Shown piece after piece: positions 1 through 64,000 of a stretch of 64,000 nt of DNA. The notes below the pieces were generated by a model that was not told the DNA's origin, searched no databases, and was given only the letters and a program-made list of their open reading frames with translations. The position numbers and the translations under genes are program-made. The stretch comes from an uncultured Rickettsiales bacterium (GTDB lineage Bacteria; Pseudomonadota; Alphaproteobacteria; Rickettsiales; JALZUV01), in NCBI GenBank assembly GCA_964654855.1, contig CAZZJS010000008.1, positions 4,220 to 68,219 on the forward strand, given 5' to 3'. The stretch's first letter is position 1. Every line of letters starts with the position of its first letter.

Positions 1-406
1 AAGATTTAATTGCTTCATCATCTCTTAGTATGTTCCAAAGAATAAAATTTCGGCATTCAAGATCATTATTTTTCATACCAGAAAGTGATAAACCTTTGTA
101 GGGCTTAGCTTCATCGTACATCTTATGCAGTTTTTGTAAGTCTTTATAATATTGAATAGCAGGCTCTATAACCTTGGCATTAAAATAATCTGTCCTCGCA
201 GCAACCCAGTATGAAACACTCCCCCATGAAGCCAGAAGACACAAAGCCATCAAAACATTCTTCTCGGAGATTGTTACACCGGAAATTGTTAAACCATTCG
301 CCGCAAAGGTGGCAATATCAAGTGAAAGAGCGATGATAGCTATACTAGCCCCCATAAAGATAGCTCGATTTCTGCGGGTAGAAGCACTCAAAGGGTCATA
401 GGCCAT
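1..406 (-). CDS. hypothetical 2-TM membrane protein, C-terminus cut by window edge
   Basis: Absent from the supplied track because it runs off the edge. ATG at 406, open for 135 codons down to nt 2 (MAYDPLSASTRRNRAIFMGASIAIIALSLDIATFAANGL...LMALCLLASWGSVSYWVAA...). Two hydrophobic helices. Lies 101 nt downstream of the OLD-like gene on the same strand. No clear SD. Confidence 0.45.
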   Translation of the reverse strand, partial: MAYDPLSASTRRNRAIFMGASIAIIALSLDIATFAANGLTISGVTISEKNVLMALCLLASWGSVSYWVAARTDYFNAKVIEPAIQYYKDLQKLHKMYDEAKPYKGLSLSGMKNNDLECRNFILWNILRDDEAIKS

Positions 407-507
407 GGGTAAAACTTTTAGTCAATTTCATATCACTCTCTAAATAACTGAATCACTCGCTGTATGATACCCTGATCATCAATATAGACATAACCGTCAC
501 TGATATT

Positions 508-2244
508 CTACTGCTGCCAAATCGTTATCAAATCATGCATTTTTTTAATCTCCATCTTAAGGTCTGGGGCGAAATCAGAAAGCTTCTTCTCATCACCCCA
601 AGTATCTACTATCTTTCTGGCTCGTTGCTTCTTACGCAGTGAATTAGGAGCAGAATCTTGGGACTTTTGGTCTAAATAGCTCTCAATAGTTTTGAGCTGC
701 GTATCACCTTCAGCATACCATAAACCTAAGTTATACCCTTCCTTACTCAGCCGCGTGACTTCATCTTTAATAAATCGCTTTGCGGAGAAGAAGTTCGATA
801 TATCGATGACTTTATCCTTATCCTCTTTAAATACAGCATCACTGTCTATAACGACATATGCATTTGGGCTGAAACTAAACATTTGAATAATTTTTCTTTC
901 TTCAACACCTTCATCACCACCATTTTTGATAAGACAGAGACTATCTAACAATGCGCCACCATACATCTGAAATTCATAATCTTGTCCACATTCAAAAGAT
1001 TCAAGAGCGTTTTCCTGAGCATACATTGAAAGCCATTTTTCAATATATATAACATCCGATGGACCCTCTACCCATATGACCCCATTACATTGCAAAATAT
1101 CTGAGCCTTTGCACCCTAAATCCAATAGTATCGAATGGGCATTTTTGTTAATTCTTGTGATTTTAGAAAAAAGAGTTGTCATCTTCATTACCCCTTTTTC
1201 TTTCTCCGCAGGATTATAACCATATGTAGGCCTTTGACCGAGCTTGAAATTACAGTCGTTATTCATCCACGCAGCTTTAACTTTGTAAATTGCGGCATTA
1301 TCTCCCATATTTATGAATTCTTGTATTAATACTGGGGAGTGAGATGCTATAAACAACTGCTTTTGAGTGTTTTGATTTTTTATTTCAGCACCTTCCATAT
1401 AGTGTTTTTTGGAGTAATCAGGAAGAAACTCTTCCCAAAAACTCTCGATTCTTTGAATGCTAGGCGATGATGTTTTGATATCGTTAGCGTCAGTTGCCAT
1501 CCAAGCTAAAATTCTGAGCAATCGCCTTATAGCTCGGGGCTCTAAATGTAATTCAGGTTCCTCAATTAACAGGCAGCTTCCTCTATAAAACTGCTGTATA
1601 ACTTTAGCAACATTCAGCATGCCATCAGACCATGAATTCTTATCAAAACTACCTCCTGAACTATGAGATCTGCTTTGTCCTTTCTCATCGAGAGTATGAC
1701 GCTCAATCAATACCTTAGAAGAAACAGAGATTTCTCTCTCAAATATGTAACTAAGAGCAAAACTTAAGTTAACGTGCTGTTGGACGGGCTCATCAATAAT
1801 TATCTGCGGAATGGACATGAGAAATTCAGCTTCTGACCAATTAGGAGAAATCAGCTTTACTTGCCTTTGAGCACTGATTTTTCCCGAAATAAGCTCACCA
1901 TTACGAAAACTGATATTTTGCTCTATTCCTTTATGGTCATCGTATTCAATATTAATATCCCCCATATAGTTGCCATTATCACTGCTTCGCTTACACCTAA
2001 AGTCATGCTTCAATTTTACTATATGAGTTTCAACTATTCTTTTGTTCGCACCATTTTTATGCGAAACAAGCGTTGAGCCAATAGATTCAGAATACGTCTC
2101 TATATTAGAAAGCACCCTGAATATATTGCTCTTTCCAGCACTGTTCTTTCCAATCAATAAATTGAATTGCCGAGCATCCTCTAGCTTTTGCTGATGTCTT
2201 CCAAACGATAGGACGTTCTTTAGGGTAAGGGACTTTACGAACAT
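508..2244 (-). CDS. OLD-family / PARIS-like ABC-type ATPase fused to a Toprim (DUF4435-like) nuclease domain
   Basis: 578 aa. Walker A GKNSAGKSN, Walker B/D-loop LLIEEPELHLEP, H-loop-like ASHSP. C-terminal Toprim-like Glu (VIWVEGPSD) and DxD (VVIDSD). The architecture matches P2 Old, GajA or fused AriA-AriB proteins. Confidence 0.75.
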   Translation of the reverse strand: MFVKSLTLKNVLSFGRHQQKLEDARQFNLLIGKNSAGKSNIFRVLSNIETYSESIGSTLVSHKNGANKRIVETHIVKLKHDFRCKRSSDNGNYMGDINIEYDDHKGIEQNISFRNGELISGKISAQRQVKLISPNWSEAEFLMSIPQIIIDEPVQQHVNLSFALSYIFEREISVSSKVLIERHTLDEKGQSRSHSSGGSFDKNSWSDGMLNVAKVIQQFYRGSCLLIEEPELHLEPRAIRRLLRILAWMATDANDIKTSSPSIQRIESFWEEFLPDYSKKHYMEGAEIKNQNTQKQLFIASHSPVLIQEFINMGDNAAIYKVKAAWMNNDCNFKLGQRPTYGYNPAEKEKGVMKMTTLFSKITRINKNAHSILLDLGCKGSDILQCNGVIWVEGPSDVIYIEKWLSMYAQENALESFECGQDYEFQMYGGALLDSLCLIKNGGDEGVEERKIIQMFSFSPNAYVVIDSDAVFKEDKDKVIDISNFFSAKRFIKDEVTRLSKEGYNLGLWYAEGDTQLKTIESYLDQKSQDSAPNSLRKKQRARKIVDTWGDEKKLSDFAPDLKMEIKKMHDLITIWQQ

Positions 2245-2506
2245 ATTATTAAGACTATTTCAATGGCTGGGATTTTACACGCACTTCGCACCAAGATGTT
2301 TACAAGGCACTTTAAACAAACCACAAGTAACAGCCAAAGTCATCGTTTAGGTTCTTAAGAAAGTAGCAGCTCTCTAACATTGCATTAGATAAAATAAGAG
2401 AGAGGTGAGTAGTATAGGCTTGGATTTCTGGTTATTTAGTCTTCCTGTAGAATATAGTTATCGAATTTCGTCATAACTTTCATCCAACTCTCACCACATT
2501 TGTCTT

Positions 2507-3055
2507 CTAAGCCCTCTTAAAGCCTCTTATCACCCAAGCTAATATACTTCCCAGTGCGTATAGGGTTAAAGCAGTTATGAGCCACCACTTAAAAAAGAAC
2601 CATATGTACTTTGCACGCTCATACACAAGCTGACTTTCGACCATTTGATTCCAAGAGCTTATAGTTTTTTCAATACACTCACTTAGCTTTTCAGTGCTGC
2701 ATTTTCTATAACTTTCAATGTTTAAGTGTACAGAATAACGTAACTTTTTATTGTGCTGCAGAATGATGTTTCTTCGTTGCTCTGACTCTGAAATGGGCTC
2801 TTTATCATTCTTGACCGCTGTCCTCCCTATCGTGGGTTCTGGAATCTTAGAGTTTGAAGAATCATATTCATATACATTAATGTGCTTACGAACTTCTCTT
2901 GGTAATGAGAGCAACACTTTTTCTTCAAAATCATGCTCAACAGGCATTTTGGGGTATTGACGATAAGCGTATAACGAAACAAACACGAACCATGACAGCG
3001 ATATCACAATCCATAGCCTTCGCCAGCCATTCAAATGCGGTAACTTAAATTTCAA
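2507..3055 (-). CDS. hypothetical membrane protein (N- and C-terminal TM helices)
   Basis: 182 aa. N-terminal hydrophobic helix WRRLWIVISLSWFVFVSLYAY and C-terminal IWFFFKWWLITALTLYALGSILAWVI. No recognisable family. Confidence 0.5.
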   Translation of the reverse strand: MKFKLPHLNGWRRLWIVISLSWFVFVSLYAYRQYPKMPVEHDFEEKVLLSLPREVRKHINVYEYDSSNSKIPEPTIGRTAVKNDKEPISESEQRRNIILQHNKKLRYSVHLNIESYRKCSTEKLSECIEKTISSWNQMVESQLVYERAKYIWFFFKWWLITALTLYALGSILAWVIRGFKRA

Positions 3056-3284
3056 TTTATTTACTCCTATAGGTCTCTATTTTTGCTCTAAAGCAAGATC
3101 TGCTGGTGACTGGGGAGTTTCAAAACCTACTATATAAGAGGTCACATTAACCTTTGCTCAAGGAGCTATTGTATACGCCAATGTCTCCCCAGCCAAAGCT
3201 AAGGAGTACGAATGACGGCCGCACAAACCGTATATAGTAAGAGGTTGAAAAGCCCCGCGCAGCCCTATTTCGACTACGCAAGAA

Positions 3285-3303
3285 GAGGATACATACCTGC
3301 GAC
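3285..3303 (-). repeat. possible degenerate, internally deleted copy of the tRNA-Ala att repeat
   Basis: GAGGATACA (3285-3293) and ACCTGCGAC (3295-3303) are two exact 9-mers of the att repeat, in the same order and orientation. The 8 nt GGAGTCGA that separate them in the repeat are replaced by a single T. Confidence 0.35.
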
Positions 3304-3989
3304 TTATTAGCAAGCATGGATGAAATACCATGGTATGATTGCTTGAATGAAAAAGGACCATAGTTGATCTATCGTGCGCAATGAGTTATATTGGGAATTG
3401 AAGTAAAGGGCTCTCTTGGCTCGCCTATGGGGGCATATATTATATTTAGTGTAGGTAGCCTTATCTTGCCCCTTTAAACCTCCTGCAGCCATGCTTATAA
3501 TGCGTTTAAACGTATACTAAGAATTATAGGCATCATCTTGACGCTTGCTGAGCACTAATCTACTAGAATGCCGTTATTTAATCCATAAGAACACCTAAAG
3601 TGCTATATTATATAGTAAATAACTGGGTTTATGTATATGAACTGCCTGTGCTGAAGAGTGATCCTTTGTTTTAGTGTTTCTTAAGCTGTTGATACTTAGA
3701 AATAGTTTTTCTGAGGAGATAGCCTTATATGCCCAGAAATAGCATTAAGGTATATTTATCATAACCTTATCTCTATTCTTGCGATCAATCAGGGGAGACT
3801 ATCGATAGTTAATCTCTTCTTTAAGAATTATACCACTGAACGCATTTACCACTGAACCTTCTGAATACACTAGGTTATTCTAGGCGTTCCTAGTAATGAA
3901 ATACTAAGCTATTCCCAGTATATATCCTTACAATAAAATAATATCACAGAGCTTATGTTCTATAGATTAAATCTTACTCTTAGGATCAC

Positions 3990-5756
3990 CTAAATTTGCT
4001 CTAACCCTTTATAGAACTTTAGCATATTATCTATCACTTGTTCATTGCTCCTATTCTGACCGAATTCTTTCTTTATGATAGTTTGCTTCCCGGGTGATAG
4101 CTTCATTAATCTATCTAATGCCTGATCTTCTATGACTCCTGTCGGATAATCAGCTTTAAGAGGCTTCTTACCCTGTCTAACTTTAGGCTTTAGGTGCTCT
4201 CCTATGAACTCATAGAAAGTTGTCTGGCCAGTTTCTTGCCAGATTGTTTGGCGCGCCCGTTGCTCGTTCGAATGCGCAAAGAGTTGAATAATAAGCTCTT
4301 GATAGTTGCCCCCTGCATCATCCTCTTTAGAGCTATAATAGTGCCTATCATCTCCTTTAATGCCATCTATGCGCACAGAACGTAGCTCTTTCTGCCCAAA
4401 ATCCTTAGCGGCTAGGCGCATGAATGCTTTCTGCATTCTCTCTTTCAGCCGCTCAGCAACACTAGCTCTGCATATGTAACTATCATGAATGCATAGAATA
4501 GGCTCTTTTTCTCTAATGAAGGGATACAGAATAGCCTCTGCGATCTCAGACTCATGATACATGAGCTCTGTGGCCATACCGGTGCCAAAATAATGAGCAA
4601 TCGGTTGATGGCGCATTTGTAGCTGACTGATTAGGAGAGAGGTATCAGGATGATCAGTGGGATAATCTTGAGGGTTTTCTCGTAGTTCCTTAGCGATGCT
4701 CTGCTTCACACTGGCCATGCTCTCATTATTAAGCAAGCGCATGAAGATCATCTTAAGCAGGCTTCTAAAGAGCTTATCCTGTATTTCATTACCTGTTTTA
4801 GGGTATTGAGGGAGTTCATATGGATCACCTATCTCATTTGAGTTAAGCCCCTCCATCGCATAAAGGATGGCGAAAAACATAGCGCGAAAATCCAGCTCTA
4901 CGGTTTCCTCCCCATTGATGATAATATAGCGCCTGAGATTGCTTTTAACGCCGAGCCACCATGCACCATAGAAGCGCCCACCTTTCTCAAACGATCCATC
5001 ATTATAGACTCTGTGGCATTGCTTGCTCGCAAGGTTAATGCGCTGGCCGATAGCAACATGTTCAAACTTTATATCAATGTCGATATAACTACGCTCTAAG
5101 AGTTCATTATAGCCTTTCAGAGCTGCACGTAGTGATTTCGTTTTATGTGTGTCATCATACTCTATGATGTTCTTATTGCGCTCTGCGTTACCTTCTGTGA
5201 GCTCTTCTCCATCCTTGTTCGATTTCTTTAGGATGATGGTTTCACGGTTAGGATCTCGCTGCGCATCACGAGCAGATAACTTATAGTCATGAAAGACTGC
5301 TTTGAGCTTCTCAGTATGGCGAATACGGGTAACTTTACCTCGCTTGGTTCTAGGGTCATGATACCCTGTATGTAGCTCTATATACTCAAGCTTATGAAGC
5401 CAATCCACAGCTCTTCGGAGGTTACGAATAGATAGATGAAGCTTATTATAACGGCTTTCGACATTATAATTACTGTTTCCCAGCATTATACCAATATAGC
5501 CTTCAGGGTTCGTCAAATAGTTGTTAAACAAGTCCAAAAGCATAACACGCAGGTGCCTCTCGAACTTTCTCCTATCGAAGCCACTTGTATCTAGTGTCAA
5601 CACCTCATCATAGATATGCTGGGTCACTCTCTTAGCTTCAGGATAATCACTCCACCGATGTACATCAAATGGACGAGAGTTATTCAAACGCTCCCCCTTC
5701 TTTTCATGGCTTTCAAGTTCTTCACCTGTTCCCGGGGTATATTCTAAATTAGTCAT
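3990..5756 (-). CDS. hypothetical 588-aa protein, possible replication/polymerase-like function
   Basis: Long ORF overlapping the integrase stop by 8 nt (5749-5756). Ordered motifs resemble a right-hand polymerase palm: VELDFRAMFFAILYA (D289), RSLLKMIFMRLL (R331/K335), LCIHDSYIC (H424-D425-S426). The assignment is tentative. Confidence 0.6.
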   Translation of the reverse strand: MTNLEYTPGTGEELESHEKKGERLNNSRPFDVHRWSDYPEAKRVTQHIYDEVLTLDTSGFDRRKFERHLRVMLLDLFNNYLTNPEGYIGIMLGNSNYNVESRYNKLHLSIRNLRRAVDWLHKLEYIELHTGYHDPRTKRGKVTRIRHTEKLKAVFHDYKLSARDAQRDPNRETIILKKSNKDGEELTEGNAERNKNIIEYDDTHKTKSLRAALKGYNELLERSYIDIDIKFEHVAIGQRINLASKQCHRVYNDGSFEKGGRFYGAWWLGVKSNLRRYIIINGEETVELDFRAMFFAILYAMEGLNSNEIGDPYELPQYPKTGNEIQDKLFRSLLKMIFMRLLNNESMASVKQSIAKELRENPQDYPTDHPDTSLLISQLQMRHQPIAHYFGTGMATELMYHESEIAEAILYPFIREKEPILCIHDSYICRASVAERLKERMQKAFMRLAAKDFGQKELRSVRIDGIKGDDRHYYSSKEDDAGGNYQELIIQLFAHSNEQRARQTIWQETGQTTFYEFIGEHLKPKVRQGKKPLKADYPTGVIEDQALDRLMKLSPGKQTIIKKEFGQNRSNEQVIDNMLKFYKGLEQI

Positions 5757-7476
5757 TCAAAACCTCATCCAAAAAGCTGAAATCAAGCTTCTGCATCGAC
5801 TCGTTGAGTTGTTTGTCACTTAAGCTGCTACCGTAGTTTCCTGATACACTGTTGTCTAACCAGCCACCTAAGGCACCAATTGCATCATGGCCTAATTCTG
5901 CTTCTCTCATGGCATCCCTATAACTGTGTCTTAGAGAGTGAAAGCAATCCTTTCGAGGCTCGTTCTTGACACCAGCCTTTATCTGTTGCCTTGCAAATAC
6001 CTTACTGTAAGCATCTGCTGGGTCTTTAGGGCTCATAGCGTCTTCGAATAGATAGCCCGTATCACCGCTTAGAGCCTTCATTTGTTGAAGGTAGTCGAAG
6101 AATCCATATTTACTTAGTGTGCTATTAACGGGGATCTTTCTGACCGAAGCAGACTTCTTAACTCGACGGTCTTCTCTATACTTAATATTGAAGAACCATA
6201 GGTTCTTCAATTCCTCAATTTCTTCCTTCTTGATGAAGAGAATCTCGCTTAAGCGTGTTCCAGCGCATAAAGCAATGAGGGGAAGCCAGAATTTGTACTC
6301 TTGTTTACGGTGATTCTTAAAGCCCATTACTCCATTTTCTGAAAATAAGAGCTTCAATTGGTCATGAGTTAAAGAGTTTCTCTTATTCTTAGCCTTTTCT
6401 TCTTCATTTAAGCGTATTCCTTCCGTAATATCATCAAAGGGTATTTTAAATTCCCTGTGAATGAACTTAAGTAGTCCCCTAAAATCCCTCATATAGCGGT
6501 TTGCTGTATTTGGAGATAGACGTTTGATAGAGTCGTCTTCTTTTGTTTGTGTGATGATTTCCTTAACGGTTTTGTTTGGGAATTTTTTAGTGATGTTGCT
6601 TGGTAAATGACGCAATGCATTCAGGAGAGTGCGGCTGGTATCAATATCGTACTCAAATACTAATGAATGAGGGCTTAAGACCTCTAGCATGACTCTCTGG
6701 TGAGCCTCTTTCTTCTTGCGTGTATCTTCGCTCTTTTGCTGATTCTCTGGTACGCTATTGTATTTATCAATGGCTTCTTGAAGGGTGACTCTGGGAAAAT
6801 CAAGAGCATTATTCAGATCATGAGTTGCATATCGCTTGCTAGGGTCAAGGCGTTTGTAAACTGCCTGAGATAAGCTTCTAACCTTTGTTTTTCCCATTCC
6901 ATCTTTCCAATCCCCCTCATTTCGTTTTCGAATAGTGTGGATGGATTGCACCTTTGCTTGCAAGAGCGCCATGCAGAGAGATTCAAAATTATGCTGATGT
7001 GAGGGCGTCTCCTCATCAAGTTCAATACCAAAGAGAGAAAGTTGATCATTGGCTTGTTGATGCATGATTTCCCAGTTGCCTTCGATAATAGCATCAAGGT
7101 ATTTTTGTTGATACTGAGCATCGCTCTTCTGATTATATTCTTTATAGGCTGTTACTTGTTCCGGTGATAGGTTTTCTAAGAACTTACGATTATGAGGGCG
7201 TGTGCCTTCATCATGGGTGAGCATGAGGTGATAGAATTTTTCACCTATCTGCTCAATAATCTCATCTGTCAGCTCTGGTTTATGCGTCATAATGCCTAAT
7301 TCATGCAGGATTTGAGAAGTTTGCTTCTTTGCATAATAGGTTGCTTCTCTGTAGCTTCCAGTTTTTAAACTGCGCCACACCTCTTTTTTACCAATTGTAG
7401 GCTGTAATTCTTTGGGAACATAGACGCGACAATAATAAGTTCCATCGCGTTTTACTAGGTTTGCTTGGAGTGCCAT
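5749..7476 (-). CDS. tyrosine recombinase / phage-type integrase (large, 575 aa)
   Basis: C-terminal catalytic region: TRLSE...HSLRHSYRDAM...GH...GGW...SGNYG (R, HxxR, H/W, Y). N-terminus LVKRDGTYYCRVYVPKELQ is typical of integrase N-domains. Start lies 85 nt from att copy 7561-7607. Confidence 0.85.
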   Translation of the reverse strand: MALQANLVKRDGTYYCRVYVPKELQPTIGKKEVWRSLKTGSYREATYYAKKQTSQILHELGIMTHKPELTDEIIEQIGEKFYHLMLTHDEGTRPHNRKFLENLSPEQVTAYKEYNQKSDAQYQQKYLDAIIEGNWEIMHQQANDQLSLFGIELDEETPSHQHNFESLCMALLQAKVQSIHTIRKRNEGDWKDGMGKTKVRSLSQAVYKRLDPSKRYATHDLNNALDFPRVTLQEAIDKYNSVPENQQKSEDTRKKKEAHQRVMLEVLSPHSLVFEYDIDTSRTLLNALRHLPSNITKKFPNKTVKEIITQTKEDDSIKRLSPNTANRYMRDFRGLLKFIHREFKIPFDDITEGIRLNEEEKAKNKRNSLTHDQLKLLFSENGVMGFKNHRKQEYKFWLPLIALCAGTRLSEILFIKKEEIEELKNLWFFNIKYREDRRVKKSASVRKIPVNSTLSKYGFFDYLQQMKALSGDTGYLFEDAMSPKDPADAYSKVFARQQIKAGVKNEPRKDCFHSLRHSYRDAMREAELGHDAIGALGGWLDNSVSGNYGSSLSDKQLNESMQKLDFSFLDEVLND

Positions 7477-7560
7477 CGTAACACCTTATCGTAACAGTTA
7501 AACAAAACTGCTATCAAACAAGGCTATTAATATATAAATATCAGCATATTACGAAGAAAA

Positions 7561-7607
7561 TGGTGGAGGATACAGGAGTCGAACCTGCGACCTCTTGAAT
7601 GCAAATC
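7561..7607 (-). repeat. att direct repeat (copy 3) = 3'-terminal 47 nt of tRNA-Ala
   Basis: TGGTGGAGGATACAGGAGTCGAACCTGCGACCTCTTGAATGCAAATC is identical to 32483-32529. Confidence 0.92.
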
Positions 7608-7724
7608 TTAATTTATATAAATACCCATAAATCACTGTAGGTATATTAGAAGATATTTATCAATGGCTTAAACCCATATATTTTGTTCTTGTGGTATCTA
7701 TAGAGGTGTGCGAAGTTCTATGTG

Positions 7725-7746
7725 TTGGTGCCTATTTGGTGCCTAT
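7725..7746 (+). promoter_or_regulatory. perfect 11-bp tandem direct repeat (TTGGTGCCTAT x2); candidate integrase arm-type or regulatory site
   Basis: TTGGTGCCTATTTGGTGCCTAT lies just upstream of the int B start codon (7759). The 19-nt core GGTGCCTATTTGGTGCCTA recurs at 17438-17456, at the other end of island B. Confidence 0.45.
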
Positions 7747-7758
7747 AATGGAGATAAA

Positions 7759-8925
7759 ATGTCAAATACAGTGAATATCACTAAGCGCTTTGTGGATAGC
7801 AAAGGGGCTGAACCGAAGGATCAAACCTATTGGGATAGTGCTATCCGAGGCTTTGGATTGAAGGTAACTCCGAAGGGGCGAAAAGTCTATTTGTTCAAAT
7901 ATCGCAATATGGCTAAAACTCAGCGCAAAGCTACGTTGGGAGTGCATGGCAATATCACATGTGAGCAAGCGCGTAAAATCGCGCAACAATGGTCGCATGA
8001 GGTATCACAGGGTAATGACCCCGCTGGCAGAAAACAGATGATAGGCGAGTCCCCTACGATTGCTGAATTATGTGATCGATACCTAAATCAATATGCCAAA
8101 CACTACAAAAAAGAGAGCAGTGTTGAATTTGATAGAATTCAGATTGAGAAGCGCATTAAGCCATCAATAGGCAATTTGAAGATAGCAACGATAAACCAAA
8201 ATGATATTACGCGCTTACACCATCAAATGCGTGAAACACCTACCCAAGCGAATAGGGTTTTGGCTGTTCTCTCCAAAATGTTCAATTTGGCCGAGAAATG
8301 GGGTTTGCGCCCCGATATGACGAATCCGGTACGAAACATTGACAAATACCCCGAAAAAGCGCGTGAGCGATTCTTATCGCAAAAAGAGGCGCAACGATTG
8401 CTTGCAGTGCTGGATGAAGAGGAGGAAATGGGGATTGAATCGATTTATGTTATTTCTCTCATCCGTTTGTTAATTTTTACGGGTGCGCGATTGCGAGAGA
8501 TTATGCATGCAAAATGGGAGTGGCTAGATATGAAAAAAGGCTTTCTGCATTTGCCGGATAGTAAAACGGGCAAAAAAACGATTCAATTATCGGCACCCGC
8601 TATATCAATATTAAAGAAACTCCCAAAGCAGGAGAAAAATCCTTACATCATTTGCGGAAAGGTTGAGGGGATGCCTCTAAACAATGCGCGCAAGCCGTGG
8701 CTGCGTATTCGTCAAAAAGCAGAACTCGAAGATGTGCGCTTGCATGATTTACGGCATAGTTTTGCTGCCTTGGCTATTGAGGCAGGAATACCGCTTTACC
8801 ATGTTGGGAAATTGTTGGGGCATAAACAATCTCGCACAACAGAGCGCTATGCACACTTAGCGGATGACCCAATCAAAGCAGCGGCAGAATTAGTAGGAAA
8901 GCAGTTGGATAGCCTCAATGGATAA
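7759..8925 (+). CDS. int: P4-type tyrosine integrase (DUF4102 arm-binding N-domain)
   Basis: Track ORF starts at GTG 7708. ATG 7759 has a GGAG SD. N-terminus ITKRFVDS...YWDSAIRGFGLKVTPKGRKVYLFKYR. Catalytic ARLREI...HDLRHSFA...LLGH...RYAHL. Confidence 0.9.
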   Translation: MSNTVNITKRFVDSKGAEPKDQTYWDSAIRGFGLKVTPKGRKVYLFKYRNMAKTQRKATLGVHGNITCEQARKIAQQWSHEVSQGNDPAGRKQMIGESPTIAELCDRYLNQYAKHYKKESSVEFDRIQIEKRIKPSIGNLKIATINQNDITRLHHQMRETPTQANRVLAVLSKMFNLAEKWGLRPDMTNPVRNIDKYPEKARERFLSQKEAQRLLAVLDEEEEMGIESIYVISLIRLLIFTGARLREIMHAKWEWLDMKKGFLHLPDSKTGKKTIQLSAPAISILKKLPKQEKNPYIICGKVEGMPLNNARKPWLRIRQKAELEDVRLHDLRHSFAALAIEAGIPLYHVGKLLGHKQSRTTERYAHLADDPIKAAAELVGKQLDSLNG

Positions 8926-9826
8926 ATCTGCTTCTTCAGCACTAATAAAGATCATTATGGCGACGACTCAATCGCTGGTGAAAGATGAAAATTCTCACCA
9001 ATCTTATTTTGACATGAGAAAGCAAATAATTCCCTATTTCTGTAATCTCAATGATGAAAAAAAATTGGAAGCTATTAAACTGCTTGAGGCGGAGTTAGGA
9101 GGAAAAGATATTTTGCGTCTGCTTGTGCCAGATCAATATATCGCCAATCTCCTTGCCGTATTAAATGCTCATTATATTTCAGCCTCTAATGGTGTTTCTC
9201 TTGCAAATCTGATTGAGAATCTTGATTCATACCTGCTACCCCAACAGGGGAGCCTACAATCAAAAGCGCGAAAATTGCTATTAGGGTTTATAGCGACCCA
9301 GTTAAGAGAAAATGATGCAACACTAAATGGTGCATATCTTATTTTAGGGGATATGTTCAATACTAGCGAAAGTGATGTTAAGCGGGGCTATAAAGAGTAT
9401 ATTGAAAGCGACCTCCACCGTAATGATCATGCGTTTCAATACCATTTATTGCTGATTTCATTTTGTATGCTTGAATGTGCTAGAGAAAATTGGCGATTGT
9501 CAGAATTAGAGCTTTCAAGCGAGCCATCTTCCAATAAACGGGAAAAGTTAAAAAAAGCCTACGGTGCCTATGATAAATGGCGAATGAATACGATGATAAG
9601 TAATCGTGATGAAGCGCGTGAAATGCTGCTCTCTGACGAGCCGTTAGTTGCCAAATTTATGCGACCGGAATTTGTAGATTTGCTTAATACGAAGCAAGCA
9701 GATTTCACGAATGAAGAAATTATCGCTATTTTAATGTTGCGTATATTTCAAATTGAAGATGATTCACCTATCAATTTGCGTTCAGCATTTTCATTAGATG
9801 AACCTGTGTCAAAGTCTTTGGCCTAG
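8918..9826 (+). CDS. hypothetical protein (302 aa)
   Basis: ORF overlaps the int B stop by 8 nt (ATGGATAA). Predicted mostly helical. No recognisable motifs. Confidence 0.55.
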   Translation: MDKSASSALIKIIMATTQSLVKDENSHQSYFDMRKQIIPYFCNLNDEKKLEAIKLLEAELGGKDILRLLVPDQYIANLLAVLNAHYISASNGVSLANLIENLDSYLLPQQGSLQSKARKLLLGFIATQLRENDATLNGAYLILGDMFNTSESDVKRGYKEYIESDLHRNDHAFQYHLLLISFCMLECARENWRLSELELSSEPSSNKREKLKKAYGAYDKWRMNTMISNRDEAREMLLSDEPLVAKFMRPEFVDLLNTKQADFTNEEIIAILMLRIFQIEDDSPINLRSAFSLDEPVSKSLA

Positions 9827-9940
9827 GTTCAAAGTTTTTTGCTCACCTAGCCAAAAGGTTTGTTCTCCCAGTATTTTAGCATTGTTGGAAGGCGATAAGC
9901 GTCTCCACAAATGTTGAAATCAATAATTGGGGAAAGAACC

Positions 9941-10156
9941 ATGCAGAAAAAATATTATTCACCGAAAGAATTATCGGAACTGTGGGGCGTGTCGGAAAAT
10001 ACGCTTCGCAAATGGCGCTGGGAGGGGAAAGGGCCAAAATTTGTCAAATTAGGTGCGCGGGTGGCATATCGTGCGGTCGATATTGACACTTATTCGGAGC
10101 AAAACCTTCATTCATCTACCACCTTAGCGATGGAGGAGGATCATGCCTCATTATAA
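9941..10156 (+). CDS. AlpA/excisionase-family HTH DNA-binding protein
   Basis: YYSPKELSELWGVSENTLRKWRWEGKGPKFVKLGARVAYRAVDIDTY fits the HTH_17/AlpA pattern. ATG 9941 is preferred over the track start 9911. Confidence 0.75.
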   Translation: MQKKYYSPKELSELWGVSENTLRKWRWEGKGPKFVKLGARVAYRAVDIDTYSEQNLHSSTTLAMEEDHASL

Positions 10157-10460
10157 GCTAAATTTTGATGCAATAAACGAGAAAGCGCTACAGCACAGTT
10201 TTGCCATATTGCGGCGTTGGTTGCCGGATGGAAAGATTGCATGCGGAGAATATATTGCGCGTAATCCCAAACGAGCAGATCGCAAGGCCGGATCGTTTAA
10301 GATCAACCTCACTAGCGGAAAGTGGGCAGATTTTGCAACGGGAGATAAAGGCTCAGGCTTTATCTCATTGGCATCCTATCTTCATAATCTTGAAACTTAT
10401 GAGGCGGCAAAGCAATTAGCGCAGATGCTTGGGATGGTGGGGGTGAGTCATGACCAATAA
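10143..10460 (+). CDS. primase N-terminal (zinc-ribbon-like) domain protein, separate ORF
   Basis: RRWLPDGKIACGEYIARNPKRADRKAGSFKINLTSGKWADFATGDKGSGFISLASYL resembles the N-terminal region of P4-alpha-like primases. Overlaps alpA by 14 nt and the Toprim ORF by 11 nt. Confidence 0.5.
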   Translation: MPHYKLNFDAINEKALQHSFAILRRWLPDGKIACGEYIARNPKRADRKAGSFKINLTSGKWADFATGDKGSGFISLASYLHNLETYEAAKQLAQMLGMVGVSHDQ

Positions 10461-12936
10461 TGTCTCTTTTGCTCCACTTGATGAATCTGAAAAGGAGAAT
10501 CAAGCGCCTAAATCAAAACGAGATACGCTGTGGGAGCCTATCTTTCCAGTTCAAGAGGGTGTTATTGAGCCTTCAGGGATGAAACACCCTAAGCATAATG
10601 TAGCAGTATCACAAGATTGGCCATATTATGATGAGCAAGGCCGATTGCTCGGTTATAATTTACGGTTTGATTTTGAGGTGGATGGCGAGTCTGAGAAAGA
10701 TTATAGGCCTTATACCTATTGGAAAAACACTCAAACGGGCGAATGCCAATGGAAATTTAAGGGGTTCCCAAAGCCAAGGCCGCTTTATGGTTTGGATTGG
10801 TTGGCATCGAATCCGCACGCTACCGTTATTATTTGCGAAGGTGAAAAGTCAGCCCTCGCACTACACAAGGTTGTTGGTGGCGATTATGTTGCGGTTACGA
10901 CCGGCGGCGAGAGTTCAGTCAAATATGCTAATCTCATGCCCCTCAAAGATCGAAAAATTATCATCTGGCCGGATAAGGATAAAGCAGGTTCGAATTACGC
11001 TAAGCAACTATATCAACGGCTGATGGGTGAATCCATTGCCGGTGACGTTTCAATTATTGGGCCACCAACCGATAAGCCGGAAAAATGGGATGCAGCAGAT
11101 GCGATAGAATATGGCTGGGGAAAAACAGAATGCCTAGCCCTTATAGGGAATGCACAAACAGTTAAAATTCCCTATAGGGAAAAGATTCCCTATAGGGTTT
11201 GCGAGAAGGGTTTGTATTTCTCACCACCAGCCAAAGAGGATGGTACCCCCAAGGATGAAATATGGTTATCTGACCCTATAGAGGTGTTAGCACAAACTCG
11301 TGATGAAAAAGGGCATGAATGGGGGCTATTACTTCGCTGGAAAGATGCCGATCATCGTACTCATGAGGAGGCCTTTTCCAAAAAGCATTTTGCGGCATCG
11401 GATGGTAAAGCACTGATTGAGCATTTGCTCGATCGAGGGTTAAATATTTCACCTAATCGCAATAATCGGCAAAACTTCCTCGCATATCTTCAAACAGTCA
11501 AACCACCTCGTATGGCAACTAGCGTGACCAGAGTTGGTTGGAAGGATAGCTTTTATATGCTGCATGATGGGTGCATCCCTAAGAATGAAGAAATTTATCT
11601 GCAAAACGCTGCGATTGAGCATGGCCGTTTCAAGCCAAACGGTACGTTGCCGCAGTGGAGAGAAGAGATAGGTCGCTATATCGCCGGTAATTCTCGGCTT
11701 GTGCTATTTGCATGTTCGGCATTTGCTGCGCCTTTACTCAAAATAGCAGATGAAAAAGAAGGTGGTGGTTTTCATCTTTACGGCGGCACCTCGGTCGGTA
11801 AAAGTACCGCCTTAGAAGTCGCGGCTAGTATTTGGGGTGATCATGATTACATTCACCAATGGCGTAATACGGATAATGCCTTTGAGGCTGTTGCACTTGC
11901 TCATAATGACGGTTTGTTATGCTTAGATGAATTACACCAAGTCGATCCAAAAGCCCTAGATAAAATCATCTACATGATCGCCAATGGCCGCCCTAAAGGT
12001 CGGATGCGTAAAGATACTACGCTCAAACAGGCAGAAAACTGGCTAGTATTGCCCTTATCGGTCGGTGAGGTGACGGTCGAACAACGGCTTGCTGAAGGTC
12101 AGATCAAAGCGCATGGTGGTATGGAAAGCCGTTTTGCGACCATTGCTGCCGATGCCGGAAAGGGTTATGGTCTCTATGATAATATCCATCATTTTACCTC
12201 AGGCGAACAATTAAGCGATCATCTCAAACAAGCTAGTAAGCGCTATTATGGTGCTCCCATTCGTACCTTTATCGAAAAACTAGTACCCATATCGCATGAG
12301 GATATCAAAAGAGAGCTATTGCAGCACCGTGACGCATGGGTGGAGCGTTATGTCAGCTTAGATATCAAAGGGGGTCAAATAGGCCGTGTAGCGAAGCGCT
12401 TTGGCTTGCTCTCTTATGCCGGAAAACTCGCCAATCAGTTTGAGATATTAGGTTGCGGTCAAGATGCGATAGATGAGGGGCTGAGTGTTTGTTTCAGTGC
12501 ATGGCTTTCTGAGCGTGGTACGCTTGGTGATGTTGATATTTATCATGCGATTGAGCGCATCAAAGCATGGTTTAGTAAATATGCTCATAACTCGTTCATT
12601 ACTCTTGGCAGTGAAGAGTTAGATCAAGTTCCTCGTACCATGCGAGAACAGGCAGGTTTTAGCCGTTACATCGACAATCAAAAGCAATTCATTGTGACGG
12701 ATAGTTTCTTCAAAGGTGAGTTTGCAAAAGGCGTGAATGAGAAATCTCTCGCACGTGAACTCGTCAATCAAGGCTATTTATTGCAAGATGGCCAGCAAAA
12801 TACAAAAGTACCGGTGCGTATTCCAGCCCCTCATAGCAATAATAAACCACAGCGCCGGTACATCTTCACACAAAATATAATCGAAAATGAATGCTGTAAC
12901 AGCGTAACAACTGTAACAGAGGAGGAGGTGATATGA
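10450..12936 (+). CDS. Toprim primase / DUF927-type helicase-like replication protein (P4 alpha-like)
   Basis: 828 aa. Toprim VIICEGEKSALAL...IIIWPDKDKAG. P-loop GGTSVGKST with Walker B-like LLCLDELH. Confidence 0.85.
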   Translation: MTNNVSFAPLDESEKENQAPKSKRDTLWEPIFPVQEGVIEPSGMKHPKHNVAVSQDWPYYDEQGRLLGYNLRFDFEVDGESEKDYRPYTYWKNTQTGECQWKFKGFPKPRPLYGLDWLASNPHATVIICEGEKSALALHKVVGGDYVAVTTGGESSVKYANLMPLKDRKIIIWPDKDKAGSNYAKQLYQRLMGESIAGDVSIIGPPTDKPEKWDAADAIEYGWGKTECLALIGNAQTVKIPYREKIPYRVCEKGLYFSPPAKEDGTPKDEIWLSDPIEVLAQTRDEKGHEWGLLLRWKDADHRTHEEAFSKKHFAASDGKALIEHLLDRGLNISPNRNNRQNFLAYLQTVKPPRMATSVTRVGWKDSFYMLHDGCIPKNEEIYLQNAAIEHGRFKPNGTLPQWREEIGRYIAGNSRLVLFACSAFAAPLLKIADEKEGGGFHLYGGTSVGKSTALEVAASIWGDHDYIHQWRNTDNAFEAVALAHNDGLLCLDELHQVDPKALDKIIYMIANGRPKGRMRKDTTLKQAENWLVLPLSVGEVTVEQRLAEGQIKAHGGMESRFATIAADAGKGYGLYDNIHHFTSGEQLSDHLKQASKRYYGAPIRTFIEKLVPISHEDIKRELLQHRDAWVERYVSLDIKGGQIGRVAKRFGLLSYAGKLANQFEILGCGQDAIDEGLSVCFSAWLSERGTLGDVDIYHAIERIKAWFSKYAHNSFITLGSEELDQVPRTMREQAGFSRYIDNQKQFIVTDSFFKGEFAKGVNEKSLARELVNQGYLLQDGQQNTKVPVRIPAPHSNNKPQRRYIFTQNIIENECCNSVTTVTEEEVI

Positions 12937-13112
12937 ATATCAATCAGTTAGAGTGAATCACTTCGTTACAGAATCGTGGTTGGAATCTGTAACCATTGTA
13001 ACTGTTACACTCGTTACGAAATGGAATTAGCAGCCTGTAACGAGTGAAAATAAAATAAGCTATTGATATACAATAACTCAAAAAGCTTGTTACAGCCGTT
13101 ACATGGTTACAA
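12894..13112. repeat. iteron cluster, putative replication origin of island B
   Basis: There are 12 copies of GTAAC/GTTAC, mostly as (C)TGTAACR / YGTTACA: 12896, 12904, 12913, 12965, 12989, 12998, 13004, 13013, 13037, 13089, 13098, 13106. All lie within about 215 bp, where chance expectation is below 1. The cluster starts in the 3' end of the primase gene and is followed by an AT-rich stretch. Confidence 0.6.
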
Positions 13113-13196
13113 AGATTAAAACTTAAATGAATAACGAAATAAAAGTTATTTAACGGTAATGGATGAAATGGCGGAAAAGTGAGTTTTTATTTCGTC

Positions 13197-13240
13197 ATTT
13201 CCCTTAGGGAAAAACAGTTTTTGCACTCCCTAAGGGAAAT
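13197..13240. repeat. perfect 14-bp inverted repeat (ATTTCCCTTAGGGA ... TCCCTAAGGGAAAT), 16-nt spacer
   Basis: Arms at 13197-13210 and 13227-13240 are exact reverse complements. No T-run follows, so a protein-binding or ori-associated role is likelier than a terminator. Confidence 0.5.
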
Positions 13241-13336
13241 CCTGCGATAGTGAGGTTTCGCTATATATAGAAATCAAAACAGTAAAAAGAACAGTTTAAA
13301 ACTGTTTTTAAACAGAAAAATAAAAGGAATTGAACA

Positions 13337-13570
13337 ATGATACGATTAGTTGCAATGGCGATGGGAGTGGGTTTTGCTGCTATCGCCGCTAAAATACTCG
13401 AAACGGAAAAAGAAGCTCCTATTTTGGATGAACCTGCCAATATGGAAAACGATGGTGAAATGAAAGACGAAAACGCCTATCAGCGCGGAGATCGTTTTTT
13501 CTGCCCCGATACAGGAATAGAGCTACAAGTTCGCGCTGTCGGGGGCCGCCCACGTAAGAATGAAGTTTGA
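13337..13570 (+). CDS. small hypothetical protein with N-terminal TM helix (77 aa)
   Basis: AAGGA SD lies 8 nt upstream. MIRLVAMAMGVGFAAIAAKIL is hydrophobic and the middle is acidic. Confidence 0.4.
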   Translation: MIRLVAMAMGVGFAAIAAKILETEKEAPILDEPANMENDGEMKDENAYQRGDRFFCPDTGIELQVRAVGGRPRKNEV

Positions 13571-13639
13571 CGCAATAGATTAATCAGCGTTACACTTTTA
13601 CCGAAAGGTTTTCTTCTGGCCAAGAGCGGACATTCAAGC

Positions 13640-14434
13640 TTAATTATTTTGTAATTTATTGCATCCTTCGGGATAGGTTTTTCCTACCTCCTTAAATATT
13701 ACATCCTCTGCTGTATGAACTTTAAGTACTTTCGCTGTTTCTAGGCAATCTACAATGGCCAAGTCAGTGCCTTCAATACTCACTGTGACTCCCATACTGG
13801 CAGCCCATGCTTTGGAAGCTGTACTAGCCACAGAATGGGCATTCCAACCATCTCGAAGCTGAGTCTGTACTTCTACGATGCGCGGCCTTCCAATGCTTTC
13901 CAACTTATTTGCAATGATATTATCTGATAACCAAAAATATGCAGATTCTCCACCCCAGCTTCTAAGCAAAGGTTTAACACCACAATGGTTAGCTGATTTT
14001 GGGGTTGTAACCGTCCAAAATCGATTTGATCTGCTATCTGCTTGTTTTTGGAATGGACTTTTTTGCAAGATAATATCAACTTCATTTTTTGTTAAAAGTT
14101 GTTTGCTCTTGAGGGTCTTTAGGCGTTGGTGCAAGCTATCAAGCGTGGATGCAGTTATGCGATCTTTCATAGACAATACCTCATCATCCAAGAGTCTTGT
14201 ATAATGCCACACACGTATTGATCTCTCTAAAAACATGGGGGTTATAATATGTTCTAATGCTTCGTTGTAAGCTGCACTGTATTGATTTGGTTTTAAGCTT
14301 TCATATGGATCACTATTTAAGTGCTCATCCATTAAGCGCTTTTCTTCACTAAAATAATTAGTAATAAGGGCGGAACAACTAACCAATAAGCTCCGAAGCT
14401 CATTATCAAATGTTTCTGGGTTCCAGCAATCCAT
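13640..14434 (-). CDS. hypothetical protein (264 aa from ATG 14434; 266 aa if TTG 14440), downstream partner of the two-gene cargo operon
   Basis: ATG 14434-14432 shares its A with the TGA stop (14436-14434) of the upstream ORF, giving TGATG. No recognisable domain. Confidence 0.7.
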   Translation of the reverse strand: MDCWNPETFDNELRSLLVSCSALITNYFSEEKRLMDEHLNSDPYESLKPNQYSAAYNEALEHIITPMFLERSIRVWHYTRLLDDEVLSMKDRITASTLDSLHQRLKTLKSKQLLTKNEVDIILQKSPFQKQADSRSNRFWTVTTPKSANHCGVKPLLRSWGGESAYFWLSDNIIANKLESIGRPRIVEVQTQLRDGWNAHSVASTASKAWAASMGVTVSIEGTDLAIVDCLETAKVLKVHTAEDVIFKEVGKTYPEGCNKLQNN

Positions 14435-16143
14435 CAACAACCCTCAAACTGACTCTGAACAATCTCTAATTCATCGCATATAATTTCACAAATGTGGCGA
14501 AAGTGAGAAGCATATGTTTCATGCTCACTCAATGCATCCATTGATAATTGCTCAGCATCACTTTTTGCGCTGTGCCCTTTCGCTTTGGTTCGAATAAGTT
14601 GGGCTGTACGCAATCCATTTAGTTTCAGTGGCTCTTCTATCTCCTCATTCGAGTTAATGACTTTCTCAAGAAGAGATAGGCTACCTTCTTGTTTATCGAA
14701 AGTGATACTCCTTTCCCTTAACCGTTCACGTAAATCCTTTACTACAAACCCCTCATGAATAAGTTGTGTAAGAGCTAGAAATGACTCCGCCCACTCATCT
14801 CGGCTTGAGGTTAGCGGAACTGTAGCGTTATCAATTAGCCGGTCATCTTTAAGTTTCCACCAAGAATGTTTATTTCTATTCCAATCACGAGAAAAATTCT
14901 TAATTTTTTCTAAAGGGTCAACGAATGATACAAACTGCCCTTCAAAATCATTTACAAATGCTCTTTTTGAAATAGAAGCTTTTGGTTCCTCATTGTATGA
15001 GAGCCAATGCAATAATTCCGATTCAGGCAACCTACGTAAATAACACATATACGCGAATACTTGTCCTGCCTCATTCACATCAAATGCCTCAAGATACCAT
15101 GCTGCCCTGCAATGGATATCTCTCTCCCCTATGGTATATTTATCCTTATCAGCTTTATATTTAAGCAATACTTCTGGCTTGAAAAATGCAGGTGAAAGCT
15201 CAAATGGAAGGTCGTTATTTTCGGTTTCAAAATAATTCACTGTTTCTTTAGGGTCTGTTGATATTTTCCTTACCCGATGGTTTCTCCAGTCATAAGCAAT
15301 AAACTCAAAATGATTCGTATCTTTCTCTCCATAAAAACCACCCTTCATATCAGAGAAGATTAATGACTTAGATCTCCTTGGCCGAACAATCTGAACCCCT
15401 CTGGTATAGGCAGCATCACCATTTATTTTTTGTCTGTAAAACAGTGTACCATTAATATCGAGAATAGCTTCATCACCACCTCCCCAGCTCGAAAAGTTAG
15501 ACCTATCAAGCAATGTAAAATCAAAAAGTCTTACCAAGACTTGGTTTGAAGCAGCAAGATATGAATCGAGAGACGAACGATCAAATGTAACTAGTGAAAT
15601 TTCATTTATCGAATTTCGTTTTGTAATTGATACACATGGCTTAAGGTCTCCTTGCTCATCAAACTTACAATAACCGCGCTGCTCAGGTCGCCAGTGTAAA
15701 CCTTCAAGGTGAGCGTACTCCTGAGAAAGTTCAAAGTAATCTCGATCTTCACCACTCCAACCTTCAAAAGTTCTTCCATAAATGAGATGAGAGCCTTTAG
15801 CTAAAATTTTTGAACCAGTTCCACTTGCTCCACGTTCAACCCATATGTCATCTCTTCCACCGCCCCAAACATAGCTTGCAGCAGATACATATGGATTTAC
15901 ACTCCACCCCAACAAGTCATCTTTGTCTAATGGGTTCATAAATTCTTCAGGAACTACCATGCCATAAACAAAGCTGTACTCAGCTGCTCCATAGACCACT
16001 ATTTCTTGAGATTTTGTATTATTTTCAAGAAACCCAAGATGTGCTTCGGCTTGAACCCACTCCGCCATAGTTTTCTTTTCTGACGGCAGCTTATCAAGAT
16101 TCACAAGCTTCTCAGCAATTTTTTTATGTTCAAAACTTGGCAT
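14434..16143 (-). CDS. hypothetical protein (569 aa), upstream partner of the two-gene cargo operon
   Basis: Long ORF with ATG start. Duplicated W-G-G-G motifs at residues 93-96 and 220-223. C-terminal helical region contains RTKAKGH (Rx5H, 14572-14592). No P-loop or other diagnostic motif. Confidence 0.75.
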   Translation of the reverse strand: MPSFEHKKIAEKLVNLDKLPSEKKTMAEWVQAEAHLGFLENNTKSQEIVVYGAAEYSFVYGMVVPEEFMNPLDKDDLLGWSVNPYVSAASYVWGGGRDDIWVERGASGTGSKILAKGSHLIYGRTFEGWSGEDRDYFELSQEYAHLEGLHWRPEQRGYCKFDEQGDLKPCVSITKRNSINEISLVTFDRSSLDSYLAASNQVLVRLFDFTLLDRSNFSSWGGGDEAILDINGTLFYRQKINGDAAYTRGVQIVRPRRSKSLIFSDMKGGFYGEKDTNHFEFIAYDWRNHRVRKISTDPKETVNYFETENNDLPFELSPAFFKPEVLLKYKADKDKYTIGERDIHCRAAWYLEAFDVNEAGQVFAYMCYLRRLPESELLHWLSYNEEPKASISKRAFVNDFEGQFVSFVDPLEKIKNFSRDWNRNKHSWWKLKDDRLIDNATVPLTSSRDEWAESFLALTQLIHEGFVVKDLRERLRERSITFDKQEGSLSLLEKVINSNEEIEEPLKLNGLRTAQLIRTKAKGHSAKSDAEQLSMDALSEHETYASHFRHICEIICDELEIVQSQFEGC

Positions 16144-16388
16144 GATTAATAACGCTATGTCCTTATATTAATCCGAATTAAAAGGTCCGCTTTGGATCGA
16201 AAGAAGTCACATTACAACTTTATATATACATAAAGGAGCTGCGCCTAATAATATTCTTTGAGCAACTTTTTCACTGAAAAATTAGAGGGGATTAAATAAT
16301 CATATTGAGAGGTGAGTTCAATTCAAATTAAGGATGGAAATAATTTCTCAGGGGCCGCAGTCCTTTCTTTTAAGGCTGCGATAATTTG

Positions 16389-16429
16389 AAAAAAGGGAGC
16401 GCTTCTAGTGACAGCACTCCCCCTTTTTT
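16389..16429 (-). terminator. rho-independent terminator downstream of the lipoprotein gene (A-run and T-run on both sides)
   Basis: AAAAAAGGGAGCGC-ttctagtgaca-GCACTCCCCCTTTTTT. An 8-bp stem with one mismatch, flanked by T-runs on both strands. Confidence 0.6.
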
Positions 16430-16451
16430 AAGGTTAATCTAATTAGCTAAA

Positions 16452-16949
16452 CTAACGTCTATTTCTAGGGTTGTTATTTGGGTTAGCTGGTTTGTCTTTT
16501 TCTGCAATAATTCTTTCATATTGGAGCTTTTCATCTAACCATTGCTGGCGCTCTGCATCAGATTTCCAATTCTTTTTCTCTAGAAAGACCTTTGTTTGTT
16601 TTGGGTATTCTTGCGCTGCACCAGATGCTGCATCAACAATAACGCCAATACCACCACCAAGGATAATATTTCCTAGGGTGGCACCCTGAAATTTCTCTTC
16701 AACGACTGTCACACCATCATTATACCCAGCTTTCTCACATTTTACTGTAAGAGGGCCATCTCCTTTATTAACCATCGCGCTATCAGGAGTGGACTTGATA
16801 TAATAACTTCCGCCTGCGGAATCCTTCAAGTCGCAGCTTGAGCCGATTGCATACGGAGTCTCAACAGTGATTTGTTGAGTTGTACCAGTAGTGATAGTTG
16901 CACAGGCGCTAAGCCCTAGTACAGCGGGTAAGAGAATTAGTTTTTTCAT
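16452..16949 (-). CDS. lipoprotein with glycine-zipper segment
   Basis: Signal peptide plus lipobox MKKLILLPAVLGLSAC. Contains GNIILGGGIGVIVDAASGA and a basic, Asn/Pro-rich tail. Confidence 0.75.
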   Translation of the reverse strand: MKKLILLPAVLGLSACATITTGTTQQITVETPYAIGSSCDLKDSAGGSYYIKSTPDSAMVNKGDGPLTVKCEKAGYNDGVTVVEEKFQGATLGNIILGGGIGVIVDAASGAAQEYPKQTKVFLEKKNWKSDAERQQWLDEKLQYERIIAEKDKPANPNNNPRNRR

Positions 16950-16995
16950 GCTTCAGTGTTCCTTATGGGTTGTAATTAGTACGTTATTTTTAGGT

Positions 16996-17133
16996 TTAAT
17001 GGCAGTGGTATGGCTGAGAGCCTGCATGGCAGCATTTCCCTTGAGGGGAGTCCTTACGGCAGCCCCCGCCGTGTGCTAAAGCAGTTCCGATAGTGAATGT
17101 TAGAAGTATGGCTACAGTTATGATTAACCTCAT
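16996..17133 (-). CDS. small secreted Cys/His-rich protein (45 aa), YHYH-motif-like
   Basis: Absent from the track because it is under 60 aa. MRLIITVAILLTFTIGTALAHGGGCRKDSPQGKCCHAGSQPYHCH*. Has a signal-like N-terminus and ends in YHCH. Confidence 0.4.
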   Translation of the reverse strand: MRLIITVAILLTFTIGTALAHGGGCRKDSPQGKCCHAGSQPYHCH

Positions 17134-17346
17134 TTTACGCCGCCTTTTATTATATATAATTTATCAAAGTGTTACTCTAACGATAGGCTAAGAATAGTCA
17201 ATTAAGCTAATTATCATTCCTGTTAAAGATGTAGAAGGGTAGCCCTATGAAGGTTAAGTAAACATAGATCATCGCCAGAAAGGTAGCACAAGGGTGACGC
17301 CAATTAAATTCTAGATTTATGAAATCGCGGGAAGCCGCTTTAGTGT

Positions 17347-17391
17347 CGGTTGCGGGAGTAGGATTTAAACCTACGACCTTCAGGTTATGAG
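17347..17391 (-). pseudogene. tRNA-Met(CAT) 3'-half fragment (anticodon loop to acceptor end); att-type remnant
   Basis: Reverse complement reads CTCATAACCTGAAGGTCGTAGGTTTAAATCCTACTCCCGCAACCG. This gives a CAT anticodon loop, variable loop, T-arm GTAGG/CCTAC and the acceptor 3' strand. No 5' half is present. Confidence 0.6.
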
Positions 17392-17436
17392 GTTCATCAA
17401 ATGATGTATATACCTAGAATGGTGCGGACATTCTAC

Positions 17437-17457
17437 GGGTGCCTATTTGGTGCCTAG
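17437..17457 (+). promoter_or_regulatory. second copy of the GGTGCCTAT tandem repeat motif
   Basis: GGGTGCCTATTTGGTGCCTAG. Nineteen nt are identical to 7727-7745. Lies 47 nt left of att copy 17504-17549, in the terminal arm of island B. Confidence 0.45.
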
Positions 17458-17503
17458 AATTTTCTAGAAGGCTGGCTATAACTATGTAAGTCACTGAAAA
17501 ATA

Positions 17504-17549
17504 TGGTGGAGGATACAGGAGTCGAACCTGCGACCTCTTGAATGCAAAT
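17504..17549 (-). repeat. att direct repeat (copy 2) = 3'-terminal 46 nt of tRNA-Ala
   Basis: TGGTGGAGGATACAGGAGTCGAACCTGCGACCTCTTGAATGCAAAT is identical to 32483-32528. Confidence 0.92.
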
Positions 17550-17741
17550 TAAGTAACTCGTGATATCGCCACGTTACTACAAATCATCCTAGGTTTCCAT
17601 AAGTTACTAATTTATATAAATTAGAAAGGATTTTCTCATGACAATTACTGCTACACAATACGCTCTGTTTCTCTCTATTTCCCTTATTATTCCCTTATTA
17701 ATTTGGCTGACTTCTTTAATAAGAACTGCTTTAATAAGATT

Positions 17742-18923
17742 ATGCCCAAAGCCAAACTTACTAAGCGTTACATCGAATCGTTACCCTTCATGGAGAAAGG
17801 CCAGCAGCTCTACTGGGACACAGAAATGAATGGCTTTGGCGTATGTGTTGGCAAAAAGTCAAAAAGCTATTTGGTGCAACGTGATGTACATGGTCGTGGA
17901 GTGCGCTATACGATCGGCAAGCACGGAATATTTACTACTGAACAAGCACGTAAGCAGGCACAGCAGCTTCTAACACAAATGGCGCAGGGTATTAACCCCA
18001 ATCAAATTCGTGAAGAAAAGCGCATCAAAGGCATGACGTTGGCTGATCTGTGGAAGCAGTATGAAGAAAATGCACGTACACGCCTTACCGCTAATACACT
18101 TTATGTGTATGAGAAGTTCGTCACTATCCAGTTTGCGGATTGGCTAAATAAGCCCGTTGCAGAGCTTACTAAAGAAATGATGGTCAAGCGCCACCGCAAG
18201 ATTACCGAAGAATCAAGCAAGTCGATGGCAAATAGCTCCATGCATACGTTACGCGCACTCTATAATTACGCTATGATAGAGAATGAGAGCTTAACTAACC
18301 CTGTTGACGTACTTTCGCAAAAGAAACTTTGGCATGCGACAACAAGGCGACAATCGGTTATTAAAGAGCATCAGTTGGCTGCTTGGTATGCTGCGGTGAT
18401 GAATCTGCAAAACACAACGATTCGTGATGCGCTGCGTTTTCTGCTATTTACAGGTTTACGCAAGATGGAAGCGCTAACGCTCACATGGGATCAGGTGGAT
18501 TTAGAAGCTAAGAGTTTCAAGGTGCTAATCACCAAGAATAAACAACCGCTAGAGTTACCACTTAGCGACTTTCTATACGACATGCTGCTGGTACGTTCTG
18601 AGCATAAAGGCGACTCACCCTATGTCTTCCCCGGTGGTGGAGCAAAAGGTCATTTAGTAGAGCCGAAAAAAGCAGTGAAAGCGGTTATTCAAGAATCAGG
18701 TGTGGATTTTATGATTCATGATTTACGCCGCACTTTCATTACCACGGCAGAACGGCTTGATATATCGGCCTATGCATTGAAGCGGCTCGTGAATCACAAG
18801 AACAGTAATGATGTGACAGCGGGTTATATCGTGATGGATGTAGAGCGTTTGCGTAAACCTATGGAAGAAATTGCATTGTATTTCTGCGAACAGGTCAAAA
18901 GTGCCAAAGAGATAATTGTATGA
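17742..18923 (+). CDS. int: P4-type tyrosine integrase (DUF4102 arm-binding N-domain)
   Basis: Track ORF starts at TTG 17703; ATG 17742 (MPKAKLTKRYIESLP) is preferred. YWDTEMNGFGVCVGKKSKSYLVQ. Catalytic GLRKMEA...HDLRRTF...LVNH...AGYIV. Confidence 0.9.
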   Translation: MPKAKLTKRYIESLPFMEKGQQLYWDTEMNGFGVCVGKKSKSYLVQRDVHGRGVRYTIGKHGIFTTEQARKQAQQLLTQMAQGINPNQIREEKRIKGMTLADLWKQYEENARTRLTANTLYVYEKFVTIQFADWLNKPVAELTKEMMVKRHRKITEESSKSMANSSMHTLRALYNYAMIENESLTNPVDVLSQKKLWHATTRRQSVIKEHQLAAWYAAVMNLQNTTIRDALRFLLFTGLRKMEALTLTWDQVDLEAKSFKVLITKNKQPLELPLSDFLYDMLLVRSEHKGDSPYVFPGGGAKGHLVEPKKAVKAVIQESGVDFMIHDLRRTFITTAERLDISAYALKRLVNHKNSNDVTAGYIVMDVERLRKPMEEIALYFCEQVKSAKEIIV

Positions 18924-19441
18924 GTGTTGTAAAGCTGGAGCCTAATGAGGCTGAATATATTGAAAAGGTGAAACAAAAGAAGTGCCAACTTGATAGTTTT
19001 TTGCGTAACTGTTCTTACGATCCTAATAGCCCATGGGGAGAGCAATTTGCGTACTGGGCTAAATTTAAAGAAATAGTTGGAAACTTTAACAATGACCTCA
19101 GCTTTTTAGCCTCCATGCGTGCTAAAGAGTTTCTAGTTGAGCGGTTTAAGGGGATTGAGCTTGATATGGGAAGTAAACCGCAGGGCGCAAAAGGCTTAGA
19201 TATTGACGTTCTTACAAACGAAAATGAACGAATTATTGCTGAAATTAAGACCACCGTTCCTTATCAACTTAATTTTGGTGCCAACCAGAAAGTGTCAATT
19301 AAAATAGATTTGGAAAAACTACGCACTGCAGAAGCAGACTACAAGTTTATGATGGTAACTAATCAAGAAGCGTACGATATTTTGTGCGGAGAGGCATACA
19401 GATTGTTAACTGAAGAGATTGAAATAATTTGTTTGTTTTAG
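18920..19441 (+). CDS. hypothetical protein with PD-(D/E)xK-like motif (173 aa)
   Basis: ATGA overlap with the integrase stop. GLDIDVL-x11-IAEIKT fits the D...ExK pattern of restriction-endonuclease-fold proteins. No Vsr motifs. Confidence 0.45.
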   Translation: MSVVKLEPNEAEYIEKVKQKKCQLDSFLRNCSYDPNSPWGEQFAYWAKFKEIVGNFNNDLSFLASMRAKEFLVERFKGIELDMGSKPQGAKGLDIDVLTNENERIIAEIKTTVPYQLNFGANQKVSIKIDLEKLRTAEADYKFMMVTNQEAYDILCGEAYRLLTEEIEIICLF

Positions 19442-19562
19442 CTTTTACGAATTGTAAATTTGTGACTTCGATATAAATAATGCTCTGATTAAAGTATCCT
19501 GTAAAATGCCCTGTTGACCTATTTGCTTATATAAACAATAAGTAAAGAAATGGAGATCAGTA

Positions 19563-20831
19563 ATGAGTAAGTCGAGTGCCGTCAGAATAAAAACAAAACG
19601 CAATACTTTAGGTCTGACGCAGAAAGAATTAGCTATAAAAGTTGGGTTAAATGAAAATGGTGAGAGAACTGTAAGAGGCTGGGAAAGTGGCCAGCATAAA
19701 CCTAGCGAAAAGAAGCTAGCGGAAATACTTAGCATTGATGCAGCCTATCCATTTAAACATGATGGCAAGACTGAGAAATTTAGATTTATTGACCTATTTG
19801 CGGGCATCGGTGGAATACGACTTCCCTTCCAACAAGCAGGTGGGAAGTGTGTGTTTAGTTCCGAATGGGATCGTTTCTCACAACAAACTTACCATGCTAA
19901 CTTCGGTGAAATGCCAAGCGGTGATATTGTGCCGATTAAAGCCTCTGAGGTTCCAGCACATGATGTCTTACTGGCGGGTTTCCCATGCCAAGCATTTTCA
20001 CAAGCTGGATTGAGAAAAGGGTTCTCTGATACTAGAGGAACTATGTTCTTCGAGATTCAAAAGATTCTTGCTTACCATAAGCCTAAAGCCTTTCTTCTTG
20101 AGAATGTTAAGCAGTTGAAGGGGCACAACAAAGGGGAAACCCTTAAAACTATACTTTCAATTCTACGTGGTGAAAAAATTGCAGAAATACCTAATGACGT
20201 AAATATGAGCGAGGAAGCCAGAGAATCTCTCTCGACACGTTTAAATTACGAGGTGGACTTTAGGGTGATTTCTTCAAACTTATTCGGTGTCCCGCAAAAA
20301 AGGGAAAGAATCTATATTGTTGGATTCAACAAAGATAAATTTTCTTCACAACTAGATATGGATAAATTCTTTTCATCCTTAGAGAAGTTCCATTGTGAAA
20401 CTGTACTGGGTGATGTTCTTGAAGAGAATTGCACTGTTGATGAAAAACACACGATATCTGACCGTTTGCTTGCAGGACACGAAAGAAGGAAGCGCGAGCA
20501 TAAAGCGAAAGGCAATGGCTTTGGTTTTAGTCTCTTTGATAAAACTAGCAAATACTGCAATACAATCAGTGCTCGGTACTACAAAGATGGGTCAGAGGTT
20601 CTGATAGATCAGTCTGATATTAATGCAAACCCTAGAAAGCTTACCCCTCGGGAGTGCGCTAGGATTCAAGGTTTCCCAGAAAATTATATCGTAGATGCAG
20701 TATCGAATACGCAGATATACCGTCAATTTGGCAATTCTGTTTCAATGCCCGTGATTTCTGCAATTGCCCAAACTTTGGTTGATGTAATGCTTTCAGAGTG
20801 TTTGGATAGCAAAAGCAAATTGAGTAAGTGA
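19563..20831 (+). CDS. DNA (cytosine-5)-methyltransferase with N-terminal XRE-type HTH
   Basis: HTH LGLTQKELAIKVGLNE. C5-MTase motifs I FIDLFAGIGGIRLPF, IV GFPCQAFSQAG, VI LLENVKQL, VIII QKRERIYIVG, IX-X LTPRECARIQGFP / RQFGNSVSMPV. Confidence 0.92.
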   Translation: MSKSSAVRIKTKRNTLGLTQKELAIKVGLNENGERTVRGWESGQHKPSEKKLAEILSIDAAYPFKHDGKTEKFRFIDLFAGIGGIRLPFQQAGGKCVFSSEWDRFSQQTYHANFGEMPSGDIVPIKASEVPAHDVLLAGFPCQAFSQAGLRKGFSDTRGTMFFEIQKILAYHKPKAFLLENVKQLKGHNKGETLKTILSILRGEKIAEIPNDVNMSEEARESLSTRLNYEVDFRVISSNLFGVPQKRERIYIVGFNKDKFSSQLDMDKFFSSLEKFHCETVLGDVLEENCTVDEKHTISDRLLAGHERRKREHKAKGNGFGFSLFDKTSKYCNTISARYYKDGSEVLIDQSDINANPRKLTPRECARIQGFPENYIVDAVSNTQIYRQFGNSVSMPVISAIAQTLVDVMLSECLDSKSKLSK

Positions 20832-20900
20832 AAATTAATGGAGATAAAGTGTTAAATCCGATAAAAGATCTGTAAAGGCATGTTTTAAGGAGTTTTACAG

Positions 20901-22484
20901 ATGAATCTTGAAGATCTAGAGGGTTGCATAGGTAAATTAAAGCAAGCGCTATCGACTGTTGATAATAAAAGCCCTGTTAAAATTAGTGAACAGGCTTGGG
21001 AAAAAGTTATTGCTGGATACAGCTCCTTATACCCGAGAGACAATGTATTTGTAGTTGATGGCCATACATTGGTCACTTCCACGTCCGAAGAACTCTCAAA
21101 GTATATCAGCTGTCAGGAGATACCTGTGTGGTTCTCAGCTTTAGGTTATTTTAAAGCACTGAAAGGTTACAAAGAAGCGCTTGACCAAATTGCCCAAAAA
21201 ATGGGATTCGGAAAAAGAGATGACACAGAGGCTCGTGAAGTCTTTGCTTTGCTGCCTGATACCGACTGGCGAGTCAAACTTAAGTCAGAGCATGTACAGT
21301 TGATGGATCAGGTTATTGATTCTATATTTACTGCTGGTGACGCAAATAAGATTCAGCGCTTTATAAGTGATGGTGAGTGGTCAGGAATACACAAAAATGG
21401 TAAAACGGGCCGGCATTTAGAGCGAGACTTTGATTGGGCAGAGTCTGCAATAATGAAAGTAGTTGGTGTCACACAAACTGCTGCTGCCGGCAGGTTCAAT
21501 TTATTAAAAGTATTAGATAATATTGAATTTAATCATTCAGACCTTACATACGGATCTACCCTTCCTCAACTTGTTACTAAAACTAGCGAAGAACGCTTAA
21601 AAAGCGGTCAAAACGAGATTTTTTATGGAGCACCGGGTACTGGTAAATCTTATGTAATCAATCAAAAATGCGCTGCAAATAGTGCAAATGTAGTACGGAC
21701 TGTTTTTCACTCGGATACTCAAAATAGTGATTTTATAGGAGCTTTAAAGCCAGCTACGAATGTTGATGGTGGCGTGTCTTACCGGTTTTCTGCGGGGCCA
21801 TTTGCGCTTGCGTTGTTAAGAGCTTACCAGAACCCTTCTGAGATGCATTATTTGGTCATTGAGGAGCTTAACCGTGCGCCAGCAGCATCTGTGTTTGGCG
21901 AATTATTTTTGTTATTAGACAGAGATGAAAGCGGCGCTAGTCAGTATGATGCTGACTTTCCATCCGAGGAATTCCAAAATTGGTGGAATGAAAGCACTGG
22001 AACTACTGGTGAAAAGTTAAAGCTACCCTCCAATCTTACTATATTTGCTTCAATGAATAGCGCAGACCAAGGGGTCTTTCCATTAGACACAGCATTTAGA
22101 CGTCGCTGGATGCAGACGTACGTTCCCATTGATTATGGAAATGCATCTGAGGGGAGTGTCGAAATTTCAATTGATGGCCCTGACCCTGTAAAGGTACAAT
22201 GGAGCAAGTTTGTAGAAAAATTGAATTACTATCTAACAAATCAGTTGGGTGCCAGCATTCCAGAAGATCGCTTGGTCGGTCAAAGATTCTTATCACCTGC
22301 TGACTTGGAAGATGGCAAGCTCCCTGGCAAGCTTCTTATTTATCTTTGGGATGATGTTTTGAGACACCATGGTCGTGAGATACTGTTCAGCAAGTCGATT
22401 AAAACCTATGGAGACTTGGCACTTAAGGCTAATAGTGGTGATCTAATTTTCTCGACAAAATTTATAGAGATGATGAGTGAGTAG
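20901..22484 (+). CDS. McrB-like AAA+ (GTPase-type) restriction subunit, LlaJI R1-like
   Basis: AAGGAG SD. Walker A FYGAPGTGKSY, Walker B LVIEELNRAPAASVFGELFLLLDR, then ASMNSADQG...LDTAFRRRW. This is the McrB/AAA_5 signature series. Confidence 0.85.
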   Translation: MNLEDLEGCIGKLKQALSTVDNKSPVKISEQAWEKVIAGYSSLYPRDNVFVVDGHTLVTSTSEELSKYISCQEIPVWFSALGYFKALKGYKEALDQIAQKMGFGKRDDTEAREVFALLPDTDWRVKLKSEHVQLMDQVIDSIFTAGDANKIQRFISDGEWSGIHKNGKTGRHLERDFDWAESAIMKVVGVTQTAAAGRFNLLKVLDNIEFNHSDLTYGSTLPQLVTKTSEERLKSGQNEIFYGAPGTGKSYVINQKCAANSANVVRTVFHSDTQNSDFIGALKPATNVDGGVSYRFSAGPFALALLRAYQNPSEMHYLVIEELNRAPAASVFGELFLLLDRDESGASQYDADFPSEEFQNWWNESTGTTGEKLKLPSNLTIFASMNSADQGVFPLDTAFRRRWMQTYVPIDYGNASEGSVEISIDGPDPVKVQWSKFVEKLNYYLTNQLGASIPEDRLVGQRFLSPADLEDGKLPGKLLIYLWDDVLRHHGREILFSKSIKTYGDLALKANSGDLIFSTKFIEMMSE

Positions 22485-23721
22485 CGAATCACCACTGATT
22501 CTTTATGATAGGCTCTCTATCGATAGTCTTCAGGATAAGTATCGGCCTTATTACGATTTGTTATTAGATAAAGACCCCCTTTCCATACAAGGAAAAAGAA
22601 GGTTGCATTTCTGTGGTATGGTATGTCCAAAAGGTGAGGCGCCAGCACTGTTTGTACCGCGAGGGTATGATAACAGTGAGGGCATAAGTGGAGCAAAATC
22701 TATAATGCAAATGCTTGCCAAGTACGGTAAGCAGCTTCCTAATAGGAAAGGAGAAAGCCATCAAAGTGATGGTAACTCTGCATTCGCTTCTCTTGTTCTT
22801 GATATAGCTACGGATTATAAGCAAAATGGATTGTTCAGCCAGAGGGTTAAAATTAAAACAAATGCGCCTAAAGCTACTGATTGGAAGAGAACACTGATAA
22901 AGTGCCTGCCTATGTTTTCTAACGATGGTTCGCCAGTTTATAGTCGAACCGTAGGTAATAAGTTCCTTGATCTTGCGCATAATGATCTAGCAGTCATGCA
23001 AGCTGCTACTATTTGTGAAATAATTGAAACTCATGGCTGGTGGCTTGCGATAGATCAATCGGCAATATCCATGTTATCTAGAATCCCAAAGCCACGAGTT
23101 CCAAAAGAAGCGTATGCGTCAAAGCTTCGTCGTTTCAAGCAGTTGCTATATGATGAGTACTCACTTTCATTGGTAGACAAGATCATTGCATATTGGGAAT
23201 ATGATGCTGGGCAGCATGATGGTAATATGCTCTGCGGCTTAAAAGATTTTTCATCTGTTTGGGAAAAGATGCTCAAAGACTTGGTAAGTGATGAGTCCAG
23301 TAAGTGGAACAGCTTAATCGCGAAGCCTGCCTATCAAGATCAGAATAATAATTTGAGGCCCCGTAGTAAGGGAGGGGTTATTGATATTGTGGTAGAGGGT
23401 ACAGATCGTATTGTGATCGCGGATGCCAAGTATTATGATGCATCAAGTGCGGAGAATGCACCAGGCTTGGGAGATATCCTTAAGCAGTCTTTTTATGTGC
23501 AAGCCGTCAGAAAGCTCATCGTTGATAAGAATATAGAAAGCTACTTTGTGTTTCCTGATAATCAACGAAAGAGCTATCTAAAAGAAACTAGTTTCACAGA
23601 TATAAACATTAAAAGTGTAAATGGGTTGTCTGAAAAGACTAAATGCCTCTACGTGCCTATGAACACAGTTATTAACCGGTATATTCAGGATGAGCGGTAT
23701 AGTTGGTTACCTCCTCAGTGA
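22477..23721 (+). CDS. McrC-like nuclease subunit, LlaJI R2-like
   Basis: Overlaps the McrB-like gene by 8 nt. The C-terminal segment VIDIVVEGTDRIVIADAKYY matches the McrC-type PD...D-x-K core. Confidence 0.7.
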   Translation: MSSESPLILYDRLSIDSLQDKYRPYYDLLLDKDPLSIQGKRRLHFCGMVCPKGEAPALFVPRGYDNSEGISGAKSIMQMLAKYGKQLPNRKGESHQSDGNSAFASLVLDIATDYKQNGLFSQRVKIKTNAPKATDWKRTLIKCLPMFSNDGSPVYSRTVGNKFLDLAHNDLAVMQAATICEIIETHGWWLAIDQSAISMLSRIPKPRVPKEAYASKLRRFKQLLYDEYSLSLVDKIIAYWEYDAGQHDGNMLCGLKDFSSVWEKMLKDLVSDESSKWNSLIAKPAYQDQNNNLRPRSKGGVIDIVVEGTDRIVIADAKYYDASSAENAPGLGDILKQSFYVQAVRKLIVDKNIESYFVFPDNQRKSYLKETSFTDINIKSVNGLSEKTKCLYVPMNTVINRYIQDERYSWLPPQ

Positions 23722-23774
23722 TGATAGCTTACAGTGCACTCCATTGTTTGATTTTGGTTAGACGATATGAAAAA

Positions 23775-23803
23775 ATGCTGTTCAGCGTGACACTGAACAG
23801 CAT
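23775..23803. terminator. bidirectional hairpin terminator between convergent mcrC-like and alpA-like genes
   Basis: Perfect 11-bp stem ATGCTGTTCAG-cgtgaca-CTGAACAGCAT. The T-run is strong on the minus strand (AAAAAA at 23770-23775 on plus). Confidence 0.65.
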
Positions 23804-23830
23804 TTCAAGTAAATTCCTTAATTAATAAAA

Positions 23831-24061
23831 CTATTCATAGCACCATTGAGAAGGTCTCGGGTGAGTATACAAATTTTTAGTGATAAACAATTCTATGTCT
23901 TTAAGACGATAGCGTATACAACCTCTTGAAAAATATACAAACGGAAGCCCTCCAGCCGGCCCATACCCTGTACAACGCCCGTAAGATAGTGAAGAAGGGC
24001 TGATATGAAGAATTTCAGAAACCTCTTTAGTGGTTAGTAATGTTTTTTTATTTTGCTGCAT
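23831..24061 (-). CDS. AlpA/excisionase-family HTH protein
   Basis: ATG 24061 with an AGGAG SD. LLTTKEVSEILHISPSSLSYGR...PFVYFSRGCIRYRLKDIELFI fits the HTH_17 pattern. Confidence 0.7.
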   Translation of the reverse strand: MQQNKKTLLTTKEVSEILHISPSSLSYGRCTGYGPAGGLPFVYFSRGCIRYRLKDIELFITKNLYTHPRPSQWCYE

Positions 24062-25116
24062 GGCTTTAAATCTCCTATTGTTCACCGTTAACAAAATGAA
24101 GATCTGGAACAAAGTTGTACCCTTATCCAGATCTTCTGGATTAAGGTTACAACTGACGCATGTATATGCTGAAGTTACTAAACGGTGCCCTAATGCAAGC
24201 TTTGCTTGCGGCTCATAACTCGCCCTAATTTAAACACAAAATATCATAGTCAAAAAATACGTCAACTATTTTTGGACTGACTTAGTGTCTTAGTTAACGG
24301 CTTATCGCAATGGAGCCGCATAGGAGTTTGCAATTCTCATTTTCTGAAATATTTATTATCTGAGTAGGATGAGATACAGCAGAACAAAAACAATCAAATT
24401 TTCCTTGCAACATACTAATTTGGCATATTTGCTTTTGCAGCAGGTATTGAAAGTACTGTGGATGCAAAGGGTTGATCGTTTGGAGCAATCTTTGCCTGTT
24501 TTTATCAAGACGCCGTCTTCGTAAAGTGATGGGAGTTTTGCGTAGATTGGGCGTTTTACACCATCAATGGATAGTTTTGAGCATCTTTGGCGTAGCGGGT
24601 ATCATACGATTAATCGAAGCAAAAAAGAAAATCCAAATTAAGAAATTAGTATCTAACGAACAAACTGCGCAGAAATTTCAGGGCAGGATTTCTTGGTTGG
24701 TTTCAGGGCAAAAAGCACAAAAAAAGCAGCTTTTCGGCAAGAACCAAGTGTTACTAACATACCCCTCAATCCCCATAGTCTTCTCTATTCCTATGAATAG
24801 CTAACTATCAATTCCTTTCAATCTAACTCCCTTTTTATCATTACACTGGAATACAGAATCACTTTTAGAAAAACCTGTGAATGTTGATACAGCAAATAGC
24901 ACTCAATCACTGCAATAGCAGCTTAATGTGTAACATGCTAATTTAACAATGAAGGAACGATGCAAATGAATGATATGCATGGAAGGAGGTTTTAATCCTG
25001 CGCAAATACGTCCAGTGGACGCCAAACCAATCAAGGCTAGCTTTTGCACACTGAATCGACATAATATCGTTTATAGAAAGAAAAGCAGATGCTAGAGATA
25101 AAACTGAGATTGTACC

Positions 25117-26400
25117 ATGACAGAATCCACCATTGCTTGCCCACAATGTTCTCACAAGATTGAACTTACTTCATCGTTGAAGGATTCTTTAGCGGCACCT
25201 TTATTAGCGGATGCGCAGAAACAGTTTGAAGAACGCCTAGCACTTAAAGATACAGACATCGAACAACGTGAAGCGAGTTTGCGAGAACAACAACAAGCCA
25301 TTAAAGCGGCACAGCAGGCTATCGATAAGCAGGTGGAAGAGAAGTTAGATGCAGAACGCGCTAATGTCGCCAAGCAAGAGGCTGACAAAGCCAAACGTGC
25401 CGCACAATTAGACATACAGGCAGAGAAAGATAAAGCCGTTGAGTTACAGGAGTTACTTAGCCAGCGTGACCAGAAGCTAGAAGAAGCCCGCAAGCAACAA
25501 GCTGATTTTTTAAAGCAACAGCGCGCGTTGGAAGAGAAAGAGCGTGAAGTCGAACTAACCATCCAAAAGCAGGTAACAGCGACACTTGGTCAAGAACGCA
25601 CGAAGATGCAGCAGGAAGTAACGGCAGCTAGTGAATTAAAGCTACGTGAGAAAGAAGAACAAATGGAGTCGATGAAGCGCACCATTGAAGAGTTAAAGAA
25701 AAAGGGTGAGCGTGGATCACAGCAACTTCAAGGTGAAGTCGTGGAGATGCAGTTAGAAGAAGAGTTACAAGCTCGCTTTAGTCATGATGTGATTACTCCT
25801 GTGCCTAAAGGTGAGCATGGCGGTGACGTGCTGCAAACCGTTTGCCAAGTTACGGGCATAGAGTGTGGAAAAATCTTATGGGAAACTAAGCGCACCAAAA
25901 ACTGGACAGAAGGCTGGTTATCTAAACTGCGTGATGATCAACGTGCAGCTAAAGCAGAAATTGCTTTGATGATGTCCTACGCTTTACCTGCTGATGTCCA
26001 AACATTCGACCAACGTGATGGTGTTTGGATATGTGCACCACAATATGCAGTGCCGCTTGTAACAGCGCTACGTCATACGTTATTGGAAGTTGCTAATAGC
26101 AAACAGTCGCAAGTGGGTCAGAAGTCGAAGATGGAATTGGTATATGCTTACCTAACGGGGCCGCAGTTCAGACACCGTGTAGAAGCGATTATTGAGAAGT
26201 TCGATGACATGCAAGCCGATCTAGTCAAAGAGAAGCGTTTTACTCAAAAGCAATGGGCTAAGCGCGAAACGCAGATGCAAGGAGTACTAGACTCCACTAT
26301 CGGTATGTATGGTGACTTACAAGGTATTGCAGGCAAAGCGTTGCAAGAAATTGATGGGCTGGATGTTCCGTTGCTAGAAGCTGATGAAGAAGCGGCGTAG
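25117..26400 (+). CDS. DUF2130-like protein (Zn-ribbon, long coiled coil, conserved C-terminal domain)
   Basis: CPQCSHKIE, then about 190 aa of E/K/Q-rich coiled coil, then GEHGGDVLQTV...GKILWETKRTKNWTEGWLSKLRDDQR, which is typical of DUF2130. Confidence 0.65.
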   Translation: MTESTIACPQCSHKIELTSSLKDSLAAPLLADAQKQFEERLALKDTDIEQREASLREQQQAIKAAQQAIDKQVEEKLDAERANVAKQEADKAKRAAQLDIQAEKDKAVELQELLSQRDQKLEEARKQQADFLKQQRALEEKEREVELTIQKQVTATLGQERTKMQQEVTAASELKLREKEEQMESMKRTIEELKKKGERGSQQLQGEVVEMQLEEELQARFSHDVITPVPKGEHGGDVLQTVCQVTGIECGKILWETKRTKNWTEGWLSKLRDDQRAAKAEIALMMSYALPADVQTFDQRDGVWICAPQYAVPLVTALRHTLLEVANSKQSQVGQKSKMELVYAYLTGPQFRHRVEAIIEKFDDMQADLVKEKRFTQKQWAKRETQMQGVLDSTIGMYGDLQGIAGKALQEIDGLDVPLLEADEEAA

Positions 26401-26505
26401 TCTGTAGTAAAGGAAATTACTGTCATCGGTGCGGCACAAAAAGGGCGACCCCGAAAGACCGCCCTTAGGTTTGCAATTTACACTGCTAGTTAAAGTTGGT
26501 GGGCG

Positions 26506-27609
26506 TTACGCCCAGTCAATTTCCCCTGAATTATAGCGCTTCATACCTTTGAAGATAAAACGATTTGAATACCCTAGCGCATCCCAAAAAGTGTAAACTT
26601 CTTTTACCTCTAAATCCTTCATAGGATTCCCTTTATTATCAAGATTAACGAAATTTGTTGTAGGATTAATATCAAACCCTTTTTGTTCAAGGTAGCGCTT
26701 AATAGAATAGGTTGCCACACGATAAATTCCCATCATAGCACGTACGTATTTGGGACTACCTGGTTTGCATTGCAAGGCACGAATCTTTTTCCCTTCAAGG
26801 TTAAGATTCTGCAATTTAACATGCACCCTATAAGGTGGATAAGAAGATGCCGAGTGATCATTCTTACAGAATATTGTTTTGATGCTGTCACGAATTTTGT
26901 TTATGTCATCCTTTGGGTCGCGGATTAAAAACCCGTGCCAATGTAAATGACCGAAGCCATACTCGTGTTCACCGTGGGGGTAGTTGTATGAAATGTCGAG
27001 TCCTAAACCAATGACTACATTCTCTAGAGCTGGATGACGACGAATGCGGTCACCTGTTTTGCGACATTGATCTGTAGAAAAACTCCGTTTTATGTTTGGT
27101 AAAACCTTTTTAAGTTTTTCTGCTGTTTCTGGTAGACGATCAATGGGTATTGCATATTTCGGAGGAATAATAGTCATATGGTAAATTGCATCTGAACGGC
27201 AAGTCTCCACTAAACGAGTCATTTGATATGCATGACTCATACGTAAATATGCAGAGCAAGCTGGACAAATGAATTGATCGCATGGCGTATGGTCCGACAA
27301 TTTATTACGATTTGGGTACATCTGATTTTTCAGCATAAAGTTTGCTAATTCGCACTCTTTCAGCTTGTTTAGCGCCTTATAAAGACGCTTATCAATTTTA
27401 AGTAATTTTTCTGTTTTCTTTATATTACGAATGATCGACTTTGCAGATTCAAAGCCTTTCTTTTTGTCTTTCTCACATACAATCTTCTTATTCTCCTGAC
27501 GAGTAAATGCATTATATTCACGCATAAGAGCAAACGCTTCTTTCCCATGGTTTTTTAGAATACTCTCGGTCAAATTTTGCTTTTTTGGTTTGGGTTTCTT
27601 GACAGTCAT
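26506..27609 (-). CDS. putative rolling-circle replication initiator (HUH endonuclease-like)
   Basis: 367 aa. HUH-like GHLHWHGFLI, downstream double-Tyr segment GIYRVATYSIKRY, Cys cluster CDQFICPACSAY. Start and stop abut the upstream HTH gene. Confidence 0.5.
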   Translation of the reverse strand: MTVKKPKPKKQNLTESILKNHGKEAFALMREYNAFTRQENKKIVCEKDKKKGFESAKSIIRNIKKTEKLLKIDKRLYKALNKLKECELANFMLKNQMYPNRNKLSDHTPCDQFICPACSAYLRMSHAYQMTRLVETCRSDAIYHMTIIPPKYAIPIDRLPETAEKLKKVLPNIKRSFSTDQCRKTGDRIRRHPALENVVIGLGLDISYNYPHGEHEYGFGHLHWHGFLIRDPKDDINKIRDSIKTIFCKNDHSASSYPPYRVHVKLQNLNLEGKKIRALQCKPGSPKYVRAMMGIYRVATYSIKRYLEQKGFDINPTTNFVNLDNKGNPMKDLEVKEVYTFWDALGYSNRFIFKGMKRYNSGEIDWA

Positions 27610-28097
27610 TACGCACCCCCATTCAGTTGGTTGAGGTTATCACGAAGATACGCTTCAACATCGCTGCGGTGATAGCGGACAAGTGAGCCAATTTTATGAT
27701 ACGGAAGATTTATGCCTAAACCGCTATAGCGCGACTTCTGTAAAGGCTTCACTGAAATACGAAGATAGTGAGCGACTTCCTTTTCAGTCATTAGATCATG
27801 CATCTCAGACAGGTTCTTGGTTTGTGCCGTGGATAAGGTTGTTGCTTTAACCGCAAAGGACAAAATCTTGTCGATCAGCTTCTGTACACTGAAGCGTTCG
27901 GGTTTACCTTCTTCATTGATAAGCGTCATAGGTTCAACAGGTTCTTCGACGCGGACAACACCAAGTCCATCAAACTCCTTGTGATAGGTGATACGGGTAG
28001 TCAATGAGGACTTTGCCCCATAATTAATGTGAATCATGATATGATTCCCTTCTGCCCACTCAGGTTTCCGGAATCCCATGTAAAAGCGAGTGAGCAT
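27609..28097 (-). CDS. hypothetical protein with C-terminal HTH_17 (excisionase-type) domain
   Basis: LMTEKEVAHYLRISVKPLQKSRYSGLGINLPYHKIGSLVRYHRSDVEAYL. ATG start. Its stop overlaps the Rep-like start. Confidence 0.6.
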   Translation of the reverse strand: MLTRFYMGFRKPEWAEGNHIMIHINYGAKSSLTTRITYHKEFDGLGVVRVEEPVEPMTLINEEGKPERFSVQKLIDKILSFAVKATTLSTAQTKNLSEMHDLMTEKEVAHYLRISVKPLQKSRYSGLGINLPYHKIGSLVRYHRSDVEAYLRDNLNQLNGGA

Positions 28098-28332
28098 GCC
28101 CTTTAATGGGTATACTCACGGAACTTAAAGCATTTGCTAGAAGCGGCTTTGCCTAAAAGCCTGTCGTGTACAATCTAAATTATTATCAAACATGTTGCTT
28201 GAAAGAATTTAAGTTAGGTAGATAACTTTGGCTTAACGCTACCCTCATTAGTACATGCACGATCATACACTAATATCTGTTAAGGAGTCAAGATTTTGGC
28301 ATGCTGTTTTTTTACTAAATTTAGCAAACGCT

Positions 28333-28800
28333 TTATGAAGACTCAGGTTTTCCAAATATTTTTTCTGCATCAGTAATTTGCTGATACCAATAGTCTTGCT
28401 GTTCTGCTGGCTGTGAAGCTACAACTTGAAATATTCTATAAGCGTTAGCACTCACATCTTTGCTTTCAGAATCAAACGAGAATAAATCACGCATCTCGAC
28501 ACGTAATAGTCTTGAAGCTTTATAAGCGACTTCAATAGGGCAGCGATTCTCACCGCGCTCTATGCGTGAAATATGTTCTTTAGAAACGCCTACTGAATCA
28601 GCTAATGTTTGCTGAGTAATTCCCGCAATACCGCGAAGCGTTTTCAGGCGTTTACCAAATAGCTTTAATAATTTTTTCTTTTCCACCGCAATATAATCGC
28701 ATATTGCCACTGAACTTCCACGCCATTTACTGTTGATTTTAATGCAGGTTTTGCTAAATAATCGTGATAATTGCCTACTTGTGGCGATACCTAGAAACAA
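28333..28800 (-). CDS. XRE-family HTH transcriptional regulator (start uncertain)
   Basis: FGKRLKTLRGIAGITQQTLADSVGVSKEHISRIERGENRCPIE. The N-terminal part has no ATG. Candidate starts are TTG 28800, GTG 28710 and GTG 28686; the shorter forms leave about 100 bp of divergent promoter region. Confidence 0.75.
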   Translation of the reverse strand: MFLGIATSRQLSRLFSKTCIKINSKWRGSSVAICDYIAVEKKKLLKLFGKRLKTLRGIAGITQQTLADSVGVSKEHISRIERGENRCPIEVAYKASRLLRVEMRDLFSFDSESKDVSANAYRIFQVVASQPAEQQDYWYQQITDAEKIFGKPESS

Positions 28801-28811
28801 AATGGTGAAAT

Positions 28812-29450
28812 ATGATGCCTAAGATCGAAGAATTATCGCAGCTAAATGAGCTACGTAAACAGGGGGCTTTAAGCGAAGCTGAGTTTGAAGCGCAGAAGAA
28901 AAAGATTCTGGAAGGTGATGCTGAAACAGCAGAACGAGCTGCATCAGAAGAAACATCCAAGCAAGGTAAGTCCAAGTACGTAAACTGGGAAGATGTACCG
29001 CTAAAGCATAAGTTCTGGCTCCATATGTTGTTGGGATTGTTTGCAGGGCCGCTTGGGGTGATCCCATTTGCGCTATTCCCATCCTATATGAAGAACAAAA
29101 AAGGCGGCGTTGATCGGGCCGGTAAAGCGATGAAAGCTCTCTTTGCTTGCGGCTTTGTTATTTTGTGGGTGATTGCTGTTTTTAATCCAAGTTCTGATTT
29201 TACCTTGCCGTTATGCGATAGTGCCGCAGTGGAACAGACGCTTGGTCAGTTAGTCGCAAACGGCCCACAAAGTAAACTGGTGAATATCAAGCTACTGCAA
29301 GTCACGAATGCCGCAGAGATTTCTTATGATGCACAGCTTCTTGAGCGCGCTTGTACTGCTGATCTACTGTTAAATACAGGCAATGAGTCCGTGCGCTTTA
29401 AAGTCACTAAAGGCAAAGCGTTTGGCACATTCCTAGTGCAGACATTCTAA
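28812..29450 (+). CDS. membrane protein with N-terminal SHOCT domain (paralog 1)
   Basis: SHOCT-like IEELSQLNELRKQGALSEAEFEAQKKKILEG. Two TM segments flank FPSYMK. The C-terminal domain has conserved Cys (CDSAAV...SYD...C). Confidence 0.7.
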   Translation: MMPKIEELSQLNELRKQGALSEAEFEAQKKKILEGDAETAERAASEETSKQGKSKYVNWEDVPLKHKFWLHMLLGLFAGPLGVIPFALFPSYMKNKKGGVDRAGKAMKALFACGFVILWVIAVFNPSSDFTLPLCDSAAVEQTLGQLVANGPQSKLVNIKLLQVTNAAEISYDAQLLERACTADLLLNTGNESVRFKVTKGKAFGTFLVQTF

Positions 29451-29453
29451 GTT

Positions 29454-30086
29454 ATGCCCAGCACCGATGAACTGATTAAGCTGAGTCAACTGCATCAGGA
29501 TGGCATCCTAACGCAGGAAGAGTTCGAAGCTGAAAAGCAGAAGATTCTAAATGTTACGCCTACTACGCAAAAGCATGTTCCAGCTTCGGAAGTCGAAGTA
29601 ACGCTGCTGAAAGGCTGGGATGATATACCACTGCGGTGGAAGCTGTGGTTCCAGCTTATAGTGAGTATTTTCCTGCCGCTAATAGGATTGTTGTTGATGG
29701 TGTTCTTACCCTCCTATTCCAAGACAGAAGATGAAAAAGCACAAAAGGTTAGGAATACATCAAAGAGCATTTATATGGTGGCCATTCTAGCTGCATGGGG
29801 GCTGTTTGTACTAGTGGAAAGCGTAACCTTCCCTGAATGTGACAGCAGCAGGGTAATAGAGCGTTTAGACACGCTTATCGAGAAAGAGCCTTTATTGAAA
29901 TTCGCTAATATTAAGCCGCTATGGCATGTGGTAGTGTCTGAGACTTCCTATGATGAAGGTGCTGGCAAGCGTGTTTGTAAAACAGAAATGCTGCTGGAGA
30001 ATGGCAAGGACTTCACAATACGCTATGAGCTAATAGAAGAAGTCACTGAAGCGGGCGCCTTTTCGATAAACTTGCTCTATAAGTGA
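29454..30086 (+). CDS. membrane protein with N-terminal SHOCT domain (paralog 2)
   Basis: Starts 3 nt after paralog 1. TDELIKLSQLHQDGILTQEEFEAEKQKILN. Shares W(E/D)D(V/I)PL, (F/L)PSY.K, CDS..V, NIK.L, SYD and L.NG with paralog 1. Confidence 0.7.
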   Translation: MPSTDELIKLSQLHQDGILTQEEFEAEKQKILNVTPTTQKHVPASEVEVTLLKGWDDIPLRWKLWFQLIVSIFLPLIGLLLMVFLPSYSKTEDEKAQKVRNTSKSIYMVAILAAWGLFVLVESVTFPECDSSRVIERLDTLIEKEPLLKFANIKPLWHVVVSETSYDEGAGKRVCKTEMLLENGKDFTIRYELIEEVTEAGAFSINLLYK

Positions 30087-30101
30087 TGCTGTCATAGATG
30101 A

Positions 30102-31121
30102 CTAATCTGTAATTCCACCAGTTTTATGAATTGTAGGCTGGTGTTTCTTTTGAATCTCAGAGGCAATTTCTTGCGCAAGTTTGTCAGACACTTCATTAAT
30201 TGCTAACTCAGCTGCTTTGCTACCATCGTTGGAGGTGAGACAAAATGCGATTTGCTGTTTAGGCAATAACACAACTTTAGCACGGTTTAATGTATTGCTA
30301 CCGTCATGTGTAAGCACCGCGCCGTTATTTAAGGAATGCATTCCAGAGCTTGTATAGGCACTTCCTTGCCCTGTTAAGACTTCTTGCGAGTGATTTAACG
30401 TATAGCTGTTTTCCATACGGTGCTGCAAAAACTTCATCCAATCTCCCATAGAGGCGTGTATTCTTCCCGCTGCATCATAAAGTGACGGGTTGTCCTCATT
30501 AATGGCTTGTCCGTTTTCTTTACTGTGTCCCCAAGGTTGGTTTGGAATATCGGACGCAGAGTCTGCCATTGAACCAAAACCAGCAGTTTGCATGTTGAGT
30601 GGTTCGAATATCCTTTCTGTGACCAGCGTCTGGTAGCCTTTGCCTGTTTGTTTTTCTGCTATAGCGCCTAACAAAATGTACCCGACATTACTATACTCAA
30701 ATTGATCTTTTGGAGTGGGAGGCGCATCACTCAGAATGTTTGATATAATGTCCTTTTTATCCAGACTCATATCTCCTTCGTAATTCACCGCCAATCCCGC
30801 TGAATGTGTGAGTAGTTGAGAAACCTTGATGTTCGCAATATCAGGATGCAATGGTTGGTCTGTAAAAATATCTTCTAAACGATCAGATAACTTTAGACGA
30901 TTTTCACCAACCAGTTGCTGTATAAGAAGCGCACTGACAGCTTTACCGCAAGAGCCAAAGTGAAATTTATCATCCGTGGTAACAGGGGTTTCATTTCCAC
31001 GCTTACGAACCCCCGAAGCAAAACTACTAATTTGTCCATCAAATAAGACAGACACGCCTAATGCTGGCAAATCATGCTCTTTTCTTTTTTGCTCAATTAT
31101 CTCTTGCGTGCCTTCAAACAT
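30102..31121 (-). CDS. serine hydrolase, beta-lactamase/PBP-like family
   Basis: SxxK FGSCGKAV, YxN YSNVGYILLG, plus LLTHSAGL. 339 aa with no signal peptide evident. Confidence 0.8.
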   Translation of the reverse strand: MFEGTQEIIEQKRKEHDLPALGVSVLFDGQISSFASGVRKRGNETPVTTDDKFHFGSCGKAVSALLIQQLVGENRLKLSDRLEDIFTDQPLHPDIANIKVSQLLTHSAGLAVNYEGDMSLDKKDIISNILSDAPPTPKDQFEYSNVGYILLGAIAEKQTGKGYQTLVTERIFEPLNMQTAGFGSMADSASDIPNQPWGHSKENGQAINEDNPSLYDAAGRIHASMGDWMKFLQHRMENSYTLNHSQEVLTGQGSAYTSSGMHSLNNGAVLTHDGSNTLNRAKVVLLPKQQIAFCLTSNDGSKAAELAINEVSDKLAQEIASEIQKKHQPTIHKTGGITD

Positions 31122-31184
31122 ACAACTTTATTGTAAATGAAAAACCTTACAGTTTGATTAAGCTCATCTTAGTTAGCACTAGTG

Positions 31185-32192
31185 CTACTGCCTTACGCTG
31201 TAACAGCGTATAAGCGCTTTATCTTCTCCACTATTAATAGTCATGCCTTCTGTAGCAAAGTAATGGTGCGCTTTGCGGTATTGCGCTTGGGTTAAATGTT
31301 CTGCTGCTACGTTAAATGCAGCAAGGGGTGACTCCATGGCATAGGGAAGCTTTAGAAAATGCGATGCAGCAATGGCGAGATTTCCTTTTAAAGCAGCAGA
31401 AGCGGTGGCAATGCCGTGCCTTTGCCAGAAGCAATCTTTGTTAGGGGCTGAAAAACGGTGTATGGCAGAGATAGCAATATCGACTTGTTCTTGTTTGATC
31501 ATGTTATGCCAGCGGGTAATGAGCTGTTGGCGTAACGGGTTTAATAGCTTGTTACTTCCTTGGTGCAATTGTCCCTCATGATAGATATGCCGCATGTATT
31601 TCTTACGTGGTGAGAACGCTTCTATTGGTTCATTCAGGCCAAACATATCATAACAAGCACATAGCAAGGCACGATGGCCTGAGGATAATGTCACGACACG
31701 GTGCGGACTATCATAATCTTCGCTATAGCCGGCAATAGAGGTGCCTTTTCCAGTACCGTTACTGTCCCGATCTGTAGGAAACACCTTTCTGCCAATACCT
31801 ATAATGCCGCTACGGTTCCAAGCGATACAAAGCTCATCTCCGCTTTCCCAATCGCTGGCCTTAGCGCTATCAACGCCGCAAATAACCGTAATATCAAGAT
31901 AGCGCGTATGAAGCTGTTTTGATGCTTTCTGCAATGCTTGTGCAAACTCGGTTACTTCTAGCGCTTGCTTGCGTCCTGCATAATCCAAACGACCACAGGC
32001 AAAGGGAGCAAAGAAATGGCCACCGGGCAGCACTACTGCATGCAGCTCTTGCCAGTTAGATTTTAGGATGGTTTGGACGGATTGTTCCAACAGTGCAATA
32101 CGCTGGGCATTAATGTTAGTGTCTATGGCTTTATCGCCAGAAGCACAGATCGTTACGATATTAAGTGGCTTCTTGGTATTTGTTTCTGGCAT
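31185..32192 (-). CDS. hypothetical protein, weak carbon-nitrogen-hydrolase-like pattern
   Basis: 335 aa with alternating beta-like strands. GRKVFPT and LLCACYDMFG resemble the Lys and Cys motifs of nitrilase-superfamily enzymes, but the catalytic Glu motif is not evident (VVLPGG). Confidence 0.5.
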   Translation of the reverse strand: MPETNTKKPLNIVTICASGDKAIDTNINAQRIALLEQSVQTILKSNWQELHAVVLPGGHFFAPFACGRLDYAGRKQALEVTEFAQALQKASKQLHTRYLDITVICGVDSAKASDWESGDELCIAWNRSGIIGIGRKVFPTDRDSNGTGKGTSIAGYSEDYDSPHRVVTLSSGHRALLCACYDMFGLNEPIEAFSPRKKYMRHIYHEGQLHQGSNKLLNPLRQQLITRWHNMIKQEQVDIAISAIHRFSAPNKDCFWQRHGIATASAALKGNLAIAASHFLKLPYAMESPLAAFNVAAEHLTQAQYRKAHHYFATEGMTINSGEDKALIRCYSVRQ

Positions 32193-32482
32193 AATCGGTT
32201 CCTTTTGTTGTTATGCCCCGAAGGCTACAAAAGGCACAAAGCCCGTCAATTCGTTGATGAGCAGGCATGAGTTGGCTATAGTAATGGCAGAAAGTTTCGA
32301 TAGTGGCGTTGCTTCATAACAAGAGTAAACAGGTAAAAGCGCTAAAAACGAGTCTGGAACTACCCCACAGCACCCTGCGTTTCTACGTCTGTTCCTTATT
32401 ATAGCCTTATTAATTTGGAAGCGAGCATTCTTCGCTGATCGCGTGACGACCAAGTAAGCTATTGAACAATATTATGAAATAA

Positions 32483-32558
32483 TGGTGGAGGATACAGGAG
32501 TCGAACCTGCGACCTCTTGAATGCAAATCAAGCGCTCTACCAACTGAGCTAATCCCCC
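32483..32558 (-). tRNA. tRNA-Ala (anticodon UGC), CCA encoded
   Basis: Reverse complement GGGGGATTAGCTCAGTTGGTAGAGCGCTTGATTTGCATTCAAGAGGTCGCAGGTTCGACTCCTGTATCCTCCACCA. Cloverleaf folds, G3:U70 identity pair present, anticodon loop TTTGCAT. Confidence 0.95.
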
Positions 32559-32651
32559 ACAAGCAAGAGACGCACTATTTGCCGCGATTGCGCTCTTGTG
32601 TCAAGCGAAAAGCGGGCTGGTATTTCTGCTCTGCTTTTGTATAAGTGCAAT

Positions 32652-33218
32652 ATGCGTTTTATCTTTCTTATCTTCTTTCCCGTTTTTCTGATTGTGCTGG
32701 GTGTATATGGTGCCGGTTCATCGCTTCCTGTGCAAAATACAGTGGTGCGAGGTGTTTCTCTTCCCATCCCTCAAGATAGGCTATGGGAGCTTTTAACAGA
32801 GTTTGAAGCGATGGGCCAATGGCATGAAGAGATTACTAAAGTGACGGCCCTTCCGGAGTTGGAAACAAAGAAAGTATTATGGCATGTGACTGAAAAGGAT
32901 CAAAAGTCTTACGTGATTGTGCCTAGCTATCAATCAAAACCTGATATTTTCAATGTAGAATGGGTAGAAAATAGTCTGCCTTACCAAGTGCGCTGGGAAA
33001 CTAGTTTGGTAGATAAAACGCCAAAGCCGAAAGAAAAAGAGGAAGTTGCGGCGAAAACTTTTATTAAAATTACGGAAACTTCAAAAACCTCTAACCCATT
33101 TGTCCGATTCTTTATTCAATATTTTGTGGGTTATGAAACGAATGTTGAGCAGTATCTTCAGAATTTAGCTAAACATTTTGAAGTACCAAAATCAGAAATT
33201 AAAGAATTGATGGCATAA
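32652..33218 (+). CDS. membrane-anchored SRPBCC-like protein
   Basis: ATG 32652 (MRFIFLIFFPVFLIVLGVYG anchor). The remaining ~170 aa resemble polyketide-cyclase/SRPBCC-type proteins. Weak call. Confidence 0.45.
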   Translation: MRFIFLIFFPVFLIVLGVYGAGSSLPVQNTVVRGVSLPIPQDRLWELLTEFEAMGQWHEEITKVTALPELETKKVLWHVTEKDQKSYVIVPSYQSKPDIFNVEWVENSLPYQVRWETSLVDKTPKPKEKEEVAAKTFIKITETSKTSNPFVRFFIQYFVGYETNVEQYLQNLAKHFEVPKSEIKELMA

Positions 33219-34543
33219 TGAGTGATAAAGCCCAGCAATTATTGAAAATGGCGCAGAAGTTAGGTGCTGAGAGTGCCGATGTACTATTTTCTAATTCAAC
33301 CAGCATGAGCGCTTCTATTCGTTTAGGGAAATTGGAAGAGCTAGAGCGTGCCGAATCCGGTGGTATTGGGTTACGCGTATTCATGGGTAAGCAGCAAGGG
33401 GTGGCCTCAGGCAGTGATTTACGCAGTGAAAGCTTGTCTCAGATTGCAGAGCGTGCCGTGGCGATAGCTAAACAAGCGCCTGAAGACCCATATGCTGGGT
33501 TGCCAGAGCAGGAATCGATTGCGAAAGACTGGCCACAGCTCGATATGGTAGATAAAGAAGAACCTGAAGTAGATTGGTTGCTGGAGCAATGTCGTGAGGC
33601 AGAAGAAACAGCCTTGGCAGTGAAAGGGGTGACGAATTCCGAAGGTGGTAGCGCTGGTTATAGCCGCGGTGATATCACCTTACTTACCAGCGATGGCTTT
33701 AGTGGCTCCTATGCCAAAACCTCCTTTAGCTTGTCGGCGAGTGTGCTGGTGGGGGAAGGTACAGGCATGGAACGTGACTATGCTTATAGTGCTGCACGTC
33801 ACCGTAAGTTATTGAAAAGCGGCAGGGAAATTGGAAAGGAGGCAGCAGAGCGTGCCCTCAAACGACTCAACCCAACCAAGAAAGAAACCTGTAAAGTTCC
33901 GGTGGTTTTTGATCCGCGTGTGGCTCGTGGATTGGTGGGTAACTTTACCAGCGCCATTTCGGGATCTGCCGTTGCGCGTGGGACATCTTTCTTAAAAGAT
34001 AAAATGGGTGAACAGATTTTTAATTCTAATATTACTATTTTGGATGAACCTCATCGTGAAAATGGGTTAGCTTCACGCCCTTTTGATGGTGAAGGTTGTA
34101 AGAGTGAGGCGCTAACCTTGGTAGAAAAAGGTGTATTAAATCATTGGTTGCTCGATAGCCGTTCAGCGCGTCAGTTAGGCTTGCAAACGAATGGCCGTGC
34201 AGCGCGAGGGCTTTCTTCAGGAACTTCCCCTACAAGTACGAATGTGACATTGAAGGCGGGTGAATTAAGCCCTGAGTCTATAATTAGCGAGATTGAAGAT
34301 GGTTTCTATGTGGTCGAAACTTTTGGTATGGGCGTGAATCTTGTAACAGGTGATTACAGTCAAGGTGCGAGTGGTTTTTGGATTGAAAATGGCAAGCTTG
34401 CTTACCCTGTGAGCGAAGTAACCATTGCTTCTACGCTGCCAGAGATGTTTTCAGAGTTAACAGCGGCGAATGATTTAACGACAGAATATGCAACTAATAC
34501 GCCGACTTTACGGATTAATGAGATGACAGTAGCGGGAAATTAG
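33218..34543 (+). CDS. pmbA: PmbA/TldE metalloprotease modulator family
   Basis: 441 aa. N-terminus LLKMAQKLGAESADVLF..., C-terminus GDYSQGASGFWIENGKLAYPVSEVTIA is typical of PmbA/TldD-fold proteins. Confidence 0.85.
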   Translation: MSDKAQQLLKMAQKLGAESADVLFSNSTSMSASIRLGKLEELERAESGGIGLRVFMGKQQGVASGSDLRSESLSQIAERAVAIAKQAPEDPYAGLPEQESIAKDWPQLDMVDKEEPEVDWLLEQCREAEETALAVKGVTNSEGGSAGYSRGDITLLTSDGFSGSYAKTSFSLSASVLVGEGTGMERDYAYSAARHRKLLKSGREIGKEAAERALKRLNPTKKETCKVPVVFDPRVARGLVGNFTSAISGSAVARGTSFLKDKMGEQIFNSNITILDEPHRENGLASRPFDGEGCKSEALTLVEKGVLNHWLLDSRSARQLGLQTNGRAARGLSSGTSPTSTNVTLKAGELSPESIISEIEDGFYVVETFGMGVNLVTGDYSQGASGFWIENGKLAYPVSEVTIASTLPEMFSELTAANDLTTEYATNTPTLRINEMTVAGN

Positions 34544-34576
34544 CCAAAAGAGCTAAAACCTGCTAAAAGCGCAATC

Positions 34577-36319
34577 ATGCCGTTTGAGCAACAAGAGACA
34601 AAAGATGGAAAAACGCTGCTAAGGCGTTTGTACCACGATTATTTAAAGCTCTTTAAAGGGCGCATGGTGTTTGCTGGCCTTTTGATGGTATTGGTGGCTG
34701 CTACGACTGCGGCTAATGCTTGGCTCATGCAGCCCGTGTTGGATGATATTTTTCTGAATAAGAAACGCGAGATGCTCACGTTAATCCCGATTGCGGTATT
34801 GGTGATTTTTACCGTCAAATCCGTATCTACTTACGGGCAGAATTTAATTCTCCAGTTAATGGGTCAACGCATATTAGCGACGATGCAACAACAGCTTTAT
34901 CGTCATCTAATTCATGCCGATATTGGCCTTTTTGCGCAAGCTTCATCTGGTCGGTTGATTTCACGCTTCACTAATGACATTTATATTATGCGCCAATCAG
35001 TTTCGACGCTCTTTACGGGTATGATTAAAGAAGTGCTGACCTTGATTTTCTTGATTGCGGTGATGGTTTATCAAAGCTGGCAATTAGCATTGATCGCGTT
35101 GGTGATTTTCCCCGTTACCGCTTGGCCGATCATGCGTTTAGGTAAGCGCATGCGTAAGATTTCTGGGCAGACACAGGCGAATTTAAGTGAATTTGCGGGC
35201 CAGCTAGATGAGACTTTTGCCGGGGTTCGCTTAGTAAAAGCCTATGCACAGGAGGATCGTGAGATTGAAAAGGCCAGAGGCATGATTGAGTCGCTTTACC
35301 AGCTTTATGCGAAAGCGGCGAAAGTGCAGGCAGCTGCATCGCCGATGATGGAGCTTTTCACTGGTTTTGTGATTGCCGGTATTATCGGTTGGGGTGGCGT
35401 GCAGGTGATGGATGGAACTACCACGCCAGGTATGTTCTTTAGCTTCATTACGGCGCTAATTATGGCTTACAAGCCAGCTAAAACCCTTGCAGGTATGAAT
35501 ACGCAGCTTCAAGAAGGAATGGCAGCGGCGAGCCGGTTATTCTCGGTGTTAGATACGCCAACGATGGTGGTCGATAAGCCAAATGCTTCTGAACTTAAAG
35601 TGGGTAAAGGGGCATTAGAGATTACGAATGTGAGCTTTAAATACCCTGATGAGAGTGGTATTGAGAATGTTTCAGTTACCGTTCCAGACGGTAGTTCCAT
35701 TGCTTTAGTGGGGCCATCTGGTGGGGGTAAATCAACTTTGATGAACTTACTCTTACGCTTCTATGATCCACAGTCGGGCACTATCTCCGTAGATGGTACC
35801 GATATTCGTGACGTGACCCAAGCTAGCTTACGACAGCATATTGCGCTTGTAAGCCAAGAGACGGTTTTATTTGATGATACGGTGGCGGCGAATATCGCGT
35901 ATGGTTTACCTGATGCCGATCAAACAGCGATTGAGCAAGCAGCGAAAGATGCAGCAGCGCATGACTTTATTATGGCGATGCCAGAAGGTTATGAAACACG
36001 CGTAGGGCCACGTGGAGTTAAACTCTCAGGCGGCCAAAGACAACGATTAGCCATTGCGCGAGCCTTGCTGAAAGATGCGCCTATTTTACTACTAGATGAA
36101 GCAACTAGCGCGCTGGACACACAGTCTGAGTCTCTAGTTCAGGCAGCGATTGATCGTTTGATGAAAGGGCGAACTTGTGTGATTGTGGCGCATCGTCTTT
36201 CCACGATTGCTCATGTAGATAAAGTCTATGTGATGGATGAAGGGCAGATTGTTGAATCAGGTACTCATAAACAGCTACAGGCTAAGAGAGGCTTATTTGC
36301 GCAACTTTACACAGCTTAG
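34577..36319 (+). CDS. ABC transporter permease/ATPase fusion, MsbA-like lipid exporter
   Basis: Six-TM N-domain. Walker A GPSGGGKST, signature LSGGQRQRLAIARAL, Walker B ILLLDEATSALD. Confidence 0.85.
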   Translation: MPFEQQETKDGKTLLRRLYHDYLKLFKGRMVFAGLLMVLVAATTAANAWLMQPVLDDIFLNKKREMLTLIPIAVLVIFTVKSVSTYGQNLILQLMGQRILATMQQQLYRHLIHADIGLFAQASSGRLISRFTNDIYIMRQSVSTLFTGMIKEVLTLIFLIAVMVYQSWQLALIALVIFPVTAWPIMRLGKRMRKISGQTQANLSEFAGQLDETFAGVRLVKAYAQEDREIEKARGMIESLYQLYAKAAKVQAAASPMMELFTGFVIAGIIGWGGVQVMDGTTTPGMFFSFITALIMAYKPAKTLAGMNTQLQEGMAAASRLFSVLDTPTMVVDKPNASELKVGKGALEITNVSFKYPDESGIENVSVTVPDGSSIALVGPSGGGKSTLMNLLLRFYDPQSGTISVDGTDIRDVTQASLRQHIALVSQETVLFDDTVAANIAYGLPDADQTAIEQAAKDAAAHDFIMAMPEGYETRVGPRGVKLSGGQRQRLAIARALLKDAPILLLDEATSALDTQSESLVQAAIDRLMKGRTCVIVAHRLSTIAHVDKVYVMDEGQIVESGTHKQLQAKRGLFAQLYTA

Positions 36320-36351
36320 CCCAGTCTCTCTTGATATATAAGGATATAAAG

Positions 36352-37380
36352 TTATGCCGCGCGGCGGTTCGTCCCAGCAGCATGGCGTGAGAGCTTATGC
36401 ATAAGGTTGCGGCAGGTCATTTCTGGTGCAACGATACCACGCTTTGCTTCACGTTCTGCTTCTAGCAGCGCGCTAACCGCTCGTCGTAAGCCTGCTTCAT
36501 TCCATCGCATAAGTTGTTGGCTGATAAGCGGCTCTTGCTTAAAAAATACGCCATGACGGGTGAAAGCTGCTTTCTGAGCAATGCCATTTGCCATCATTGC
36601 TTTGATACTTAGCAATTTTTGCAGATGTGAGGAAAGCATACGGTAAATACCGATAGGCTGGATGTTCTCGTTAAAACAGCGGGTGAGTGCATTCTCTAGC
36701 CCACCTTTGCCGCCACAAACAGCGTGGAAAAGTTCATCTAATGTATGATCCTTATTATCGCCGCTGAGCTTGCGTGCCAGATCGGCGCTTAGGCGGCGTT
36801 CCTCGCCTAAATAAAGATCAATCTTTTCAATTTCTTGTAGCGTAATCGCACGATCATTGCCGAGGCTATTTGCTAGCATCGGAATGACGCCTTGCTCGCA
36901 AGTTACATTGCGCTCTCTTAAGCCCTCAGCCAGTACTTGTGTTACTTTTCGAGCATCATCACGATAACAAGCAAGGGCGGCGAGAGATTTTTCTGCTTCA
37001 AATAATTTGCGCAATTTAGAGGTCGGTCGTAGCTCACCTGCCAGTACGATAAGTGGCCAAACGGGTTTTGGTTCATTCAAAAGTATGGGTTCGATGATTT
37101 TTGCATCATCGCTACTGGCTTGGCGTAAAATAACCAAGCGATCACCTCCCATAAGGTTGAAGCTGCTCAGCTCGTCAGAGAGGCGTGCTGGGTCCTCAGA
37201 TAGACTATCAGAGCTTATTTCCGTAAGATCGAGGGGATCGTACTTTTGTCCTAAGAAATGAGTGATAAGCTGTCGACTTTGGGTGCGGGTTTGCCCTTCA
37301 TCTGGGCCATAAAGCAAAAAGGCGCGACAATCTCCGGGGGTCTTGAGGAAGTTTTCTTGTTGCGCGGGAGCGATTTTCAT
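36352..37380 (-). CDS. holA: DNA polymerase III delta subunit
   Basis: 342 aa. AFLLYGPDEG N-terminal pattern. Sits downstream of lptE with a 4-nt overlap, the conserved lptE-holA arrangement. Confidence 0.8.
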   Translation of the reverse strand: MKIAPAQQENFLKTPGDCRAFLLYGPDEGQTRTQSRQLITHFLGQKYDPLDLTEISSDSLSEDPARLSDELSSFNLMGGDRLVILRQASSDDAKIIEPILLNEPKPVWPLIVLAGELRPTSKLRKLFEAEKSLAALACYRDDARKVTQVLAEGLRERNVTCEQGVIPMLANSLGNDRAITLQEIEKIDLYLGEERRLSADLARKLSGDNKDHTLDELFHAVCGGKGGLENALTRCFNENIQPIGIYRMLSSHLQKLLSIKAMMANGIAQKAAFTRHGVFFKQEPLISQQLMRWNEAGLRRAVSALLEAEREAKRGIVAPEMTCRNLMHKLSRHAAGTNRRAA

Positions 37381-37880
37381 TGAGTGCGCCCCTTTAAATG
37401 AGTCACCAGTTCCATCGCGATGGTTTGTGCTAATGCGTTAATACCGTTTTTGCGTGCATCGCGTTCTGCAATAAAAGTTGCAAAGTCAGAATCGGACACA
37501 TTATAGCTTGAAATGCGCTGTGAGTGTTTAGAGAAGATCTTCTCACCGCTCGCAATGTCAAGCAGTTCAGAGGTTGATTTTAGCACCATGTTGTAGCGAG
37601 TAATTTGTGCATCACGCTCAATGATAATCGGTTGTCTAATTTCTTCTAACTGGCTCACCAAGTGATAACGAGGCTCAGGATACTGATTGCCCGGATGCAA
37701 CGCATCTTCTAGTGCAATACGGTATAGCTGCGCCGTACGGCCCTTTGTTGGCACTTCCACCTTGATCATTTCCAGTAGTGGACTCGATTCCGCCACTTTA
37801 GTGCCGTGCACTGGTTCAAACCCGCAAGCACAAAGCAGGAAGAGTGAAAGAATGATCGCCAAAAATCGCATAAATAACAT
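37377..37880 (-). CDS. lptE: LPS-assembly lipoprotein LptE
   Basis: Lipobox LLCACGFEPVHG (the CGF.P..G motif typical of LptE). 167 aa, upstream of holA. Confidence 0.7.
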   Translation of the reverse strand: MLFMRFLAIILSLFLLCACGFEPVHGTKVAESSPLLEMIKVEVPTKGRTAQLYRIALEDALHPGNQYPEPRYHLVSQLEEIRQPIIIERDAQITRYNMVLKSTSELLDIASGEKIFSKHSQRISSYNVSDSDFATFIAERDARKNGINALAQTIAMELVTHLKGRTQ

Positions 37881-37907
37881 CTAGCGGCTAAGTGCGATTA
37901 GGTAAAG

Positions 37908-39125
37908 CTATGTTCTATAATCTGCGTTGATTGAGATATAGCCATTCGTAAGATCACAGCTATAGGCCGTGAATTGTCCATCTCCGAGTCCAATATCAAC
38001 ATGGATAGCGAGCTCTTGTTCTTTCATATATTGCGAAACAGTTGCTTCATCATAAGCGGGATGACGTTGACCTTTTTGCGTCAGTAAATACTCGCCAAAG
38101 CTGATTTCAAGCTTATCTCGGTCAGCTGCACCGCCAGATTTACCAACCGCCATAACGACGCGACCCCAGTTAGCGTCTTCACCTGCAATGGCAGTTTTAA
38201 CGAGTGGAGAGTTGGCAATGGCCATGGCGATGGTTTTAGCATCAGCATTAGAGGCAGCGCCTTTCACATTCACGGTAAAAAACTTCTTCGCGCCTTCACC
38301 GTCGCGAATAATGAGTTTGGCGAGCTCTAGCATTAAACTTTGCAATTCTGTGCGGAAAGTAGCGAGATCATCGCCACTTACTTCTGCGCCTTGGCCGGTA
38401 GCAAAGAGCAATACCATATCGCTTGTAGAAGTGTCTGAATCGACCGTGATGGCGTTAAAGCTGGTTTCAGTGCAATCACGAAGCAACTCTTGTAATGTCT
38501 CAGCGCTTATCTTCGCATCCGTAGCGATGAATCCGAGCATGGTAGCCATATCAGGGGCAATCATACCAGAGCCTTTGGCGATACCGTTCAAGGTTACGGT
38601 ATCAGAGCCTATCTTGAAGCTACGAGTGGCAAGTTTTGGGAAAGTATCCGTTGTACAAATCGCCTTAGCAGCTTCCTGCCAGCCAGTATGGCTGAGATTG
38701 TCATGAGCATCAGGTAAAGCGCCGATGATATTCTCATAAGGCAGTGGTTCGCCAATCACGCCGGTGGAAGCGACAAAACATTCTTCCTGTTCGCAATTAA
38801 GAAGTTGAGAAGCGGTTGCGAGTGTTTGGTTCACCGCCATTTCACCCAATTGACCGGTAAAGGCATTGGCATTGCCTGAATTGATAATGAGCCCGCGCGC
38901 TTGACCGCCTGCTACGTGCTGTTTACTGCGCAAAACTGGTGCTGCTGAGGTTTTGGATTGGGTGAAAACGCCTGCTACCTGCGTTCCTTCTTCAAAGGCC
39001 ATAAGCAATAGGTCTAGCGCTCCTGATTTGCGAATACCGCTGGCGATAGCAGCCATACGGCAACCAGCAATAGGTGGTAACTCAGGATATGTTTTAGGTG
39101 CCAGAGGCGAAAGGGGGAGGGGCAT
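37908..39125 (-). CDS. argJ: bifunctional ornithine acetyltransferase / N-acetylglutamate synthase
   Basis: 405 aa. Autoprocessing site PDMATMLGFIATDA. C-terminus YISINADYRT. Confidence 0.92.
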   Translation of the reverse strand: MPLPLSPLAPKTYPELPPIAGCRMAAIASGIRKSGALDLLLMAFEEGTQVAGVFTQSKTSAAPVLRSKQHVAGGQARGLIINSGNANAFTGQLGEMAVNQTLATASQLLNCEQEECFVASTGVIGEPLPYENIIGALPDAHDNLSHTGWQEAAKAICTTDTFPKLATRSFKIGSDTVTLNGIAKGSGMIAPDMATMLGFIATDAKISAETLQELLRDCTETSFNAITVDSDTSTSDMVLLFATGQGAEVSGDDLATFRTELQSLMLELAKLIIRDGEGAKKFFTVNVKGAASNADAKTIAMAIANSPLVKTAIAGEDANWGRVVMAVGKSGGAADRDKLEISFGEYLLTQKGQRHPAYDEATVSQYMKEQELAIHVDIGLGDGQFTAYSCDLTNGYISINADYRT

Positions 39126-39973
39126 TATTTTTCCTGAATTTCAATCGGGAATTTTAATTTCTTACCCTTTGCATCGCGATAATCAATTGTCGCTCCTTTG
39201 AGCAAGTCTTTGATATATTGCTGATTGGCTTCTTGACGCATTTGTTCTTCAATGGTCAAACGTGCTTCTTCGTAGGGAGGAAGTGGAATATCACGCTTTT
39301 CATGCAGCTTGATAATATGCCAACCGAAAGAGCTTTTCACCGGCTCGGAGATTTGATCTTTTTCCAGTTTAAAAGCAGCTTCAGCAAACTCTTCAACCAT
39401 TTGCTCTTTATTAAAGAAGCCCAAATCGCCACCCCCTGCTGAACTACCCACATCAGCAGAACGACGCTTTGCAGTCAGTGCAAAGTTAGCACCATCATCT
39501 AAGAGCTTTTTGATCTCTTTAGCTTCTTCTTCGGCTTCCACCAAGATGTGGCTTGCATGCGCTTGCTGGTTGCCTTTCAGCTGGCTGACCATCTCATCAT
39601 AGCGCTTTTTTACAGTTTCTTCCGGCGTATTGATGGTACGAACACGTAAATGCTCTTGTACTAACACTTGGCGGCGTGCGGCTTCGATCTTTTCCATGAT
39701 ATCGCGGCGTTCGTGCAACTTACCTGCTTCGGCATCTTTCAGCATCAATCGCTCGCTTACAATACCGCGCACGACATTACCTTTGATTGCCTCACCGAAC
39801 TGATCGATCGGTGGAGCCGGCTCATCCCCTGGAAAAAGTCCATCCCAAATTTCTTGTACTTGTTTGTACGAAATTTCCTCACCATCCACTTTCAGCATGG
39901 TATAATCTTTCGCAAAAGCGGGGCTAGTCATGATTAGAGCTGTTGAAACAGCTAATGCAGTTATTAGTCGCAT
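39125..39973 (-). CDS. periplasmic parvulin-type peptidyl-prolyl isomerase (SurA/PpiC-like)
   Basis: Signal peptide. Parvulin domain HASHILV...GGDLGFF...FGWHIIKL. Confidence 0.8.
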   Translation of the reverse strand: MRLITALAVSTALIMTSPAFAKDYTMLKVDGEEISYKQVQEIWDGLFPGDEPAPPIDQFGEAIKGNVVRGIVSERLMLKDAEAGKLHERRDIMEKIEAARRQVLVQEHLRVRTINTPEETVKKRYDEMVSQLKGNQQAHASHILVEAEEEAKEIKKLLDDGANFALTAKRRSADVGSSAGGGDLGFFNKEQMVEEFAEAAFKLEKDQISEPVKSSFGWHIIKLHEKRDIPLPPYEEARLTIEEQMRQEANQQYIKDLLKGATIDYRDAKGKKLKFPIEIQEK

Positions 39974-40039
39974 GGTAAAATTCCTTTATGTTGCGTTTCG
40001 ATATGCCATAAAATTCCCATACTGGCAATCCATGACTAG

Positions 40040-41122
<1,083 letters not shown>

Positions 41123-41274
41123 TTTTAAGTAATGGTTCCCCGGTGCGCCTGCTGGCGCGCTTCGATGGAACGCCACTCCGTGGGCTAATGGCTCACTCGT
41201 CTGCTGACTCATTTTTTGCCGATAATATCAAGGGAGATCAGCAGGGCGAATAGAGTGAAGAATTTGCGTAAACG

Positions 41275-41301
41275 AAAAAAAGCCCCGCCAGATGGCAGGG
41301 C
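41275..41301 (-). terminator. rho-independent terminator (minus strand), about 220 nt downstream of exoD
   Basis: Minus strand reads GCCCTGCC-atct-GGCGGGGC followed by TTTTTTT. Confidence 0.6.
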
Positions 41302-41524
41302 TCTAAAGCAGTTCAAGCAAGTTGCAGGATACGTTTTCGATTTTGCTCTCATTTAGTCGGTTCCTTAGTCCCTTGCCACAATATATTGTGTTTTGGGTGC
41401 GTCGAAACTCTATGAATAGGTATATAGAAAATCGTAAATCTCTCAACGAGTCATTTCTGCTTATCCACAATTTTATCTATGCTTGTGGAGAAAGAGCTCT
41501 AGCATTTTGTTTTTTAGGATTTTC

Positions 41525-42181
41525 CTAAAGGCTGTTAGAAAGGAATGGGAAAAGAGAGGTAATTGCCTCAACCCCCAACATGAGTAGTAATGTGGTGAAA
41601 GTTACGCCTACAAAGCCAATAATGGCACCGACAATGACAACGATGCCGTCGCGCCCCAGCATGCCAAGTGCCATGATAAGTGTGCCTATACCGGGTAGAA
41701 AATTCGTCATCGGTAGAGGTACGGCGATGGAAATCGCGAAAATCAGCCAGATAAACCCAACCGCCCGCTCACCGGTTTTGCTGCCTGTAAAGGTAAAGCG
41801 TGGGTGCAAGAATTTTTCTACCCATCGTAGGCGCGGTGCGGCGATGCGCACGACCTTATCAATCGTACTTTGCTCCATTGATTTAGTACGCAACCATTGA
41901 GGCATCCATGGGCTATTTTTGCCCCACAGCATTTGCACGGCAATGAAGAGTAGCGGAATGGAGAGGATGGTTGATCCGCCCGGTGGAATAGGCACAGGTA
42001 CGCAATTAGGCAGTACTAGCACCAGCATCAACACCGCAAAACCGCGATGGCGTAGCCCATGTAAAAGTTGATTAATTGTGATGCGTGAAGACTCACGATA
42101 ATGATCCGCCATTTTCTCGAGCGTTTGGGAAACAGGCTCGGAAGTATCAGTACTTTCAAATAAATTTGGATCTTCAGGCAT
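41525..42181 (-). CDS. exoD: exopolysaccharide synthesis protein ExoD family
   Basis: RITINQLLHGLRHRGFAVLMLVLVLPNCVPVPIPPGGSTILSIPLLFIAVQMLWG matches the ExoD pattern. Multi-TM. Confidence 0.8.
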   Translation of the reverse strand: MPEDPNLFESTDTSEPVSQTLEKMADHYRESSRITINQLLHGLRHRGFAVLMLVLVLPNCVPVPIPPGGSTILSIPLLFIAVQMLWGKNSPWMPQWLRTKSMEQSTIDKVVRIAAPRLRWVEKFLHPRFTFTGSKTGERAVGFIWLIFAISIAVPLPMTNFLPGIGTLIMALGMLGRDGIVVIVGAIIGFVGVTFTTLLLMLGVEAITSLFPFLSNSL

Positions 42182-42210
42182 GGTGTGAGATTGATGATTT
42201 TCGCATATTA

Positions 42211-43098
42211 TTACAGTAGCAGAGCAAGCGCGATAAGTAATACAATTAAACTATAATGGCTCAGACTCAAAAGCCAATTCCAGCGCTTAATATCTGGTTT
42301 TTGTAAACGAGCGATACCATTACCGAGCCAATCCCGTCCTAATAAGTCGAGATAGTAGCTGCTAGGTCCGCCCAGACTAACGTGCATTGCTTCAGAAACC
42401 GTAGCGATAATAGCGGTATGCGGCATTAGCATTTTTTCAAAACCTAAGCGTAGTGCGGGTAGAGGTTTTCCTTTGCTGATGAAGAGTGAGGCAAAGCTGA
42501 TAATACCAATTCCTAAAAGGCTCGCAGGAAAGAGAAATAATTTGGCAGCGCGGCGAATAGAGAAATCAAACCCCGTTTGAATGCTCATGACCGCATTGCG
42601 TAAAGCAATGATCGAAATTATCATAAATACGCCTGACCAGCCTAAGATAACCCAGCCTGTTAAAGGCGCTAAGATATCGTGTAGGAGTCTGATTCCGTCA
42701 GATTCAATTTCATGACGAAACTGCGAAGCATCGTCATCTTTGGAAGAGGAAGAAGCTTTAGGTAAAGCCAAAAACACAAGAGAAAGTAACAATGTTTCGA
42801 GATAATCATTCTGTAATCGGTCAAAAACTTTTTCGCAAAAGAAGCCAAAAAGGAAAGCAATCAAAAGCACCATGAATAGCAAGATGCGCCCACGTATTCG
42901 CAATGCGCCGCTGGAGCGCTCTTTGCGGTTTAATCTGTGAGCGAAGTTGGTGCAGCCACTACGCCATGCTTCCAGTGGAGAAGGAATGGCAGATAGAAGC
43001 TGTAACTTCTTGTCTGCCAGACGAAGCAAAAGCGCAATCAAGAGCGCTAATGCTGCAATAAGACACAGAGAAGCAAAACTATAATCACTAAGTAGCAT
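42211..43098 (-). CDS. CobD/CbiB-family-like membrane protein
   Basis: Multi-TM, 295 aa. The C-terminal segment HVSLGGPSSYYLDLLGRDWLGNG resembles the CobD/CbiB motif. The N-terminal HPV motif is not seen. Confidence 0.45.
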   Translation of the reverse strand: MLLSDYSFASLCLIAALALLIALLLRLADKKLQLLSAIPSPLEAWRSGCTNFAHRLNRKERSSGALRIRGRILLFMVLLIAFLFGFFCEKVFDRLQNDYLETLLLSLVFLALPKASSSSKDDDASQFRHEIESDGIRLLHDILAPLTGWVILGWSGVFMIISIIALRNAVMSIQTGFDFSIRRAAKLFLFPASLLGIGIISFASLFISKGKPLPALRLGFEKMLMPHTAIIATVSEAMHVSLGGPSSYYLDLLGRDWLGNGIARLQKPDIKRWNWLLSLSHYSLIVLLIALALLL

Positions 43099-43102
43099 TT
43101 AA

Positions 43103-43939
43103 TTACCCTAAGAAAATCTCAACACGACGGTTCTTAGGTTCGACTGCATTGTCACCTTTGTCAATAGCTGGATCGGTTTCTCCAAAGGCAAAATACTTTA
43201 AGATATTTGCAGGTATACCACCTGCAACAAGTGCCTCTAATACGCTTAAAGCTCTTTCTTCCGATAGGCTCATATTATAATTCTCGCCACCGCGGCTATC
43301 CGTATGGCCGTGAATCAAAATCTCGGAAGGCGCGTTATGCATAACATCTGAAATTACTTGGTTCACGATTTGAGCTGAAGCTTCATTAAATTGGGTTAAA
43401 TTATAACCAAAATAAACAAGGTAGGCAGTGTTGTTCGTAGGCGGTAGCTCTGCTTCTTCTGCCTCGAGCCTGACAAATTCTAGGTCATTTAGAGCATTAT
43501 GAAAGCGAGTCTCGCAATGTGAAATGGCATGTTGATGTACATTTTCTTCTAGTTCTTCCAACCAGCAATCAAAAGCAAAGGTAGCTTCCGCAGATTCTTT
43601 TGGAAATTGCTGACGGGTTCGTTCATTCGTCATACTCAATAGCTTCTCACGTGCAGCGGCTAATTCCGGTTTGAGGTCTTTGGCAATATTCCAACTTTTT
43701 ATCTCTTCTGCGGTTACGGTTTGCCCATAGCCAACCATTAGGCCTTTTTCAGCAAAATAACTCGAATCCGTCCAGTCGTGCCTTTGCGCTTCTTTCTCGC
43801 TAAATTCAAGATAATGCTGGGTAAGGGCAATAGCGTAAGGGGTGCCGCGAGGTGTTACCTGACGCAACTCCTCCAAACTTGCTGTTGTGGCACATGCAGA
43901 TAGTGCCATCAGCAATAAAATTGCGCAAATAATACGCAT
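43103..43939 (-). CDS. OmpA-family lipoprotein (peptidoglycan-associated)
   Basis: ATG 43939 with a GGGGGA SD and lipobox LLMALSAC. C-terminal OmpA domain HGHTDSRGGENYNMSLSEERA...NRRVEIFL. Confidence 0.8.
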   Translation of the reverse strand: MRIICAILLLMALSACATTASLEELRQVTPRGTPYAIALTQHYLEFSEKEAQRHDWTDSSYFAEKGLMVGYGQTVTAEEIKSWNIAKDLKPELAAAREKLLSMTNERTRQQFPKESAEATFAFDCWLEELEENVHQHAISHCETRFHNALNDLEFVRLEAEEAELPPTNNTAYLVYFGYNLTQFNEASAQIVNQVISDVMHNAPSEILIHGHTDSRGGENYNMSLSEERALSVLEALVAGGIPANILKYFAFGETDPAIDKGDNAVEPKNRRVEIFLG

Positions 43940-44064
43940 TTTCCCCCAACCATTTTCTTTTAGGGTTAGGCAAACTGCATATAAGATGCAATTAATCAGG
44001 CTCATAGAATGAAAAAATAAGCAATAAAGACTGTGAGTGTTTCACTTATGCCTTACTCAAATTG

Positions 44065-44703
44065 TTATCGGCGGCGGGGCGGCAGAGGTTTATCGGTGGT
44101 GGCTTCATCATTACCGGCACGAAAATTTTCTGGCGAAAGCTTGGATTCTTCTTTTTTAAGATGTTCCTCAAATTCGTGAATTTCAGGCTCAAGCAACTCA
44201 TTTTCATCCACTTCCAAGTTTGCTCCCGCCTCAAGGTTCAAAAGGCTGATTCCAAGGTTTCTGATATGATCGGTTCCTTTTTCTGAAAGGGTTTGTATGA
44301 GGGGGTGGTTCTTAGAGATAAGGTTTTCATTCTCCCAGATGCTTGCTTCTTTCCCCATTGAGGTTTGTAATTCTGAAATTTCAGAACGCACTTTTTCTTC
44401 GTATAATTCATAAGCTTTTTCGTATGACAGGGCTAATCCAGATGATAAAATCGTACCAATACCCTGTATTGTACGGGTAAGGGCTATGGGATTTGTGTGT
44501 TCTTCTGACTGAATATTCATAGCGTTAAGCAATGCTTGATGAAAACGAAGCTCTTCCTTATGGCCATCACCACCGTTTGATTTTTCCATGTGCCCGCCAT
44601 CCATGAAAAAACGTGCAGCGACGGTACGAAATTGAATGGTTTCATCAACGATCTTAGATCGAACGCTTGCAGGAAGAATATGCCATTCAATCGGTTCGGT
44701 CAT
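44065..44703 (-). CDS. hypothetical acidic protein (212 aa)
   Basis: ORF starts 3 nt after the ilvB stop. No ACT-domain (IlvN/IlvH) motifs. E-rich C-terminus. Confidence 0.5.
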   Translation of the reverse strand: MTEPIEWHILPASVRSKIVDETIQFRTVAARFFMDGGHMEKSNGGDGHKEELRFHQALLNAMNIQSEEHTNPIALTRTIQGIGTILSSGLALSYEKAYELYEEKVRSEISELQTSMGKEASIWENENLISKNHPLIQTLSEKGTDHIRNLGISLLNLEAGANLEVDENELLEPEIHEFEEHLKKEESKLSPENFRAGNDEATTDKPLPPRRR

Positions 44704-44706
44704 AGT

Positions 44707-46512
44707 CTAAACTTGGCTGGTATCCAAATCACCCCATGGCTCGTCAGGGCCGAGGAGGAGTTCATTATGCGCAGCGCCTGCCGGAATCATCGGATAGACA
44801 TTTTCGTTCTGACATACGCGCATATCCACTAATACAGGACCATCAATCTTCAGCATCTCTTCAATGGTGGCATCCACTTTGCTTGGATCTTCGCATTCGA
44901 GTGAGGCAATACCATAAGCTTCTGCCAATTTTTGGAAGTCAGGTAGCGATTCCATATAGCTTTCCGAATGGCGATCGCCATGGAACATTTCCTGCCATTG
45001 GCGTACCATACCCATATAGCGGTTATTCAAGATGAAAATTTTGATCGGTAAACGATATTGCGCGATGGTGGAGAGTTCTTGAATATTCATCATGAAGCTG
45101 GCTTCACCTGTGACGCAGATAGTGAGTGAGTCTGGATGCGCAACCTGAACACCCATCGCAGAAGGTAGGCCATAACCCATTGTGCCGAGGCCGCCGCTGC
45201 TCATCCATTTGAACGGTTGGTCAAATTTCAGATATTGTGCCGCCCACATTTGGTGCTGCCCCACATCCGTCGTGTAATAGGGCGATTGCTTCTTTGCGAG
45301 CGTATAAAGGCGCTGTAAGGCGTATTGTGGCTTGATGATCTCGTCGCCCTGCTCATAAGAAAAACTTTTACGTGCACGCCATAGTTCAATCTCTTTCCAC
45401 CAGCTTTTCAGATCAGCGGAGTTAGGTTTCATGCCTCTTTCTCGCCATGCTTTACGCATTTGACGGATGACCGTGCCCGCGTCACCTACAATCGGTACAT
45501 CGACTTCTACATTTTTATTGATCGAAGAAGCATCAATATCGACTTGAATCTTTTTTGAGTTTGGTGCGAAGCCATCTAGCTTACCAGTCACGCGATCATC
45601 AAAGCGCACGCCTAGGCCAATCATCACATCGCATTCATGCATGGCCATATTCGCTTCGAGCGACCCATGCATACCCGGCATTGCCAAGAACTGCTCATCT
45701 GTGCCCGGATAAGCGCCCAGTCCCATAAAGGTAAGGGTAATAGGGAAACCCGTTTCTTTCACAAATAGCTGCAATTCTTCGCAAGCAGCCAAACCAGAAT
45801 TGATTAAGCCGCCACCGACATAAAAGAGAGGCTTTTTCGCTGCAGCAATGAGATCCATCGCTTCGTTAATACGGCTCGCATTACCCACTGTCTTTGGATT
45901 ATAGCGTTCACGGCGGAATGTATGACTATGGTCATAGTCGCCCAGCTCGTTGAGAATGTCTTTAGGTACATCAATTACTACAGGGCCGGGGCGGCCAGTG
46001 GTGGCCACATGGAAGGCTTCATGCACGATGGCAGGTAGGTCTTCAATGCGCTGAACGAGGTAATTATGTTTGGTGCAGGCACGCGTGATGCCCGTTGTAT
46101 CTGCTTCTTGGAAGGCGTCTGAGCCAATAAGATGGCTTGGTACTTGCCCCGTAATACAGACCATGGGGATGGAATCTAGCATCGCATCGGTGAGCCCTGT
46201 AATGGCATTAGTGGCGCCAGGACCAGAGGTAACGAGCACGACGCCCGCTTTGCCAGTAGAGCGGGCATAGCCTTCTGCTGCATGGGTGGCCGCTTGTTCG
46301 TGACGTACCAAAATATGGCGTAAGTGATTTTGTTGAAAAATCGCATCATAGAGCGGCAATACTGCGCCACCCGGATAACCGAAGATGGTGTCTGCACCGC
46401 AATCAATCAGAGATTTAATCACAATTTCTGCGCCGGTCATTTCCTGAGTAGTTTCAGTGGCGTCGGATGAATGAGTCGCGCCTGTCTCTTTGGTCTTTTT
46501 CTGTGCGGTCAT
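44707..46512 (-). CDS. ilvB: acetolactate synthase large (catalytic) subunit
   Basis: 601 aa. N-terminus [31 protein letters not shown]. ThDP motif [15 protein letters not shown]...NNRYMGMV. Confidence 0.92.
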
Positions 46513-46643
46513 GGTCTTTTACTATCGCTTAACGGTTTTAGAACAGCGAGTTATAGCGCGAAATCCTGCGTAATACAACCATTTGCGATTGCTTTTGCTA
46601 GCTGAACCTTGCATTATCCCCGCAAAATTAAGGAGACTCCTCA

Positions 46644-47960
46644 ATGGGAAAAGCAACAGATGATATGAAATTTGCAACCAAAGCCATTCATGGCGGGAAC
46701 GATACTGATACTGCCTTTGGCTCGCCGCAAACGCCTATTTATCAAAGCGTTTCGTTTGAATTTCCGGATGCGCAATCTGCGTCAGATCGCTTTAATTTGC
46801 GCGAGTTTGGTCAGGTTTACAGCCGTCTTACCAACCCAACGACCGATGCGCTAGAAGCTCGCCTTGCCGCGCTTGATGGTGGTGTAGGGGCGATTGCTGC
46901 GGCTTCTGGTCATGCGGCACAGATGCTGGCTTTCTTGCCAATGGTTATGCCCGGCGATCACATTGTGGGCTCTAAGCGCCTTTATGGTGGCTCAACCAGC
47001 CAGTTGACCAATACGTTCCCAACCCATTTTAACTGGCAATCAACTCTCGTAAATCCGGATGATGTTGATAATTTTGAAGCGGCTATTCAAGAAAATACCC
47101 GCGCTATCTTTATTGAAGCATTGGCGAATCCGGGCGGCGTGGTGGTCGATATTGAGAAAGTGGCTCGCGTAGCTGAGCGCCACCATATTCCGTTGATTGT
47201 CGATAATACTTTGGCAACGCCATATCTGCTTCGTCCGCTTGAGTGGGGTGCGAATGTAGTGACTTATTCTACGACTAAATACCTAACTGGTAATGGCTCT
47301 GCTTTAGGTGGAGCGATGGTTGATGGCGGTAACTTCGATTGGGGCAAAGATGACCGTTTCCCAGCTTTGACTGAAGGTTGTGGTGCTTATCACGGTATGA
47401 AGTTCCACGAAACCTTTGGCGAAATGGCTCTGTTTGTTCATGCAAAGGGTGTGGGTTTGCGCGATATTGGCGCTTCTCAACAGCCAATGAATGCATGGCT
47501 TACTTTAAATGGTTTGGAGACGCTGCCGTTACGTATGGATCGCCATTGCGAAAATGCACAGAAAGTGGCTGAGTGGCTATCTTCGCATGATCAAGTGGAT
47601 GCTGTGACCTATGCAGGTCTGCCCGATAGCCCGTATCATGCGCTTGCGAAAAAATACACGCCGAAAGGCCCTTCATCGCTCTTTACGTTCGATATTAAAG
47701 GTGGCATGGCTGAGTCGGCTGAATTTATTGAAGGCTTGAAGCTCTTCACCTTTGTAGCAAATTTAGGAGATTCTCGCAGTCTTCTCATTCACCCTGCCAG
47801 CACAACTCATAGCCAACTTTCGCCAGAGCACCGTGTGGTAGCAGGTATCACGGATGGTACGATGCGTATCTCTGTTGGTCTAGAGGATGCGGATGATATT
47901 ATCGCTGATCTCCAACGCGGTTTTGATGCAATTGGCAGTGGTTTACGCAAAGCTGGATGA
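46644..47960 (+). CDS. metY: O-acetylhomoserine sulfhydrylase (PLP-dependent)
   Basis: 438 aa. PLP-lysine segment YSTTKYLTGNG. YSRLTNPT. C-terminus RISVGLEDADDII. Confidence 0.9.
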   Translation: MGKATDDMKFATKAIHGGNDTDTAFGSPQTPIYQSVSFEFPDAQSASDRFNLREFGQVYSRLTNPTTDALEARLAALDGGVGAIAAASGHAAQMLAFLPMVMPGDHIVGSKRLYGGSTSQLTNTFPTHFNWQSTLVNPDDVDNFEAAIQENTRAIFIEALANPGGVVVDIEKVARVAERHHIPLIVDNTLATPYLLRPLEWGANVVTYSTTKYLTGNGSALGGAMVDGGNFDWGKDDRFPALTEGCGAYHGMKFHETFGEMALFVHAKGVGLRDIGASQQPMNAWLTLNGLETLPLRMDRHCENAQKVAEWLSSHDQVDAVTYAGLPDSPYHALAKKYTPKGPSSLFTFDIKGGMAESAEFIEGLKLFTFVANLGDSRSLLIHPASTTHSQLSPEHRVVAGITDGTMRISVGLEDADDIIADLQRGFDAIGSGLRKAG

Positions 47961-49093
47961 GCTTAGAATCCTTCAGCGTTGCTAGAACTTATTTCCCGCA
48001 TGTGAATTTATTGCGGGCATTTGCTGCACTTTCCGTGTTGGTTTATCATGTGATTGAGCATTATGCGTGGCATGGTTTCCCACTTGGATATGGGTTGATT
48101 TGGTTTCGTATCGGCTGGATGTCGGTAGATTTATTCTTTGTGATTAGTGGCTTTGTGATCGCTTGGTCGCTTATCCAACTACATGCCCGACATACGCAGT
48201 TTAAGCCTTTAGCGCGCGAATTTTTATGGCGGCGCTTTGGCCGCATTGTGCCGCTCTATATCGTCACGATGCTGGTCTTTGCTGCCGCAGTGCAACCTAG
48301 CTTATTTCATCTCTCTGCATGGGGGCATTGGTTGGCGCATTTAACTTTTCTGCATCCGCTTCATCCGGCAACTTTTGGTTCGATTAATGGCATTAATTGG
48401 TCGGTCGGCATTGAGGTGCATTTTTATCTTTTTGCACTAATAACGTCACCTTTGTGGGTCAAGAGAAAGGCTCTGAGTCTATTTATTATAGGTATTCTTG
48501 TGGCTTGGATGCTGCGCGGAGTTGCATGGGTAGGCGCTGAACAAATAGGCTGGGTCGGTGGGCAACTATTCGGTCTTATGGTGCAAATGCCACTTATGTT
48601 AGATGAATTTGCTGCTGGTGCGGCGATAGCTCTGCTTGTGCATCATTACCCGCTGGAGAAATGGCCAGGAACCATGCGTCAGCAAGGAGTCGTGTTGGGC
48701 GGTGTTTTACTCATTGTTATGATTGCGGCCTTTAAGACTTATTGGCTGGATGCAGATTATTGGCATAATCCTAAGATGGTGATTTTCTGGCGCAGTTTAA
48801 TGGCAGCTGCATTTGCGCTGCTAGTCGTTTTCTTCGTTTGGTTGCCACCGTTAAAGAAGCCAAACTTCCTTTATCGAACCCTCTATTATCTGGGCGATAT
48901 TTCTTATGGCATTTACCTTTGGCATCTAGCAGTGATATTGCTGCTAAAACCGTATTTTGCCGACAGCCCTGCTCAGTCGCTTTTGATCATTATACCTTGC
49001 GTTCTTGCCCTCTCAGCCCTTAGCTGGCACTTTCTTGAAAAGCCGATGATTAAGTGGAGTAAGGCAAAAAGCCTTACTTCTCGTAATGTTTAG
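47957..49093 (+). CDS. acyltransferase family 3 membrane protein
   Basis: About 10 TM. LLRAFAALSVLVYHV and VDLFFVISGFVI motifs. ATGA overlap with metY. Confidence 0.8.
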   Translation: MSLESFSVARTYFPHVNLLRAFAALSVLVYHVIEHYAWHGFPLGYGLIWFRIGWMSVDLFFVISGFVIAWSLIQLHARHTQFKPLAREFLWRRFGRIVPLYIVTMLVFAAAVQPSLFHLSAWGHWLAHLTFLHPLHPATFGSINGINWSVGIEVHFYLFALITSPLWVKRKALSLFIIGILVAWMLRGVAWVGAEQIGWVGGQLFGLMVQMPLMLDEFAAGAAIALLVHHYPLEKWPGTMRQQGVVLGGVLLIVMIAAFKTYWLDADYWHNPKMVIFWRSLMAAAFALLVVFFVWLPPLKKPNFLYRTLYYLGDISYGIYLWHLAVILLLKPYFADSPAQSLLIIIPCVLALSALSWHFLEKPMIKWSKAKSLTSRNV

Positions 49094-50603
49094 CGACCAT
49101 ATCGTTAAGTAAGCGAACGCCGAAGCCAGTCGCACCTTTCGGGCAAATATCGAAATTCTTGCTCGCTGTAGCCACGCCAGCAATATCCAAATGTGCCCAC
49201 GGAACATCATTTACAAAACGCTGTAAGAACTGAGCGGCGGTGATGGAGCCGCCCCAACGACCGGAGCTGATATTTTGCATATCAGCGACGGGAGAGTTGA
49301 TCAGCTCGTCATATTCAGGGCCCATTGGCATACGCCATAGTCGTTCATCTGTTGCTTTAGATGAATCTAACAAGCGCTGTGAAAGCTTATCATCGTTTGA
49401 GAAGAGTCCACCAGTAGTCTCACCCAATGAAACGAGAATCGCACCGGTAAGGGTGGCGAGATTGACCATAAATTTCGGTTTATATTTATCTTGGCAATAC
49501 CAGAGGCAATCGGCCAGCACGAGGCGGCCTTCTGCATCGGTATTGAGGATCTCGATGGTTTGGCCAGAAAGTGACGTCACCACGTCTCCTGGACGGCTTG
49601 CATTACCGTCAGGCATATTTTCTACAAGGCCAACAATACCGATCACATTTGCTTTGGCTTTACGCTTAGCCAGCGCCATCATCAGGCCGACTACGGTACC
49701 AGAGCCACCCATATCCATTTTCATTTCTTCCATGCCGCCAGAAGGCTTGATACTGATACCCCCTGTATCGAAGGTCACGCCTTTACCAATAAAGGCGATA
49801 GGCTGGTCTTTCTTTTTGCCACCCTCCCATTTCATGATGACCATTTTAGATTCTTTGACGGAACCTTGGCCGACGCTTAATAGAGAGCCACAGCCTAACT
49901 TAGCCATTTCTTTTTCGCCAAGAATTTCGATCTTCACGCCGAGAGGGGCGAGGGTTTTATCAATGAGTTTGGCGTAGCTTTCAGGCTCAATCACATTGCC
50001 CGGTTCATTCACTAAGTCACGCGTGAAGAAAGTGCCATCCAGCACCTTATCTTGAATGCCATAGGCTTTTTCTGCCTCGCGTGAATCATTTGTGGCGATG
50101 GTCACACTGGTAAGGCTTGGCTTATCCGCAGCTTTTAGCTTGGTCTTATATTTATCAAATCGGTAAGATTTGAGCTTAAAGCCGATCGCAACATGCGTTG
50201 CGATTTCTGCATCAGAGAGCTTACAGCCTTTAATTTCTGGGTTTAAAGCGCTCGCTTGCTTAACGCCAAGACGATTAAGTTCGCCTACAAGCTTCCCGCC
50301 AATTTGCTCTAGGCACGCTGCGCCGAGGTCTTTGCCTTTGCCTGTGCCGATCAAAATCAGTTGCTCATATTGCAAACCTTCGGGTGCGAGAATAGTAAGA
50401 AGTTGCTTCTTTTTCGCTTCAAAGCGGCTGCTCGCAATAGATTTCTTGATTTTTCCATAGGCATCGCGATCAATATCACTAAGCCATTTGGGTAGCGTGC
50501 GGCCTTCAGGAACCAGTAAAATAAGGGCCCCACGAGCCGTTTTAGCTGCAGGTTTGAAACGTGAATTTTGAGCAAAAGAAATTTTCATAAGCGAAAGCCT
50601 CAT
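49074..50603 (-). CDS. pepA: leucyl aminopeptidase (M17)
   Basis: NTDAEGRLVLAD signature, VGKGVTFDTGG-like GKGVTFDTGGISIKP. Start is ATG 50603 or ATG 50588. Confidence 0.9.
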   Translation of the reverse strand: MRLSLMKISFAQNSRFKPAAKTARGALILLVPEGRTLPKWLSDIDRDAYGKIKKSIASSRFEAKKKQLLTILAPEGLQYEQLILIGTGKGKDLGAACLEQIGGKLVGELNRLGVKQASALNPEIKGCKLSDAEIATHVAIGFKLKSYRFDKYKTKLKAADKPSLTSVTIATNDSREAEKAYGIQDKVLDGTFFTRDLVNEPGNVIEPESYAKLIDKTLAPLGVKIEILGEKEMAKLGCGSLLSVGQGSVKESKMVIMKWEGGKKKDQPIAFIGKGVTFDTGGISIKPSGGMEEMKMDMGGSGTVVGLMMALAKRKAKANVIGIVGLVENMPDGNASRPGDVVTSLSGQTIEILNTDAEGRLVLADCLWYCQDKYKPKFMVNLATLTGAILVSLGETTGGLFSNDDKLSQRLLDSSKATDERLWRMPMGPEYDELINSPVADMQNISSGRWGGSITAAQFLQRFVNDVPWAHLDIAGVATASKNFDICPKGATGFGVRLLNDMVAKHYEK

Positions 50604-50677
50604 CCGTTAATAGTTTAAAGATGATATTACCCTAACGCTCGTATAAGCGAAGGCAAGCAAATTAGGAGAGAAACCCT

Positions 50678-51736
50678 TTAAGAGGCAGCGGCGACTTCTT
50701 TTTCCTGCTTGAATGCTGCAGGGCTAACCTTCTTTGCCGTCTTTTTGGCTGGTTTAGCCGCCTTAGAAGCTGTTTTTTTCTTAGCGGCTTTCTTAACGGT
50801 TACAGGTTTTTTCGTCGAGTTTTTCTTTTCTGGCTGAGTGCGCAGCTCATTCACACGCTCATCAACTTTATCAATTTTGAGCGTTTTGAGTAGATCGCGA
50901 ACTTCCTGACGCGCGGTAATGTGCGACATAGAAACATTCACATTATTGCTCACGTCCATAATGTCGAGCACTGTAAGGCCTTGTAGGAAAAGCTCACGGT
51001 AAATAACACGCTCGCTAAAGCCCGGTGCAACGCGGAAACCAATACGGCGCGATAGCTCCGTAAGCACTTGGTTCATATAGCGTTTATTGCGAGCATCAAT
51101 TGTCGTGAGACGGTTACGCATGACGATCCACTCGATGCTACCACCATCGCGTTTCGCACGGCTAAGCTTTTGTTCCCACACCATTTCTGAATAAATAGAA
51201 GGGCGAATCACACGCATGGTAGCGCCATCGACCGTCGCCAGAACGTCAAGATCGACGAAACTATCGTTGATCGGTGTAATCACTGTATCAGCGTAAGAGT
51301 GAGCAAGGCGCGATAAGTACGTATCGTTACCTGGGCTATCAATAACCACAAAGTCATTTTCTTCCATCAAGCGTTCGATACCGCCTGTGAAGCGTTCATT
51401 TTCGTCTGATTGTGCATCATCTACGATGTTAAACGGGCTCTTCTGAATGACGAGATGGCTAGATTCCGGCAAGCTCACATCCTGTTTGCGGATAGTGTGC
51501 TTACGATTTTCCATATAGCGAGAGAGAGTGCGCTGGCGCGAATCAATATCAATCGTACCGACTTTAAAGCCAAGGCGAAGCAAGGCCACAATCAGGTGCA
51601 TGGTAGTGGTCGTTTTACCCGAACCGCCTTTTTCATTTCCCGTTACGATTACGTGTGCACGTTTTTTGTTCAATGCTGGGCCTGGCGCGGATTTGGTTTC
51701 CGTCGCTGCCGCTTTTTTAGAGCTAAATAGTTGCAT
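50678..51736 (-). CDS. mipZ: division-plane positioning ATPase MipZ with Lys/Ala-rich C-terminal tail
   Basis: VIVTGNEKGGSGKTTT, IDIDSRQRTLSRYMENR, INDSFVDLDVL, VMRNRL...ARNKR and RVIYRELF align along the full length with the Caulobacter MipZ pattern. Extra tail KKPVTVKKAAKKKTASKAAKPAKKTAKK. Confidence 0.88.
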   Translation of the reverse strand: MQLFSSKKAAATETKSAPGPALNKKRAHVIVTGNEKGGSGKTTTTMHLIVALLRLGFKVGTIDIDSRQRTLSRYMENRKHTIRKQDVSLPESSHLVIQKSPFNIVDDAQSDENERFTGGIERLMEENDFVVIDSPGNDTYLSRLAHSYADTVITPINDSFVDLDVLATVDGATMRVIRPSIYSEMVWEQKLSRAKRDGGSIEWIVMRNRLTTIDARNKRYMNQVLTELSRRIGFRVAPGFSERVIYRELFLQGLTVLDIMDVSNNVNVSMSHITARQEVRDLLKTLKIDKVDERVNELRTQPEKKNSTKKPVTVKKAAKKKTASKAAKPAKKTAKKVSPAAFKQEKEVAAAS

Positions 51737-51830
51737 GTTCCCTCGTCTCGTTTGTCTTTTATATTTTTATTATTAGACAGAGCCGAAAGTTACGCTATTT
51801 TGCGCGGCGAGTAAAGAGGTGGATAAAAAA

Positions 51831-52142
51831 ATGTCTGATGATGTTCCTAAGTTGTTGAAAGTGGTAGTCATATCGGGTGGTGTGATGCTTTTAGGTGGCT
51901 TTTTATGGGTTGGTGCGGTGGTTGCGCAACGCGCGAGCGAAAGTGCGGCTTCGATAGCAGATAAACCGGTAGAAAAGAGAATAGAACAAGTGACTGACTG
52001 TGCAGAAATTACGCTCCCGCGTTTTTCCGGTGCAAAGGTTGAGTTCAAGCAAGGCGAATGGCACGTGGCTACATCTCGTGAAATTCGCCGCTATAGTGAG
52101 TGTGGTGAGTTATTACAAAAAGCAACTCTTGCGCGAAAATAA
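51831..52142 (+). CDS. small membrane-anchored hypothetical protein
   Basis: ATG 51831 (track start is GTG 51819). One TM helix, VVVISGGVMLLGGFLWVGAVV. Confidence 0.4.
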   Translation: MSDDVPKLLKVVVISGGVMLLGGFLWVGAVVAQRASESAASIADKPVEKRIEQVTDCAEITLPRFSGAKVEFKQGEWHVATSREIRRYSECGELLQKATLARK

Positions 52143-52234
52143 TGACAGTTCATCGCATTTGAGACAAATGTGACAGGTTTTTTAACCAAACTGTAATCAT
52201 TTTTTTCACACACAAAAGGTTGGTTTGCCTTTGT

Positions 52235-52654
52235 CTAAATTTTGGATTTTAGGTTGAAGAGGGTAATGGCGGCGTTGGCAGCATCAGCACCTTTATTCTT
52301 TTCATTCACCTTGGCGCGGGCCCAAGCTTGGTCGCGATTCTCAACGGTGAGAATGCCATTACCTATAGGTACTTGGTGGAAAAGCCCTAAATCCATTAAT
52401 GCGCGGCTGCTTTCGCCGGCTACTACATCATAATGCGCCGTTTCGCCGCGAATCACGGTACCGAGCGCGATATAGCCTGCATAGTTGCCGCTTTCAATGC
52501 TATAGCGAATTGCTTGTGGAATCTCGAGCGCACCGGGCACTTCCACTTCATCATAATCATGGCCTGCTGTTTCTAAAGCGGCTTTCGCGCCTTTGAGTAA
52601 TTCATCTGCCAGGTCGCGGTAGAAATTCCCGCTTACAATCAAAAATTTAGTCAT
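52235..52654 (-). CDS. ribH: 6,7-dimethyl-8-ribityllumazine synthase
   Basis: 139 aa. EVEVPGALEIP, GTVIRGETAHYDVV, NKGADAANAA. Lumazine synthase pattern. Confidence 0.88.
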   Translation of the reverse strand: MTKFLIVSGNFYRDLADELLKGAKAALETAGHDYDEVEVPGALEIPQAIRYSIESGNYAGYIALGTVIRGETAHYDVVAGESSRALMDLGLFHQVPIGNGILTVENRDQAWARAKVNEKNKGADAANAAITLFNLKSKI

Positions 52655-52690
52655 GAGGAGGCTTTACGGCTTTCTCCGTATAATTCCAAG

Positions 52691-53044
52691 CTAAAAACGT
52701 CTTTTACGTTCGGCACGCCATTTCAGGCTTTGTTCATCTAGCGGTTCCAGCGGGCGGGCGCCAGTGACCATATCTTCAGCCAGATAGACGGCCTTGCGTA
52801 GCTGAGCTTCTGATAAGTGCATGATGGCGGGTTCTTTAAGCTTGTCATACCATACGCCTTTGCAGACATGATCTAGGATAATGCGCTGAAAAGCGGCAGT
52901 TTCGTCTACTTCCCAGCCCCGCTGAGAGGCTATCTCCGGTAAATCCTCATCGGTTGCCTGCCAGTAGCGTTTACGCAAGCTTTCCATGCGCATCTGCTTG
53001 TTCTCACGGCGTTTTGTCGCTTTCTCATTGTCAGTCAAACTCAT
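52691..53044 (-). CDS. hypothetical protein
   Basis: ATG 53044 (MSLTDNEK) is preferred, because longer starts (53059, TTG 53083) collide with the divergent scoB start. Basic termini. No family recognised. Confidence 0.45.
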   Translation of the reverse strand: MSLTDNEKATKRRENKQMRMESLRKRYWQATDEDLPEIASQRGWEVDETAAFQRIILDHVCKGVWYDKLKEPAIMHLSEAQLRKAVYLAEDMVTGARPLEPLDEQSLKWRAERKRRF

Positions 53045-53062
53045 AACGGTTAAACCCATAGC

Positions 53063-53710
53063 ATGGCTTGGACACGTGAACAAATGGCACAGCGCGCGGC
53101 CGAAGAATTGCGCGATGGATATTATGTGAATCTGGGGATTGGTATGCCCACACTAGTGGCGAACTATATTCCCGATGGAATGAGTGTGACACTACATTCA
53201 GAAAACGGCATGCTAGGCATGGGGCCTTTCCCTTATTCCGATCAGGTGGATGCCGATTTGATTAATGCCGGCAAGCAAACTATTTCGCAATTGCCTGAGT
53301 CTGTCTATTTTGATTCGGCAGAATCTTTCGCGATGATCCGCGGTGGGCATATTGATTTGACAATTCTAGGTGCACTAGAAGTAGCGCAGAACGGTGATCT
53401 TGCCAATTGGATGATTCCCGGCAAGATGGTCAAAGGCATGGGCGGCGCGATGGATTTAGTCGCTGGCGTGAAGAAGATCGTTGTGTTGATGGATCATAAT
53501 GCCAAAGATGGCTCGCCCAAATTGGTGAAAGAATGCGCTTTGCCGCTTACGGGCACGCAAGTGGTGAATATGATTATCACCGATATGGGTGTGTTTGACA
53601 TTGTGGACGGTAAATTGCGTCTGGTGGAATTAGCTGAAGGGGTGAGCGAAGCTGAAATTCGCGAATGTACCGAGGCAAATTACGTGACGGCTTTGTCTGA
53701 GGCTGCTTAA
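53063..53710 (+). CDS. scoB: 3-oxoacid CoA-transferase subunit B
   Basis: [17 protein letters not shown], active-site [16 protein letters not shown]. 215 aa. Confidence 0.88.
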
Positions 53711-54510
53711 TAGTTGAGAATAAACCCTGCATCAAATGCAGAAAACCCTAATAACACACCGATGATTTGGAATAATATCCGGTGGTAGACATAATAATGC
53801 ATCGTATTGCGCGCGGTGAATCGAACAATGTAGTTCAGAATACCGCTTTGAGGTGCCCATCTACTTGGTTTGACTTCAAAATGGTAAAGTACCCATACGG
53901 TGTAAAACGTTCCGATGACCATAAAAGCATTTTGGAAGATATTAAATTCAAACCATAATAGCTGGTAACCCAAAAATAACAGGGTGGTTAGAATCGTAAA
54001 TGCAATTAAGTCTCGGCTATATAGTTTTCGGCGAATCATATCGCCCATAATAGCGAAGCAGACGCCCAACGTGCCATATTCAAAAAGCATAGTGCTGGGA
54101 AGTGAGAGCATTATACAGGCAATAAAAATATCAAAGGGGCGCTTATCAATAGTGCCACGATCTTTTAGCCAAAAAACGATATATCGGCAGATAACAATGC
54201 TTATGAGTACGTTTAAAGGGAATATGCCGCCGCCGGTTAGGTAATTAATGATTGCCAAACCAATGGCAAGCCAAATGATTTCACCGCCCAAAACGCGTGA
54301 TTGAGAATAGCCTGCAAGAAAGAACCACATCGGTACACAAATACGGCCAATAGCCCTTAGCCATTCAGCATTCTCATCCATGAGATAAGCACCAATATGG
54401 TCGATTGTCATAATGACCAAGGCAATAAATTTTAGCCAATCATAGCTATTTACAGCCGAACCGTAGCGCGAAGCGCGTTTATGCATGTCGGTGAGGTTAG
54501 AAAACTGCAT
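53707..54510 (-). CDS. TraX-family membrane protein
   Basis: [19 protein letters not shown]-terminal motif and an 8-9 TM profile typical of the TraX family. Confidence 0.7.
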
Positions 54511-54516
54511 TAGAAT

Positions 54517-54990
54517 TTATCCTTCAATTACAAACATGCCATCGACCTCTACGGCCACGCCAAAAGGTAGCTGTGCGGTATTGACGGCAAAACGGGCATG
54601 TCTGCCTGCCTCTTCGCCGAAAATCTCTTTGAATAGAGTCGAAACGCCATTTGCGACGGCAGGAGCATCGGTAAAATCTTCCGTAGAATTGACAAAAACT
54701 CCTAAACGCAGCGTTTTCTTCACTTTATTGAGATCTCCACCACAAGCATTTTTTAGATGATAGAGTAAACTTAATCCGCAAAGCCGAGCACATTCTTGCC
54801 CTTCTTCAACTGAGAAGTCTTTGCCCAGCTTGCCAATATGGCTTAATTCGCCATTTTGCATTGGTAGTTGGCCAGAAATGGTCACGATACCATTATGCTC
54901 AGTATATGGCACATAAGCCGCACCCGGTGCTATTTTTGCCTCAGGCAGGGTGATTCCTAATGATTCAATTTTAGCTGTTATGCTGGACAT
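54517..54990 (-). CDS. RidA/YjgF-family protein
   Basis: 157 aa. VTISGQLP...LRLGVFVNS...ARFAVNTAQLPFGVAVEVDGMF pattern. Confidence 0.82.
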   Translation of the reverse strand: MSSITAKIESLGITLPEAKIAPGAAYVPYTEHNGIVTISGQLPMQNGELSHIGKLGKDFSVEEGQECARLCGLSLLYHLKNACGGDLNKVKKTLRLGVFVNSTEDFTDAPAVANGVSTLFKEIFGEEAGRHARFAVNTAQLPFGVAVEVDGMFVIEG

Positions 54991-55179
54991 GGTACGCTCC
55001 TAATTGGTTTAGATTAATAGTTTATTAGGTTTTTAACATTAGGTTGAGAGTAGATAAACGGTAAAATGACAATTCTAAGACAAACTCAAACTATCTAGGT
55101 TTTTGTCATGAGACTGTCACATTGCTGTGCTAGAGCTTAAATGTTAAAGCAATTATTTTAAGGATGCGAGGAGTATAAA

Positions 55180-55587
55180 ATGAACGCAAATACATATACA
55201 AACGAAACAATAGAAATGCTATGGCGCGGTACGCTAGCCATTGCAGCGGTAGCTATTTTTGCCATGCTACCATTAGAAGTATTGGCAACAACAGATAGAG
55301 GTGCTGGTACAGCACTGGATAATGTTCTCTGTAACATTGTCAGTTTCTTCACCGGTGCAGTAGGTAAAGGTATCGCGACGATTGCCTTGATTATCATTGG
55401 TATTGGTGCACTTATGGGTAAAATCTCATGGGGTATGGCCCTTATCGTAGCGCTAGGTATTGCGCTCGTATTCGGTGCAACCACATTGGTAGATGCGCTT
55501 GGTGCAAGTGAAGGTGGCACGACCAGTAGTGGTTTAGGTGCTTCAGATTGTACTACTGGTGGTTACGGTATCGAGGGTGTTACTTGA
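55180..55587 (+). CDS. TrbC/VirB2-family type IV secretion pilin-like protein (orphan)
   Basis: Signal or leader region followed by two hydrophobic helices: LCNIVSFFTGAVGKGIATIALIIIGIGALMGKISWGMALIVALGIALVFGATTLV. Confidence 0.7.
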   Translation: MNANTYTNETIEMLWRGTLAIAAVAIFAMLPLEVLATTDRGAGTALDNVLCNIVSFFTGAVGKGIATIALIIIGIGALMGKISWGMALIVALGIALVFGATTLVDALGASEGGTTSSGLGASDCTTGGYGIEGVT

Positions 55588-55612
55588 TTTAACCTTGATA
55601 ACCAAACAGGAA

Positions 55613-55640
55613 AGCCCTGCCTCACGGCGGGGCTTTTTTG
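55613..55640 (+). terminator. rho-independent terminator after the virB2-like gene
   Basis: AGCCCTGCC-tcac-GGCGGGGCT followed by TTTTTT. Confidence 0.7.
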
Positions 55641-55748
55641 TTGCCGTATTTTTGCTCAAAGATTGTCACAAAAGCTTAACACTTCATTTATCCACAAGTG
55701 GTATAATTTATGAATAGAAAAATATTGATGAAATTAAGAAGGTAGATC

Positions 55749-57104
55749 ATGGTAGGATTTGATGATTTTAAACAAGGACTAAGAGGTGCAATAACAACCT
55801 ATGGATTGACCGCAGCCATGACTTTTGGCGGTGCAGCGGGAGCTTTATCAAATACAACGGCACCTGCTGATCTTAACAATGTAGATGCGAAGCATATCTT
55901 AATTAATCAAGGCGATCCAATTAAAGGTCTGCAAAAAGGGTCACTAGAATATCTTTATGCTGAGGCGATGATTTTGCATGAAGCAGGAAAAGAAGATTTA
56001 TTGGAATATATCTTTAATGAAATTAGGGAAAAAGAAAAAGCAGAGAGCATCACAGAAGCCGAAAGGGAAGGTGCCAAGAAAAAAGCAAGCGAATCTGTGG
56101 ATTGGGATAATCTAAAATATGCAGATATTGAAGACGTTGTAGAAGACGTTAAAGAGCGTTCTGAAACAAAAGTTATTTCGGCTGCTGATATCGCGGCGGT
56201 TAATGAAGCACAGCAAGATGCTGCCCCTGTAGCTCCAGAAAAAACATATAATGATCAAGCTTACGGTGAGGCTGAAGAGCCTGCTTCTACTATGACTTAT
56301 CAAGCAGAGCCCCATAAAGATGATGTGGTTGTGAAGGAAGGAAAAACTTACGATTTATCAAAATATAAGAAACAAACGACCTTTTACATCCCTGCGGGTG
56401 TGAGTGCAAAATTTGAGAATGCATTTTTTGATGCACATACTTTTAAAACTGGAACGCAAAGGTTAGGCTTTGTCGAAGGTGGTAGGGACGGTGACTTTGC
56501 CTATGTTGTTCGTGATGATCAAGGTCGAAGCAAAGGAGTGATAAGCTTTAATAATGCAAAAATGAGCAAAGCATTTTCTGATATTTCTCGTCAAAAAAGG
56601 AGAGATTCAAATATAAGTGATGAATTGGAAAATCTAGGTGAACAAGCGGGCAAGGTGATAACACGTCAGCAGACAATAGATGCTGCAGCGGACAAAGTGG
56701 TACCCTCTTTCTTAGGACAAGTTCTCAGTTGGGCTGGCAAAAACAAACGTGAGTTCGAAAATGAATTTGAAAGAGCGGATCCTGCTAAAGCTGAAAGCGC
56801 CCGTCTTGCTTTCCGTACACAGAATGGAGATATTCCAGAAATCTTACCTGATAAAGAAGCAAAAAAACCAATAATTGGGAATTCTCAAGGCTCAATCGAT
56901 GTGGAAAAGATCTTAAATAAAGGTGATGATACCTATCGTGGTTTGGTTGATGGCAGTTATGAAGCGCAATATACTGCAGTGAATGTTGCCCAGATTCAGC
57001 AGAAAGAGCCAGAAAAAGGTAAGTGGCAAAAGTTACATGAAGCTAAGGAAGCCAAGAAAGCTGAAAGCCAAAAGTCATCGGATTATTTCCGAGGAATGTC
57101 CTAA
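55749..57104 (+). CDS. hypothetical protein (451 aa)
   Basis: Long ORF with a charged, low-complexity middle. No recognisable motif. Confidence 0.5.
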   Translation: MVGFDDFKQGLRGAITTYGLTAAMTFGGAAGALSNTTAPADLNNVDAKHILINQGDPIKGLQKGSLEYLYAEAMILHEAGKEDLLEYIFNEIREKEKAESITEAEREGAKKKASESVDWDNLKYADIEDVVEDVKERSETKVISAADIAAVNEAQQDAAPVAPEKTYNDQAYGEAEEPASTMTYQAEPHKDDVVVKEGKTYDLSKYKKQTTFYIPAGVSAKFENAFFDAHTFKTGTQRLGFVEGGRDGDFAYVVRDDQGRSKGVISFNNAKMSKAFSDISRQKRRDSNISDELENLGEQAGKVITRQQTIDAAADKVVPSFLGQVLSWAGKNKREFENEFERADPAKAESARLAFRTQNGDIPEILPDKEAKKPIIGNSQGSIDVEKILNKGDDTYRGLVDGSYEAQYTAVNVAQIQQKEPEKGKWQKLHEAKEAKKAESQKSSDYFRGMS

Positions 57105-57107
57105 AAA

Positions 57108-57809
57108 TCACTGCACGCAGTGGATATTGACAATCATCTCGCTGGCCATGCGCTCTAAATAGCCTTGGCCATGCTGTAGCGCCGAATGCATCGTCACCGT
57201 ATAGACATTCTCACCTTCTAGGAAATTCCATAAATGCGGCAAGCTGATTGCGAGATCGCTATTGCCCATATTTTCCACACGGCCGCTAATGACGTTGGTG
57301 CGTGTAAGTTGCGCTTTACCCATGACTACGCCAATCACATTGCCGCTTCTATCGAGTAAGGGGCCGCCACTATTACCTTGGCGCGCAGAATCTTCAAATT
57401 GCACCCAGCGGTCGCTGCCCATCGGGCCGATTGTATCTTTCACTTTGGAATGACTCACTTTGTAAATGCCGGTTTGCCCATGCTTTTCGGGATAGCCAAT
57501 CACGAGGAGCTTCTCGCCTTTACGAATCGGAATGCCTTTCTCACGGATGGGTGCAACACGGGGAGGGATCGTACTGGTCTTTAGCAAGGCAAGGTCAATA
57601 TCCGCATCGACCTTAATAACTTTTGCTTGTGTCGGGTTAACGGCCCCACGAATCCGCACTGTATCGCAGCCTTTCACCACATGCTCATTGGTGATAATAT
57701 GCCCAGCTTTGCTTATGAAAAACCCTGTGCCAGATTTATAATATTGCTGCGCCTGAGCGGGAAAGGCCAAAAGCGCGAGGATGCCGAGTGTATATAATGG
57801 GTGTTTCAT
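57108..57809 (-). CDS. secreted trypsin-like serine protease (S1 family)
   Basis: Signal peptide. Triad contexts ITNEHVV, DLALLK, GNSGGPLLD. Confidence 0.82.
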   Translation of the reverse strand: MKHPLYTLGILALLAFPAQAQQYYKSGTGFFISKAGHIITNEHVVKGCDTVRIRGAVNPTQAKVIKVDADIDLALLKTSTIPPRVAPIREKGIPIRKGEKLLVIGYPEKHGQTGIYKVSHSKVKDTIGPMGSDRWVQFEDSARQGNSGGPLLDRSGNVIGVVMGKAQLTRTNVISGRVENMGNSDLAISLPHLWNFLEGENVYTVTMHSALQHGQGYLERMASEMIVNIHCVQ

Positions 57810-57843
57810 TATTTCAGTATATCCTAGTTATTGGTCATTTTGA

Positions 57844-58806
57844 TTAAAGGGCTCTCTCTTTATCAGAGAACTGCTCTTTCCCATTCTCTAAGACAGATCG
57901 TATACAGGCAGTAATGATACCACCCTTTTGATCCATTCGCTCTGCTTTTTCTAGAAGCGTTTCCATTGTTGCTCGTGTTCTCTTTGCATCTGGATGGCCA
58001 ATCGCTTTTGCGCAGCTTTTAACATGCTCAACGAGTGTATTTACGAAGGATTCCTTATCTGTAGCCATGCTAAAGCATTGATCAATAATTTGTTTTGCAT
58101 TCATTTCTTCAAGCACGATAGGCTTACCCGGTGCTACATATGCAGTTTTTTTGACAGGAGGCTCTAGTTTAGTAATGGTAGGCTTAGGTTCTATTGGCTT
58201 GAGCGCAGGTATGCTTTTTTTCTTTTGCTCGGGTTTTGGTGGAATCTTCACATCAAAGCCAATAGAGCGTTCAATCTTGGCTAAAATTTGTTCGGCACTT
58301 GGAAGTTTTTCATCTTCTTGGCTGCACCAGGGAACCTCTTTTTTTAGAAGTTTTAGGAATTTTTTATTTTCCTGTGTGACGATATGTTTTTTAGTTGTTC
58401 CCGCAAGCCTTTCTTGGTTCTTTTCCACAATGAATTTGGTGGTGATCGCAACGATTGGTTTTTCTTTTAAGAGCGCTTCAATCAACCCTTCCCCTGTTGC
58501 ATTATCTGTGGGCATGAAATTGTGATCAGGGGCTTCTGCTGCGGCAGGTTTTGAAAGTGGCAACGTTTGATGGCGATTAAAAAATCGTTTGAGCTGTGTT
58601 TTAATTATTGAGGCTTCTGTTTTGCTATAACCATTCTCAAGCAGTGTAAGGGTGAACTCCCAGTCTTTGACTGTATCTGTGCCTTTAACCCCAAACCCTC
58701 GGTTGCGATTCGCAAAGGCATAAGCCTGTCGCGCTATTTCACCCTCTTTAGCTTCTAATGCTTTATAGGTAATATAACCGGTTCTTTTTTCTAGGCTTTT
58801 AGCCAT
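57844..58806 (-). CDS. hypothetical protein (320 aa)
   Basis: ORF starts 12 nt after the clpA stop. Lys/Pro-rich central linker. No family recognised. Confidence 0.5.
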   Translation of the reverse strand: MAKSLEKRTGYITYKALEAKEGEIARQAYAFANRNRGFGVKGTDTVKDWEFTLTLLENGYSKTEASIIKTQLKRFFNRHQTLPLSKPAAAEAPDHNFMPTDNATGEGLIEALLKEKPIVAITTKFIVEKNQERLAGTTKKHIVTQENKKFLKLLKKEVPWCSQEDEKLPSAEQILAKIERSIGFDVKIPPKPEQKKKSIPALKPIEPKPTITKLEPPVKKTAYVAPGKPIVLEEMNAKQIIDQCFSMATDKESFVNTLVEHVKSCAKAIGHPDAKRTRATMETLLEKAERMDQKGGIITACIRSVLENGKEQFSDKERAL

Positions 58807-58818
58807 CCAGCAACCTGA

Positions 58819-61158
58819 TTAAGCGTCTGCTTCTTCTTTACGGGGTTTGCGTTTTTTCGGCTCAGGCTTGTCGAAATCAAAGACGAGTTCGTCTTTCTTC
58901 AGCACGACTGTTACCGTACCGCCTTTAGTCAATTTACCGAAGAGAACTTCATCCGCCAATGGTTTCTTGATCTTCTCGGTAATGAGGCGAGATAGCGGAC
59001 GAGCGCCGTTCTTACGGTCATAACCTTTTTCAGATAACCACTCACGTGCGTCTTCAGAAAGGATAATCTGTACGTTACGCTCTTGTAGTTGACCTTCAAG
59101 TTTCGCGATGAACTTATCGACCACATGGTTAACCACTTCGCCGTCCAAGTGAGTGAATGGCACGATAGCATCTAAACGGTTACGGAATTCTGGCGTAAAG
59201 AGACGGTTAACTGCTTCCGTATCTTCGCCTTCGCGTTCGGTACGGCCAAAGCCGATAGGAGCGCGTTCCATATCCGCTGCGCCCGCATTACTGGTCATAA
59301 TGATGATTGCATTGCGGAAATCGACGGTTTTGCCATTATTATCAGTAAGTTTGCCGTAATCCATCACTTGAAGGAGGATATTATAAACATCCTGATGCGC
59401 TTTTTCGATCTCATCGAGAAGGATTACGCAATATGGGTTTTTGTCGACTGCATCTGTCAATACGCCGCCTTGCTCATAACCAACATAGCCTGGAGGGGCA
59501 CCAATTAGACGAGCTACTGCGTGTTTCTCCATATATTCTGACATGTCGATACGAGTCAGCTCCATACCCATTGCTTTGGAAAGTTGTAGAGCTACTTCGG
59601 TTTTACCTACGCCGGTTGGGCCGGTGAAGAGGTAGTTACCGATTGGTTTCTCAGGTTCGCGTAAGCCTGCACGCGCCATTTTCACGGCAGAAGCAAGTTG
59701 TTCAATCGCATTATCTTGACCAAATACAGTGAGCTTGAGGTTCTGTTCAATGTGTTTTAGTTGTTCAGTATCGTCTGAAGATAAAGACTTACTCGGCATC
59801 TTAGCGACTCTCGCGACAATATCTTCAATCTGGCGTAACCCGATAGTTTTACGGCGTTGGCCTTCTGGCAATAGCATTTGCGCTGCACCTGCTTCGTCCA
59901 TCACGTCGATGGCCTTATCAGGCAAGTGGCGGTCATGAATGTAGCGTGAAGAGAGTTCCACGGCAGCTTTGATGGCTGCAGTGGTGAATTTCACCTTATG
60001 GTGCTCTTCATAGTAAGGCTTCAAGCCGCGCAGGATCTTGATGCTATCTTCGATATTTGGCTCAGCTACGTCGATTTTTTGGAAACGACGCGCAAGCGCG
60101 TGATCTTTTTCTACATGATTGCGATATTCTTTGTAGGTAGTTGAACCGATACATTTGATCGAACCACGCGCTAAAGCTGGTTTTAGCAAGTTACATGCAT
60201 CTAAAGCACCGCCTGAAGTCGAACCTGCGCCCATAATCGTGTGGATTTCATCAATAAATAAAACTGCACCAGGAAGTTTCTCAATTTCTGTAATTACGGC
60301 TTTCATGCGTTCTTCAAAGTCGCCACGATAGCGCGTTCCGGCAAGGAGCGAACCCATATCGAGTGAGAAGATTACGGCATTTTTAAGCACATCTGGCACT
60401 TCACCGCGTGTGATACGAAGGGCGAGGCCTTCAGCAATCGCGGTTTTACCCACGCCTGCCTCACCCACATAAAGTGGATTATTTTTGCTACGGCGGCAAA
60501 GCACTTGAATGGTGCGCTCTACTTCTTTTTCACGACCAATCAGAATGTCTGTTTTACCTGATTCAGCTTTCTTATTGAGATCAACCGTATATTGAGCGAT
60601 TGCTTCTTGGCTGTCTTTTGCTCCTGTTTGTGCGGCAGTGCCGAAAGCGTCCGCTGTTTCTGTCTCGCGTTCGTCGTTTTGGTTTTCATCTTGCTTAGCA
60701 GGTGTGCCTACGCGCATGAAATCACCGTATTTCACAATACCGTGGCTGATATAGTTGACCACATCAAGGCGGTTAATATCTTGTTCTTGAAGGAAATAAA
60801 CTGCATGGCTTTCGCGCTCTGAGAATAAGGCGACAAGTACATTCGCGCCCGTTACTTCGCTTTTGCCAGCCGATTGTACATGGATAGCCGCACGATGGAT
60901 CACACGTTGGAAGCCAGCCGTTGGTTTTGCTTCATCAATGCTATCTACCGCAAGTGCGCTTAGGTCATTTTCGATGAAATCAACCAATGCATCTTGCAGG
61001 TCACCAAGGTTTACACCGCAACCACGTAAAATAGGCGAGGCATCTGTATCTTGCGTAAGCCCTAATAATAGATGCTCTAGTGTAGCATATTCATGGCCGT
61101 AATCTTTAGCTAGGCCCAGTGCGCGGTGGAGTGTTTGTTCCAGATTTTTAGAAAGCAT
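58819..61158 (-). CDS. clpA: ATP-dependent Clp protease ATP-binding subunit ClpA
   Basis: ATG 61158 with a GAGGA SD (track start is TTG 61194). Two AAA+ modules, GEAGVGKTA and GPTGVGKTE. N-domain MLSKNLEQTLHRA. Confidence 0.93.
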   Translation of the reverse strand: MLSKNLEQTLHRALGLAKDYGHEYATLEHLLLGLTQDTDASPILRGCGVNLGDLQDALVDFIENDLSALAVDSIDEAKPTAGFQRVIHRAAIHVQSAGKSEVTGANVLVALFSERESHAVYFLQEQDINRLDVVNYISHGIVKYGDFMRVGTPAKQDENQNDERETETADAFGTAAQTGAKDSQEAIAQYTVDLNKKAESGKTDILIGREKEVERTIQVLCRRSKNNPLYVGEAGVGKTAIAEGLALRITRGEVPDVLKNAVIFSLDMGSLLAGTRYRGDFEERMKAVITEIEKLPGAVLFIDEIHTIMGAGSTSGGALDACNLLKPALARGSIKCIGSTTYKEYRNHVEKDHALARRFQKIDVAEPNIEDSIKILRGLKPYYEEHHKVKFTTAAIKAAVELSSRYIHDRHLPDKAIDVMDEAGAAQMLLPEGQRRKTIGLRQIEDIVARVAKMPSKSLSSDDTEQLKHIEQNLKLTVFGQDNAIEQLASAVKMARAGLREPEKPIGNYLFTGPTGVGKTEVALQLSKAMGMELTRIDMSEYMEKHAVARLIGAPPGYVGYEQGGVLTDAVDKNPYCVILLDEIEKAHQDVYNILLQVMDYGKLTDNNGKTVDFRNAIIIMTSNAGAADMERAPIGFGRTEREGEDTEAVNRLFTPEFRNRLDAIVPFTHLDGEVVNHVVDKFIAKLEGQLQERNVQIILSEDAREWLSEKGYDRKNGARPLSRLITEKIKKPLADEVLFGKLTKGGTVTVVLKKDELVFDFDKPEPKKRKPRKEEADA

Positions 61159-61317
61159 AATTTCCTCGTTGTTACTCTCTAACTTTATCGCCAAACTCTT
61201 AACATGACGTTAGCAGAAGCTTAAAAAAGGGTTAGGATGTAAGAAAAAGTGAAATTTTTTGGTTAAGGAGCTTCCTCTTCACTATAAAGTAACCACTTTT
61301 GGTTATAATTTGCTTCA

Positions 61318-62268
61318 ATGAGTAATTTACGAGATAATTTATTACAGCGGGCACATAATGCGAGTTATGCAGAGCGCCTACAGTTGGTAAGAGAGTGCCT
61401 TGCCGAAGCGTCTCAACAGCAATTTCAAGCGATGCAGCATGTTCTTGAATTTCACGATAGCCTAATCCTGCAGGCGAAAGAGCGGGGCTACGACGATTTA
61501 CCTGATATTATTTGTGCGGCTCCGTTTGAGCAAAAAATAAAACATTATGTTCAAACTGCTCCTGCAGTTGAGATCATGGGTCTGGAGCCGGATGAATTGG
61601 TGGGTTCAATCGCTATTGCAGATCGAGATATTACCGATAATAAAGCTCTATTTAAGCAAGGCATTTCTGAGGTAAGAGGCTATCTGATAGATTTGGGTGA
61701 AGAAGAAATCTTCAACCACTATTTAGCATTAACAAATGGTTTTGATAAGGTAACAAAGTGGACGATTCGTGCCAATGCTATTTTAGGTAATAAACTTGGT
61801 ACAGGTGAAGTACAAAATGCAAAGAAACTACTCAAACGGCGTGTAAGGGAAGTTGTGAACGCTTTGAAGGTTTCAACCTCAGCAATTCAGAATTACTGTA
61901 CTCGTATTATCAAGCATGCAGATGAGCTGGGCATTGAGGGGGAGTTGCTAGATAGTGTTATTGAAAATACCGAATCGTACGCAGGTTTAGATTATGATGC
62001 AGTGTTACAGGAGACGATTGAGTCGATTGAGGGTGCTTTAGTAAAACCAGAGCTAGATCGAGCAAGTCTAGAGATTGAAAGCGAACTTCAGGAGGACCTT
62101 AGAGCTTTAGAGAATTCTAGCAATATTTGTGCAATGTTTTTCACGAAAAAATTGAGTGAGGAAGTGCGCAAGGATCTATTAAAGTCAAAGGGTGAACTGA
62201 CTGATGCGATGGACCAGTTGCGTGAAGTAGAATTTAAGCAAAATAAAGATCGAGGTCAAAAGCGCTAG
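61318..62268 (+). CDS. hypothetical helical protein (316 aa) inserted between clpS and clpA
   Basis: ORF on the opposite strand. Its stop lies 1 nt from the clpS stop. No family recognised. Confidence 0.5.
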   Translation: MSNLRDNLLQRAHNASYAERLQLVRECLAEASQQQFQAMQHVLEFHDSLILQAKERGYDDLPDIICAAPFEQKIKHYVQTAPAVEIMGLEPDELVGSIAIADRDITDNKALFKQGISEVRGYLIDLGEEEIFNHYLALTNGFDKVTKWTIRANAILGNKLGTGEVQNAKKLLKRRVREVVNALKVSTSAIQNYCTRIIKHADELGIEGELLDSVIENTESYAGLDYDAVLQETIESIEGALVKPELDRASLEIESELQEDLRALENSSNICAMFFTKKLSEEVRKDLLKSKGELTDAMDQLREVEFKQNKDRGQKR

Positions 62269-62269
62269 T

Positions 62270-62629
62270 TTATGCGTCTTTTTCCATTACGCATTGAAGG
62301 GGATGGTCATTCTGGCGAGCGAGGTAAAGGGTTTGATCTACTTTAGTTTCAGCAACATCGCGGGTGAAAACACCGCATAGGCCAGCGCCTTTATTATGCA
62401 CCTGCATCATGATAGATGCCGCTTCTTCGGTGGATTTATGGTAGATATTTTCTAGCACTTTCACGACAAAATCCATCGGGGTAAAATCGTCATTGAGCAA
62501 TACGACCTTATAAAAAGACGGGCGTTGCAGCTTTTGCTTTGGCTTAGCTTCCAGTACATCCGTATCGCCGTCACCAGGCTGCGCTGGTGGCAATTCTTCC
62601 GCTTGTAATTTAGTAGAGTCTGCTTTCAT
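62270..62629 (-). CDS. clpS: ATP-dependent Clp protease adaptor ClpS
   Basis: [23 protein letters not shown]...[14 protein letters not shown]. Confidence 0.9.
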
Positions 62630-62679
62630 TCACCTTTCTTTATACCGTAAATTCACTTTTGGCAAAAGAAGGGTTGTGA

Positions 62680-63684
62680 TTATTGCGCCCCGCTACTTTC
62701 TGAGGCTGCGTCTGCTGCTGGTGGGAGTGCACTGACAGAATTATCGTTTTGAATTTTCTTTTGGCGTTTTTTCAATGTGTCTCTTGCATTTGGCACGGTG
62801 AGGAGCGAACGAGGTGCCGCCTGCGCTTGTGGCAGTAATGATAAATGTGATCCACGTAATAAGATAATCTCAATACGGCGGTTAAGAGCTGAGATAGGGT
62901 CGTCGCGCAAAACAGGGTTGCTGGAAGAATGTCCAACAATTTTCTTTACCCGTGCTTTGGTCATTTTGTTTCTTTCTAAGAAACGACGAGTTGACAAGGC
63001 ACGGTCGGTTGATAATTCCCAATTAGAGTATTTCTTGTTGATTCCCGCATAGGGCAGCGCATCCGTATGGCCGTTAATCGAAAGATGGTTCGGCAATTTA
63101 CGAATGATGGGAGTCATTCCTTTTAGAATTTTCTTACCTGCATCGCTAAGCTCAGCGCTTCCAGGTTTGAACATGGTATATTTATCAGAATCGCGAAGCT
63201 CAATTTTTAATCCTTCTGGGTTTTGTTCCATTAGGATATTTTCAGTAAAATCTCGTAAGTTGGGGTCTGACTCTACGACTTGAGCAATTTCTTTCTTTGC
63301 ATCTTCGAACAGAACGCTTTCTTCCTCGCCATCCAAATTCGTTTCGGCACTATTATCGGTTACTTCACCAGAATCGGGCTGTTTGATAACGAGATTCACC
63401 TCAGACGTATCATTTCGAGAGGTGCCGCTTTCCGTCGTGACAGATTTACCGCCAGAAAAACCGATACCTTGCGAATCTCTCAAACCGACTGTCGGGGTGA
63501 AGTACTCTTGAAGGCCTTTTTTCTGCTCTTCCGAGGCAGCTGCGATTAACCATAATAACAAAAAGAATGCCATCATTGCGGTCACAAAATCTGCGTAGGC
63601 TACTTTCCATGCCCCCCCATGATGGACAGGGCGGCCTTTTTTAACCTTTTTAATAATGATGGGAGGTTGGTTTCCGTCAGCCAT
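62680..63684 (-). CDS. motB: flagellar motor stator protein MotB
   Basis: ATG 63684 (MADGNQPPIIIKKVKK...HHGGAWKVAYADFVTAMMAFFLLLWL). C-terminal OmpA-like domain INGHTD...NWELSTDRA...NRRIEIIL. Confidence 0.85.
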   Translation of the reverse strand: MADGNQPPIIIKKVKKGRPVHHGGAWKVAYADFVTAMMAFFLLLWLIAAASEEQKKGLQEYFTPTVGLRDSQGIGFSGGKSVTTESGTSRNDTSEVNLVIKQPDSGEVTDNSAETNLDGEEESVLFEDAKKEIAQVVESDPNLRDFTENILMEQNPEGLKIELRDSDKYTMFKPGSAELSDAGKKILKGMTPIIRKLPNHLSINGHTDALPYAGINKKYSNWELSTDRALSTRRFLERNKMTKARVKKIVGHSSSNPVLRDDPISALNRRIEIILLRGSHLSLLPQAQAAPRSLLTVPNARDTLKKRQKKIQNDNSVSALPPAADAASESSGAQ

Positions 63685-63695
63685 AATATTTTCTG

Positions 63696-64000
63696 CTAGT
63701 CGCTCGTGCCGGTGCAAGCGTCTTCAACGGTTTTAAAATCTGGCCGTTCTGCTTGCGGAATCACATTACGAGCAAATTCGACAGTGACGGCCGGTGCGTT
63801 TCCTTTTAAATGGGCTAGAATTCCAGCGCGGATGCATAAAGCATACTGATGCTCATCATCAAGGTATTTCCCAATGAAACTACCAATAGGGCTCACTAAA
63901 CCATAGGCAAGCAGGATACCAAGGAAGGTTCCCACCAGTGCTGCACCAATGAGTTTACCTAAAATTTCAGGTGGTTCGCTGATGCTACCCATCGTAACGA
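63696..64000 (-). CDS. motA: flagellar motor stator protein MotA, C-terminal part (N-terminus outside window)
   Basis: The frame stays open to the window edge. GSISEPPEILGKLIGAALVGTFLGILLAYG matches the conserved MotA/TolQ/ExbB channel segment. Confidence 0.8.
   Translation of the reverse strand, partial: VTMGSISEPPEILGKLIGAALVGTFLGILLAYGLVSPIGSFIGKYLDDEHQYALCIRAGILAHLKGNAPAVTVEFARNVIPQAERPDFKTVEDACTGTSD

Follow-up and report, generated by a model that had tools for sequence, protein, structure and literature searches.

Genes for XRE-family regulators and for SHOCT-domain membrane proteins constitute a conserved, divergently oriented cassette rather than a coincidental juxtaposition. In the stretch of DNA analysed here (64 kb in length, hereafter the window) this cassette is cargo of a 15-kb island integrated at a tRNA-Ala gene, and it includes two tandem membrane-protein genes, A and B. 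Based on profile matches, alignments and structural models, we predict that A and B are inner-membrane proteins of an uncharacterised modular family combining a SHOCT domain, a two-helix module and a C-terminal domain (CTD). We propose, at a probability of roughly one in three, that the regulator and the two membrane proteins form a regulator-controlled module acting in the envelope for exclusion or protection.

The cassette and its island

The principal features, in coordinates of the window, are as follows:

17504..17549, no strand: distal att copy that bounds the island on the left, matching the 3' part of tRNA-Ala exactly over 46 nt
17703..18923, + strand: tyrosine integrase of the island, with Phage_integrase and Arm-DNA-bind_3 domains
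28333..28710, - strand: regulator of the XRE family (HTH_3), 125 aa when started at GTG 28710
28688..28707, no strand: candidate operator GCAATAT-N6-ATATTGC, an inverted repeat with perfect 7-bp arms
28711..28811, no strand: divergent control region, 101 bp
28812..29450, + strand: paralog A, 212 aa
28827-28910, + strand: SHOCT of A, residues 6-33
28986-29183, + strand: membrane module of A, residues ~59-124
29193-29447, + strand: predicted periplasmic CTD of A, residues 128-212
29454..30086, + strand: paralog B, 210 aa
29466-29549, + strand: SHOCT of B, residues 5-32
29823-30083, + strand: CTD of B, residues 124-210
32483..32558, - strand: tRNA-Ala(TGC), whose 3' end serves as the proximal att and bounds the island on the right

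An earlier, sequence-only reading of this region had described two adjacent ORFs of 212 and 210 aa, 3 nt apart and with a common architecture; the ORF calls and the alignment of A with B, which share 30% identity from end to end (E=4e-33), bear this out. As an exhaustive HMMER search recovered homologs of both proteins to E=1e-50, they are not chance ORFs. The TAA stop of A (29448-29450) is followed after 3 nt by the ATG of B at 29454, and given this gap and the lack of a clear SD at the start of B, its translation is probably coupled to that of A. The gene adjoining the A-B pair encodes a protein with a beta-lactamase fold and is convergently oriented.

The maximal ORF of the regulator (28333..28800, - strand) extends to 155 aa from a TTG codon, and independent gene callers place its start at GTG 28710, which leaves 101 bp to the ATG of A; an alternative start at GTG 28686 yields a protein of 117 aa and 125 bp of intervening DNA. 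The same two starts, with a shared region of about 100 bp, had been put forward in the sequence-only reading. The protein is recognized by the Pfam models HTH_3 (PF01381; 43.1 bits, cutoff 23) and HTH_31 (40.2 bits), and carries neither an S24 nor an M78 peptidase domain detectable with Pfam. Among the PADLOC regulators it matches HTH_VI (8.6e-12), capH (1.4e-8) and R-M control proteins, a similarity at the level of the HTH. In common with the R-M C proteins, CapH and the phage cI/Cro-like repressors it has the HTH_3 domain, small size, divergent layout, short control region and a palindrome adjacent to its start, but the likeness is limited to a generic HTH, and its C-terminal 50 aa match no family. 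That palindrome, the candidate operator, sits between the two candidate start codons; a 7-bp arm arose in 49 of 500 shuffles, making it not significant alone. Within the control region, the + strand has a sigma-70-like site at 28733-28762 (TTGATT-18-AATAAT), and ATAATYG motifs recur at 28758 and 28767; sigma-70-like matches show no excess, with 8 found versus 9.6 expected from shuffles. Downstream of the XRE gene and on the same strand lie an AlpA-like HTH_17 gene and a gene encoding a 367-aa protein.

The inferred location of these genes on a mobile island is corroborated by the copies of the tRNA-Ala 3' end at 17504 and 32483, together with the integrase at 17703-18923. The same island carries a LlaJI-type restriction (R-M) system and a DUF2130 gene, and an AAA_21 (AbiEii-like) ATPase is present in the window. 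Alongside the integrase, R-M and HTH_17 genes the island has no virion genes, and is hence not a prophage.

A modular family of SHOCT membrane proteins

To our knowledge, no function has been established for SHOCT, widespread though the motif is. Both proteins exceed the Pfam gathering cutoff of 27 bits for SHOCT (PF09851), A with 33.4 bits at residues 6-33 and B with 34.1 bits at residues 5-32, and both span the full 28-position model, in keeping with the segments first read as SHOCT-like. The AF2 model of full-length A (pLDDT 90.6) renders this region as a helical hairpin, with helices at 3-16 and 22-49 and pLDDT of 84-96. It is followed by two hydrophobic helices, which were retrieved as Kyte-Doolittle windows in both proteins (67-85 and 105-123 in A; 68-86 and 106-124 in B) and as helices 68-88 and 105-124 in the AF2 model of A; the K/R-rich loop joining them, predicted to be cytoplasmic, contains a conserved PSYxK motif, as the sequence-only reading had it. 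For a suspected likeness of this membrane module to PLDc_N (PF13396), none of 105 family members gave a supporting Pfam match.

The CTDs of A and B have in common the motifs P.CDS, NIK.L, SYD and R.C, confirming the conserved motifs and second cysteine already noted from the sequence, and the signature of the domain can be written as P-x-C-D-S ... R-x-C ... L-N-x-G. Its cysteine pair (C135 and C181 of A) has been kept by 90% or more of 105 homologs and is invariant in a 96-row set; a disulfide between these residues probably holds the domain together. Modeled alone with AF2, the 85-aa CTD (pLDDT 95.5) adopts a cystatin/NTF2-like roll, with one helix packed against a four-stranded sheet. A PDB structure search with this model returned no match at E<=0.001 (best E 0.09-0.2), and the weak fold neighbors include TcpC (3ub1), TraH (5aiw), phytocystatin/Affimer (6stj) and tarocystatin (3ima), on which it superposes at TM-scores of ~0.45-0.59, as well as RsgI9 (7sjy), an anti-sigma factor matched through its NTF2 sensor domain. 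The VirB8-like/NTF2-like bitopic proteins TcpC and TraH resemble the family in displaying a cytoplasmic tail, a TM segment and an extracytoplasmic alpha+beta roll, and the likeness to the cystatin-fold proteins 6stj and 3ima falls in the same range and is not significant. However, the CTD is smaller than both, its 85 aa forming one main helix plus four strands, and has its own P.CDS...R.C...LN.G signature and Cys pair; unlike the VirB8-like conjugation systems, no T4SS genes occur near A-B. The CTD matches no family in Pfam, NCBIfam, PHROG or PADLOC, and profile searches of the family databases revealed no described family covering it or the membrane module, in line with the earlier remark that no function is known for this architecture.

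Several lines of evidence place the CTD outside the cytoplasm. By the charge statistics of the relatives, K+R residues average 4.64 before versus 1.36 after the TM segment in 53 one-TM relatives, and 5.72 in the loop versus 1.08 after TM2 in 25 two-TM relatives. Furthermore, some relatives consist of an N-terminal hydrophobic segment and the CTD only, a few bear C-terminal extensions such as PASTA or LprI, and the Cys pair is near-invariant. SHOCT and CTD are predicted on opposite sides of the membrane in one-TM relatives, whereas a pair of genuine TM helices would leave both on one side; a cytoplasmic SHOCT in A would call for a re-entrant first helix.

Word-indexed searches with A, B or a 35-sequence profile returned essentially the query proteins, and it was the exhaustive HMMER search that revealed the family, with 419 representatives at E<=1e-3. 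Judging by these matches the family is sizeable, though unstudied, and its one-TM form is widespread. Pfam detects SHOCT in 84 of 105 relatives. When architectures were tallied on the best 150 cluster representatives, about 80 proved to have an N-terminal SHOCT, TM segment(s) and CTD, as do A and B, departing from the C-terminal position typical of SHOCT. The argument that an N-terminal SHOCT on a TM protein is unusual is consequently weak; moreover, the paper defining SHOCT records N-terminal cases too (Eberhardt et al. 2013; PMC3581485). In the sole experimental test, SHOCT oligomerisation was negative (PMC3581485), and tethering of domains to the inner leaflet has been predicted for SHOCT-like modules (PMC11237479). 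A and B thus display the same 28-residue two-helix amphipathic motif as other SHOCT proteins, but differ in having it at the extreme N-terminus, where it precedes the membrane module and an extracytoplasmic domain that is new.

A metagenome scan with the TM+CTD alignment yielded five loci, two of them new. A contig scan keyed on the SHOCT motif produced 80 SHOCT-only loci, mostly actinobacterial, which were not used as evidence. No relatives were recovered by tblastn from 50,697 phage genomes or from plasmids, and none from viral contigs, the pattern-limited scans being weak negatives. Likewise, A and B match no family in PADLOC-DB 2.0, and none in PHROGs beyond SHOCT-only matches. Tandem duplication has occurred independently in locus L094, where family members of 219 and 409 aa lie side by side. 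The protein P0152 (named 'PilE' in its source) was rejected as a link to pilins: it shares SHOCT+TM only and has its own pilin-like C-terminus.

The divergent regulator in other genomes

We then examined the gene neighborhoods of relatives, a survey that the sequence-only reading had called for. The pairing of XRE with a two-TM SHOCT gene recurs, mostly beside integrases: six of the nine informative loci of the two-TM subgroup (the window, L086, L087-90, L091, L102 and L107) display a divergent XRE gene directly upstream, at 55-190 bp. As the pairing is kept in these loci even though the XRE-paired relatives share only 26-34% identity with A and the genes around them change, the cassette is real. 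Integrases are found near the pair in L086, L087 and L091, and in L102 the gene order is integrase, HTH_17, VapE, XRE, the divergent SHOCT gene and tRNA-Ser. While the XRE gene invariably diverges from the SHOCT gene, its orientation with respect to the island genes varies by locus. The XRE proteins themselves range from 77 to 125 aa and share the HTH alone (27-42% identity over ~55 aa); the orthologous XREs of L091 and L102 are preceded by CGGCGC...GCGCCG palindromes just 5' of their starts.

XRE is absent from the remaining three of the nine loci, and no adjacent regulator is seen in L085, L094 or, for a one-TM relative, L106. The one-TM relative P0023 adjoins an Eco57I methylase and an SMC-like ATPase. 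The sequence-only reading had named single homologs with assigned physiological roles in core genomes as an observation that would tell against it: P0004, 41% identical to A and one of the three relatives lacking XRE, does sit singly in a non-island context, 39 bp upstream of genes for a prepilin peptidase and a secretin, but has no role assigned. A and B themselves were detected solely on the present island, in two assemblies.

Possible functions of the cassette

In the reading that we prefer, a dimer of the XRE protein would bind palindromic DNA in the 101-125-bp shared region and set the expression of both itself and A-B. The two membrane proteins, probably assembled into a hetero-oligomer, would reside in the inner membrane with their CTDs facing the periplasm, where these could bind an incoming or envelope component. 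The outcome would be envelope-level protection of the cell that carries the island, with the entry of phage or foreign DNA excluded and no killing of the cell. A role in conflict is favored by the R-M and DUF2130 genes on the island, the AAA_21 gene in the window and the Eco57I methylase beside P0023; furthermore, recurrent tandem duplication and the divergence of A and B to 30% identity are both expected of surface-interaction proteins. Counting against this reading are the absence of relatives among phages, plasmids and viral contigs, the lack of a PADLOC or PHROG family, the three loci devoid of XRE, the restriction of XRE similarity to the HTH, the housekeeping-like setting of P0004, the lack of significance of the palindrome by itself, and the conflict in predicted topology between the one-TM and two-TM forms. 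Known exclusion proteins are mostly prophage-encoded, and the sie genes described so far are usually expressed together with the repressor instead of diverging from it.

Like the lactococcal Sie2009 type, A and B are small membrane-anchored proteins with most of their mass predicted outside the cytoplasm, and are encoded beside an integrase and an HTH regulator; they differ in lacking sequence or profile similarity (PHROGs, PADLOC), in residing on an island that is not a prophage, and in being divergent from the regulator. With respect to superinfection-exclusion proteins in general, a membrane anchor and an extracytoplasmic part are predicted in A and B, whereas encoding by a prophage or phage was not found. 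ORF2 of the lactococcal prophage PLg-TB25 occupies what we take to be the position in which lactococcal sie genes are found. This ORF, described as 'SHOCT domain', is flanked by the integrase gene and a gene for a transcription regulator (PMC5431838). We consider it doubtful that XRE and A/B amount to a new, self-contained envelope exclusion or defence system borne by small islands integrated at tRNA genes, in which the CTD, as a domain family not described before, would recognise the entry machinery of incoming phage or foreign DNA and SHOCT would anchor or signal at the cytoplasmic face.

Alternatively, XRE might repress membrane-damaging A and B until infection or stress relieves the repression and the inner membrane is depolarised or permeabilised. 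Such an abortive-infection or toxin-like action would suit the divergent repressor-effector layout, the HTH-level resemblance of XRE to regulators of defence systems (HTH_VI, capH, R-M control) and the defence genes in the neighborhood. Yet we judge it unlikely: a well-folded extracytoplasmic domain, probably with a disulfide, makes up half of each protein and would be superfluous in a simple pore-former, the hydrophobic helices number just two, and XRE has no sensor or cleavage domain. Moreover, the occurrence of members without a neighboring regulator (in L085, in L094 and, for a one-TM relative, in L106) argues against intrinsic toxicity. A type II toxin-antitoxin system with XRE as antitoxin was rejected; the genes are divergent rather than in one operon, and A and B match no toxin family.

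The setting of P0004 next to prepilin peptidase and secretin genes outside any island, the absence of XRE from L094, the wide spread of the one-TM form and the VirB8-like conjugation proteins TcpC and TraH among the weak fold neighbors would all be consistent with an ordinary envelope protein, for example a scaffold or adaptor of a periplasmic or secretion structure, lying by chance beside an island regulator. This is rendered improbable by the retention of the divergent XRE in six of nine loci while all other surroundings change, and by the confinement of A and B to the present island in two assemblies.

It is also conceivable, if quite unlikely, that the CTD acts as a periplasmic sensor of an envelope cue, with the cytoplasmic SHOCT binding or releasing XRE, which in turn controls island genes, its targets being the downstream AlpA-like HTH_17 and putative replication genes. 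The conserved pairing of XRE with a membrane protein, the position of XRE upstream of the HTH_17 and 367-aa genes on the same strand, and the weak fold match to the RsgI9 sensor domain point in this direction. However, the XRE proteins have nothing in common beyond the HTH, which argues against a conserved partner surface; their orientation relative to the island genes varies between loci as that to the SHOCT gene does not, and many family members have no regulator nearby.

Finally, the lysis-like function entertained in the sequence-only reading, for which small proteins with two hydrophobic helices under a repressor might be cited, is very improbable given the lack of any partner of the endolysin or spanin type (the gene next to A-B, of beta-lactamase fold, is convergent), a folded periplasmic domain within 210 aa, the non-prophage island and the absence of phage or viral relatives; assignment to the holin class was likewise rejected for proteins of 210-212 aa (holins are usually <150 aa) with an 85-aa folded outer domain and no lysin in the operon.

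Irrespective of these alternatives, the family places SHOCT at the N-terminus of membrane proteins with a confidently modeled, uncatalogued periplasmic domain, and one subgroup is tied to a dedicated regulator on mobile islands. The CTD is a new domain that could be curated, and the cassette is a compact, clonable three-gene unit in which the role of SHOCT and the protection of the cell may be tested. Were A and B ordinary envelope proteins, the value of these observations would be limited to annotation; if, on the other hand, they belong to an exclusion or defence system, SHOCT would gain its first assigned function.

Organization of the cassette and its island

Two tandem genes coding for SHOCT-domain membrane paralogs, A (212 aa) and B (210 aa), together with the divergent gene for an HTH_3 regulator, XRE, constitute the cassette:

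28333-28800, minus strand: XRE, maximal ORF; HTH_3 domain, 43.1 bits
28812-29450, plus strand: A; SHOCT at the N-terminus, 33.4 bits
29454-30086, plus strand: B; SHOCT at the N-terminus, 34.1 bits

Re-reading the window upheld this layout as described in the sequence-only reading, with XRE divergent and A and B 3 nt apart; of the two XRE starts offered there, GTG 28710 is used by two independent gene calls, giving 125 aa, and GTG 28686 is an in-frame alternative. Based on the 3-nt gap and the lack of an obvious Shine-Dalgarno sequence for B, we suggest that A and B may be translationally coupled. They are paralogous along their full length (30% identity, E=4e-33), which bears out the shared architecture claimed for them, and the SHOCT assignment likewise held against Pfam, with all 28 model positions covered and both scores above the gathering score of 27. 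The remaining 85% of each protein has no match in Pfam, NCBIfam, PHROGs or PADLOC.

Three identical copies of the 3'-terminal 46 nt of a tRNA-Ala gene are present in the window (7561-7606, 17504-17549 and 32483-32528), from which we conclude that a single tRNA carries two or more islands inserted in tandem. The cassette resides in the tRNA-proximal one (17504-32483), which has copies of the tRNA 3' end at both ends and its own integrase, in agreement with the earlier proposal of a mobile island. Besides unassigned genes in the cassette island, the region includes:

5749-7476: third integrase (DUF6538), further left
7708-8925: integrase of the other tandem island
17703-18923: integrase of the cassette island
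19563-23721: LlaJI-type restriction-modification set (C5 cytosine methylase fused to HTH, McrB-like AAA_5, RE_LlaJI endonuclease)
25117-26400: DUF2130 protein, after the LlaJI-type set, in the cassette island
27609-28097, minus strand: AlpA/excisionase-like HTH_17 protein, in the cassette island
32483-32558: tRNA-Ala(TGC), the island's tRNA end

Just within both island ends lies a 60-nt direct repeat (73% identical; 17647-17706 and 32359-32418) containing doubled CCTTATTA motifs, plausibly the arm-type sites of the integrase. Because of an HUH-like 'HLHWHGFL' and downstream 'YSIK'/'YLEQK' motifs, recognized by eye, a 367-aa ORF without family (26506-27609, minus strand), which overlaps the HTH_17 stop codon, may serve the island as a rolling-circle Rep or relaxase. 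Convergent with B, and ending 15 bp from its stop, is a gene for a beta-lactamase-fold (class C/AmpH-like) serine hydrolase with no obvious signal peptide (30102-31121, minus strand). A 335-aa ORF (31185-32192, minus strand) has no Pfam, NCBIfam, PHROG or PADLOC match and shows by eye a nitrilase-like 'LLCACYDMFG' stretch; a full-length homolog with 35% identity, L087:5816-6808, lies near another XRE-SHOCT pair, and the gene may be additional cargo that recurs on such islands. The cassette locus occurs in marine metagenome JGI 3300000976 and in one SRA assembly, and no source carries a name for its proteins.

The A/B family, its C-terminal domain and topology

Word-indexed homolog searches with A and B recovered only A and B themselves. 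When 1.84 billion cluster representatives were searched exhaustively with an HMMER profile, 419 matched at E<=1e-3, a number that fell to 46 with the cutoff at 1e-10 and to 4 with it at 1e-30. The best 150 of the 419 were classified with the profile divided into SHOCT, membrane-module and C-terminal parts. The 85-aa C-terminal domain (CTD) is present in 106 of these 150, about 80 of which pair it with an N-terminal SHOCT. Within the same 150, the commonest architecture is SHOCT, one TM and CTD, typically of 150-165 aa (46 representatives), followed by the A/B form with a conserved two-helix module, with or without C-terminal extensions (about 20), and by proteins lacking SHOCT in which a single hydrophobic segment at the N-terminus precedes the CTD (12); SHOCT and the two-helix module also occur with different C-termini. 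This range of architectures establishes a modular, sizeable family of membrane proteins that normally carry SHOCT at the N-terminus. The N-terminal position, the original reason for interest and earlier held to be unusual, is thus common in the family, and such cases had already been recorded in the SHOCT-defining paper (PMC3581485).

In the alignment of 105 members, C135 and C181 (A numbering) are the only positions conserved at 90% or more; a 96-row CTD set shows no exception to either cysteine and retains R179 in 90% or more of its rows. The CTD is probably disulfide-bonded. No Pfam model matched the membrane module or CTD of any of the 105 members, and PDB sequences gave no match to the family profile (best E 0.08, on TM segments). 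P0004, a relative 41% identical to A, is among its closest, behind P0003.

The AlphaFold2 model of A, built on the 105-row alignment (mean pLDDT 90.6), displays SHOCT helices at 3-16 and 22-49, helices at 68-88 and 105-124 whose PSYxK loop contains a short beta-hairpin (92-102), and a CTD of two helices (138-149, 152-157) and four strands, which modelled alone reached pLDDT 95.5 and pTM 0.83. Foldseek of the CTD against the PDB gave no significant match (best E 0.09-0.2), nor did a BFVD search with the model; weak hits at TM 0.45-0.59 recurred to proteins of the cystatin scaffold and to NTF2-like domains, including the PBP2a N-terminal domain, TcpC and TraH from conjugation, and RsgI9. On these grounds the modelled CTD appears to be a plain roll of the cystatin/NTF2-like type, with a sequence signature of its own.

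Positive-inside statistics predict that the CTD lies outside the cytoplasm in both forms: one-TM relatives (n=53) average 4.64 K+R over the 15 residues that precede the TM versus 1.36 after it, and two-TM relatives (n=25) 5.72 in the 19-residue loop versus 1.08 after helix 2. In agreement are the variants with only an N-terminal hydrophobic segment and CTD, rare PASTA or LprI extensions, the conserved Cys pair, and a gene directly after a SHOCT-2TM-CTD gene (L086 3613-4083) with a predicted signal peptide and CTD-like domain (PPCAS...RLCS). The next gene there codes for a putative alpha/beta-hydrolase. SHOCT has been predicted to be an inner-leaflet anchor (PMC11237479). With one TM, SHOCT and CTD would lie on opposite faces, but if both helices of the two-helix form truly span the membrane the two would share a face; either helix 1 would be re-entrant or the acidic N-tail exported. 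Helix 1 (A 68-88; window 29013-29075) has a near-invariant central proline, P80, followed in most members by glycine.

Association with divergent XRE genes

Genomic context was recovered for nine distinct relatives sharing the two-TM form of A and B, with L101 and L108 left out of the count as too short. Six of the nine have a divergent HTH_3 gene 55-190 bp upstream, with flanks all different and membrane proteins 26-34% identical to A:

With XRE: the window
With XRE: L086 (P0005)
With XRE: L087-90 (P0008)
With XRE: L091/92 (P0007); order int, XRE, SHOCT gene
With XRE: L102; order int, unknown, HTH_17, VapE, XRE / SHOCT gene, tRNA-Ser
With XRE: L107 (P0014)
Without XRE: L085 8001-11389 (P0004); adjoins isocitrate lyase, prepilin peptidase, secretin
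Without XRE: L094 555-2504 (P0010); two family members in tandem, transposase nearby
Without XRE: L003 (P0003)

Among the XREs, which are 77 to 125 aa long, similarity is confined to the HTH (27-42% over ~55 aa). The L094 tandem, independent of A/B, comprises a 219-aa SHOCT-2TM-CTD protein and then a 409-aa member with a Cys-rich C-terminal extension. A one-TM relative, P0023, lacks an XRE and lies beside an Eco57I methylase and an SMC-like ATPase. As candidate operators, a perfect GCAATAT-N6-ATATTGC palindrome (28688-28707) and the CGGCGC...GCGCCG palindromes shared by L091 and L102 (orthologous XREs) just upstream of the XRE start are each weak alone, the same arm length being reached in 43-142 of 500 shuffles.

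That A and B are ordinary envelope proteins is unlikely. One lone homolog, the P0004 gene, 39 bp upstream of those for prepilin peptidase A24 and a secretin, stands in a non-island, housekeeping-like context, whereas XRE pairing prevails at six of the nine loci.

Possible functions

We regard it as firm that the cassette comprises a regulator and one or two inner-membrane proteins with a small periplasmic domain, carried as island cargo. We tentatively propose, with a probability of roughly 0.35, that A and B would present the CTD to the periplasm and act at the envelope to protect or exclude; this is suggested by the bulk of the conserved protein lying outside the cytoplasm, duplication and divergence of the gene (the window, L094), carriage on small integrase/AlpA/VapE-type islands, and the company of restriction and other conflict genes. 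Lactococcal sie genes are found between an integrase and a regulator gene. A prophage 'SHOCT domain' ORF lies between an integrase and a transcription regulator gene (PMC5431838).

A membrane toxin repressed by the divergent XRE is an unlikely alternative reading of the pair, the organization of which differs from that of type II toxin-antitoxin systems, and a sensor controlling XRE is quite improbable. A lysis function is highly improbable, A and B falling outside the holins. Family membership was established for SHOCT and HTH_3 only: A and B do not belong to PADLOC systems, the cassette does not come out as of prophage origin, and a literature search found no paper on the SHOCT-TM-CTD architecture, with PMC3581485, PMC11237479 and PMC5431838 coming closest. 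The cassette belongs to mobile islands as an accessory membrane unit linked to a regulator; it combines a known motif with an uncatalogued domain, and is real, conserved and clonable.
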